Part shown: in pieces, positions 1 to 44,525 of the stretch
Numbering within the stretch: the stretch's first letter is position 1
How the letters are laid out: the number at the start of each line of letters is the position of its first letter
From: Thermoproteota archaeon
GTDB taxonomy: Archaea; Korarchaeota; Korarchaeia; Korarchaeales; Korarchaeaceae
Assembly: GCA_015522685.1 (NCBI GenBank)
Contig: WALU01000026.1
Location: forward strand, 1 to 44,525
Direction of reading: 5' to 3'
DNA length: 44,525 nucleotides
Notes under the pieces: generated by a model
The model's database searches: none
Told to the model about the DNA's origin: nothing
Seen by the model: only the letters and a program-made list of their open reading frames with translations
Position numbers and translations under genes: made by a program

Positions 1-1
1 A

Positions 2-658
2 GTTGAGGCTGTATGGCGCACTGCCCACAAGGCAGGGTTTGGAAGATATCTAGCTTTAGGATCAAAGAGATTAGCTGAGATGTATGGCCATCCAGAACTC
101 TCAATGAGTGTTAAAGGTCTTGAGATGCCTGCATACGATCCAAGAGGAGCTAAAGGAATAGGATTAGAGTACGCCACCGCTAACAGAGGAGGATGCCATG
201 TAACTGGATATACTATATCTCCAGAGATCTTGGGTGTACCTGAGAAGATAGATCCTCTAACTCCTGAGGGTAAGGCAAAATGGGTCAAGCTCTTCCAAGA
301 CTTCACAGATGTAATCAATTCGACGGTCAACTGTCTCTTCACAACATTCGCTATAGGACTACCAGAATTCTCAGAACTTCTTTCAGCTGTTACTGGATGG
401 AATTTAACAGAGGACGAGCTTCTTAAAATTGGAGAGCGTACATATAATCTGGAAAGGGTCATACTAAATAGATATGGCTTCACTGGAAGGGACGACATCC
501 TTCCGAAGCGCCTGCTGGAAGAGCCTATGCCTGAAGGTACAGCTAAGGGACAGGTAGTTGAGCTGGACAAGATGAAGAAGGAATATTATGAGCTCAGAGG
601 ATGGGCTGATGGATCTCCCACTCCAGAAAAGTTGAGAGAGCTTGACATAACTCTCTAA
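2..658 (+). CDS. aor: Tungsten-containing aldehyde:ferredoxin oxidoreductase, C-terminal part (truncated by window edge)
   Basis: The frame is open from position 2. It carries the AOR motifs VKGLEMPAYDPRG, YATANRGGCH, C-x-F, GERTYNLER, DDILPKR and EYYELRGW. Confidence 0.93.
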   Translation, partial: VEAVWRTAHKAGFGRYLALGSKRLAEMYGHPELSMSVKGLEMPAYDPRGAKGIGLEYATANRGGCHVTGYTISPEILGVPEKIDPLTPEGKAKWVKLFQDFTDVINSTVNCLFTTFAIGLPEFSELLSAVTGWNLTEDELLKIGERTYNLERVILNRYGFTGRDDILPKRLLEEPMPEGTAKGQVVELDKMKKEYYELRGWADGSPTPEKLRELDITL

Positions 659-680
659 GCTTTTTTCCTTTTAAAAAAAA
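659..680 (+). terminator. Possible oligo-T archaeal terminator after aor
   Basis: gcttttttccttttaaaaaaaa directly follows the aor stop codon. Confidence 0.4.
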
Positions 681-724
681 GAAATAATTATATTAGCTCC
701 CAGATGTCTTGAAGGGGGTTTATT

Positions 725-2002
725 TTGGAGTACCCCGAAATAGTCCAAATAGAAGTAACTAACAAGTGCAATTTCAACTGCATTATGTGCATAAGACATG
801 TATGGCAGACGGGCCTTATGGATATGGATCCGGCTCTGTTTTCCAAGATAGGGAGAGAGGTATTTCCACATCTGAGGAGGCTCGACCTCTACGGGCAAGG
901 AGAACCATTCATGCATCCTAATCTCTTAGATCTAATAAAGATAGCTAGGGAATACCTACCTAGAGAAGGGAAGATCTTAATGAATACCAATGGCTCTCTT
1001 CTCATCCCTAAAGTGGCTGAAAAGCTAGTTAAGATTATAGGGAGAGCTATATTGGCTTTTTCAGTTGATACTGCTGATGCTAGAAAACTGGAGCAGATGA
1101 GGCTTGGCGCTCCATCCAGGAGGATCTTTGAGAACTTCAGATATCTAGTGAACCATGGAGAGGGAACTAGCATAGGTGTTGAAGCTGTGGTGACGAAGGG
1201 AAATTACATGGATCTACCTGAACTCGTTAAAAAAGTAGGAGAAGAAGGAGGCGATTTCATCTTGGTATCTCACGTCGTACCTTACACTAAGGCCATATTT
1301 GATAGCTCAGTTTATATCCCCGTCTCTCAAGAATCACTTAAGATCATGGAAAGGGCATTAGGTTACGACTGGAATCTCATAAGAGAAGCGAACTATGAAC
1401 TCTTGGCTCAGACTTACACTGGCAGGAGCATTGATAAGACAGCTTCGGAATTCCATAGAGGACTATGGAAGAAAGCAATGGATAAGGGCTATTGGATAAA
1501 TCTCCCGATGCTCTTCGAGAGTAAGGAAAGGTTAGCCATTTTAGAGGAGGTCAAGAGATATTTCAAGAAAGCTGAGGTAATAGCTCATGAATATGGTGTA
1601 GAGATAGATCTTCCACCGCTCTTCCCAGATGCCAAGAGGAGGCATTGTCCCTATGTTGACAAGAAAGCTCTTTTCATAAGATCGGATGGTAAGGTAACTC
1701 CTTGTATGGACTTCGCCTATTCTCATCCGATGTATGTCAATACGCACCTGAAGGTAATCAAAGAGGTGATAATGGGAGATCTAAGGAGAGAGGGCCTGCT
1801 GGATATATGGAACAGTGAGAGGTACAGGAACTTCAGGAAAATGAGAGAAGATATGCCTGCTAATATACCTTGGTGTGGTGATTGCCCATATTCCACACTA
1901 GGCTGCTTTTATACGGAAAATAATGATATAGACTGCTATGGAAATGAGCCTAACTGTGCCGAATGCTTGTACAGCGTAGATATTGCTAGATGTAATATAT
2001 AG
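725..2002 (+). CDS. Radical SAM/SPASM protein, probable tungsten-cofactor oxidoreductase maturase
   Basis: CNFNCIMC (CxxxCxxC), GQGEPF, and a SPASM Cys cluster (CPY...PC...CGDC..C..C..CAEC..C). It sits directly downstream of aor. Confidence 0.85.
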   Translation: MEYPEIVQIEVTNKCNFNCIMCIRHVWQTGLMDMDPALFSKIGREVFPHLRRLDLYGQGEPFMHPNLLDLIKIAREYLPREGKILMNTNGSLLIPKVAEKLVKIIGRAILAFSVDTADARKLEQMRLGAPSRRIFENFRYLVNHGEGTSIGVEAVVTKGNYMDLPELVKKVGEEGGDFILVSHVVPYTKAIFDSSVYIPVSQESLKIMERALGYDWNLIREANYELLAQTYTGRSIDKTASEFHRGLWKKAMDKGYWINLPMLFESKERLAILEEVKRYFKKAEVIAHEYGVEIDLPPLFPDAKRRHCPYVDKKALFIRSDGKVTPCMDFAYSHPMYVNTHLKVIKEVIMGDLRREGLLDIWNSERYRNFRKMREDMPANIPWCGDCPYSTLGCFYTENNDIDCYGNEPNCAECLYSVDIARCNI

Positions 2003-2079
2003 TGCAATGATAAGTGCTTGGAAGAATAAAGCTCTATGAAGAGATAAGAGGCACCAAGAATAGGTAAAGAAGAAAAAAT

Positions 2080-3618
2080 CTACGATTTTATCTTATTTAT
2101 TGAATCTTCTAAAGCCTTAAGCGATGCCTCTAATATATCTGGGCTCGTTCCACTGGCCTCCACTTCTCCCTTAGGCCCAAGAACTCTTATTAGAACCTCA
2201 CCTACTGCATCCGTACCTAATGATATGGCTCTGAGCCTGAACTTCCTGAGCTTGAAATCGGGTACTCCTTCCAGAGATCTTATCGTGTTGGCAAGGGCAT
2301 CTACAGGCCCAACTCCGAATGATGCCGCCCTTGTCTCCTTATCATCCATTCTCGCTTTAACTTGAGCGGTGGAAGTTATTCCAGAGCCAGTAACAACCAT
2401 CCATTCCTTCACCTCAAACCACTTACGCTTGCTCACTCCAAGTACCTCCTCAACTATTGATCTGAAGACTCCGTCAGTTATCCTTACTCCTTTATCCGCC
2501 AGTTTCTTCACTTCGGCCAATATCTCCTCAACCTTACTCTCCTCAACTGGGTATCCCATGTCCTTCAGAGATTCTATGACAGCAGTCCTCCCCGATAGCT
2601 TTCCCACCAAGAAGCGTCTCTTTCGACCGACTTTCTCAGGAGGTATGAGTTCATACGTAGCCGGATCTATGGAAATAGCATGGACATGTACCCCAGCTTC
2701 ATATGTATAGGTCAGCGGCCCAACTATGGGAGCCATCTCATATATTGGTAGACCACTATGCCTCTCAACGAGCTCGCTAACTTCAGGCAGGAGGCTTAAC
2801 TGTATATTAGATTCGACGTGGAGAAGTTCTTTCAATGCCACTGCTACCTGCTCTAGCGGTGCCATACCAGCCTTGGGACCTAGACCATTAACTGAGACGT
2901 GAACCTGATCTGCTCCAGCCATCACGGCTGCTATGGAGTTAGCTACTGACATACCCAAGTCGTTGTAGAATGCAGTGCTCACAGGCTTGGTTAAATGAGA
3001 TTTTGCCTCCCTTGTCATCCTAGCAGCTCCTTCTGGTGTGAGTATCCCTACAGTATCTGTAAGGTTTATTCTATCAGCTCCAGCCTCTTCGGCTTTCTTA
3101 CAGATCTCCCAGAGGAAATCAGGTTCGGATCTGCTTGCATCTTCGGCTGAGAACTCTACCATCGCCCCATTGGATTTGGCGAGGGATATGGAATCAGTTA
3201 GCTGCTCTATGGCCTCCTCCTTAGAGAGACGAAGCCTCTTCTCCAAATGGAGTTTGCTAGTCGGCATGAATATATGGACACAGTCCACCTCTCCTTCCAA
3301 AGCTAGCTCTATATCTAACTTCTTGGCTCTAGCCAGAGCACATATCTCAGCAGAGAAGCCAGCTCTCGATATTCTCTTCACTGCTCTTACAATATCAGAT
3401 ACTGCTTTCCTTTCACCCTCCGAAGCTGCAGGAAATCCAGCTTCTATGACATCTACTCCTAGAGCATCCAAATTCATAGCTATCTCTACCTTAGCCTCAG
3501 TAGAGAAGGAGATACCTGGAACTAACTCCCCCTGACTGAGGGTAGAATCAAATATCCTCACTCTTCGGGGAGCTTCTGGAACAGGATTAAATAAACTCAT
3601 AGGGCTATGACCAGTCAT
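2080..3618 (-). CDS. 2-isopropylmalate/citramalate synthase (LeuA/CimA) family protein with degenerate active site and intact C-terminal allosteric domain
   Basis: DRE-TIM scaffold motifs IEAGFPAAS, EFSAEDASR, DTVG and GKLSGR are present, as are the regulatory-domain motifs GVGPVDAL and DILEASLKA. However, RDGEQ is SQGEL, HxHND is AFYND and GERAGN is GPKAGM. An alternative start is ATG at 3600. Confidence 0.85.
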   Translation of the reverse strand: MTGHSPMSLFNPVPEAPRRVRIFDSTLSQGELVPGISFSTEAKVEIAMNLDALGVDVIEAGFPAASEGERKAVSDIVRAVKRISRAGFSAEICALARAKKLDIELALEGEVDCVHIFMPTSKLHLEKRLRLSKEEAIEQLTDSISLAKSNGAMVEFSAEDASRSEPDFLWEICKKAEEAGADRINLTDTVGILTPEGAARMTREAKSHLTKPVSTAFYNDLGMSVANSIAAVMAGADQVHVSVNGLGPKAGMAPLEQVAVALKELLHVESNIQLSLLPEVSELVERHSGLPIYEMAPIVGPLTYTYEAGVHVHAISIDPATYELIPPEKVGRKRRFLVGKLSGRTAVIESLKDMGYPVEESKVEEILAEVKKLADKGVRITDGVFRSIVEEVLGVSKRKWFEVKEWMVVTGSGITSTAQVKARMDDKETRAASFGVGPVDALANTIRSLEGVPDFKLRKFRLRAISLGTDAVGEVLIRVLGPKGEVEASGTSPDILEASLKALEDSINKIKS

Positions 3619-3647
3619 TTCTATAAAAAGACGGCCGCTAAAAATTT

Positions 3648-6206
3648 TTACATTTTTGCCCAGGCATCTTCCGGTCTGCTAGATGCCTTCATAGGTAAAC
3701 TGATAACTTCCATCTCTACTTGAACTGGGAAGGGTATAGGACTAGCCATTCCCCATATAAGGGCCTCGTGATTCGATAGCATTGCTAAATAGTTTGATAG
3801 ATCTTCTACTTCAGTATATCTGAGTATAGCATCTTGATCATTGCCATTCCTGAGCCTGAAAGCCGCTATTGTATTGGCCTGGCTTATCACACTCTTGCTC
3901 ACGTAGGCGGGCCTCTGAGTCACTATTATGAACCCTAGATTGTAACCACCTGCCTGACTTATTGCTTCTATTATTGCCTGAGCAGCTCCAGCCTCGTAGG
4001 GATCACCGACTATGTTGTAGCCTCTCTCAGGTACTAAGTACTGAGCTTCCTCCACCACGATTATCAGAGCAAAATCGCCTTGCTGCTTCCTAGATACGGC
4101 ATAGCTAGTAAGCCTCCTGATAATATCTCTAGCAGCGTAAAATTGATCATCATATCTCGTATCTGTGGAAAAATCCACTATAACAAGAGGATTCTTCCTC
4201 ACCTCATCTATTACATCGAGGCCCTTTCCCCTAGCAATGAATCCCTTAAATTCCCTCCTTAGCCTTGCATCGATCTCCGCCACTAGTGAGCTTCTTATCT
4301 TCATTTCTCGAGCTACTTGCCTTAAACTTCTTCTCAGATCATCTAGGTCTGGTTCTTCTCCTTCAGCCATGGATTCTTTAGCTGCCTCAAGTATGAGCCT
4401 ATAGGAGATGGTACCCTGCCTATATCCAAGCTTTCTCGCTATGTCTCTCGGCCTGAGGAGACCATGCTTTGGGAGAAAAGCAGAATAATCATAAGTAATG
4501 CCTCCTTTCTTGGCAAGACCGGAGTACTCTCCTCTCCTATCAAGTATGAGGAACCTTGGCTTCGGATTATGATATGATGATTTAGCTATTAGACTTGAGA
4601 CAAAGCTGCTGTTATGCACAAAAATTCCATTTGCGAGGAAATTCTGGGTTCCAGATACTTCCAAGTCGTACACAAACTCCTCTGCAGTATATACCTTTCT
4701 TATGCTGATTATCCTCTCTAAATCTACCTTTCCCCTCTGTATTACACCTTTTATGGGTGTTCTTCTTTTTACTATACTTATCGCCGATTGGGGTCCATCG
4801 CTAGCCTTAGTATAATACTCAGGAACCTCAAGTTTGCTCTTCAGCTCAGAAGCCGTGAAGGATTCAAGCCTAAGGCCTTTGTTGCAATGTCTAAGAACTG
4901 TAACCCCTAAAAGAGACATTACCATCGATAGCTCTCTCAGGCGTTTTCCTTCCTCCATAACAAAGATGAAGGAGTTATCATTGGCTATGAGAGGAAGTTG
5001 CTTGCGATTGAGGTACTCTCTAAGAGCCCTGAAGCGAGGAAACATGTCCGTTCCAGTAAAATGCCTATGATATGAAGGAAGATTCATTATCGAGACAAGC
5101 CCGTATGCTATGGCATCCATGAGTAGCTCCGATCTTACGATTGCTGCTTTGTATCCATAGAAGTTGCAATCAACTCCAGCTTCAAGGCAAGCCATTTTGA
5201 CATCTGCTGGACTGCTGTCCATTATTACAACCCCCCTTCCCTCATAGTCGGGTATGCCTGAAGCCAATGCTATACCTATCAGCCTATCCATGTAAGGGAA
5301 ATCGGATCTGGGTTCTGGCAAGTCAATACCCCTAAGCGAGATTAGATATCTGCTCTTCATTGCCATTAATGTCTTAGGAGTAACTGAGATTGCATGTATT
5401 CCATCCGGAGTAACAAGAAGGCTATGATCTTCTGTTACCCTTATTTTCTTCCCCGTAGCCGTCTCTATCTCATATATGTTCTTATCATTCATATGCCTGA
5501 GGGCTCCAGTAACCCTGCCCCAGCTCGGGACCATCCCCGATCTCAGTGTTGGTGTGTAGTACTCCCATCCCCTGAGATCAACTATCCCTCTCTTAACCTG
5601 CCTTGGAAGTAGAGGATCAATAAAACTCTTTATTGGGCCTATATAATACTTCTTCTTTTCTTTATTCCATAGTACGATTATGGTATCACCGGTAATACTC
5701 TTTCCGCTCCTCGTCATTCCAGTGACAAACATGTGTCCCCTAGCTATGGAGGAGAGATCCATGTGAAAGGAAACTTCGGTTCCCTTGATCCTCCCCACCT
5801 TAACAGGGAGGCCCCAGCTCACCCTCATTCCAAGGAAAGACATCATATCCTGCTTAGTTGGCTTGCTGACAGGACTCAAAGTTGAAGGAGGTGATTCCAA
5901 CTCTCTAATTTTGCCAAATTCGGGATCTCTATATCCTAAGACTTCACATTCAACTATTATGTACTCTAACTCGCTGCTATAGTCGGATATGAGGCCTGAA
6001 CTGCTTGCTATAAGACCAGTCCTGCCTAGATCAACCTCCTCATTTATGGTCTGTATATCTCTTGCCCTCAAAAAGACAGGAACAGCCTTCCAGGGGTGAT
6101 CAACCAAATAGAAGTCCCCCAATGCCACCTTAGCTCCCTTGAGAGCCACGAAAAGCACTCTCCTCGGGGTTGTATGAGAGATTACATGGCCGATCACTTC
6201 CCTCAA
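3648..6206 (-). CDS. herA: HerA/FtsK-family ATPase (HAS barrel plus P-loop) interrupted by an intein; about 489 aa after splicing
   Basis: N-terminal HAS-like region, HMFVTGMTRSGK|S Walker A, ILDRRGEY, IIVVEEAQ Walker B and IVTQRP...SQANT. It overlaps the nurA stop by 4 bp. Confidence 0.88.
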   Translation of the reverse strand: MREVIGHVISHTTPRRVLFVALKGAKVALGDFYLVDHPWKAVPVFLRARDIQTINEEVDLGRTGLIASSSGLISDYSSELEYIIVECEVLGYRDPEFGKIRELESPPSTLSPVSKPTKQDMMSFLGMRVSWGLPVKVGRIKGTEVSFHMDLSSIARGHMFVTGMTRSGKSITGDTIIVLWNKEKKKYYIGPIKSFIDPLLPRQVKRGIVDLRGWEYYTPTLRSGMVPSWGRVTGALRHMNDKNIYEIETATGKKIRVTEDHSLLVTPDGIHAISVTPKTLMAMKSRYLISLRGIDLPEPRSDFPYMDRLIGIALASGIPDYEGRGVVIMDSSPADVKMACLEAGVDCNFYGYKAAIVRSELLMDAIAYGLVSIMNLPSYHRHFTGTDMFPRFRALREYLNRKQLPLIANDNSFIFVMEEGKRLRELSMVMSLLGVTVLRHCNKGLRLESFTASELKSKLEVPEYYTKASDGPQSAISIVKRRTPIKGVIQRGKVDLERIISIRKVYTAEEFVYDLEVSGTQNFLANGIFVHNSSFVSSLIAKSSYHNPKPRFLILDRRGEYSGLAKKGGITYDYSAFLPKHGLLRPRDIARKLGYRQGTISYRLILEAAKESMAEGEEPDLDDLRRSLRQVAREMKIRSSLVAEIDARLRREFKGFIARGKGLDVIDEVRKNPLVIVDFSTDTRYDDQFYAARDIIRRLTSYAVSRKQQGDFALIIVVEEAQYLVPERGYNIVGDPYEAGAAQAIIEAISQAGGYNLGFIIVTQRPAYVSKSVISQANTIAAFRLRNGNDQDAILRYTEVEDLSNYLAMLSNHEALIWGMASPIPFPVQVEMEVISLPMKASSRPEDAWAKM
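4611..5699 (-). mobile_element. Intein (363 aa, residues 170-532 of HerA) with degenerate LAGLIDADG-like central region
   Basis: Block A SITGDT follows the Walker A GK. Block B is RVTEDH, block F is VYDLEVSGTQNFLANG, and block G is FVHN followed by Ser+1. LIGIALASG resembles block C. Confidence 0.92.
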
Positions 6207-7270
6207 TCAGTTTCACCCCTCTGCAAGGAAAACATGGCAGTTCTATCCGAGGAACTGCCTAGCTTCGATGATATCTCATTGACCATGAGCCTGTAGACAA
6301 GGGTGGCTTGCTTATCTGTGAGCTTAGACAATCTATCTGCAGCTATCAATGGAATTGGAAGGCCTGAAGATGGTTCTGATAGCTTGTAGAGCATTCCTGC
6401 TATTCTCTCTGAATCATCCAGCGCATATTCAGGCAGATCCATTCTAAAAGGCTTTGATCCTCTCCTGATGAACATGGCCCAAGGTCTGTAGGCCCTAGCA
6501 TCCTTGAGCCATGTTAGTATGTCCTCCCATTTGGGAGATATAGGTATAGGGCCTAGAGCCTCCCCATCCCTCAGGATACTTGATGCCATGAGGGTGTCAG
6601 GTGTACCACTTAGACCCAGCCAAGAAGATATATAAGTACTTCTTATCCTCTTAACTATACCTAGAACAGTTTTTCCCGATGAATGGGCGTTAACCAGCAG
6701 CTCCCCTAGGGATCGCAAGGCTGCATCGTAAACCTCAAAGTAGGCCTGAGAATGGGCCCTTCCTCCAGGACCATAATAATTTCTCGGCAGGTAGAGAGGA
6801 CCATCCAATATGACAAGATCTGCCTCATCCAGTAGGATAGATGCTACATGGTACATGAGATAATAGCCTAGAAGAGAGGAAAACTTGGAGCCTTCTTCAT
6901 CATCGAAGTAGGACCTGGGAGGCTTTAATGCAGCCACGAGGGGGCTCCTAATTTTCTTAGGTCCCTTGAAGGTGGATCCTACAGCTAAGCTGATGGGTTG
7001 GTAGCCGAGAAATAGGTCCTTTCCATTAGATCCTGCATCTACTGCTGCTATTCTCACATTCTCAGATGCCTCATCACTGAGGGATATTATGGGAAGGACC
7101 TGCTTCAGCTTTGGAGATATGTTCTCAGTTTTCTTGATCATCTCTGCTAGATTATCGGCTAAATCAGAAGCTATACCCCTTAGAAGCTCATGATAGCTTT
7201 TATAGGAGGTTATTATAGGTTTAAGGCGTTTTTCAGCGAGGTCGTATTTTTTTATAGTACCCTTTTTCAT
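6203..7270 (-). CDS. nurA: NurA-family nuclease (RNase H-like fold)
   Basis: IAAVDAGS, VILDGPL, GIVKR, a PDT motif and C-terminal GLPIPLIAADRLSK. It is translationally coupled to herA. Confidence 0.85.
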   Translation of the reverse strand: MKKGTIKKYDLAEKRLKPIITSYKSYHELLRGIASDLADNLAEMIKKTENISPKLKQVLPIISLSDEASENVRIAAVDAGSNGKDLFLGYQPISLAVGSTFKGPKKIRSPLVAALKPPRSYFDDEEGSKFSSLLGYYLMYHVASILLDEADLVILDGPLYLPRNYYGPGGRAHSQAYFEVYDAALRSLGELLVNAHSSGKTVLGIVKRIRSTYISSWLGLSGTPDTLMASSILRDGEALGPIPISPKWEDILTWLKDARAYRPWAMFIRRGSKPFRMDLPEYALDDSERIAGMLYKLSEPSSGLPIPLIAADRLSKLTDKQATLVYRLMVNEISSKLGSSSDRTAMFSLQRGETD

Positions 7271-7354
7271 GATTAATCCATTACTTTTATAGTTTTTCTA
7301 AATTAAACATTATTGGTTATCATAAGCATATATGTCAGGTCGAAAAAGACTTTA

Positions 7355-7368
7355 TTTTGATATCAAAA
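7355..7368. promoter_or_regulatory. 14-bp perfect palindrome TTTTGATATCAAAA in the nurA/regulator divergent spacer
   Basis: Read directly. A related half-site, GATATCAAA, recurs at about 7397-7405. Confidence 0.5.
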
Positions 7369-7408
7369 GCATTCTAGAGAATAAAAGATAATAGAAGATA
7401 TCAAAGTA

Positions 7409-7445
7409 ATTTTGCTAAATCAAAAGAATTATAAATTAGCAAAAT
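7409..7445. promoter_or_regulatory. 10-bp inverted repeat (ATTTTGCTAA-N17-TTAGCAAAAT) bracketing a TTATAAA TATA-like box upstream of the regulator
   Basis: The arms are at 7409-7418 and 7436-7445, with TTATAAA at 7429-7435. Confidence 0.5.
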
Positions 7446-7454
7446 ACATTTTGA

Positions 7455-8306
7455 TTGATGATTGTGAAAGGAGGGAGCGAGAGCAGCAGGTCTCAGTTAG
7501 GAGCTATAGGAAGGCTCCTTGCTCAGAGAAGAGAAAAGATGCTTAATCTTAGTGATTCCAACTATTTTCTCGTTGCTCCAACATCTGCCGACTTTTCCCT
7601 CCTGGATAATCTTATTTCCTCTGATATTGGAAGAATTAGTGCTGCTGTATTTGTAGATGATGGGTTGGAGGATGAGGGGCTTAAGGCCTTTAGGAGGAAG
7701 ATCTCAATAGTGACCTCTAATATGATAACTGAAGTTAAGCTGGATGATCTAAGCCAGATGAGCTTGATATATGAGCTGTCTGAACTAGCTAAACTGAAGG
7801 AGAATGACTTAAAGGGACTCATTGTGTGCAATGGCTTTCTTTCTATACCCCTGTTCCATTTGGCTATGTACTTAGATGCTAGAGCTATCGAGCTAGGCGA
7901 GTCTGGTTATAGAGAACTCATAGCATATCCAACATGGAAATTGAATGGAATTTCTCTTGCTATCCTCTATGTAGTATGGAAGCTTGAAGAAGTCGTTGGA
8001 AGAGCTACTCCACAAGCTATAGTCAAGTGCATCAGGATGAAGAGCAAGATTAAGAGGAGAGGGGATGAGAGATCTAAGCTAGTGAGCTTGGATTATTACT
8101 TGAAGAAGTATCTCATGAAGGATGAACTTATCGTCAAGCGAAAAGATCCTAATAGTAAGAGAGGAGTTGTATATGAACTCACTCCTAAGGGAAGGAAGGT
8201 TGCTCAAATAGTCGGGGCCCACTTCACTGCCTCCGGCATGGACCTTAAGGATATAATAGACCTAGAGTCGTTGAACAGCATGGTAGAGGTCCCAGTGAAG
8301 AGCTGA
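7455..8306 (+). CDS. Transcriptional regulator with an N-terminal Rossmann/CARF-like domain (Csa3/DUF6293-like) and a C-terminal winged HTH
   Basis: The C-terminal wHTH wing reads ELIVKRKDPNSKRGVVYELTPKGRKVA. The N-terminal part alternates beta/alpha, starting at FLVAPTS. The CARF assignment is by pattern only and the start codon is uncertain. Confidence 0.6.
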   Translation: MMIVKGGSESSRSQLGAIGRLLAQRREKMLNLSDSNYFLVAPTSADFSLLDNLISSDIGRISAAVFVDDGLEDEGLKAFRRKISIVTSNMITEVKLDDLSQMSLIYELSELAKLKENDLKGLIVCNGFLSIPLFHLAMYLDARAIELGESGYRELIAYPTWKLNGISLAILYVVWKLEEVVGRATPQAIVKCIRMKSKIKRRGDERSKLVSLDYYLKKYLMKDELIVKRKDPNSKRGVVYELTPKGRKVAQIVGAHFTASGMDLKDIIDLESLNSMVEVPVKS

Positions 8307-8746
8307 TCTAGATAGGGAGACATCTATTGATAGATCAATAATTGAGTTGGCTATTCTAGAGTTTATAGCATTAATGAGTCCTTTTATAGCTAAAAAAGAG
8401 CATATCTTGCAGTGGCTAAGATAATCATAGGCATACCAATAGGGAGCGGGCTGGTTTTGGTTCTTCTCTTCTTGATGATGTATCTTTCATATAAGCTCGT
8501 AAACGAATATTCTTAAGCCCGATAATAGCTGCTGAGACTGGTCTCATAATGAGAACTATGACTATGAGTGGGTACGCCCTGATCTTCTCTAATGCCTTAC
8601 TCATTGGTAGCAACTTTGGGTGCTATCCTTCTAGCTAGGAGGTGGATAGGCGAGGTAAAATGAAGTAGAGTAGTTGACGTCTTAGTATATATCCTTTTAA
8701 TAATAAGGGTGGCGGAGTTCCTAGAAGATGTGGGAAGGGTGGGGGG

Positions 8747-10576
8747 TTGAGGAGGGAGAGGGCGGAGGAAAAAATAGCCCTAAAGAGGGATATTGGATTA
8801 TTTGGCTCTTTCTCAATGGGATACGCCGATGTTGGAGCTGACATCTATGTAGCCCTTGGCCTCGTAGCTCTATATTCAGCTGGAGGTTCTCCTCTAGCTT
8901 TCTCCTTAGCGGCAGTACTCTACATTACCACTGGCTTGAGCTATGCAGAGCTGGCATCGACCTACCCCTATGCTGGAGGAGTTCAAGTATACTCAATGAA
9001 GGCATTCAATGACCTAGCTGGCTTCGTCGCTGGATGGATGATGCTCCTCTCTTATACCGTGGACATAACCCTCTTTGCCATGGCCTCAGCTGGATACCTC
9101 AGCTTCTTCATACATGCTATAAGACAATCATCTCAGGTGGGGCCTTTCCGACTAGGGAATCTTATAATATCTACATTGATCATAATCTCCTTTTTAATAA
9201 CAATAAACGTATTGGGGGTTAGGGAGTCATCTACCCTTAATGTGATGATGGTCTTTCCCAGCTTGGCCGTTCAGATGACTATTCTCCTCATGGGGTTCGC
9301 CTTCAACTTCTCCTTTCCCATGTTTCTGAAACAAATTTCCGAAATAGGTTCTCCTAGGTTCTTGGATGTCTCTTACATATCATTCCTAGATCTAAGAGCA
9401 CAGAACTTCATATACGGGGTCACCTTAGCGATGAGTTCCTACGTGGGAATCGCATCAATAGCTCAGGCCGCTGAGGAGACGAAAAAACCATATCGATGGA
9501 TCCCTCTAGCAGCGAAACTGTCAGTTCTTATGGTCCTAATATTCTCGATAGGGCTGTCGGTGCTCAGCATGGGGATGATGAGCTGGCAGGAACTGGCAGG
9601 GAACTTAGGGAGCCCCTTAGTCGCTATGGCCAAGAGAATAGCATATATAGGCAATCCTCTCTCCTATCTAGTTGCATTCACTGGATTTACAGTTAATTTG
9701 GCCTCAGCTAATACTGGGGTAATAGGGGTTTCTAGAATAGTTTTCTCAATGGCAAAGTATAACCAGATGCCAGGATGGTTCAACCAAATTCATAGCAAGT
9801 TCAGAACGCCGACCAGGTCAATTCTATTCTTCGGGGCAATTGGTATGATTCTAACATTCTTGGGAGGCTTAGAGAAGGTAGCTGATCTCTATACATTCGC
9901 TGCGCTCATAACCTACATCTTTGTAAACCTAGCGATATTTAGGCTGAGGAAAATAGATATGGAAGCATATAGGCCTTGGAAGGGTCCTAGTATAAGGAGC
10001 GTGCCACTAACAGGATTTATTGGCGGAGCAGCGGCACTCACAATACTCATCCTAATGATAATTTTTCATCCCATTGGTAGATCTTTAGGTACCTTCTGGC
10101 TGATCTTTGGCTTGGTCCTCTATGCTACATACAGGAAAGCGAAAGGACTGCCTGTCACTGGTAGAATTTACGCTGATGAAGTGAAGCCAGCAGCATATAA
10201 GATAGAGGTTCTGGCCATGGTTCCCTATGAGATACCATCCAGTATAGCAGCAGATGTATTACAGAGTTACTTCGACAGGAGACACCGTCTCTTCCTAGCT
10301 GATTTAATCTCCGCGAGAGATATGAATGAGTTTAGAGAATTAGAGTCGCTATCTATGTCGCATCTAGAGGAAGTTGCTTCAATTCTGAGGAAGGAAAGAT
10401 ATGAAGTCACTACGTTCATCATTAGAGGAGGAGAAAGAGCTCTCGCTGAAGAGGCAGAACCCTACGATTTCGTCGCGATATTCTGGAGGGGAAGGTTAAA
10501 AGGTAAGATCCTCCAAATCTCAAAAATGCTCAGCGATAGATTGAAGGGTAGACTTGTCATGCTTAGAGTGAGGTGA
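8747..10576 (+). CDS. APC-family amino acid permease with C-terminal USP-like soluble domain
   Basis: LKRDIG, SYAELASTYPYAGG, AAEETKKP, SRIVFSMA and HSKFRTP motifs, about 12 hydrophobic segments and a soluble alpha/beta tail. Confidence 0.88.
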   Translation: MRRERAEEKIALKRDIGLFGSFSMGYADVGADIYVALGLVALYSAGGSPLAFSLAAVLYITTGLSYAELASTYPYAGGVQVYSMKAFNDLAGFVAGWMMLLSYTVDITLFAMASAGYLSFFIHAIRQSSQVGPFRLGNLIISTLIIISFLITINVLGVRESSTLNVMMVFPSLAVQMTILLMGFAFNFSFPMFLKQISEIGSPRFLDVSYISFLDLRAQNFIYGVTLAMSSYVGIASIAQAAEETKKPYRWIPLAAKLSVLMVLIFSIGLSVLSMGMMSWQELAGNLGSPLVAMAKRIAYIGNPLSYLVAFTGFTVNLASANTGVIGVSRIVFSMAKYNQMPGWFNQIHSKFRTPTRSILFFGAIGMILTFLGGLEKVADLYTFAALITYIFVNLAIFRLRKIDMEAYRPWKGPSIRSVPLTGFIGGAAALTILILMIIFHPIGRSLGTFWLIFGLVLYATYRKAKGLPVTGRIYADEVKPAAYKIEVLAMVPYEIPSSIAADVLQSYFDRRHRLFLADLISARDMNEFRELESLSMSHLEEVASILRKERYEVTTFIIRGGERALAEEAEPYDFVAIFWRGRLKGKILQISKMLSDRLKGRLVMLRVR

Positions 10577-10577
10577 G

Positions 10578-10841
10578 ATGATGACTGTGCTCGTGATCGT
10601 GAGCATAAGAGTCGTGAGCAAGATGCTCGACAAGGTAACGGAATCTCTAAAGAAGTACCCGGAGATAATAGACCTCTACGAGGTTACTGGAGAATTTGAT
10701 GTTGTCGCCATGATTGAAGCTGAGAACGCGGTTGAGTTCAGGAAGTTCCTCAAGGATAAACTTCTCAAGGTGGAGGGAATTGAAACGACCCACTCAGTAG
10801 TCGTCCTGTATACTCATAAGAGAGGAGGTAAGCTAATTTAA
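10578..10841 (+). CDS. Stand-alone Lrp/AsnC ligand-binding (RAM) domain protein
   Basis: YEVTGEFDVVAMI and GIETTHS motifs, 87 aa, no HTH. Confidence 0.88.
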   Translation: MMTVLVIVSIRVVSKMLDKVTESLKKYPEIIDLYEVTGEFDVVAMIEAENAVEFRKFLKDKLLKVEGIETTHSVVVLYTHKRGGKLI

Positions 10842-11297
10842 TTAGCACCTAGCCTTGAGCCTCTGAGTAACCACAGCCGGGCATATCCTAGTGACTCCTC
10901 TCATCTTTGATATTTCCTCTATTATTGAATCCATCTCCTCCTCATTTCTAGCCCATATCTCTAGCATGATCGAGTGATCTCCAGCTGTTATCCAGGAAGA
11001 CTTAGCATAACTCTTGCCTGCTAATTCCCTAGCTACCCTGATCAGATCCCCTGGCTCGACATCCACTCCAGTTAGAGAGACTACATTGTAGCCTAGGGCC
11101 TTTGGATCTACCTTGACAGTATATCCCTTTATGATTCTAGCATCTTCAAGTTTCTTTATCCTCTTCCTTATAGCAACATCGCTTATACCAAGCTTACTGC
11201 CTAGTTCCTTTAGAGAGATCCTTCCATTCTCTATCAAGAAGTTGAGGATCTCTCTATCTTTATTGTCTATTCGAACTTCTAATCTTCTGGTTACCAT
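10842..11297 (-). CDS. Lrp/AsnC-family transcriptional regulator
   Basis: IDNKDREILNFL..NGRISLKELG..LGISDVAIRKRIKKLE HTH followed by a RAM domain. Confidence 0.92.
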   Translation of the reverse strand: MVTRRLEVRIDNKDREILNFLIENGRISLKELGSKLGISDVAIRKRIKKLEDARIIKGYTVKVDPKALGYNVVSLTGVDVEPGDLIRVARELAGKSYAKSSWITAGDHSIMLEIWARNEEEMDSIIEEISKMRGVTRICPAVVTQRLKARC

Positions 11298-11678
11298 AAT
11301 ATCTCAAATATAAGGGAGATAAAACATTAAAAAAGAAAGGGACTACATCATGATTACTTGACTACCATTACGATACTTTAGTCTCCTTTAAGTTTCCCAT
11401 GTGTATACAAGTTGTAGTAGTCTACAACTCATAGCTCTGAACTCTTTTTCATCTTTATCTTGGAGGATGACCTTAAGCTCTCGTAGATAGAACCATATCG
11501 AAGGTCTCTACGTGGATCGATTGTAAGTTCTCCTCTCTTCTCTTCCTCAATAGATACCCGAACCTATTTTACGGCTACTCTCACTGTATGAAAGATGTGG
11601 GAAAATGGAAGTAGTAAAGAGTATATTTGAATTAGAGGTAATCTATCAGGTGGTAAGATTAGCTCGCAGAATGACCTG

Positions 11679-12416
11679 ATGGTAATCCTAAGCTCCCTTC
11701 CACCGGATGTCTTAAAAGAAAATGGGAGTGTTAGGTCAGATCCACTAGTTTTAGGTTCTATTACCTTGGTAGGCCTTAAGCAGGATGAGCTAACAGCCAG
11801 TGACAGGAGGCTCAAAAGAGCTGGAGTCTTCGAGGTTCCTCAGGGATCTATTCTTGCTCTGCTTGCTCCAACAAGGGGAGGCCTCGCCAGGCTCGTCTCG
11901 ATAGGTAGAGTCTTGCTAACAGCTACGAAGCTAAGCGATGCCTACTCTTCATATAACTCACCTGAGTACGAATCTATTAGGGAATCAGACAAATCTCTGA
12001 GGAAACTCTTGAAGATAAATAATATCATAACTCCTTTGGAGAGGATAAAGGATGGCTACTTTATAATGGCTGAGAATGTGCTTAGACTAGGGATCCTTTA
12101 TCCTGGGATGGGAGAGTTTCCAGATGAAGGTTACTTGATCACAGAACGTTGGCTAGAGCTTGCAGGCCTAAAGGGTGGGATTTCAGGTCTATGGGGAAGG
12201 ACTTGGGGAAGACTCTTCGTTCTGGATCCTAGTGAAGGATTGACCCTTATGCTCGGCCTCCTCGCATCATCTCCAACATTTGAGGAGCTGATAACTGAAG
12301 GAGATGTGAGGGCTCTCGATGGAATGAGTCAGAGGGAGATATTTCAGCATTTCCTCGAGGGCGAGATTAAGAGATTGAAGTACTTAGGATGGCACCTAAT
12401 GGGCAATCGAAGATGA
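11679..12416 (+). CDS. Hypothetical protein
   Basis: 245-aa ORF with typical composition, on the same strand upstream of lplA. No motif recognised. Confidence 0.6.
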   Translation: MVILSSLPPDVLKENGSVRSDPLVLGSITLVGLKQDELTASDRRLKRAGVFEVPQGSILALLAPTRGGLARLVSIGRVLLTATKLSDAYSSYNSPEYESIRESDKSLRKLLKINNIITPLERIKDGYFIMAENVLRLGILYPGMGEFPDEGYLITERWLELAGLKGGISGLWGRTWGRLFVLDPSEGLTLMLGLLASSPTFEELITEGDVRALDGMSQREIFQHFLEGEIKRLKYLGWHLMGNRR

Positions 12417-12460
12417 TGGGTAGGATATGATGTATGTAATGTAAAGATCGATTGGAGAGA

Positions 12461-12497
12461 TGAAGAACCTTGAAAGGAAATATAGAAGTAAGAGGTG
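12461..12497 (+). repeat. 37-bp exact direct repeat, copy 1 (includes the lplA GTG start)
   Basis: tgaagaaccttgaaaggaaatatagaagtaagaggtg, identical to 13183-13219. Confidence 0.9.
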
Positions 12498-13235
12498 AGC
12501 GAAGTGAAATGGAGATTGCTCCTAATTGATGGAGATGCGGCCTTCAATATGGCCCTCGATGAGACTCTCCTCCTCTCAGGGAAGCCTACTCTTAGAGTTT
12601 ATAGGTTCAGGCCCAGTGCAGTTACCATAGGATACTTTCAGAATATAAAGAGCTCTGTTGATTTAGAGGAGATAGAGAGGAGGGGAATTGATTTAGTGAG
12701 GAGACTTACAGGGGGAGGCGCGGTTTATCATGATGAGAGAGGTGAGGTCACCTATTCTGTAACAGGCCCCATAGATTTGTTCTCGAAGAGTGTTGAGGAA
12801 AGCATAAGGATCATATGTAAAGGCGTGGTCAACGCTATAAGGAGGTTAGGGCTCAACCCAGAGTTCATCCCTATAAATGACGTAGTAGTAAGTGGCAAGA
12901 AGGTTTCTGGAAGCGCTCAAACTAGAGAAGGCAACTTCCTGCTCCAACATGGAACTCTCATGTATGATACAGATTTAGAGGTACTAACTCGATTTATAAG
13001 GCCACCTAAGCAGAAATTGGAGGATAAAGGAATAAAGAATATTTTAGCTAGAGTAACCACCCTATCAAGGGAGCTGGGGAGGGAATTGAGCTTTCAAGAG
13101 GTCAGAGGCTCTATAATAGAAGGATTTAGCTTCTTAGGCGAATTGGAAGAGGGAAAAATCAATGAAAAGGAATGGAAAATGCTGAAGAACCTTGAAAGGA
13201 AATATAGAAGTAAGAGGTGGAATTTCAAGAGATGA
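12495..13235 (+). CDS. lplA: Lipoate-protein ligase A, catalytic N-terminal subunit
   Basis: NMALDE, VTIGYFQ, VRRLTGGGAVYHD, NDVVVSGKKVSGSAQ and QHGTL motifs. Confidence 0.92.
   Translation: MSEVKWRLLLIDGDAAFNMALDETLLLSGKPTLRVYRFRPSAVTIGYFQNIKSSVDLEEIERRGIDLVRRLTGGGAVYHDERGEVTYSVTGPIDLFSKSVEESIRIICKGVVNAIRRLGLNPEFIPINDVVVSGKKVSGSAQTREGNFLLQHGTLMYDTDLEVLTRFIRPPKQKLEDKGIKNILARVTTLSRELGRELSFQEVRGSIIEGFSFLGELEEGKINEKEWKMLKNLERKYRSKRWNFKR
13183..13219 (+). repeat. 37-bp exact direct repeat, copy 2 (within the 3' end of lplA)
   Basis: Identical to 12461-12497. Confidence 0.9.
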
Positions 13236-13528
13236 TATCAAAGGTAGTGAGATCTAAGGCCGGCAAGACCCTCCAGATAAGCCTTTCCCTAAAGAAAGGT
13301 GACAGGATAGAGAAGATAATCATAGCAGGGGACTTCATAGCTATCCCTTCTAGCGCTATAGACAGGCTGGAGGAATCTCTAACCAACACAAGTGAAGAAG
13401 ATGTAGATATAAAGATCAGGGAAGGATTAGAAGGAGTGTACCTAGTCGGAGTAACTGAAGATGATATGATCTCCCTGATTAGGGAGTTAATTTTATCTCT
13501 CCGATCTTACGGCCCCCAGCGTTCTTGA
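13232..13528 (+). CDS. Lipoate-protein ligase C-terminal accessory subunit (LplB-like)
   Basis: ATGA overlap with the lplA stop, and KAGKTLQI...IIIAGDFIAIP...IDRLEESL motif. Confidence 0.8.
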   Translation: MISKVVRSKAGKTLQISLSLKKGDRIEKIIIAGDFIAIPSSAIDRLEESLTNTSEEDVDIKIREGLEGVYLVGVTEDDMISLIRELILSLRSYGPQRS

Positions 13529-14141
13529 TTATAAGATCGGCAGCTAGGTTTACAGCTCCTTTAACCCTCGGTTCCTCCACCCCCGGAACTCCCGCCCCCA
13601 AGATCAGCAGCTTCCTAGTATCTTCTCTTATCTTAGTTTTTCTAGAATCTCTATGAGGATAGAGGAAGAGTACTTCCTCTTCGTCAGCTAGGACTGGCTC
13701 TCCACCCTTCATACGATCCTCACCTCCTCCTATTGGATGGAAAAGCTCGCAGCACCTAGCTAACCGAAGAACTATTTTCCTATTTACTCTACCTAAGTCG
13801 TAGAGACCTATTGGAACTAGAGACAAGGCGCTTGCTACATTTCCAGCGTCAACGACATTGTTGATCCTCGGAAAGCTGCCTTCTCTCAGGACCCTCCTTA
13901 CCATTGCCTCACTGCTTGGTCTTACTTTCGTCGGGTCTATTCCTATTCTCCAATAAAATTCTCTATAAGCCCTTATGACTGAATTCTCCTTTAACTTCTC
14001 CAACGTATATCTTGATCTCAGCTCCTCCAAGGCATCTTTCATGTAACCATTCTTAGTGAGATTTACATTTACTCCTTCCACCTCTAAGTAAGAGATGAAT
14101 ATTCCGAGAGCTGCAGCTTCATCTTCTATAGAGATTTCCAT
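13479..14141 (-). CDS. Stand-alone B3/B4 (PheRS-beta editing-like) domain protein
   Basis: RAYREFYWRIGIDPTKVRPSSEAMVRR, INNVVDAGN, PIGLYDL and RDSRKT motifs. Confidence 0.88.
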   Translation of the reverse strand: MEISIEDEAAALGIFISYLEVEGVNVNLTKNGYMKDALEELRSRYTLEKLKENSVIRAYREFYWRIGIDPTKVRPSSEAMVRRVLREGSFPRINNVVDAGNVASALSLVPIGLYDLGRVNRKIVLRLARCCELFHPIGGGEDRMKGGEPVLADEEEVLFLYPHRDSRKTKIREDTRKLLILGAGVPGVEEPRVKGAVNLAADLIIKNAGGRKIGEIKLTP

Positions 14142-16795
14142 GGATTCATCACTTCCCTCCTCTTTTCCTTCCTCCTACTTAATGCTCTCCTAACCTTGAC
14201 TATGGTCAGTATCATGGCAGCTATTAAGAGAGGCAATAAAAAATTCAGCCCTAAATGAAAGTTTCCTATCATGCTTTCAAGCTTTTCAGCCCAGCCTTGA
14301 TCTTTTTTCACAGTTATGTTCGCTTTAGCTTCTCCACCAACCTTGGATTCAACCTTTAGCGGTTTCGCCTCTAGAGATATGCTGGCTACGGCGCTATTAT
14401 TTGCTCTATCTACTCCTCTTACATTTATCTTCATGGTACCAGGTTTTCTCGCCTTTATTCTAGCTACCTTCGGACCTAAGGTCTCAAATATTCCATCTCC
14501 ATTCAGATCCCAGTAGAGCTTAACAGCATCGCTTCGGACGGTAATTGTTGCTATTTCTCCGACCTCAAGTTCCGATTTATCAGAGCTTATGTTGATATGA
14601 GGAGGCGTGTTATCTATCTCGACCTGAGAGTAGGCTGTAACATTACCCGATTGAAGTTTCAGCTCATAGATACCATCTTCTAGGGAAGTAACGTTCCAAA
14701 TAAGAGATCCATTTCCATCTATTTCCCTTAACAGGCTCCAACCAGCTTTGTTTCCATAATAAAGGGTTGCATTTCCCACTCCTACTAAAATCCAGCTCAG
14801 GTTAGTCGACCTCGATACAGGTTTCTGAGACGTGAATAGAGTAAGCTGAACATCTCCTTGCTTCACGGCATTTTCCATTCTTCCTTTCTCTATTTTATAT
14901 CTCATGATCATCTCTTCCTTATTCCCTCTTGAATCCTCTAAGATGAACTTAAAGTAGTGATATCCACTAATCATCTTCACTATTGGAGTTGGATCTATTA
15001 TGACCTTCGAGGTCTTCCAAACTCTCCTCCTATTAATTATTCTGACCCACTGTCCTCCCGAACCGGTTCCATGATAAGCAGTCAGGAAGGCATATTCATT
15101 GATTGGAATTATAATTCTCACAGTTATATTGTTTCCTGGGCCTATTTCAGACCAATTTCTCGGTTCTATCTCCATATGAGGGGCTTTCACATCGACCCTC
15201 AGCTTTAGAATAACGGAAGACTCCCTCAGACCATCTGAAGCCTCTATCTTAACCTCACCGGCAGAGGGAATGCCTAGTTTGGTGATGTCGCCAGAGCTTA
15301 TATTTTTAGACCATTCCTCGATCCAATCTCCGCTAACCAGTCTGTAGATATAGGTGCTTATGATAGGTGAGGAGTCATCACTCACTTTGAAGTTAAGATT
15401 GAACCTCCTTCCCACGGTTGTGTAGTTCTCTGGACTCAGTACTTTAATAAGAGGAGGTTTGTTGCCATTGTTTATCTCATCTACGAGAGCGACCCTGCTA
15501 GCCTCCAGATATGCGCTTATACCTAGCATCACTTCGAGAAGACCATCATTATCGAAGTCCACAAGCAATGGTGAGGTCGTCCCTATATATCTTACATACG
15601 TCTGGAGATGCATCTCCCCACCTGAGACCCATCTGGTCGGGTCCCTGAGGTGAACCTTCCATTCCTTCTCTCCCTTCCCTGAGAAGATGCGCAGGTAACG
15701 GCCAGAGGTAACGACAATATCAGGAAGCATATCTCCATCAACATCTCCCAATGCTGGTGTATAGAATGGGTTGTTCACCTTAGTTGACCAGAGAACCTTT
15801 TCTAAGGACCTAGCGACTAAAGAGCCATCGTCAGTAATATAAACTAGATCAATTCTCCCATCTCCATCCAAATCGCCAGCTGCAGGTAAAGTAACTACTC
15901 CATTTACTCTTAGTAGGAGCTTATCGCCACTCACTACTGTGAGCATCCTTCCATTAAGACAGGCGACATCATCAAAACCATCTCCGTTGAAATCAGCAAG
16001 CACAGGTTTAGAGCTGCAGCCATAAGATGAATAGATATGTATCCTACTCTCTGGCCTCCAAGTTAGGATATCGTTGCTCGTCGTTATAACAAGTTCCTTT
16101 CTTCCATCTCCATCCAGATCGCCGTAAGCAAATCCCTTGGGTGCTTGATCAACTATAATCTCATTTGGTTGACTTGAGGGATTGTCTAGGTATAGAATAT
16201 GTCCATCCATGTACCATACGATCTCATCGTAACCATCTCTATCGAAATCCGCAACTATTGGAGCAGGGGGTTCTATAGATGAAGGGAAATCTGATCTGTA
16301 ATCCAGCCAGGTGAATCTCTGCTCTTCTCCCTCCTGGCTCGCTCTAGATACTCTCTTCACTGAGAACCATTTGACGCCTCCATTGTCAAATATCAGGGCA
16401 GAGGACATGACCCGATCTCGGGGCTTCCAGCAGACAGCTAGAAGCATCTCTCCCTTATTCGTCGAAGCATGAGCTACCTTAACTACCCTGCCAACACAAG
16501 CATTGATTATCCTTACAACCTTTAAAGAGCTTAGATAGTAAATTATCCCTTTAGAGGTCACGACTATGACTAGATTCCTACCTCTTGATTTTATGACTGA
16601 GAGTTCACTGATCTCCCCCGAGATCGGTTGTTTGAAGAAGAGAAGATTACTTTCATTCTTTAGAAGTCCTCTTCCGCTGTAGAAGTTGGTATTTGTATTT
16701 ATCTCATCACTTAAGGGTAAAGCAGCAGCTGCGGTCATGGAGAGAGCTAAGAGGAGTATAAGTGGCCAGATCCTGTGCATCCAGAATCTCTCCAT
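14126..16795 (-). CDS. Secreted, C-terminally membrane-anchored FG-GAP/VCBS-repeat protein with Ig-like domains
   Basis: Signal peptide, six DxDxDG Ca-binding repeats (ADFDRDGYDE, GDLDGDGRKE, ADFNGDGFDD and others), DNTPP and WDLNGDG Ig/PKD-like motifs, and a C-terminal TM helix with a basic tail. Confidence 0.85.
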   Translation of the reverse strand: MERFWMHRIWPLILLLALSMTAAAALPLSDEINTNTNFYSGRGLLKNESNLLFFKQPISGEISELSVIKSRGRNLVIVVTSKGIIYYLSSLKVVRIINACVGRVVKVAHASTNKGEMLLAVCWKPRDRVMSSALIFDNGGVKWFSVKRVSRASQEGEEQRFTWLDYRSDFPSSIEPPAPIVADFDRDGYDEIVWYMDGHILYLDNPSSQPNEIIVDQAPKGFAYGDLDGDGRKELVITTSNDILTWRPESRIHIYSSYGCSSKPVLADFNGDGFDDVACLNGRMLTVVSGDKLLLRVNGVVTLPAAGDLDGDGRIDLVYITDDGSLVARSLEKVLWSTKVNNPFYTPALGDVDGDMLPDIVVTSGRYLRIFSGKGEKEWKVHLRDPTRWVSGGEMHLQTYVRYIGTTSPLLVDFDNDGLLEVMLGISAYLEASRVALVDEINNGNKPPLIKVLSPENYTTVGRRFNLNFKVSDDSSPIISTYIYRLVSGDWIEEWSKNISSGDITKLGIPSAGEVKIEASDGLRESSVILKLRVDVKAPHMEIEPRNWSEIGPGNNITVRIIIPINEYAFLTAYHGTGSGGQWVRIINRRRVWKTSKVIIDPTPIVKMISGYHYFKFILEDSRGNKEEMIMRYKIEKGRMENAVKQGDVQLTLFTSQKPVSRSTNLSWILVGVGNATLYYGNKAGWSLLREIDGNGSLIWNVTSLEDGIYELKLQSGNVTAYSQVEIDNTPPHINISSDKSELEVGEIATITVRSDAVKLYWDLNGDGIFETLGPKVARIKARKPGTMKINVRGVDRANNSAVASISLEAKPLKVESKVGGEAKANITVKKDQGWAEKLESMIGNFHLGLNFLLPLLIAAMILTIVKVRRALSRRKEKRREVMNPWKSL

Positions 16796-16846
16796 GTAAA
16801 AGAAAAATAACCATGCCTCGAAATGTAATGCGCACCTATTCCGGAG

Positions 16847-17791
16847 CTATGATCCCATCTCTATGGCTAGAGTTGCGACCTTGCCACCTGTAAAAACCCT
16901 TGAAAAGCCATTAAGCTGTATGATGTAGCCTCTCTTGGGAGATCTAGCGTCTCCCACCACGTCACCGAGGAGATTCCTGATTATTGTTAGGACTTGACCT
17001 TCCTCAACCTCATCTCCTAGCCCTACCTTATAATCCAAGAGCCCGGGAACTTCACTCAAAACTCTCATTCTCTTTAGATTCTTACCTTTGATAGCTGGAA
17101 AGAAATTTATCTTCTCCTCTTTTCCATTGACCATATTTAGCTGTATGAGTATGTTCTTGATTGCAATGAAACCGGCTTTTGCTCCAAGTTTGTCTATCCC
17201 TATTAGGCCAGGAAGCTCTATTGTAAGGGCGGGCACGTTGCTTCTAACGGCCATGCCTGTCAATGACATATCCAGTCCTATTCTGGAGTAGAGATCAGAA
17301 TCGTAGTTATAGATGGGGGTTAGGCCACTAGATATCGCCACTTCCCGAATAAAATCTCTTATTGAGGAACCTGCAGGATGTATGAGAATGAAAGGTATGC
17401 AGGCGCCTGCTGTGTGAAGATCTAAAATAAAATTCGATTTGGAAGCAATTTTCCAGACCTCTGCCACCACTCTATCTGGAAGAGATCCTTTTATATCTCC
17501 AGGGAACATCCTATTTAGATCTAAGGCTGAATAAGGAAATCCTCTGATAGCATAGTTAAAGGAATCAGCGTTCACTAAGGAGACTATGGTTATTAATCCC
17601 CTCAGCTCACTTCTTTTCAGGTGATCCAAGAGGTACCAGATAGACTTATGGCCAGTTATCTCGTTACCATGAACAGTCATCGAGATAAAGAGACTCGGTC
17701 CTTTATCTCCACAAATCCTAATTATAGGCAGGGAGACTCTGGAACCATCTGGCCTGAATCCAACGACTACATTTTTCTTCTCCATCTTCAT
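16847..17791 (-). CDS. Succinylglutamate desuccinylase/aspartoacylase (M14) family metallohydrolase
   Basis: HGNE, DLNRMFPG, LDLHT and TIELPG motifs plus a C-terminal biotinyl-like domain. The start is moved to ATG 17791 to avoid overlapping the divergent gene. Confidence 0.85.
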   Translation of the reverse strand: MKMEKKNVVVGFRPDGSRVSLPIIRICGDKGPSLFISMTVHGNEITGHKSIWYLLDHLKRSELRGLITIVSLVNADSFNYAIRGFPYSALDLNRMFPGDIKGSLPDRVVAEVWKIASKSNFILDLHTAGACIPFILIHPAGSSIRDFIREVAISSGLTPIYNYDSDLYSRIGLDMSLTGMAVRSNVPALTIELPGLIGIDKLGAKAGFIAIKNILIQLNMVNGKEEKINFFPAIKGKNLKRMRVLSEVPGLLDYKVGLGDEVEEGQVLTIIRNLLGDVVGDARSPKRGYIIQLNGFSRVFTGGKVATLAIEMGS

Positions 17792-17855
17792 ACTGAAGGA
17801 TTGTAATTCTATGTAAAATAATTTAGTGGTAGAGTAGTAGAGGAAGTCGATCCAT

Positions 17856-18308
17856 ATGGTTACAGAGAGAAGCATTGATGGAGCTGTGGTATCCGATTAC
17901 ATAAGAGTGAAGAAAATGCCCGGTTTCGCATGTACCTTATGTGGAGACTGCTGCCGCAACAGAATGATTCCCCTGTATAAAGAGGATGTCGAGAGGCTTG
18001 AATCAGCAGGATATATGGACTTCTATGAGCCTACCACGAAGATGGAATTTGAATTGACAGGTGCTCCCTATAAGATGAAGCTCAAGGAGGATGGATCATG
18101 CATCTTCCTAGAAGGTAACTTATGCTCTGTGTATGAACTCAGGCCAGATACCTGCAGGCGCTATCCCTTTATCATTGGAGAAGATTTCATCCTCGTATCT
18201 CTATCATGCCCTGGAATTAAGTGGGATGAGGAAGGAAATCCGGAGCCTTATAGAAAAGCCTCAGAGAGGATAGCCAGCAGAATCGGAACACTAATAGATG
18301 ATCATTGA
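17856..18308 (+). CDS. YkgJ-family cysteine-cluster (Zn/Fe) protein
   Basis: CTLCGDCC, CIFL...CSVYELRPDTCRRYPF and CPG motifs. The true start may be ATG 17916. Confidence 0.85.
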   Translation: MVTERSIDGAVVSDYIRVKKMPGFACTLCGDCCRNRMIPLYKEDVERLESAGYMDFYEPTTKMEFELTGAPYKMKLKEDGSCIFLEGNLCSVYELRPDTCRRYPFIIGEDFILVSLSCPGIKWDEEGNPEPYRKASERIASRIGTLIDDH

Positions 18309-18498
18309 TTCGGTTAAAGAGGATATTTCAATAAGAGTAGGCATCTTCCATGTTGAAAAAGTCTTTTTATTATTCTTAGGCTCTTGAGAGAAATATACTA
18401 ACCCTTGTTAGTTAATAAGAAGTTCTTCATCATACAAATCTTCATTAATTTCGAGAACTATTAGCATTATCATCTTTAAAGAAGAAGAGAGTAGTCAA

Positions 18499-19983
18499 TT
18501 AGCTATAAATAGCATTTAGAAGAGGTTTTGTCAATATATAAATCATGGGTTTGAATTTGCTTGGTATTATGGCTCTTCCAAGCCCTCTGATATCCTCCTC
18601 CTTAAGCACACTGACCTTCATTAGAGCTAATAAGCTTACTGTGATGCTTATAACTGCACCTAGGATCCAGAGCCAGCCAGCTAGTCTGAAAGGCAAGGCT
18701 GGAAAGATCCCTAACATACTAGCAAGTAGAGCCTTACGAAGGATTCTCCAATCAAGGCGAAATCTCAGCTTCGACGAGGCAGTAGATGCATAATATAAGC
18801 CTGTGATGCTTCCTAGTAAGTAAGATAAGGCAACACCTCTAGATCCAAGGAAAGGTGTAGTTATAGAGTAGAATATGAGCCTAGGAATGCTTATTGCTAG
18901 GCCTATATTCAAAACCTGTCGAAACATATCTTTGGAGTAGCAAAGGTTAGTCACAGCTGATGAGATAAGGATCAGAATATTGGCCATTAGTATAAGTTCC
19001 AGCTCTAACCAAGCGCCTCTATAACTTTTCCCCAGTAGCCCGAGCAAGTAATCTGGAAACAGGAAGATGGAAACTGCCAGCGGGAGAGTGAACCCTAATC
19101 CTACCCTCAGTCCCCTCCAAGCAGCTCTCTTTCTTCCATCCTCCAATCCACTGAGATATGGGAGCATTATCTGCTGGATGGATCCCCCAATTCCTACTAC
19201 GAAGCCTGATGCAGCCATGGCTATGTAAAACCTTCCAGTATCGAAGGCTCCAAGGTAGCTGAAGGCGAAAATGACAGCAAGTTGCTGCCCGAGGACCATA
19301 ACCATGCTTGGCAGCCAGGTAGGCACTCCTGCTTTTATCAAATCCTTTAGATGGGTTATTCCAATATGGGGAGTCCCCAAGCTGATGAATGCATAGATTA
19401 GGCCTATAGAATCTATTATCAAGCCACTCATCATGTAGCCTATTATGGCCCCTACCCAGCCCAAGCCTAGGTATAGCAAAGAGATTCCAGTAGATAATTT
19501 TGCAATATTTCCGACTAGAATAGCAACGAGATAGGGAAAAGTTCTCATTAGAGCGACGAACATCGAAGCGAAAACTCCCGATAAGCTTATGAGGAGCAGT
19601 ATAGAGACAAAGATCAAGCTTGTTGGCCCATAATTGAGAAAGGTACAGCCAGTAAATCCTAGGTAGAGGATAGCTAAGGAAGGTAGCAGGTATATGAGGA
19701 ATAGGAAAATGAGAGACGTCCAGAAATATTTTCTAGCATTTTCAGGATCTCTTTCAGAATATTCTCCGATCCACTTCACCATTCCTCTAGGTACTCCTAA
19801 ATTCAGGACTGATGAGATCAAGAGAGCCATGCTAGATGTTGCACTCACATATCCTATCACCGACGGTCCTGATATCGCTGAGACTATAAGCCAGAAAAGA
19901 AATCCGAAGATACTATTAGTAAGCGAAGCTAAATAAATCCAAAGACTGCTCCTGACCACGCTTATGAATTCTTTAGGGGCCAT
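18499..19983 (-). CDS. Oligosaccharide flippase (Wzx/MOP-superfamily exporter)
   Basis: About 14 TM segments, a LNLGVPRGMVKWI motif and a MOP-like two-repeat organisation. Confidence 0.8.
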   Translation of the reverse strand: MAPKEFISVVRSSLWIYLASLTNSIFGFLFWLIVSAISGPSVIGYVSATSSMALLISSVLNLGVPRGMVKWIGEYSERDPENARKYFWTSLIFLFLIYLLPSLAILYLGFTGCTFLNYGPTSLIFVSILLLISLSGVFASMFVALMRTFPYLVAILVGNIAKLSTGISLLYLGLGWVGAIIGYMMSGLIIDSIGLIYAFISLGTPHIGITHLKDLIKAGVPTWLPSMVMVLGQQLAVIFAFSYLGAFDTGRFYIAMAASGFVVGIGGSIQQIMLPYLSGLEDGRKRAAWRGLRVGLGFTLPLAVSIFLFPDYLLGLLGKSYRGAWLELELILMANILILISSAVTNLCYSKDMFRQVLNIGLAISIPRLIFYSITTPFLGSRGVALSYLLGSITGLYYASTASSKLRFRLDWRILRKALLASMLGIFPALPFRLAGWLWILGAVISITVSLLALMKVSVLKEEDIRGLGRAIIPSKFKPMIYILTKPLLNAIYS

Positions 19984-20672
19984 TTCATGGTTAGCCCTCG
20001 TTACTTACTAAAAGTTTAAGCAACTTAGCTTAGTATAGTATAATTCCGATCATGTTAATCTTAAGGGAACATTTATAGAAAAATGAACAAGAAGTTCCAT
20101 GAATAGCCCTCGATTACCTTACCGAACAGTAAATTATGTCATTGTAGGCATATTCACTTCCTTTAATAATTCTATGACTCATCAAGACTCATTTCAGTAA
20201 GTTTTGCTTCTAGTATAATACCTCCAGTTTCTGCATGCCATAAGAGCTGCTCTAATTCTTGGAGGCGGACTCTCTATGAATTCCGATATGCTTCCGTCCT
20301 TCCTTCTCATTCTTATTTTTATACCTCTAGCTCCTCTCTTTAGCCTCTCCCACTTCTCAATCTTTTCCTTAGTCTCTACCACCGGAGAAAAAGGAAAGGA
20401 AGGACAATACAGACGATTAGAGTGATGTAAAAATGAGTTTAGGCTATACCCAAGCTTTGGTTAATGTATCAATTTTGAAGAGCTAATTATGGTACAGCTC
20501 CTTAGGGGAAATTAAGCCGTTACTCTACGAATTTAATCTTCCGCTATCTCTAGAGAAATCAAATAATTGGGAGGTACCCTACTTACTGGTCTTTTTTCTA
20601 GAAAATATTATCCCCCCCACTAATTATCTAAGAATTTTTAAGTAAGCATCAGCAGGATCTGAGAGCCAGAAA

Positions 20673-21878
20673 ATGGTAGACCCCGTCCTAAGCTTCATTA
20701 TCTCAATTGTTCTGCTTATGGGACTGCTGATCATGAAGCAAGAAGTCCATGTAGCTGTTACTGCATCGGCAATAGTGTTTGGAATTTTAACTCTTGGTTG
20801 GGGGATGATGGAATCAACCTTTAGAGGGATATTCGCGTATTCAACTCTGAAGCTCTTCATAGCCTTCTTCTCTGCTCTATTTCTCTCCTACATAATGAAA
20901 ACAGCCGGTATTTTGAGTAAAATGACGAGATTGTTCGCTAGCATAAGCTGCAATTTTGCATCCCTCTTCATCCCTTCACTAGTTGGTCTTATACCTATGC
21001 CTGGAGGCGCTCTAGTCTCAGCTATGATGCTGAAGAGACATTATTTGGACAAGCAGCGACTCGATAGCAATTTCGCATCTTACCTGAACTACTGGTTCAG
21101 GCATATATGGGTACCCGTCTGGCCTCTCTTCCAAGCTCTCATCCTAACAGCAGTAATACTAGATACCTCAATAGTCAGAGTTATAGAATCTACATTCCCC
21201 GCCGCTATCGGCTCCATAATAGCAGGCCTTGTTATAGCGTATCCTCTCCTGAGGAAGAGGACTGTAAAGTGCAAAGAACCTGTGGAGAGTAGATGGAGGC
21301 TCCTCCTTGCAGGATGGCCATTCTTTTTAGTAGTTGTACTTGTCTTCCTCATTAAGCTTCCCGTTGAGTTCTCCCTGCTAATTACAGCTATAACAACTGC
21401 TGTTTATGTAAAGCCGACAAAGAAGCAGTTCCTCAAGGGCATAAAATTTGCTCTCTCTCCCAAGATAGTGACTGTGATAATAGCTGTGATGATATATAGG
21501 CAATACGTGTTTGATAGTAGGTCAGCTGATGCCTTGCTTCACTTCATGTCCTCCCATGGTATACCCACAATGCCTGTGGTCTTTATCCTTCCCTTCATGG
21601 TAGGAGCAACTACTGCAGGTGAATTTGTCTATGCAGGAACTGCTTTTCCCTTACTTGTGAATATATTAGGCACCGGAAGCTCGATAAATGATTTAGCACT
21701 CTTAACGGGATATACAGGAGGTTATATAGGAATAATGATCTCCCCAGTACACCTCTGTCTGATACTTACTCTCGAGCATTATAATGGTAAATATTCCGGA
21801 GTCTATAAGTATATTGTGCCTACTTCGATAATAGCTGTGATGATATCTTTAGCTATAGGGATGATCCTATGGCATTAG
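20673..21878 (+). CDS. DUF401-like membrane transporter
   Basis: GLIPMPGGALVSA, NYWFRHIW and SPVHLCLILT motifs with about 12 TM segments. Confidence 0.8.
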   Translation: MVDPVLSFIISIVLLMGLLIMKQEVHVAVTASAIVFGILTLGWGMMESTFRGIFAYSTLKLFIAFFSALFLSYIMKTAGILSKMTRLFASISCNFASLFIPSLVGLIPMPGGALVSAMMLKRHYLDKQRLDSNFASYLNYWFRHIWVPVWPLFQALILTAVILDTSIVRVIESTFPAAIGSIIAGLVIAYPLLRKRTVKCKEPVESRWRLLLAGWPFFLVVVLVFLIKLPVEFSLLITAITTAVYVKPTKKQFLKGIKFALSPKIVTVIIAVMIYRQYVFDSRSADALLHFMSSHGIPTMPVVFILPFMVGATTAGEFVYAGTAFPLLVNILGTGSSINDLALLTGYTGGYIGIMISPVHLCLILTLEHYNGKYSGVYKYIVPTSIIAVMISLAIGMILWH

Positions 21879-22315
21879 CTGAGGATAGGGTAGGATAAGA
21901 CGGCATTGCCGCCTGAAGTCTTCAACAGATTAAAGGAAAATCTCTCCAGTGAAAATCCTCAAGGATCTTGTGAGGGGGACTCCCTCTAAGGCATCCATAT
22001 TATGCTCACGTTGAACGCCACCAAGGGAGGTAAAGTAGGCTAGGCAGCTCACGATATCATAAATCAGTGAGGATTCCAAAGTCGCTATAAAAAGGTCAAA
22101 GTTTTCGCTGTCACAGAATTAGAATCAGAAGAGCGTTAAGCAGAATTAGGTTTTAAAAGCTTTTAGAGGCATTCATGATGCATCCGATGAAGCAGTGTGG
22201 TCTGTAGGTGGGAAAGTGGCTGCGCTTCCGGAAGCAGGTATAACGTTCCTAAGGCGACAGTTGGGCTATAAATGTTAAAATTCTCATACTCCCTAAGGAC
22301 TAAGAAAAAGAGCGA

Positions 22316-24775
22316 GTGAGATCAGAGATGGATACATCTTGCATTGCATTAGTTCTACTGCTAGTGTTGGCTATCTCCATCATATCAGTGAGAGGGCAAT
22401 CTTCCCAGTTGAAGGTGGAGCTTCCTTCAGAGTCAGTTAACCCCGGCGAGCCAATTAAAGTTACTGTTGGCGTAGAGGGAGTCTCTACAGGAGCCTATGT
22501 CAGATTGAATCTAGCAATAGTATCAGGGAATAAGACCATTTGCCATGAGGAAAAATACCTAACTGTAAAAGAACCTGAAATTGTATATTTTGAGATTACA
22601 GCGCCAGATAATCCAGGAGTATATTCTCTAATTATTTCTCTTCACTCTCAGGCTCAGGGAGCAAATACGTCGCAGGAGGTACCTCTGTTTGTAATCCCAT
22701 CCCTCAAATATATCACATCTATAGCTCTCAAGTTAGCAGACATTGATGATGGGCTTGAGAAGCTGAGGATGGTAAAATTTAACAATACTGAGATAACAGA
22801 TCTATTACAGTCGAGAGCCAAGTTATCTAGCGAATTTGGGTATCTAGTTAGGCTTATAGTTGAGGATAAAGATCCCAAGAGGGCTGCTCAGCTTTACGAT
22901 GTTATAACGAAGTCCCTAAACTATCTAGATGAAAGAATAAAAGAGATATGGAATGTTGAGCTGATGGTATGGTCTGTCTCGAGCAGTATAGATTCTTCTC
23001 TGAGAATGCCGCCTAGCGTAAGCTTGGAATTCTGGTATAGAATAATTACTGCCTCTTTGTGGGTTATGCTGATCTTATTGGCCCTCTTTCCCCTATATAC
23101 AACAGGTTACACTACTCTCACATATTACCTAGTCTCAGAAATGAAAGAAAGCTCGTATGTAATTGAACAGGCTAATAAGAGAGCTCTTGCAATATTAGAG
23201 AGAGCTTATGAGCAGATAAAGTGGATATCGGATCCAAAATCAATGATATTAACTGCCTTAGCCAGTGCTCTGGCCGCTATAGGGCTAATGGCAAACAATG
23301 TTTACGCCATAATAGGATCTATGCTCCTATCCCCTTTGATGGGTGCGATAGTATCAGGGGCTGTGGGCCTAGCTCTCATAGATGTGAGGAAAGAAGATAA
23401 ATCTGGTCTAGATCTCTTTTATACAGGTCTAAAGCTTGGCGTGGAAGGGATCTTCATAATAATAGCTCTCTCATGGATAACTGCAGTAATAGCCAACTCA
23501 TACGTCCCTCTTCAAGTTACGAAGGAGCTAGCTGCTAGGGGAAGCCCTAACCTAGTAGATTTAGCTATAGCGATTGCTGCCGGTTTTGCAGGAGCTGTAG
23601 CCATGACATATGAAAAAGCTGAGGCTGCTCTCGCCGGCTCTGCTATAGCAATAGCTCTAGTTCCTCCAGCAGCTGCTGTTGGGGTCTCTATGGCTATGCT
23701 GAATCCTTCCTTCTTCGTGGGGTCTGCTACCTTAGTGACGGTCAACATAATAGCCTTGATAGCCGCTGGTTATATTTCTGCTAAGCTCTATGCAATATAT
23801 CCCGTAATTGAGGATGTCCTCCGTGAATTCATGGGATCCTTTAATGAAGCTTCTGGAAGAATGGCAAGAGCTGGAGCTGAAGTAGTTCTCAGATCTATTG
23901 GATCGCTAATAGTTGCATCAATTTGGTTCCTCTCAGTGTGGATAAAGGTATCCGTAGGCTTACTGGGAGCAAAATCTTCTAAGGAAGCCTTGAAGACTGT
24001 GACTAGGAGGGTAGCCTTCATCCTCTCTCCAATAATCTTCAGCTGGTTAATAGGGTTTATTATATCAACAAATGTTTCTGAGGCATTCTCCCTAGCTCAC
24101 CTGATCTTGTTGTACGGTATTACTCCAATTATTAATTTAATAAGTCCTTTAGCCGATATTTTATCATCTAATACCATTTTTATTCTAGACTCAGCTTTAT
24201 CTCTGATTCTGCTCTGGCTAATAATAGTTGAAGGAGCGAGAGCTAGGAAGACGGGCCTAATCAGGCATAAAATCTGGACAGCTATATATACTACATTTTT
24301 ATGGCTCATTTCAGGCTATCTGTTGGGTATAAACAGGTTCGCTCATATAAGCGCTGCATATACAATCCTGCTTTTGAGCATGGTGGTAGTTTACTCAAAC
24401 CCTTATCTATGGGAGAGGAGGAAGAAAATAGTTCTTTTTGGATTCATTCTTTTCACGTTTCTAACTCTCATGATACATAGCGCTGCAGCATTCGAATCTA
24501 TGAGGGCATCCCAAACCCTGAGCACTAGCAACGTAGTTAAGGTGATTAAGGAGGTGATATCATCTTATGCAGGAGTCCTGCCCAGTGATGTGAATGTATC
24601 CATGTCATCTAAGGAAGCTGAGTGGGTGTTACATGCTAAGATCTATATAAGCGAGTCCCAGCTTAGAAAGGGGCATGTAATGACACCAGCAGTTGTAAAA
24701 GCAGCTCAACAGACTCTAAAGGATGCCCTAGGAATAGATATCAAGTTATTCGTTGAATATGCCATAACACCATGA
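22316..24775 (+). CDS. DUF389-domain membrane protein with N-terminal extracellular Ig-like domain
   Basis: Signal peptide, a TAPDNPGVY Ig-like region, and IIGSMLLSPLMG, PNLVDLAIAIAAG and AIAIALVPPAA motifs. Confidence 0.8.
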   Translation: MRSEMDTSCIALVLLLVLAISIISVRGQSSQLKVELPSESVNPGEPIKVTVGVEGVSTGAYVRLNLAIVSGNKTICHEEKYLTVKEPEIVYFEITAPDNPGVYSLIISLHSQAQGANTSQEVPLFVIPSLKYITSIALKLADIDDGLEKLRMVKFNNTEITDLLQSRAKLSSEFGYLVRLIVEDKDPKRAAQLYDVITKSLNYLDERIKEIWNVELMVWSVSSSIDSSLRMPPSVSLEFWYRIITASLWVMLILLALFPLYTTGYTTLTYYLVSEMKESSYVIEQANKRALAILERAYEQIKWISDPKSMILTALASALAAIGLMANNVYAIIGSMLLSPLMGAIVSGAVGLALIDVRKEDKSGLDLFYTGLKLGVEGIFIIIALSWITAVIANSYVPLQVTKELAARGSPNLVDLAIAIAAGFAGAVAMTYEKAEAALAGSAIAIALVPPAAAVGVSMAMLNPSFFVGSATLVTVNIIALIAAGYISAKLYAIYPVIEDVLREFMGSFNEASGRMARAGAEVVLRSIGSLIVASIWFLSVWIKVSVGLLGAKSSKEALKTVTRRVAFILSPIIFSWLIGFIISTNVSEAFSLAHLILLYGITPIINLISPLADILSSNTIFILDSALSLILLWLIIVEGARARKTGLIRHKIWTAIYTTFLWLISGYLLGINRFAHISAAYTILLLSMVVVYSNPYLWERRKKIVLFGFILFTFLTLMIHSAAAFESMRASQTLSTSNVVKVIKEVISSYAGVLPSDVNVSMSSKEAEWVLHAKIYISESQLRKGHVMTPAVVKAAQQTLKDALGIDIKLFVEYAITP

Positions 24776-24814
24776 TTGTGATTATGAGAGCGATTTTATG
24801 GAGAGGAATGGATT

Positions 24815-25819
24815 ATGAGATTTATGTGGATAGATATAGCGAATGAGCCCCATGTTAGGCTTTGGAAGAGGTTCCTCTCCCGCTACCCTCAGAAAGCACT
24901 GATAACAGTGAGAAGAAAAGGACTGCTAGTGGATCTAGTGAACAGGATCATGCCTGAATCCAAGCCAATTATTATAGGGAGATGGGAAAGCGATGAGGCT
25001 GAAAAGATAAGAGCTTTTGCAGATAGAGTAAGGGAACTAACAATTCTCCTTGACAATTATGATGTAAACTTGGCCATATCCAAGGGATCTGCGGAGCAAG
25101 CCAGAGTCGCCTTTGGCCTCTCAATACCTTTCGTGGCTCTAAATGATAATGATCTCCCTCCCCACATCATAACTAAACTTACCTTCCCTCTATCTAAAGT
25201 GGCTGTAGTTCCGGAGTGTTTTTCCGGTCCAATATATGGACCGGTAATTAGATTTCCCGGAGTTTTTGAGATTTCCCACGTCTTAGACTACCTTAAAAAT
25301 CCGACTAAGAAGGAGCATAGGAGACTAGGATTGGATGAAGGCAAGTATTTTGTAGTGAGGCCTCCTCCAGTTGGGTCCCACTACCTCAAGGAAGAAGCCG
25401 GCTCCTTTGATCTCCTAATATATAAGCTCCTAAAAGAGACTGGATTGAAGGAGGTTAGATTCCTTAGGAAGGGAGGGATAAAGCTCCCTAGTGGCAGGAT
25501 TATCAAAAGTGTGGTAGATGGACTGGACCTCATGTCAACCTCCGCAGGTGTCATTAGTGGGGGAGGGACAATGGCAAGGGAAGCAGCAATCTTAGGGATC
25601 CCCTCTATATCACTCTTCCCTAGAGAAGATCCCTGCGTCTCTAAGGTGTTGATGAATGCTGGATTGCTCATAAAGCCAAAGGCATCTAAGCTAGTAAAGG
25701 AGTTTATATTCATATCAAAAGCGAGAGATGAGCTTAAAGACCTCGCTCATAAGTTCCTGAATGAGCATGGAGATCCAGTAGATGCCATAGCTGAGGCCAT
25801 CCGCCTAGCTACATCCTAA
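24815..25819 (+). CDS. DUF354-family (GT-B glycosyltransferase-like) protein
   Basis: MWIDIANEPHV, RVAFGLSIP and GGGTMAREAAILGIPSIS motifs. Confidence 0.82.
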   Translation: MRFMWIDIANEPHVRLWKRFLSRYPQKALITVRRKGLLVDLVNRIMPESKPIIIGRWESDEAEKIRAFADRVRELTILLDNYDVNLAISKGSAEQARVAFGLSIPFVALNDNDLPPHIITKLTFPLSKVAVVPECFSGPIYGPVIRFPGVFEISHVLDYLKNPTKKEHRRLGLDEGKYFVVRPPPVGSHYLKEEAGSFDLLIYKLLKETGLKEVRFLRKGGIKLPSGRIIKSVVDGLDLMSTSAGVISGGGTMAREAAILGIPSISLFPREDPCVSKVLMNAGLLIKPKASKLVKEFIFISKARDELKDLAHKFLNEHGDPVDAIAEAIRLATS

Positions 25820-25867
25820 CAGATCATCCTCAAGATTTTCAGCGAGATGCTACTTAGACGCATCAGC

Positions 25868-26740
25868 TCAGCTGTTCACCTTCCACAATACTCCTCTATC
25901 TCCAGCCTCAGCTACCACCCTACTTTCCTCATAGAGCCTTGCGAGCAGAGATCTTACTGTCACGGCACCAAGTATGACAGAGCTTACCGTAATGTTCCCT
26001 CCTCCATCCTTGATAATCCTGGCTGAGATCTCCTCGGCTGTGAATGGCCCATCTGCCAGAATTCCTAGCAGCTTACCTGGAAGGTCCTCCATAGCATTAA
26101 TATTGAGGTCCAGCAGTTCCTCTGCCCTTCTACCCTCAACTATGGGACCATGAGATGGAATGAGCTTGTAGTAATCCCTTACATGATCTTTCAGCCATCT
26201 AAGAGTTTCTAGAGCTGCTTTATAATCCTGATGATAGAGGATCACGACACTCTTAAGGAGCCTATCCCCGAAGAAAGAATCGGCAGCATAAAGTATTCCG
26301 CTTTCAGTTGCATAACCAACCTGTCCGTAGGTATGACCTGGCAGAGATACGGCTTCTAGAGGGCCCAGCTTGAAGGGCAATCTAAAAACGTGATCTACTT
26401 GAATGCTTACGCCCTTCACATGATATATTAGCCCCTCAGGAGCATATCCACCGAAGGTTACTGCTCTTCTTAAACCCACGGATTCGATGCCGCATGCCTC
26501 AATTATGTGAGCATACACTCCCTCCTCGCTCTCCAGCCCTTTAGCAGCCAGAACATGATCTGAATGAAAATGTGTGATCATAATGCCTTTTATCTTGTCC
26601 TTAGCTTGAGCCTTAATCTCCTCAGTTCGGTCCTCAGATGATCCCGGATCCACTATGTAAAACTTATCCTCCCATGGAACGAACATCGTAGAGGGGCTGC
26701 CTAGGAGAAGCTTGACTCCCTTTCCGACGCCCTTGAGCAT
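25868..26740 (-). CDS. Metallo-beta-lactamase fold hydrolase with C-terminal wHTH-like tail
   Basis: THFHSDH, PGHT, AADS and PSHG motifs. Confidence 0.88.
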   Translation of the reverse strand: MLKGVGKGVKLLLGSPSTMFVPWEDKFYIVDPGSSEDRTEEIKAQAKDKIKGIMITHFHSDHVLAAKGLESEEGVYAHIIEACGIESVGLRRAVTFGGYAPEGLIYHVKGVSIQVDHVFRLPFKLGPLEAVSLPGHTYGQVGYATESGILYAADSFFGDRLLKSVVILYHQDYKAALETLRWLKDHVRDYYKLIPSHGPIVEGRRAEELLDLNINAMEDLPGKLLGILADGPFTAEEISARIIKDGGGNITVSSVILGAVTVRSLLARLYEESRVVAEAGDRGVLWKVNS

Positions 26741-26778
26741 AAGCCACTATGAGGTGGGAGTGTAATAATCTTTCGCAG

Positions 26779-26824
26779 TCAGATCTCTGACCTCCTTAAG
26801 AATCCACCCTATCTTCCGTCATCA
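26779..26824 (-). ncRNA. Candidate box C/D guide sRNA
   Basis: The minus strand reads TGATGA-N12-TGGA-TTCT-TAAGGA-N10-CTGA. C and D boxes are good, C'/D' are degenerate, and the site is intergenic. Confidence 0.3.
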
Positions 26825-27089
26825 GTATACCGCAGCTGCCAACAGCGCATAGTCCAAGTGAAAGGTCTTCCTAGCTTAATCATGGCTGCGCAATTTTGAA
26901 TCATTCAAATCACAAATGGCCTTTTATAGTTTCTAAGATCCAAACTACCTCAGTACACAATTAAATTAAAGCTCATATAACCAGTAGAAAGAAGAAGCAT
27001 CCAGGCCATTGGTAAGGAACCTGCTGAATGCTCTCTTCCCTGAGGGAACTCATTTTATTATATAGGGAGGTATAGGAAAGGGTGATCGA

Positions 27090-28352
27090 ATGCCTAGCTC
27101 TAGGATTCCAGGTTTTTACAAGCTATCTATAGATAGGAGGATAGAGATAGTGAAGGAATTCGCTGGCTTGAGTGATGAGGAGGCTGAAGTCCTCAAGCAT
27201 GGCAAATTTCCCCTTGAAGTAGCAGATCACATGATAGAGAATGTGGTAGGCCTCTGGCCCCTGCCCCTTGGGATAGCAACAAACTTCCTCATCAATGGAA
27301 GAGATTATTTAGTTCCTATGGCTATAGAGGAGCCCAGTGTGGTTGCGGCAGCTAGCAATGCAGCAAAGATGGTTAGGGAATCAGGAGGATTCCAAGCTGA
27401 GGTCGCAGAATCGGTAATGATATCGCAAATCCAAGTGGTTAGGGTACCAGATATAGAGGAGGCTAAAAGATCTATTTTAGCTGAGAAGGGAAAACTAATC
27501 GAACTGGCAAATGAGATGGATTCTCTCCTGATTAAACTGGGTGGGGGAGCTCGAGATCTAGAAGTGAGAACTGTAGAAACTGATGCAGGTCCCATGCTCG
27601 TAATCCACCTATATGTCGATACTTTGGATGCCATGGGAGCCAATACAGTGAACACTATGGCCGAAGGCTTAGCTCCTACTGTTGAGAGGATCACAGGAGG
27701 GAGGGTCTATCTAAGGATCCTCTCTAATCTGGCTGATAGGAGATTAGCTAGAGTAAAGGCTAAGTTCGCTAAATCATCCATTGGAGGGGAGGAAGTAGTA
27801 GATGGAATTATGTGGGCCTATCGTTTCGCAAAATATGATCCTTATAGAGCAGCTACTCACAATAAGGGGATAATGAACGGGATAATAGCTGTAGCGAGAG
27901 CCACAGGCCAAGACACTAGAGCATTGGAGGCCGGCGCTCATAGCTATGCTGCTAGGGATGGTCGTTACACTTCCCTTTCCGAGTATTGGGTCGATGGAGA
28001 TGGAGATCTCTGGGGCAGCTTGGAGCTTCCTCTGGCTGTAGGTACAGTGGGAGGAGTTGTGAGAGTACATCCGATAGCTAAGCTGGCTCTCAAGATTCTA
28101 GGGATTAAGAAAGCAAGCGAGTTAGCGAAGGTAATAGTCTCAGTAGGATTAGCTCAGAACTTCGCTGCTCTGAAGGCTCTGGCAACCGAAGGAATACAGG
28201 CAGGCCATATGAAGCTGCATGCCCGCAATATAGCTTTAGCGGCGGGAGCAAAACCTGAAGAGGTGGATAAAGTAACTGAGAGAATGATAAGGGAGAAGAA
28301 AATCAATCTGGAGAAGGCTAAGGAGATATTGGGGGAGATAAGAGGTGGTTAA
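27090..28352 (+). CDS. mvaA: Class II HMG-CoA reductase
   Basis: MIENVVG, EEPSVVAAAS, DAMGANTVNT, RAATHNKGIMNG and GIQAGHMKLH motifs. Confidence 0.95.
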   Translation: MPSSRIPGFYKLSIDRRIEIVKEFAGLSDEEAEVLKHGKFPLEVADHMIENVVGLWPLPLGIATNFLINGRDYLVPMAIEEPSVVAAASNAAKMVRESGGFQAEVAESVMISQIQVVRVPDIEEAKRSILAEKGKLIELANEMDSLLIKLGGGARDLEVRTVETDAGPMLVIHLYVDTLDAMGANTVNTMAEGLAPTVERITGGRVYLRILSNLADRRLARVKAKFAKSSIGGEEVVDGIMWAYRFAKYDPYRAATHNKGIMNGIIAVARATGQDTRALEAGAHSYAARDGRYTSLSEYWVDGDGDLWGSLELPLAVGTVGGVVRVHPIAKLALKILGIKKASELAKVIVSVGLAQNFAALKALATEGIQAGHMKLHARNIALAAGAKPEEVDKVTERMIREKKINLEKAKEILGEIRGG

Positions 28353-29439
28353 GGAGATCAAGGTATACCTCATCCAAATGGATCTTGTCTCCCCCTTCGA
28401 GATAAGCACGGGAGTGATCGAGAGGAGGCAGACGGTCATAGTTCGGGTGGGAGAAGATGGAGTTGTAGGCTGGGGTGAAGCCCCAGCAGATTCCAAACCC
28501 ATCTACTCATATGAGACCGCTGAGATATCATTTTACATTATAAAGGAGTTTCTAGCCGAGCACGCTATTTCTTCTGAAGGACCTGAAGACTTCCTTGAGA
28601 GGGTTAGGTTTGTTAGAGGGCATCAGATGGCTAAGGCTGGAGTTGAGATGGCTCTATGGGATTTAGAGGCAAAAAAGAAAGGAATCCCTCTATGGAAGCT
28701 CTTAGGAGGGACAAAAGAAGAGATAGATAGCGGCGTGAGCGTGGGAATACAATCTACTCTCGAGAATCTGCTGAAAGTCGTTGATTCCTATTTGAAGAAA
28801 GGATATAAAAGAATAAAGCTGAAAATAAAGCCAGGATGGGACTATGAGATAGTTAAAGCTGTCAGAGAGGAATATCCAGATATTATGCTCCAAGTAGATG
28901 CCAACGCTGCTTATAGACTGAACGACTGGTATCACCTGAGGAAGCTGGATGAATTCAATCTCCTCATGCTAGAGCAGCCCCTCGATTATGATGATTTAGT
29001 GAATCACTCGATCTTAGCCAAGATGATAAGGACTCCAATATGCTTAGATGAATCAATAAAGAAGCCAGAAGATGCTTACAAGGCATACAGGCTTGGAAGC
29101 TGTTCTATAATAAATATAAAGCCAGCCAGAGTAGGTGGACTCATTAACACAAAGAGGATACATGATTTCTGCGATTCTGTTGGAATGCCCGTCTGGATAG
29201 GCGGACTTTTAGAGACAGGCATTGGAAGAGGACATCAGGTTGCTGCAGCGACATTACCTAATGTGAGATTCCCTAACGATATATCTGCCAGCGATCGCTA
29301 CTATGAGAAGGATATAGTGGAGCCGCCTTGGTCTCTCACAAGTAGAAGCACGATTGTAGCTCCGAGAAAGCCTGGAATAGGGGTCGAGGTAATGGAGGAT
29401 AGATTGGAAAAGCATGCGCTTAGAGAGTTCTCCTTGTAG
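28345..29439 (+). CDS. menC: o-succinylbenzoate synthase / N-acylamino acid racemase (enolase superfamily)
   Basis: KLKIKPG, VDANAAY, EQPL, CLDESI, INIKPARVGG and DISASDRYY motifs. Confidence 0.85.
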   Translation: MVKEIKVYLIQMDLVSPFEISTGVIERRQTVIVRVGEDGVVGWGEAPADSKPIYSYETAEISFYIIKEFLAEHAISSEGPEDFLERVRFVRGHQMAKAGVEMALWDLEAKKKGIPLWKLLGGTKEEIDSGVSVGIQSTLENLLKVVDSYLKKGYKRIKLKIKPGWDYEIVKAVREEYPDIMLQVDANAAYRLNDWYHLRKLDEFNLLMLEQPLDYDDLVNHSILAKMIRTPICLDESIKKPEDAYKAYRLGSCSIINIKPARVGGLINTKRIHDFCDSVGMPVWIGGLLETGIGRGHQVAAATLPNVRFPNDISASDRYYEKDIVEPPWSLTSRSTIVAPRKPGIGVEVMEDRLEKHALREFSL

Positions 29440-29519
29440 ATCTTAGTGGAAAATTTCTTTTTATCCACTACTTTTCTCTTTCCAACACCAATAACTACAT
29501 GCACAAGAACGAAGAAATC

Positions 29520-29727
29520 CTATTCATCCTTAGGGAAAGATATTCTTGCAAACTTCAGATTTAGGTTTCCCTCTATGAGTTTGATGCTTTAGCTCCTTTT
29601 CATGCGAATATTATCACAGGTTTTCTTCCCCTCTATAATCATGGATTTTATGTAATCTGTGATTTCTCTAGCTAATTTGAGAACCTTAGGAGCCCCCATT
29701 ATGGACGCATAGGTAGATCTTCACCAT
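29520..29727 (-). pseudogene. Possible nucleoside 2-deoxyribosyltransferase-like remnant
   Basis: Frameshifted fragments read MVKIYL/SIMGAPKVLKLAREITDYIKSM, KPVIIFA*KGAKAS and LIEGNLNLK. Confidence 0.3.
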
Positions 29728-29969
29728 AGCAGCCACCCTTGGTTTATTCTTTGCTATTACTCATTGATGTTGTTTAGATATCTCGATGTGTTAAGATGCC
29801 TGAGACATTTTGCAACCACAATATTTACTTGCAGAGTATACTGACTCTTTTCATATTTATAATTCAATTCGTGAATAATTTTCGTAAATGGAGAAACATT
29901 ATTTAACTCCTTATCGCGCGCACCTTATATCGAGAGTAAAATTTATCAATAATTAGCTTTACGTGGCTT

Positions 29970-30818
29970 TTGACAGCTATGAGCGTAGTAGGATATGTAC
30001 CTCTCGAATTTCGGAATATTCTGATACGTCCGGGGAGGAAGCTCCTCGGTATTTCCATATATTTGAAGGATAATAGACCAGAAAATCTGGCTAAACTCGG
30101 CAAAATATTCTATGAACGAAAGGTTTTTCCTAATCATGTATATTCCTCGGTAGAAGCCCGTGGATCTGCGAGGATGGTTGCTATATTGAATTTGGCAGAT
30201 ATAAAGGATACAGATACAAACTCCTTCCTTAAGGAATTGGAAAGCATCGATGTTGTGGACCATGCTACTATATTTAAGCCCACGGTTGAGGGGCTTATAG
30301 TGGACACTACTTCTTTTCCCCTCACGATGTTCGGGGAGAGGGTATTTATTGTAAGGGAACCAGCATTTAAAGAAATGATCCTTGGTATACTGAGAACAGT
30401 AGGACCTCAATTAACAACTAGGCTTCTTTATCAGATGGGCGTGGCCGTAGGTAGAGAGTATGGCGATATATTCAAGAGAATAGCTAGGGATCTAAATGTA
30501 AGGGATCCAGCTAGTATAGTCAAGGATATCTCAATGCCCATCCTTCAATCTCTATCTTATGCCGTTCTAGAGGCTGATCTTGACGAGGATAAAATAGTTG
30601 TAAAGAAGAAAGGCTGCATAGAATACTCTGCTGTTGAGAGGATAATAGAAGAGAATCCTAGTTTAGATATGAGAGACTACTCTCCTCGTTGTAATGCAAT
30701 TAGGGGCATGATTGAGGGCTCCGTTTCTGCTATCCTCGAAGAAGAATTCAAATCGAAGGAGAATTGCATGAGCGAAAGCGATTACTGTGAGATAATCCTT
30801 AGACCTAAATGGAAGTGA
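29970..30818 (+). CDS. ACT-like plus V4R-domain small-molecule-binding protein
   Basis: N-terminal LKDNRPENLAKL ACT-like motif, LLYQMGVAVGREYG, and C-terminal CNAIRGMIEG...ENC...YCEII V4R motif. Confidence 0.75.
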   Translation: MTAMSVVGYVPLEFRNILIRPGRKLLGISIYLKDNRPENLAKLGKIFYERKVFPNHVYSSVEARGSARMVAILNLADIKDTDTNSFLKELESIDVVDHATIFKPTVEGLIVDTTSFPLTMFGERVFIVREPAFKEMILGILRTVGPQLTTRLLYQMGVAVGREYGDIFKRIARDLNVRDPASIVKDISMPILQSLSYAVLEADLDEDKIVVKKKGCIEYSAVERIIEENPSLDMRDYSPRCNAIRGMIEGSVSAILEEEFKSKENCMSESDYCEIILRPKWK

Positions 30819-30960
30819 AGATGCAGAGAATATGCTGAACTCATCAAGAGGTCTGTAGGTTATTCATATTATTTTACTAAAATTCATTGTCTAATGAAGA
30901 ATGTATAATATAGTATAAAAATAAAGGAAAAGAGAAAATTAGGAGATATTCCTTCTCTGT

Positions 30961-31992
30961 CTATTTTCTATTCGATGCTAATGGGGCAGTAACTTCCTTG
31001 ATTATTAGGAATCTCTTAACTGCTTTATCCAAGTGTAGGTAGATTATACAGAGAACTGGCTGTATAGCTGGTATTATAGCTGGTGGAAGAGTAGCGGCTC
31101 CTCCTAATGCAAGAGTTGTTATTATAGCTGCAACGCTCTCGTTCTTGGTTACCGATATAAACGCTATTCCCTGATGATCTTCGTAGCTTATCTTAATGAG
31201 CTTACTAACTAGAAGGGACACGCCGAATATTATGAGTATTATTATTGTCTGAGCGCCTATCACTTCTCCCGCCAGCATTGGCTTCTTAACTATTATGCCA
31301 GCTTTGCCCATTACCAGTAGGAATATTAGAGCCAGCATAAATAGCATCGTAGCTAGAGACAAATAGGGTTTGAGTTCCTTGTTAACATAATCCTTCCCCT
31401 TCTTCTTCAGTAGAGGGTATCTAGTTAGCTGACCTGCCAAGAAGGGTACTACTAGAGCATAGACTATCGATATGAGGACCTTATTAATGGGAACACTGAC
31501 AGAGGCCAAATGCCCGTACAGGCCTAGGTAAAATGGGGCTATAGGTATGGCTCCTATGAGGCTTATTATCACCAGCGCCGTTGCTAGCTCTATATTACCC
31601 TCAGCTATGAGAACGTAGCCCACTGAGGCGCTGGAAGCTGGGACGACGTTTGAAGCGATATATCCCAATCGAAGGCCACGATTCCCCAAAATCCCTGCGA
31701 GTAGTATAGCTAGAAAAGGAGCTAAAATGAATATATAAGTTATAGTTGAGGATATGGCTTTATGATGCTTGAATCCCTTAGCCAATCCATCTGTTCTGAG
31801 CTGTATCATGGAAGGGTACAGAGTGAGTATGGCAAATGTGAGTATCAAGTTCTTCAAGAGGATCTTATTTGTTGTAATATAACTTCTCAGGATATAGCCG
31901 ACTATTATACCCAGTATCAATACCAGAATTGTGTAGAGAAGTAGATATCTCCTTACATGAGAATAAAGCCTCGACAACTTTTCCTGCAGCAT
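30961..31992 (-). CDS. ACR3/bile acid:Na+ symporter (BART) family transporter
   Basis: LYPSMIQL, VPASSASVGY..IAEGN and TKNESVAA motifs with about 10 TM segments. Confidence 0.8.
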   Translation of the reverse strand: MLQEKLSRLYSHVRRYLLLYTILVLILGIIVGYILRSYITTNKILLKNLILTFAILTLYPSMIQLRTDGLAKGFKHHKAISSTITYIFILAPFLAILLAGILGNRGLRLGYIASNVVPASSASVGYVLIAEGNIELATALVIISLIGAIPIAPFYLGLYGHLASVSVPINKVLISIVYALVVPFLAGQLTRYPLLKKKGKDYVNKELKPYLSLATMLFMLALIFLLVMGKAGIIVKKPMLAGEVIGAQTIIILIIFGVSLLVSKLIKISYEDHQGIAFISVTKNESVAAIITTLALGGAATLPPAIIPAIQPVLCIIYLHLDKAVKRFLIIKEVTAPLASNRK

Positions 31993-32009
31993 TTTCTCAC
32001 CTAATTAAC

Positions 32010-32023
32010 TGACTGGCCAGTCA
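32010..32023. promoter_or_regulatory. 14-bp perfect palindrome TGACTGGCCAGTCA between the TATA-like box and the start of the ACR3-like gene
   Basis: The minus strand reads AAAATTTTTA-TGACTGGCCAGTCA-GTTAATTAGGTGAGAAAATG. Confidence 0.65.
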
Positions 32024-32225
32024 TAAAAATTTTAACTAATAAAAACTTATCTGATATTAGATAGATCAAATGGACATATATGCAAATGAATCTAGATAGC
32101 CAGTAGATAGCCAGAAAAAGAGTAAGAAAAATACAGTTAGGCACCAACGAAGCTAAATGATCCTGAGAGCCTTGAATCAGGAAGCTCTGCCCCAGAATTT
32201 TGCATGAGAACCTTAGAGTATATAT

Positions 32226-32734
32226 CTAATAAGGATTTAGCTGATTCTTTGTACACAAACCAAACTTAAGTAGCTCCCTCATAGGTCTGTAGAAAAGTCT
32301 CTTCGGTATTATAGATCTACTCATAGTCGACTTTAAGAGAATCACTATCATAAAAAGCTGAATTTCAGAAGGCATTTTATGTGTTAGAGCTAATAAAACT
32401 ACCTTCTTGGCCAATAAGCCATGAGAAGCCATTACAGCTATATATAGTCCATGCTGTGACCTACCAAGTAGGGCTCTCTTAGGGGTAGAGCTTGAGCTAG
32501 TTCTGTTACGTTCTTCGCCATTCTATCTAGCTTATAGTTCCCGGGAAAGGCTTATCTGAATCTCCATGACCTCTAAGGTCTAAAGCCGCTATCAAGCCTC
32601 TTCTTGAGGGAGGTTCCGCCTAATAGCGCCAAAAGTTTCTCGCGGGAGCCCATCAATGGATTAGGATTATGGAATAGCTCTCCTCTAGCTTCATAGGATA
32701 GCTTGATACCATCGCTGGTTTCGAAGTATTCCAC
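32226..32734 (-). pseudogene. Alpha/beta-hydrolase pseudogene
   Basis: Fragments YFETSDGIKLSYEARG, ILIH*W, ALDLRGHGDSDKP and PYLVGHSM are broken by frameshifts and stops. Confidence 0.75.
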
Positions 32735-32823
32735 AGGCTATAAGATCCTGCTAAGCATAAACAGGGATAATAAGCCAGCAGGTGCCTTAATTGATTTTCA
32801 GATCTGACTATAACCTACCGAAA

Positions 32824-33162
32824 CTATAGCTTCAGCTTCCTTAGAGCTTCTCTTACACTAATTCCGCTGAGCTCAAAATGCCTTATTTTCATCTCATCTA
32901 AGGCTGCTAGGGCATTGGGTCCGAAGGCTCCTGCAACAGCGACCTCAGCTCTCTCATTTATCAGTTTCTGAACTACCTTTATTGCTGCACCACTTCTAGC
33001 CTTAGCTCCTGGATTTTCCAGTACCTTGACATTCTCCACATCCTTTCCATTAGAATTGACGATGACTAGGTAAGGCGCTCTCCCAAATCGACTACTCACT
33101 TCAGAATCGAGGCCTTTATCATCCTCACAAATGAAAGCCAACCTCATGTAAATCCCATCCAC
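32824..33162 (-). CDS. NifB/NifX-family (dinitrogenase FeMo-cofactor-like domain) protein
   Basis: VSSRFGRAPY, ENP...GAAIKVVQ and GAFGPNA motifs. Confidence 0.85.
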   Translation of the reverse strand: MDGIYMRLAFICEDDKGLDSEVSSRFGRAPYLVIVNSNGKDVENVKVLENPGAKARSGAAIKVVQKLINERAEVAVAGAFGPNALAALDEMKIRHFELSGISVREALRKLKL

Positions 33163-33293
33163 CTAGGAGAACCCCAAGCTATAAACTGATCGGTTGTATC
33201 AAAGGGGACAGCTAGCTACTTCTACTTTACCTTAATGCTACCTAGCTTCTTTATAGATTGAAGTAATCTAAAAAATTTTAACAAATTTAGGAA

Positions 33294-33683
33294 TCAGAGT
33301 TCTCTCTTATATCTAGGATCTCTGATCACCAGCTTATTCAACTCTTGATCGCTCAGACCTCTTGTTTCAGCTATGATCTCATCTAACAGAGATTTGACAT
33401 TATCAGGTAATTTGGGAGGCTGGCACTTGTATTGAAAACATTTCTTTCCCTCAATTTTCTCGATACATCCCTTTTCTTCAAGTTTATCCATCAGCTCTTT
33501 TATTTCCTCTATATAGAAGCCAAATTCCTCCTTCACATATGTAAATTCAGTTAATCTATGCCCATTCTTCTCTAGGGAAAGCCACTCAGCCATTAGCAAT
33601 ATTCTGGAGATTCTAAATGGATGAACACACCCTAACTCAGAGAAGAGATAGGACAACAGATCTTCCTCATTCAATTTAATCAC
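33294..33683 (-). CDS. Hypothetical protein resembling the Panacea/SocA (DUF4065) antitoxin domain
   Basis: FRISRILLMAEW...GHRLTEFTYVKEEFGFY resembles the KLxKLLY..D...G..L....Y.....GP pattern. The C-terminus has GLSDQELNKLV. Confidence 0.5.
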   Translation of the reverse strand: MIKLNEEDLLSYLFSELGCVHPFRISRILLMAEWLSLEKNGHRLTEFTYVKEEFGFYIEEIKELMDKLEEKGCIEKIEGKKCFQYKCQPPKLPDNVKSLLDEIIAETRGLSDQELNKLVIRDPRYKREL

Positions 33684-34045
33684 CTAGAAACTACTTCTTC
33701 CCTTGCCTTGAGATTCAGACTATTAAATTAATGCTTTTGCAGGTTATGCCTGCTCCTTCAATGGCAATATAGTGCATACACTGATAAATTTATTTTCAAG
33801 TAGTATATGTAAATTATAATTAATTATAACTAAACTTGTTAATATCTAGATCGAATAAGGAAAAAATCATGATAACGAGAAACATCTTAAAGAGTTGAGG
33901 GATCAGAACCTTAGAAGGTCGAGGGCAGTATAATTCGATTATCAAAGATTTAAGCCTAGCCTAGCCTCGTAGTTAAAAGCCCAGATGAGTTGAGATGTTG
34001 AGAGTTCGCGTAGGCGCGCGATGCGGTGGGTTAGGAAATGTCCAA

Positions 34046-35011
34046 TTAAATACAATTCTTAACTCTCCTTACTCTCTCCCTCATATCGCCTAAGATCTTC
34101 TCTCTAGACTTTATTATGGTCTCTATGTGCTCTAATCTGCTTTTCATCTCATTATCTTCCATCTCATTAGCTAATTTACTTCTTAGAAATTCTAACTCTT
34201 CTTTTAGGTTATTTATCTCCAAGGTCAGCCTCTCCACATCCATTTCTAGATCAGGAAGGGCGCTCCTTAGCTTGAGATGAGTTGATTTAAGATCTCCCTC
34301 ATAGCTCGATTTTAGATCTAAATATTCACTATGATCTATCTTTCCTTGAGACCTCTTCTCCTCCAGTGCTCTCAGAATCTCGATCAATTCATCCCTCCTC
34401 TTGAGGATTTTATCTATACTGTTTATCTTTCTCTCCCATCTTTCACTTTTCATCCTCTTAATGGTCCAGTATAGCCCAAGGGAAAGTAATCCTGCAGCTA
34501 TGATGTATGCTAAGATCATTGAAGCAGAGAGGAGTGTGAGAATGAGAGTGATCTCCAAATGAGTTTCAGCTTTCCCTTCGTTAGATATTAGAGTAACTTT
34601 CACATCAAGATCTCCCTGATAATTGATGTATGGGACCTCTACCATCTCCTTTATAGCCTTCCTCTCTCCGGGCCCTATTCTAATTGGTTTATCCAGTGGA
34701 ACGTAATACTTTCCGAAAGGAAAAGACAGTGGAAGTACATAAAGATGAGTAGACTTTACTTCTAGATTAAATCCCTTAACTTCGATTTCTTTATTCTCCA
34801 AATTCGTTATATATAAAGTTAAGAGAATCTTATCTCCTGGTTTTGCTGTAAATTTTGATGGGAAGGCACTGATCTGAATGAGCTGAGCTGATACACTTGG
34901 AAGTAGCAGAAGAGATAGCACTTGAGCAGTGACAAGAACAATCAAGAAATGGCGATAAGTCATAAAGCCTACCTTCCTTGATCTTATTCGCTTCAGCAGG
35001 CCAAGTAACAT
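34046..35011 (-). CDS. Membrane protein: signal peptide, Ig-like domain, TM helix, cytoplasmic coiled coil
   Basis: Hydrophobic leader, beta-rich KPGDKILLTLYITN domain, TM segment, GKIDHSEYLDLK SHOCT-like motif and heptad repeats. Confidence 0.7.
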   Translation of the reverse strand: MLLGLLKRIRSRKVGFMTYRHFLIVLVTAQVLSLLLLPSVSAQLIQISAFPSKFTAKPGDKILLTLYITNLENKEIEVKGFNLEVKSTHLYVLPLSFPFGKYYVPLDKPIRIGPGERKAIKEMVEVPYINYQGDLDVKVTLISNEGKAETHLEITLILTLLSASMILAYIIAAGLLSLGLYWTIKRMKSERWERKINSIDKILKRRDELIEILRALEEKRSQGKIDHSEYLDLKSSYEGDLKSTHLKLRSALPDLEMDVERLTLEINNLKEELEFLRSKLANEMEDNEMKSRLEHIETIIKSREKILGDMRERVRRVKNCI

Positions 35012-35188
35012 TTAGGCTTCATACAGAGTACCTAAGGGAACTTCCTTCCCTTCATTTATATTCCTTCCTCCTCGATCAGAGATTTGGTTCTATACTATGC
35101 TCATCATTCCCTCAGAGCTGCGACCCATGAAATATTTAGGTAAGTGCTTAGATATTCACATACTCCTCAGGCTGGGGTTGATAATTCC

Positions 35189-37219
35189 ATGGCTTCACAA
35201 AAGGATTTGGTTATACAGGGAGATGTATTTGCAGGGCTGAATTATCTCCAAGATGAAAGCATAGCAGTTGCTGTAACTTCTCCCCCTTACTGGAGGCAGA
35301 GAGATTACGAATTTGAAGGACAAATAGGACAGGAGGATACCCCCGAGGAGTATATAGGGAGATTGGTAGCGATATTCGGCAGTCTAAGGCAAAAGATGCA
35401 CAAAAATGGGGTTTTCTTCCTTAATATAGGAGATAAATACTTCCACAGATATGGAAAATCCCATCTTTTACAGATTCCTTATAGATTAGCTTATCACCTG
35501 ATAAAGGACGGTTGGCAGCTGGAAGATGTAATAATATGGTACAAGTTGAATTATATGCCTTCTTCAGTAAAGGACAGATTCACTAATACCTATGAGCCAG
35601 TACTAGTATTCACCAGAGGTAAAGACAATATATATCGAGCTTTTAAGAGGAAAGAAACAAATGTGATCAGAATACCTCTCCAGCAGACTCCTTGGAAGCA
35701 TACAGCAGTTTTCCCGGAGAAGCTTGTGGAGGAGCTGCTTTTAAGGATTAAATTGGAAAAAGGAGATATAGTGCTCGATCCATTTGCAGGAACAGGCACC
35801 GTTGGAGCCGTAGTGAAGAGGTTAAGGGGGGACGTACTTCCTTCTGAGGTGAACTTTGTCCTGATAGAGAAGGGAAGCTCCTTTATTGATGTAATAAGAG
35901 AGAGGACTCATATAAGGAACGTTATGGGAGTGGGAGACGAGTCATATAGCTGGAAAGCCGCTAAAGAGGAGGATTTACCTGAAATCGAGCCTGAGATAGT
36001 AGCAGAGGATAGGCATGGTGAGGTATACTTTGCTGATTCTAGCTCAGAATTCTTGTCAGCTCTTAGGGGGATATCAACTGAGGAATTCAGGAGTTTTCAT
36101 AGGAAGAATGCCTTATATTTCTTCGGAGTAATAAGATGGAATATCGATGATTTATATTATATACATACAATTCGGAAGATAGGGTACGTCCTCAGGAACA
36201 TGCTTATTGCATCAAATGGCTCGGGATGGTTTCCCATTTTCATGTTCGCATCAGATAGCACGAGAATAGCCTACAGGTTCTATTTGGATAGAGTTAGAGT
36301 CAAGCCTAAAACACTTGAAAACAGGAACTGGTGGACTGAAGGATTCATAAGCCTTAAAGTGAGGGATATATCGGGCAAGAGGACCAGGGAAGGGAGATTA
36401 GCTCAAGTCATCAGGAGGTATGCTGACGGCTTTCCCAAGATAGTAGCAGTCAGGTGGGATGATAGAACCTCTTTAGAGCTCGTTTTGCATCCAGGGAAGG
36501 ATGAACTTTTGATGGAGGGACTTACCTTCAGGTGTCCAAGATGTGGAGCTAGATTAGAAGAGCCTTACGATCCAGCAGGTGGGAACTCGTGCCGAAAATG
36601 CGGTAAGCGCCTGTGGATGGATCTGAGCTCGGTGCCTCATGTAGAGGAGCCTAAAGAAGTTGTAGAAGCTATAAAAGAGATTGAAGCATTAGACTACAGC
36701 TATGGTGAGGCAGATGTCGAGAAGACTCATGCAAGAAGGTCCAGTAGGAGCAAGTTCTCCGAGTTGAGCAGGTTAAACTGGGGTGCCTCCCCTGGAGCAA
36801 GAAAACTTATAATTGGAGAATATTTCACAAAAATGAGACTCTACAGGATTGATCAGCCAATGATAGCTCAATATCTTAACCTTCTGAGAAAGAGTAAGAG
36901 TATGACAATCCAAGATGTAGCTAATTCCTTCCCACCGAGCTATCTGTACACAGTGGGTCACTGGTTCAGGAAGGATTTTGGGGGGTCTATTCCTATACCG
37001 GAGGATATTCCGCTCCTCAAGAATGTCTTTGGGGCTGAAGACGGTCTTCTATGCATAATCGAGAGGACTGCTCTGAAGTTTCAGACAGTAAGGACATCTC
37101 CTAAAGGGAAGAATCCTGGGGATTTCCTTGAATATTCTGATCTAGATCATCTTGAGGAATATCTGAGAAAATTGTACATGCCTTCATCAGAGTATTTGAG
37201 GCATATGAACGTCCCCTAG
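35189..37219 (+). CDS. Beta-class amino-DNA methyltransferase (N4-C/N6-A) with a long C-terminal extension (degenerate second MTase-like domain, Zn ribbon, HTH)
   Basis: TSPPYW precedes VLDPFAGTGT, with HTAVFPEKL between them. The C-terminal half has GYVLRNMLI, FYLDRVRV, CPRC-x14-CRKC, LRKSKSMTIQDVA and GKNPGDF. The start is set at ATG 35189. Confidence 0.88.
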   Translation: MASQKDLVIQGDVFAGLNYLQDESIAVAVTSPPYWRQRDYEFEGQIGQEDTPEEYIGRLVAIFGSLRQKMHKNGVFFLNIGDKYFHRYGKSHLLQIPYRLAYHLIKDGWQLEDVIIWYKLNYMPSSVKDRFTNTYEPVLVFTRGKDNIYRAFKRKETNVIRIPLQQTPWKHTAVFPEKLVEELLLRIKLEKGDIVLDPFAGTGTVGAVVKRLRGDVLPSEVNFVLIEKGSSFIDVIRERTHIRNVMGVGDESYSWKAAKEEDLPEIEPEIVAEDRHGEVYFADSSSEFLSALRGISTEEFRSFHRKNALYFFGVIRWNIDDLYYIHTIRKIGYVLRNMLIASNGSGWFPIFMFASDSTRIAYRFYLDRVRVKPKTLENRNWWTEGFISLKVRDISGKRTREGRLAQVIRRYADGFPKIVAVRWDDRTSLELVLHPGKDELLMEGLTFRCPRCGARLEEPYDPAGGNSCRKCGKRLWMDLSSVPHVEEPKEVVEAIKEIEALDYSYGEADVEKTHARRSSRSKFSELSRLNWGASPGARKLIIGEYFTKMRLYRIDQPMIAQYLNLLRKSKSMTIQDVANSFPPSYLYTVGHWFRKDFGGSIPIPEDIPLLKNVFGAEDGLLCIIERTALKFQTVRTSPKGKNPGDFLEYSDLDHLEEYLRKLYMPSSEYLRHMNVP

Positions 37220-37434
37220 CGCTTCAGAATTCGCATTTGCCTAATCATATGAGCTTGATTTATAGCGCGAAATGCAAGTCATGAAGCATAAGAAAGCGTT
37301 TATTTTAGTTCTAACAAGTAGCTGTGGATGAGACCTTCTAATCCAGATGAGATGGCCAAGGAGTTGAAGGAAGAAATGGAAGAAGAGTTCCAATAATCTA
37401 ATGATTTATGTGATTAGCAGGAACTCCTCAGAAG

Positions 37435-37782
37435 TTATTTCCACAGCTTTAACCCATGAACCTCCAGCCTCTTAAAGTGCTTTTCATTCTCAGTCCATAA
37501 GGGGAGTCCCTTCGCTATAGCAGTTGCACCTATGAGGAGATCTCTATCATCTATCAGTGAACCCTCCTTCCTTAGAACCCTCCACAGGTTCGATGCTTTT
37601 TTCAAGACGTCATTGTCTAATCCAATCATAATACATAGCTTTTCTAGGAAATATTTGGCTCTTGGAGGATCAACTTTCCCTCTGATGAATTCATAGAAGG
37701 TAACCACTGAGATGAAACAGGGGAGATTGGGGAAATTCTTCCTTTCCCTGTCTATATCTATTAGTATATCAGTATCAATCAT
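37435..37782 (-). CDS. vapC: VapC PIN-domain toxin
   Basis: IDTDILID, YEFIRG, DLLIGATA and TENEKHF motifs. Confidence 0.92.
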   Translation of the reverse strand: MIDTDILIDIDRERKNFPNLPCFISVVTFYEFIRGKVDPPRAKYFLEKLCIMIGLDNDVLKKASNLWRVLRKEGSLIDDRDLLIGATAIAKGLPLWTENEKHFKRLEVHGLKLWK

Positions 37783-37985
37783 TACTCCTTTAGCCTTAAT
37801 TTGAGCCTCACCTCTTCGTATGTAGAGTCAAACTCTATCTTTCTAAGCTTAGTTAAGGCTCTCTTTAGATTCTCTCTGCGATATGCTTCTAGCATATCGC
37901 GTAAAAACTCATCCCAAGTTCTATCCTCTTTCAAGTGAGAAAGCATTTCCTTGGTCTCCTTACTTATAGTTATAGTAGTTGGCAT
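37782..37985 (-). CDS. vapB: VapB-type antitoxin
   Basis: MPTTITISKETKEMLSHLKEDRTWDEFLR. It lies upstream of vapC and overlaps it by 1 bp. Confidence 0.8.
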   Translation of the reverse strand: MPTTITISKETKEMLSHLKEDRTWDEFLRDMLEAYRRENLKRALTKLRKIEFDSTYEEVRLKLRLKE

Positions 37986-38343
37986 ATTATAATTGAAAGT
38001 TGTCAATTAATAATTATTACGCTTCAACAGGGAAGTTAGCTGAAGAGTTATCCTGGCTAGCGATCATCATCTCGGCTTCTATCCCAGCATATTACTCTAC
38101 TCAGGGATCAGGGAGCTATTTGGAAGTTCGGAGAAGCAAACGTGTTTGAATTCCTTCTTTGAGATATAGCTGTTCTTAGGTCTACCCCTTAAGTCAATAC
38201 ATATGCTCGCTGCAATACTACTTATCAAGCATATAAGCCTGGGGGTTTGTTCTATTCTACTCTATTCTGTTCATCTTTCTTGTCCATTTAGCTGGGCACT
38301 CTGTAAAGCCAAACTATAAAATAGGCATCTACACAAATAGAGG

Positions 38344-39303
38344 ATGCAGAAATATATGAAAGCTCTTATCACTGGAGGAGCAGGCTTTATTGGTAGTCAT
38401 CTTGCCGACCGTTTGATGCGAGAAGGATATTATGTAAGGGCTCTAGATAACTTGGCTACGGGCTCTCTTGAAAACATTTCTCAATGGATGGATAACCCTC
38501 GCTTCACCTTCATCAAGGGAGACTGTCTGAACCCTAACGAGATCGAAAGAGCAGTTAAAGATGTAGACATTATCTATCACCTAGCAGCTAACCCAGATGT
38601 TCGGGTAGGTGCTGTAGATACTCGAAGAGATTTAGAACAGAATATAATCGCTACCTACAATGTCTTGGAAGCCATGCGCAAATCTAAAACGGCGAAGACA
38701 ATAGTATTCACATCAAGTTCTACCGTCTATGGTGATGCTGAAACATTACCGACTCCAGAGAGTTACGCTCCCTTGAAGCCCATATCCATCTATGGAGCCT
38801 CTAAACTCGCATGCGAAGCCATGATCTCAGCATACTCTTACATGTTTGGGATGAAGAGTGTGATTTACCGATTGGCGAATATCATTGGACCGAGAAGTAA
38901 TCATGGCGTTATCTACGATTTCGTGCAGAAACTCCTCAGTAACCAGAGAGAGCTTGAAATATTAGGTGATGGAGCCCAGAGCAAGTCCTACCTCTACATA
39001 ACGGATTGCATAGATGCCATAATATTTGGTCTGGAGAAATCAGAAAAGCAAGTTGAGATATATAACTTAGGCTCAGAGGATCTAGTTGACGTGAAAACCA
39101 TAGCCAATATAATTATAGGGGAAATGGGCCTCAGAAATGTAGAACTGAAGTTCACTGGAGGAATTGATGGTGGGAGAGGGTGGAAAGGAGATGTGAAGCA
39201 CATGATTCTAGATATTTCAAGGATGAAATCACTCGGATGGGGGCCTAAGTACAGCAGTACTGAAGCAGTGAGGCTCACAGCCAGGGAAATATTGAGACAG
39301 TAG
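38344..39303 (+). CDS. NAD-dependent epimerase/dehydratase (UDP-glucose 4-epimerase-like extended SDR)
   Basis: TGGAGFIGSH, TSSSTVYG, YGASK and GDGAQSKSYLY motifs. Confidence 0.92.
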   Translation: MQKYMKALITGGAGFIGSHLADRLMREGYYVRALDNLATGSLENISQWMDNPRFTFIKGDCLNPNEIERAVKDVDIIYHLAANPDVRVGAVDTRRDLEQNIIATYNVLEAMRKSKTAKTIVFTSSSTVYGDAETLPTPESYAPLKPISIYGASKLACEAMISAYSYMFGMKSVIYRLANIIGPRSNHGVIYDFVQKLLSNQRELEILGDGAQSKSYLYITDCIDAIIFGLEKSEKQVEIYNLGSEDLVDVKTIANIIIGEMGLRNVELKFTGGIDGGRGWKGDVKHMILDISRMKSLGWGPKYSSTEAVRLTAREILRQ

Positions 39304-39499
39304 GCAATTCATAGGGATAAATATGAGCTAGGTCAAGAGAGGATTCAGCTCCAAGTAAGTTACTATGCTTACAAGAACGGGTATCTTACTTTCTTTCTTT
39401 CATTCACCTTTGCTTTGCTTCCAGGACCCCCCCAGCTGTGAGAATTTGAAGAGCTTCATCTCAAGAATTTCTTCTTACCTCTAAATTGCTGAGGATTGT

Positions 39500-39732
39500 T
39501 TGTCTTTTATCTCCCTATAACTATAGAGAGAAACTCATCAATATTGGAATTACAGTAGCTCCCCATATAGTTAGTATAACCCCTATCACCCACTTGAAGT
39601 TACTGTGAATCTCCTTCCTCAGATCATTAATATCCTGCTTGGTAGATATCCTTAGATTGGCCATCTCTTTCCTAAGCTCATTAATGTCTCCCTTAGTAGG
39701 GTAGGAGAAATCTCCAATCTACCTTGCACCAT
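39500..39732 (-). pseudogene. Remnant of a coiled-coil, C-terminal-TM protein (DUF1640-like)
   Basis: PTKGDINELRKEMANLRISTKQDINDLRKEIHSNFKWVIGVILTIWG, with no intact start and a frameshift in the TM tail. Confidence 0.45.
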
Positions 39733-39938
39733 TCATTCGAGTTCTACTTAGTGAATAAGAAGGAAGCTAAAAGATACTTTACCAGAATCAAGGAGATAAT
39801 CAAGTATTGATATTATTTATGTGGCCCTAGGAAGAGAAGTAGAGAAAGCAGAGGTAAGTAAAAGATAGAAAGCTGATATTGATATGCGGCTCCAACCTTG
39901 TAAGAAGTTTTATTTGTCCTTCGAGGCATTCTACATAA

Positions 39939-40547
39939 ATGAAATCATATAATGATCTTAAGGTCTGGCTTCTGGTGGTAATCCTAGTGAGCTTGCTGTT
40001 CGCATTATCTTACCTGTATATGTCTAGGAGGGAAGTAGGTAAGGAGGAGAAAGTGACTATTCACCCTACAAAAGGAGCGAGCCTTAAGATAATTATAAAT
40101 GTAAGAGATGCAATGGGTCACTACTTGCAGGTGAGGAAGTGGGACGGAAAGGACTTTAAGCGAATATTAGGGAATGAGGAGTCCTTTAAGAAGGAGATTG
40201 TGGAGAAATTCAAGAAAATACATGGATCTTATGGGATATCTATAGAGAACTGTACAGCATCAATAAATGAGGGAGAGATGATCTCAGTTCTAGAATGCGA
40301 CATAAAAGGCTTCATATGCAGAAGTGGAAATTCTTATACAGCAGAATTTGAATGGCTGCTGGGTCCTCTCGGCTTGGACTTTCTAGACAATAAATTCGGA
40401 GAGAGTAAGGACTCCCTCTACTGGAATGGAACGATAAATGGGACAGCAGTGAGCATTTTAGTGAAGCTTCCGCCGATGAATAAGCCTTACGCTGCTTGGG
40501 GCCAGCCTAACGGTCACTGCCATGCCCATGTTTGGTGGAAGAGATAA
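39939..40547 (+). CDS. Membrane-anchored hypothetical protein with C-terminal HCHAH motif
   Basis: N-terminal TM helix, ending in AWGQPNGHCHAHVWWKR. Confidence 0.7.
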   Translation: MKSYNDLKVWLLVVILVSLLFALSYLYMSRREVGKEEKVTIHPTKGASLKIIINVRDAMGHYLQVRKWDGKDFKRILGNEESFKKEIVEKFKKIHGSYGISIENCTASINEGEMISVLECDIKGFICRSGNSYTAEFEWLLGPLGLDFLDNKFGESKDSLYWNGTINGTAVSILVKLPPMNKPYAAWGQPNGHCHAHVWWKR

Positions 40548-40565
40548 TTAGCTATTGGTTACTTA

Positions 40566-40596
40566 AGGGAACCATATTTTAAAAAAGCGGTTCCCT
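40566..40596. promoter_or_regulatory. 8-bp inverted repeat AGGGAACC-N15-GGTTCCCT around an AT-rich core upstream of the AAA+ gene
   Basis: agggaacc atattttaaaaaagc ggttccct, read directly. Confidence 0.5.
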
Positions 40597-40638
40597 ATGA
40601 TGGTATGATAAGGGCTTTTTCATGAAAAGAGGTAAGGA

Positions 40639-41709
40639 GTGATGCTTGGACAGCAGCAGAAGCTCAAGATCAAGCTGAACAAGCTGCTTGACGAGAAGCC
40701 AGATTACCTAGAGGCCCTCAAGCGCATTCTAGACTATCATGATACCTACTTCGAATGCGCCAAGTGTGGCTCTCAAGATCTTGAGCGCCTATCTAAGTTC
40801 CAGTGGAAATGCACCAAGTGTGGCTCAACAACTATTTATGTTGGCTTTCATGCCACAGATGTCGGGGTACCTAGCTGGCAGCTGCAGAAGTTGCTCCAGC
40901 TAGGCATCCTTGAAACAGTGTACAGGTCGTCAAGGAGCGGAGTCCACTATCTTTTAGCCCAGCCTTCACTAGTTAGAGAGATAGTGAAGAGAGAAGAAGA
41001 GCGAACAACCGAGGTTGATATTAGCAACATTGAAAGCGAAGGCGAAGAAGGGAAAACCTACATCCCTGAAGATATGTTCTCTGTAATAAAGGGCTACGAT
41101 GACATAAAGAAAGTAATACTCAAGTCAATAACTAGCGATAAGCCAGTTAGCATATTCTTAATAGGGCCTCCTGCATCCGCCAAGTCTTTGTTCCTTGAAG
41201 AGCTCAACCGCCTACCTAACAGCTACTACGTCCTTGCAGGAACATCAACTAAAGCTGGCCTCCGCGACTTGGTAGCCATAGAGAAACCCCGCTTCCTCCT
41301 CATCGATGAGCTTGATAAGATAAGATCAACAAGTGATCTATCAGTACTGCTAAACTGGATGGAGTCAGGCAAGCTAACCATAACCATGCACAAAAGGAGG
41401 GAGGTAATAAACTACAAGGGTTGGGTATTTGCTGCAGCCAACAGGGTGGGTAAGATACCTCCTGAACTCCTGTCACGATTCCTTAGATTCTACCTAAAAC
41501 CCTACACAGAACAGGAATTTAGAGGAGTTGCAGTAAGGGTCATGATCGAGAGGGAAAAGAAGCCAAAGGAGATTGCAGAGTACATAGCAGATGCCGTTCT
41601 TAAGCTAGGATCAAGGGACGTAAGGGATGCGATCAAGCTAGCTAGGTTGTGCGAGAGCAAGGAGGAAGTAGATCTGGTAGTTAAGACAATGAAGAAGTAC
41701 AAGAGATAA
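40639..41709 (+). CDS. MCM-like AAA+ ATPase with N-terminal Zn ribbon and wHTH-like region
   Basis: CAKC-x13-CTKC, GPPASAKS, TSTKAGL, LLIDELDK, WMESGKLTIT, AAANR and LLSRF motifs. Confidence 0.8.
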   Translation: MMLGQQQKLKIKLNKLLDEKPDYLEALKRILDYHDTYFECAKCGSQDLERLSKFQWKCTKCGSTTIYVGFHATDVGVPSWQLQKLLQLGILETVYRSSRSGVHYLLAQPSLVREIVKREEERTTEVDISNIESEGEEGKTYIPEDMFSVIKGYDDIKKVILKSITSDKPVSIFLIGPPASAKSLFLEELNRLPNSYYVLAGTSTKAGLRDLVAIEKPRFLLIDELDKIRSTSDLSVLLNWMESGKLTITMHKRREVINYKGWVFAAANRVGKIPPELLSRFLRFYLKPYTEQEFRGVAVRVMIEREKKPKEIAEYIADAVLKLGSRDVRDAIKLARLCESKEEVDLVVKTMKKYKR

Positions 41710-42091
41710 TCGCGCGCCCTCTCAAGGGCTTCAAGGTTGGTAGATTCTTGTGGAAGCTGGGTAATAGATCACCATCTCATGAGATGCGATGAGGGAATTA
41801 AATGACTCTATTCCCTCAGGAGAGAGAAAGGAGGATGTAAAATCCTTTCTGCAGCAGATTTAATGATGAAGCCTCTTACAATGTTGGAAGCTTGGCGCAG
41901 GACTCTCTACAGGCTAATGCCAGTATCTAATGAGTGGTTTAGAGATTATTCCCTCATGAGAGAACTGAAAAGGGACTATAGGGGTATATGGCCCGAAATA
42001 AAGGTAGATTTAGGCAAGAATAGGCCGAATAATGAGAAAGGATTTGAGAGCTTGCTAAGATGTTCTCTGAGGAGAATTGAAGCCTAATTCT

Positions 42092-42712
42092 CTAACTAAC
42101 GGAATATTTGCTCTTTATTAGCAAATTGATCCTTTCTTCTATCTTCTTTCGTCCTTTCACACGCCTCTCCTTCATGATCTCGATGTATTTCCTGACCTTA
42201 TTCATATCGATCATCTCAAGCAGTCTAGATGCGATCTCATCAGCTGCTGGATACCTGAGGTATATAAGATCTATCAGCGTTTTCTCAGGATCTGAAATCC
42301 TTATCCACTCTTCTAAATCCTCCAAATACTTGTACTCATATCCAAAGTACATCTTATCGGATATTTTTCTAAGTAGTACCTTGAAACCAGCCACTTCGCG
42401 AACCCCATGCTTAACGGTCCTCGAAACATTAGGGGAAAGAATTGTAACAGCTGTTACCTGATTCCATGCTCCATGAAGGAAAGCTGCTGATCCCAGTCCT
42501 ACATAAGCTCTAGGCAGTGCTTTAGCCACCATGTAAGGCGACTTTTTGAAGGAGTACACTCCCTTCAATAGCTCGATTATCTGGCCCTTCTTCCTCAAGT
42601 TATGAATGAGGACTTTAGCATAATTCCTTCCAACTGAAGCCTCGACTGACCTAAATGTGAAGAACGATGCCTCTTTCAGCTTCTGGACGAGCTCTGAGTG
42701 CTTAATGGGCAA
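42092..42712 (-). CDS. abiEi: AbiEi-like type IV TA antitoxin / transcriptional regulator
   Basis: N-terminal wHTH (FFTFRSV...LRKKGQIIELLKGVY), YVGLGSAAFLHG, YFGY and SDPEKTLIDLI. The TTG start at 42712 overlaps the toxin stop. Confidence 0.82.
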   Translation of the reverse strand: MPIKHSELVQKLKEASFFTFRSVEASVGRNYAKVLIHNLRKKGQIIELLKGVYSFKKSPYMVAKALPRAYVGLGSAAFLHGAWNQVTAVTILSPNVSRTVKHGVREVAGFKVLLRKISDKMYFGYEYKYLEDLEEWIRISDPEKTLIDLIYLRYPAADEIASRLLEMIDMNKVRKYIEIMKERRVKGRKKIEERINLLIKSKYSVS

Positions 42713-43334
42713 ATCTCTCGACCTTCCTAACAATGGTCTCAAAGCTGGGAGGTTTCCCCATCAGCACGATCTCCTTCAATATAGAATAGTCCTCTGGTGG
42801 GCTTTTCAGGGCGAGGAGAAGTTCCCTGATCAATTCCCTTATGGATAAATCCTCACACATGCCCAAGAGATAGTACACGTCATACAGATCCCTAGCCTTT
42901 CTTCTATTCATGTAAGCCTGTATCTTCTCCTTTAAGAGGGAGCAAGGTGTTAGGGTCTTTACAACAATACTGCTACCATCTACAAGCCAGAAATCCTCCT
43001 CAACCACCTCCCTCTCCTCGAACATGGGAGATGCCTCCAGCTCCACTTCTACTCCATTGCTGACCCTTAAGTAGAGAACCCTAGAGGGAGTAAGCTTCAC
43101 CCTAGTTACATTTAGAGAGGAGGAAAGTACTTCAGGAATTTCCTCAACGTCTTGGCAGTATATATCCACATCGTATGAGAATCTCTTCCCTCCATAAATC
43201 CGCCATATGGCTGTACCTCCATGTACTATGAAATCTATCTTTCTTGATAGTTCTAGCACGAGTATATCCTGCATTTCAGCTATTTTGAGCATAACACCTT
43301 TCAATACTTTTATTAGAGGTATTTTCCTATGCAC
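42702..43334 (-). CDS. abiEii: AbiEii-like nucleotidyltransferase toxin
   Basis: HGGTAIWRIYGGKRFSYDVDIY, EKIQA and RKARDLYDVY motifs. Confidence 0.88.
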   Translation of the reverse strand: MHRKIPLIKVLKGVMLKIAEMQDILVLELSRKIDFIVHGGTAIWRIYGGKRFSYDVDIYCQDVEEIPEVLSSSLNVTRVKLTPSRVLYLRVSNGVEVELEASPMFEEREVVEEDFWLVDGSSIVVKTLTPCSLLKEKIQAYMNRRKARDLYDVYYLLGMCEDLSIRELIRELLLALKSPPEDYSILKEIVLMGKPPSFETIVRKVERFAH

Positions 43335-43342
43335 ATGATTTA

Positions 43343-43378
43343 TTGGCTTGGGTTATATTAAACTATAACCTAAGTCAA
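43343..43378. promoter_or_regulatory. 15-bp imperfect inverted repeat (13/15, 6-bp spacer), probable AbiEi operator
   Basis: TTGGCTTGGGTTATA-ttaaac-TATAACCTAAGTCAA lies 8 bp upstream of the operon start. Confidence 0.65.
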
Positions 43379-43459
43379 CAATAATGTTCTAGGTATGAGC
43401 TGATTGGAATTTCGAGAGAAGAAATTAGTAGGGAGGTCAGAAGAGAATTGAGAATGGAG

Positions 43460-43763
43460 TCTCTCTTACTGTGTGTCAGATCTTTTATAGAAACATTCCC
43501 TTTAGCTTACCTTCTGCGTCTACAACAACTAAATGCTGATTCCATATTCACTTAGTATCTAACAGCCAGAGCTACGGTATCATCTTACTTAACTTTCACA
43601 ATGCTTGTCCTCATAATTTTAGATATTTTTGAATTCTCCTTGCCCTCACCAAAGGCATATGTTATGTCTCTTTCCAATCATCACACCGACGAGATTGCCT
43701 AGCTCATCAACGATTGGGAGAAATCTGATATAAGCCTTTCACTATTCTAACTGTAGCATTCAT
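43460..43763 (-). pseudogene. CBS-domain-pair protein pseudogene
   Basis: Fragments LPIVDELGNLVGV, ERDITYA, KISKIMRT..VK*DDTV and HLVVVDAEGKLKGMF/IKDL are broken by stops and frameshifts. Confidence 0.7.
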
Positions 43764-43784
43764 GGTTAAACTTTCAGTTGAACA

Positions 43785-43817
43785 TAGTTATACTTTAAGT
43801 TTAAATTAGTATAACTA
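43785..43817. promoter_or_regulatory. 10-bp perfect inverted repeat TAGTTATACT-N13-AGTATAACTA, probable VapB (AbrB) operator around the TATA-like box
   Basis: The arms are at 43785-43794 and 43808-43817, and the spacer contains TTTAAA. Confidence 0.7.
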
Positions 43818-43836
43818 CAAGGTGGCTAGGGATTGA

Positions 43837-44085
43837 GTGGCTATTAAACTGAAGGTCGGCCCGAAGGGGCAGGTGATAATCCCTAAGGTATTGAGAGAGG
43901 CCTATGGGATCAAAGAAGGTGGTGAGATCGTGGTAATTCCTGAAAAGGATGGCCTGTTCATAAAGGGGAGGGAGGATCCCATCAAGGTTTATGAGGATAT
44001 ACTGAGGTGGAAGAGAAGTGTGAAGGGAAAGCCAGCCAATCTTGGAGAGCTAAGGTCAGTTGAGCTGGAGGAGGAGTTCGATTGA
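43837..44085 (+). CDS. vapB: AbrB/MazE-type antitoxin
   Basis: KVGPKGQVIIPKVLREAYGIKEGG and an acidic tail. It overlaps vapC by 4 bp. Confidence 0.9.
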   Translation: MAIKLKVGPKGQVIIPKVLREAYGIKEGGEIVVIPEKDGLFIKGREDPIKVYEDILRWKRSVKGKPANLGELRSVELEEEFD

Positions 44086-44480
44086 GGGTGTTCATAGATG
44101 CGAGCCTCCTCATCTATATGATAGCGCCTGGACTCGAGGAGGTAGTTGATTTCTACAGAAAGCTCCTTGAAGAACACAAGCTTTTCACTGACCCTCTTGT
44201 ACTGGATGAAACCATATATGTATCAAAGAGAAAATATAGCATCTCGTATAAGAGCTCCATAGAATTCATCGACAGGTTTGTCCTGCCAAATGTTACCGTT
44301 CTTCCAGTAGGACCAATGGAATATGCTAGAGGGAGAAAAATCATTTTGGAGGAAGGCATCCCTCCATCAGATGCCTTGCATTATGGAGTTATGGTGAACA
44401 ATGGTATTTCCGCAATTGCCACAGAAGATGAGGACTTCGAGAGACTTCCCGTCAAAGTAGTATGGTTAGATTACTCTTAG
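44082..44480 (+). CDS. vapC: VapC PIN-domain toxin
   Basis: FIDASLLIY, VLDETIY, SDALHY and ATEDEDFER motifs. Confidence 0.92.
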   Translation: MRVFIDASLLIYMIAPGLEEVVDFYRKLLEEHKLFTDPLVLDETIYVSKRKYSISYKSSIEFIDRFVLPNVTVLPVGPMEYARGRKIILEEGIPPSDALHYGVMVNNGISAIATEDEDFERLPVKVVWLDYS

Positions 44481-44525
44481 TTATTACTATAAAGGCTCTA
44501 CTGCTTCTTGGAAGAATCCTAAAGG

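Follow-up and report, generated by a model that had tools for sequence, protein, structure and literature searches.

We analyzed a 44,525-nt contig of a Thermoproteota archaeon of the Korarchaeota (WALU01000026.1 of assembly GCA_015522685.1, referred to as the window herein), in which open reading frame calls place a LeuA-like gene, herA, and nurA on one strand and a regulator gene facing nurA on the other (Table 1). We confirmed the positions given in the initial annotation for all four genes, for the overlap of 4 bp between nurA and herA, for the two spacers (29 and 184 bp), and for the palindrome and the TATA-like box, with the box TTTTTATA occupying 3622-3629 (previously given as 3623-3630). 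That annotation had also reported a window devoid of mre11, rad50, and cas genes, and our Pfam searches of the 36 longer open reading frames of the window likewise matched no Mre11, Rad50, or Cas family. Scans for Rfam families and tRNA genes were negative throughout the window.

Table 1. Features of the locus, in window coordinates (a dot marks features given no strand).
Feature	Positions	Strand	Description
LeuA-like pseudoenzyme gene	2080..3618	-	HMGL-like TIM barrel, HCS_D2, and LeuA_dimer
herA/LeuA-like spacer	3619..3647	-	29 nt, herA stop to first ATG; T5 run at 3640-3644
HerA-paralog ATPase gene	3648..6206	-	852 aa with intein; DUF87/HerA and Intein_splicing (Pfam)
Intein	4611..5699	-	363 aa, HerA residues 170-532, in the P-loop; Intein_splicing match
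NurA-paralog nuclease gene	6203..7270	-	355 aa; Pfam NurA; putatively translationally coupled to herA
Divergent control region	7271..7454	.	184 bp; four conserved TCAAA(A/G)-type boxes
Perfect 14-bp palindrome TTTTGATATCAAAA	7355..7368	.	Comprises boxes 1a/1b and precedes the nurA ATG by about 85-98 bp
Inverted repeat and boxes	7409..7445	.	Bracket the TATA box of the regulator, TTATAAAT, at 7429-7436
Regulator gene	7455..8306	+	Putative, divergent DUF6293/HFX_2341-type N-terminal domain and C-terminal winged helix

The product of the nurA gene matched the Pfam family NurA (PF09376) at 42.2 bits against a cut-off of 21 (E 8.7e-11, profile positions 2-253 of 254), and the same protein scored 42.6 bits in a scan of the whole genome, which contains three NurA matches and six DUF87 matches in total. 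The initial annotation was right to regard the pair as non-canonical. Another contig (C16) of this genome carries a nurA-herA-mre11-rad50 operon, in which nurA and herA accompany Mre11-like and Rad50 genes, so the window pair is not the only herA/nurA and represents an extra paralog. When the window NurA was used as a protein query against its own genome, it retrieved only itself and not the canonical copy, and a NurA profile searched against the PDB matched no NurA chain. The conserved acidic residues of NurA make up an RNase H-like active site. Among 13 relatives, no variation was seen at D78, G80, D156, and D312 of the window NurA, the Asp positions being candidates for this site. The nurA stop codon and the TTG start of herA share the bases TTGA, and a Shine-Dalgarno-like motif, GGGGTGA, lies 8-14 nt upstream of herA.

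The HerA protein matched DUF87 at 36 bits (cut-off 23.2). It fell far short of every NCBIfam HerA equivalog, scoring 36.7 and 37.4 bits with NF040819 and NF040937, the models for the canonical HerA of double-strand-break repair, against cut-offs of 970 and 800. Its Walker A motif (consensus GxxxxGK[ST]) is split by the intein as GMTRSGK/S and is restored when the intein is removed from the sequence, matching the intein-less HerA proteins of genomes G030 and G029; the VVEEAQ motif and the HerA/FtsK-type TQRP motif are invariant in the alignment with relatives. Inteins carry an N-terminal Ser or Cys, a TxxH block, and a C-terminal HN followed by Ser, Thr, or Cys. The insert in HerA starts with SITGDT, carries VTEDH (the TEDH block), and ends in VHN followed by Ser. 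It scored 61-64 bits with Intein_splicing (cut-off 35.8), also matched the C-terminal region model TIGR01443, and gave no match to an endonuclease family. The intein-less HerA of G030 and G029 sets the exact insertion point, and the same site is used in four genera.

The genes for regulator, NurA, and HerA lie side by side in each of the 11 loci of the genus that were examined, and they do so in genome G003 as well. A divergent gene encoding 238-289 aa faces nurA in G021, G024, G025, G029, and G030, and by coordinates in G031, such that the regulator faces orthologous nurA-herA in seven of the 10 korarchaeotal genera sampled. The regulator stays head-to-head with the pair across the phylum, and the outcome that the initial annotation had named as refuting its reading did not arise. 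Within the genus, the unit is present in 18 of 20 genomes and sits in a syntenic housekeeping block, in which the neighbors on the regulator side (Lrp, orf245, and LplA) are equally syntenic. Among 47 metagenomic nurA-herA relatives with upstream DNA, 34 have no such regulator, implying that the pair can work without it. Five genomes from outside the phylum yielded no three-gene unit; PF19810 occurs in one of them, about 15 kb from NurA.

The LeuA-like gene likely starts at a conserved ATG at 3600, giving a protein of 506 aa, since its orthologs start at the equivalent of M7. It retains matches to HMGL-like (E 2e-73), HCS_D2 (E 2.7e-22), and LeuA_dimer (E 3.7e-28) in Pfam and to the subfamily NF002085 (532.7 bits, cut-off 517), while all LeuA equivalog models of NCBIfam fall below their cut-offs (for instance, 416 against 532). 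LeuA and HCS structures have a substrate Arg, a metal-binding Asp, and an HxH pair. In the solved homologs 6ktq and 6e1j, the residues aligned with S28, Q29, A216, and Y218 of the LeuA-like protein are R, E/D, H, and H. At the level of motifs, RDGEQ has become [ST][QL]GE[LMQ], HxH has become [AT]F[YFHS], GERAGN has become GPKAGx, and HESGIH has become YEAGVH in 18 of 18 clade members. The initial annotation had called this LeuA homolog catalytically degenerate, and indeed the Arg, the Asp, the HxH pair, the Glu-Arg, and the His are all replaced, with the same loss in all 13 genomic orthologs. Only 18 of the 120 best database homologs share it; the other 102 keep the residues. From these replacements, we predict that the protein is truly catalytically dead.

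Purifying selection on the LeuA-like protein is nevertheless strong. Its dN/dS is 0.04-0.08, and with 81% identity to the next clade it is the best conserved of the four proteins (65-68% for NurA and HerA, 46-48% for the regulator). Motifs of its C-terminal domain, GVGPVDA among them, are invariant. A decaying pseudogene is ruled out by this dN/dS and the lack of stop codons. The dead copies are confined to one genus and form a monophyletic clade (SH-aLRT 100, stem 0.8) in a tree of 32 rows, for which the first 65 residues of the canonical copy from the same genome were trimmed. Since the tree leaves the sister group of this clade unresolved, duplication within the genus and transfer are not distinguished. 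By homology, the protein is a genus-specific, non-catalytic isopropylmalate synthase paralog that has retained both the barrel and a regulatory domain at its C-terminus. A sole role as partner of canonical LeuA was also rejected, because G003 keeps the dead copy and query-based searches of this genome (about 99% complete) found no canonical copy; this implies a role that is not tied to leucine synthesis. Databases annotate the dead protein as 2-isopropylmalate synthase, an annotation that matters for metabolic reconstructions of Korarchaeia.

Whether this pseudoenzyme belongs to the nuclease unit depends on how its gene is expressed and inherited. The box TTTTTATA is centered about 25 nt before the conserved ATG, a distance kept in the five closest orthologous loci, and the remaining orthologous loci have TATA-like A/T boxes about 25-30 nt before the start. 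A conserved box at this position points to a separate leaderless transcript and bears out the earlier caveat that the gene could have its own promoter. Consistent with this, no Shine-Dalgarno motif was found before the ATG at 3600, and a run of five T residues lies just after the herA stop. We conclude that the LeuA-like gene probably runs from its own promoter, though some read-through transcription from herA may also occur.

The initial annotation had proposed a metabolite-sensing pseudoenzyme as an accessory part of the nuclease module. While its degeneracy stands, the accessory role rests on adjacency, against which its own TATA-like box has to be set. In the fuller version of this idea, the dead LeuA would be an accessory metabolite-sensing subunit that modulates NurA-HerA in response to a branched-chain amino acid or 2-oxoacid, detected by way of the barrel and LeuA regulatory domain that it retains, and is co-expressed by read-through. 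The gene lies on the same strand as herA, 21-46 nt away in most loci, and adjoins it in 12 of the 13 genomes with both on assessable contigs, while the neighbor beyond it varies by clade (rSAM, Ldh_2, or an AAA ATPase). The conservation described above, the concerted replacements later fixed throughout the clade, the invariant C-terminal motifs, and the retention of the dead copy in G003 would also fit such a subunit. However, in G003 the gene lies on another contig than nurA-herA, and in G015 a 0.56-kb insert separates it from herA. Adjacency within one genus is weak evidence because Lrp, orf245, and LplA are just as syntenic. The three-gene unit occurs without the LeuA-like gene in six other genera, and of the 49 metagenomic relatives whose downstream sequence extends for 1.5 kb or more, 43 lack the gene. 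Together with the promoter-like features, these observations make a co-expressed accessory subunit unlikely. A related and slightly less probable idea sees in the dead LeuA, once an enzyme of amino acid biosynthesis, a sensor specific to this lineage and recruited to the NurA-HerA machine, with catalysis lost and ligand pockets kept, which would couple DNA-end processing to branched-chain amino acid or 2-oxoacid status. If this were true, one helicase-nuclease would be subject to three stacked layers of control: the sensor LeuA, the Csa3-like regulator encoded in cis, and the intein in the P-loop.

The regulator gene likely starts at the ATG at 7458. In Pfam, its product gave only weak winged-helix matches. 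Across the genus, HTH_27 was found in 17 of 17 regulators and DUF6293_C in three, while none of the 17 matched HFX_2341_N (PF19810) or Csa3_N. PADLOC models matched the window regulator as CARF3 (E 1.7e-4) and Csa3 (E 8e-3). The link to a known family came from regulators at the same position in other genera, which are of CARF type and align with the window regulator family in hhalign (97.5%, E 5e-12). Compared with HFX_2341_N, four of five such regulators (from G021, G024, G025, G029, and G030) matched at E <= 0.001, and that of G021 matched at E 0.0075; two of the five exceeded the HFX_2341_N cut-off, and Csa3_N, Cas_APE2256, and DUF6293_C were matched as well. These other-genus regulators also matched the CARF proteins 3qyf and 7pq2 in the PDB (E about 2e-6). 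A korarchaeotal regulator profile recruited 171 representatives at E <= 0.001 among 1.84 billion. We aligned the window regulator and three genus relatives with 43 of the best matches; HFX_2341_N is present in 34 of these 47 sequences, and the resulting profile matched CARF structures at E 6e-9 to 1e-4. Genus-only and joint regulator profiles matched only MarR-type winged helices in the PDB. The ESM Atlas holds a 49% homolog of the regulator with features scoring 0.85-0.88; being below 0.9, these count only as leads. On this profile evidence, the regulator is probably a divergent DUF6293/HFX_2341 family member, Csa3-like with a putative CARF domain and a winged helix-turn-helix domain.

CARF domains carry a ligand-loop signature, N-x-[ST]-G-G-[ST], after the fourth strand. 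In the joint alignment, this loop reads N-I-T-G-G-T (VNITGGT) in G029 and G030, and a four-residue-shorter V-C-[NSA]-G-[FP] takes its place in the window genus. The ligand switch may therefore be lost or different here. Of the CARF-like regulator originally proposed, the family and the head-to-head position are supported, and ligand control in the window genus is weakened by the missing signature.

The missing signature also bears on the proposal that the locus is an inducible defense unit. In such an anti-virus or anti-plasmid system, a sensor of the CARF type would switch on HerA-NurA as an effector that degrades DNA, much as in type III CRISPR-associated HerA/NurA or in bacterial defense systems based on HerA. 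In its favor, the regulators are related to CARF proteins, some archaea have HerA/NurA pairs together with type III CRISPR-Cas (PMC6546367), and PADLOC HerA models match the C-terminal 130-180 residues of HerA (best E 6.7e-23). In addition, two Cas1 genes and a gene for a Cas10-like protein bearing a GGDD motif are found in the genome, which makes cyclic-oligoadenylate signaling conceivable. However, no cas gene or known defense effector is adjacent, the type III HerA model in PADLOC matched only at E 0.0076, and NurA had no PADLOC match at all, and the CARF ligand loop is not conserved in the window genus. PADLOC likewise gave no match for the LeuA-like protein. The near-universal presence of the unit within a housekeeping block differs from the patchy distribution of defense islands, and tblastn searches against 72,556 records of plasmids and 50,697 of phages were negative. 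We consider an inducible defense system improbable, and nothing supports a defense role for the unit.

The control region itself argues for local regulation. The box [AG]TCAAA[AG] occurs four times in the spacer, compared with a mean of 0.23 in composition-matched shuffles, none of 5000 of which reached four, and no other cluster of at least four boxes within 110 bp exists in the whole genome (1,477,694 bp). The palindrome is unique in the genome at 0 mismatches. On the regulator side, one box (ATCAAAA) occupies 7419-7425, and the arrangement ATCAAAA-N-TTATAA-N-TCAAAAT is conserved in the genus. A TTTTGA half-site lies at a constant distance from the TATA box of the regulator in 12 genus loci, in which the box positions relative to this TATA box are kept while the intervening DNA diverges. 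It is very unlikely that the regulator exerts no control over nurA-herA and is instead a general transcription factor located beside the pair by chance, with boxes serving only autoregulation. In favor of this idea, the one studied family member, HFX_2341, affects many genes (PMC11434293, in the part considered), and box conservation is highest on either side of the TATA box from which the regulator itself would be transcribed. Against it, seven of 10 genera keep the head-to-head order with regulator identities of only 14-30%, no second box cluster exists in the genome, and in 12 loci the part of the spacer next to nurA has a half-site or palindrome that is conserved.

The sequence analysis establishes which genes are present, their paralogy, how widely their order is conserved, the pattern of boxes, and the replacement of the catalytic residues. 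Taken together, we read the korarchaeal locus as a locally regulated accessory DNA-end-processing unit with an independent pseudoenzyme beside it. Its core would be the three-gene regulator/nurA-herA unit, a box-controlled accessory end-processing machine, and the LeuA-like gene would be independently transcribed and not a fixed component, a reading to which we assign a probability of roughly 0.55. In the mechanism that we infer, including DNA binding, the direction of regulation, any ligand, and intein splicing, the regulator would bind the repeated TCAAA(A/G) boxes in the 184-bp spacer. The two boxes bracketing its own TATA box would allow autoregulation by promoter occlusion, and the central palindrome, upstream of the nurA promoter, would set nurA-herA transcription. 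HerA would become active as an ATPase only once the P-loop intein is spliced out, and the NurA-HerA product would be an accessory helicase-nuclease of the resection type, with a use in repair or recombination more likely than one in immunity. The LeuA-like gene would most likely yield a leaderless mRNA from 3600 under its own promoter. A search of full-text literature, judged on titles, abstract openings, and passages of main texts, found no publication on the three-gene unit or the dead LeuA. The unit would offer a clean system for studying the signal that triggers DNA-end resection in archaea and the purpose of accessory NurA-HerA paralogs. The dead LeuA, for its part, descends from an enzyme of core biosynthesis, is clearly a pseudoenzyme under strong constraint, and is a candidate non-catalytic sensor.

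Among known systems, the LeuA-like protein shares its full three-domain architecture with 2-isopropylmalate, citramalate, and homocitrate synthases (6ktq, 6e1j, 3rmj). It is 47% identical to the canonical LeuA of its own genome (contig C29), whose gene, unlike the LeuA-like gene, adjoins leuC/leuD. The window pair resembles type III CRISPR-associated HerA/NurA, as far as PMC6546367 was consulted, and bacterial HerA-based defense systems in combining a HerA-family ATPase with a nuclease and in a possible link to CARF signaling. Unlike them, it lacks cas genes and any nearby Sir2/DUF4297-type effector, its PADLOC matches are weak, and its distribution is core-like and vertically inherited. Like the canonical archaeal NurA-HerA-Mre11-Rad50 operon for end resection, in the portion of PMC3326311 used here, the pair joins a NurA-domain nuclease to a HerA-type ATPase with putative translational coupling. 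It differs in having no adjacent mre11 or rad50, in a NurA without detectable protein-level similarity to the canonical copy or, by profile, to solved NurA chains, and in a HerA whose usual Walker B is replaced by EEAQ and whose P-loop holds an intein.

On the regulatory side, HFX_2341 of Haloferax mediterranei belongs to the same family by profile evidence and has the same two-domain plan, and relatives recruited by the korarchaeotal profile carry PF19810/PF22665, as does the HFX_2341 family; the window regulator is itself too divergent to match PF19810. HFX_2341 is described as a repressor exerting global repression on Haloferax genes, with no NurA-HerA link mentioned in the sections of PMC11434293 considered, so a purely local role for the window regulator is not a given. 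A precedent comes from S. islandicus, in which Csa3a binds at the promoter of a nurA-herA operon (SiRe_0094/0095) that stands alone (PMC5587795). There as here, a CARF-type regulator with a winged helix-turn-helix is associated with a nurA-herA pair separate from the mre11-rad50 operon (by inferred binding in our case), and repeated sites, putative in the window, lie upstream of nurA. The gene for Sulfolobus Csa3a lies in a cas locus, and its product acts on many promoters in trans, whereas the window regulator is head-to-head with the pair, has a box cluster unique in its genome, is assigned to the DUF6293/HFX_2341 branch, and is without the signature of the CARF loop. The known control of nurA-herA by factors of the Csa3 type is limited to action in trans in Sulfolobus, and the korarchaeal locus would bring regulator, operator boxes, and target operon together in one compact unit conserved across the phylum.

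The four open reading frames of the initial annotation are present as listed in the table, on contig C26 of an archaeal genome of 1.48 Mb in 63 contigs (92% complete). The nurA/herA overlap is TTGA with a GGGGTGA motif directly upstream, 29 nt separate herA from the LeuA-like gene, and the spacer between nurA and the divergent regulator measures 184 bp. Because ORFs, overlap, and gaps all agree with that annotation, its observation of the locus is confirmed. Just past the regulator gene (8747-11297) lie an amino-acid permease, a stand-alone AsnC-type ligand-binding domain of 87 aa, and a full Lrp/AsnC regulator; the first two are restricted to the closer clade of the genus. Some 25 kb away from the locus, positions 33294-44480 hold a loose cluster of toxin-antitoxin/restriction-type genes.

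Table. Features of the window with their coordinates.
Feature	Position	Strand	Remarks
LeuA-like ORF	2080-3618	-	HMGL-like, HCS_D2, and LeuA_dimer (Pfam); full LeuA architecture
HerA-type ATPase ORF	3648-6206	-	Intein-interrupted; Pfam and NCBIfam
HerA intein	4611-5699		363 aa, HerA residues 170-532; site exact from intein-less HerA of genomes G030 and G029
NurA-domain ORF	6203-7270	-	Domain full-length (Pfam)
Palindrome	7355-7368		Perfect, from two boxes
Inverted repeat	7409-7445		Around the regulator TATA box
Regulator TATA box	7429-7436
Regulator ORF	7455-8306	+	Weak winged-helix matches only (Pfam); weak PADLOC CARF3 and Csa3
SocA/Panacea-like gene	33294-33683		Cluster 33294-44480
N6/N4 DNA methylase	35144-37219		691 aa; same cluster
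Weak PIN	37435-37782		Same cluster
MCM/AAA-like ATPase	40639-41709		Same cluster
AbiEi-like and AbiEii pair	42092-43334		Same cluster
PIN/VapC	44082-44480		Same cluster

The pair had been proposed to be non-canonical, and it is: a separate nurA-herA-mre11-like-rad50 operon is encoded on contig C16 of the same genome. A third nurA-herA pair lies on the 4.3-kb contig C37 (locus L011, 518-3308), and we observed three more DUF87/HerA-type ATPase genes on contigs C32 and C49. As a protein query against its own genome, the window NurA matched only itself, and its profile matched zero NurA chains among solved structures. HerA scores ∼37 bits, where the NCBIfam HerA equivalogs require 800-970, and retains GMTRSGKS, the invariant VVEEAQ, and TQRP. 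The intein splits Walker A precisely between Lys and Ser; it starts with SITGDT, contains VTEDH, and ends in VHN followed by Ser, with no endonuclease family detected in it. This P-loop insertion is common to four genera. The G029 paralogue (L041, 4370-6397) lacks it and carries another insert at a second site; that insert, ∼140 aa after QRPAYVSK with Cys at its start and HN followed by Ser at its end, looks like an intein.

The additional NurA-HerA unit with its regulator is real and conserved. Within the genus, the regulator occurs in 18 of the 20 other genomes at ∼50% identity and is head-to-head with nurA in every fetched locus. Across a 43-genome sample of the phylum, the three-gene unit of regulator, nurA, and herA was found in seven of 10 genera and was not seen in the remaining genera, g3, g4, and g7. 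A divergent gene of 238-289 aa faces the orthologous nurA-herA in five genomes from other genera or families (G021, G024, G025, G029, and G030), and coordinates place regulator, nurA, and herA side by side in G031 as well.

The family of the regulator emerged from profiles. Only 14 relatives were found in the word-indexed database, and among the window regulator and all genus members aligned with it, 0/17 match HFX_2341_N (PF19810) and 3/17 match DUF6293_C (PF22665), all matches being to winged-helix families. For the five positional regulators from the other genera, four match PF19810 at E ≤ 0.001 and the fifth, from G021, at E 0.0075, with two of the five over the cut-off; they also match Csa3_N, Cas_APE2256, CARF_Card1, and DUF6293_C, and their profile matches CARF proteins 3qyf and 7pq2. 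Profile-profile comparison joins the genus family to these regulators at 97.5% (E 5e-12, residues 64-260). The joint profile retrieved 171 representatives at E ≤ 0.001 among 1.84 billion. When the window regulator and three genus relatives were aligned with 43 of the best hits, HFX_2341_N was matched by 34/47, DUF6293_C by 22/47, and Csa3_N by 19/47, and the resulting profile matches the CARF domains of Can1/Card1-type proteins, Crn1, Csm6, and Can2. These sequence comparisons are consistent in tying the window regulator, indirectly, to the CARF family.

The ligand control suggested by the initial annotation is plausible for the family and doubtful for the window genus. Joint alignment shows that VNITGGT, the CARF loop with the canonical ligand-binding signature in G029 and G030, gives way in the genus to a four-residue-shorter V-C-x-G-[FP], so that the signature is absent there. 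Elsewhere in the genome, we observed two cas1 genes (contigs C39 and C61) and a Cas10-like ORF of 644 aa with a GGDD motif, at 1580-3514 on the minus strand of the 3.6-kb contig C56. The latter is a possible source of cyclic oligoadenylate; no link between these genes and the locus was found.

The spacer itself contains four copies of an [AG]TCAAA[AG] box compared to 0.23 in shuffled sequence, where 0/5000 shuffles reached four. The palindrome is unique in the whole genome at 0 mismatches, and although 882 boxes occur in 1,477,694 bp, the nurA/regulator spacer is the sole site with at least four per 110 bp. This genome-wide uniqueness speaks for a dedicated local operator. When 12 genus loci were anchored on the regulator TATA box, a TTTTGA half-site was kept ∼70 nt upstream and an ATCAAA box ∼25 nt upstream, ATCAAAA and TCAAAAT flanked the TATA box directly upstream and downstream, respectively, and the DNA between the conserved boxes diverged. 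Boxes on either side of the TATA box suggest that the regulator may repress its own gene. The regulator ATG at 7458 and the midpoint of its TATA box are ∼25 nt apart, a distance that in the usual archaeal geometry fits a leaderless mRNA.

A defence role, one of the two first proposed, is unsupported. We found no cas genes or known effectors beside the unit in the window, PADLOC gave a weak and partial match for HerA and none for NurA, and no relatives of the unit were found on plasmid or phage records. The unit is near-universal in the genus and sits among housekeeping genes. Taken together, the lack of defence neighbours, the near-universal occurrence, and the housekeeping setting suggest a core accessory of repair or recombination rather than an immune island, although the two roles may overlap. 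Among 79 metagenomic loci of the HerA paralogue, nurA is directly upstream in 68; ten of the other 11 have <220 bp upstream, and in L109 the 1.4 kb upstream gave no nurA match. Of the 47 loci whose upstream DNA reaches at least 900 bp, only 13 have a divergent regulator; others have co-directional small ORFs. In L102, L103, L105, L111, and similar loci, intein-less nurA-herA relatives are preceded by a co-directional ∼180-aa ORF and a second weak NurA-like gene, without a divergent regulator.

The initial annotation had described the LeuA homologue as catalytically degenerate, and the degeneracy proved to be conserved. Relative to solved homocitrate/isopropylmalate synthases, L-R-[DE]-G-E-Q has become L-S-Q-G-E-L, H-x-H is A-F-Y, G-E-R-x-G is G-P-K-A-G, and H-[EK]-[SA]-G-[IV]-H is Y-E-A-G-V-H; all four motifs are retained in the canonical LeuA of the same genome (C29, with a LeuC-like gene following it). 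The replacements occur in 13/13 genomic orthologues and in 18 of the best 120 homologues from a 5.8-billion-protein collection, precisely those with at least 57% identity, the other 102 being intact. The dead LeuA proteins form a monophyletic clade (SH-aLRT 100) whose stem is long (0.8), and within it genomes group largely as they do among the canonical copies, for genomes sampled for both. NCBI labels proteins of this clade '2-isopropylmalate synthase' or 'regulatory domain-containing protein', and the window protein passed one NCBIfam subfamily cut-off and zero equivalog cut-offs. Its dN/dS of 0.04-0.08 indicates strong purifying selection, like that on the three neighbour genes, and none of the other three proteins is as well conserved. 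The gene is thus not decaying, and its product is either a stable pseudoenzyme or has been neofunctionalised. In G003 (∼99% complete), dead LeuA (65% identity) adjoins an aldehyde:ferredoxin oxidoreductase gene, and a search with the window LeuA-like query found no canonical LeuA.

Whether this protein is an accessory part of the nuclease unit, as had been suggested, is a separate matter. Orthologues of at least 57% identity occur in 18/20 other genomes of the genus and 0/20 outside it. Twelve genomes, the window's among them, have the gene immediately downstream of herA on a single contig, as verified in 11 fetched loci and the window (a second G019 locus by coordinates only); contig ends leave six genomes uninformative. 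The far-side neighbour of the gene varies between clades. Background synteny is high, however, since Lrp, orf245, and LplA on the regulator side show the same degree of synteny throughout the genus. In G003, dead LeuA is on another contig while nurA, herA, and regulator remain together, and in G015 a non-coding-looking 0.56-kb insert separates it from herA (L034, 4854-5411). An own promoter, raised earlier as a caveat, is supported by a TATA-like box: a T5 run just after the herA stop is followed by TTTTTATA at 3622-3629, centred ∼25 nt ahead of the ATG at 3600, which is the conserved start codon among orthologues. No Shine-Dalgarno motif was found before this ATG; herA has one. The TTTTTATA box is retained in the five closest loci, and farther loci show different A/T boxes 25-30 nt ahead of the start codon. 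Lastly, only six of the 49 metagenomic loci with at least 1.5 kb downstream carry a LeuA-like gene, all dead-type and genus-like. A functional partnership with NurA-HerA therefore appears unlikely; the pseudoenzyme is real but probably a separate gene. The initial interpretation is supported in part: the additional NurA-HerA unit and the pseudoenzyme stand, a defence role is unsupported, and a place for the pseudoenzyme in the unit is unlikely.

The nearest precedent for the regulator-nurA-herA unit is Csa3a of Sulfolobus islandicus, which binds the promoter of a free-standing nurA-herA operon at two sites and up-regulates the HerA encoded there (PMC5587795). Expression of the canonical operon also rises when Csa3b is overexpressed (PMC7480081), and DNA-damage genes are likewise regulated by Csa3a (PMC7515695). 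The regulator family was founded on HFX_2341, which acts as a repressor in Haloferax (PMC11434293), and HerA/NurA pairs linked to type III CRISPR have been recorded (PMC6546367). New here are a regulator encoded in cis and paired phylum-wide with nurA-herA through a putative operator of its own, an intein in the P-loop, and a dead LeuA as neighbour.
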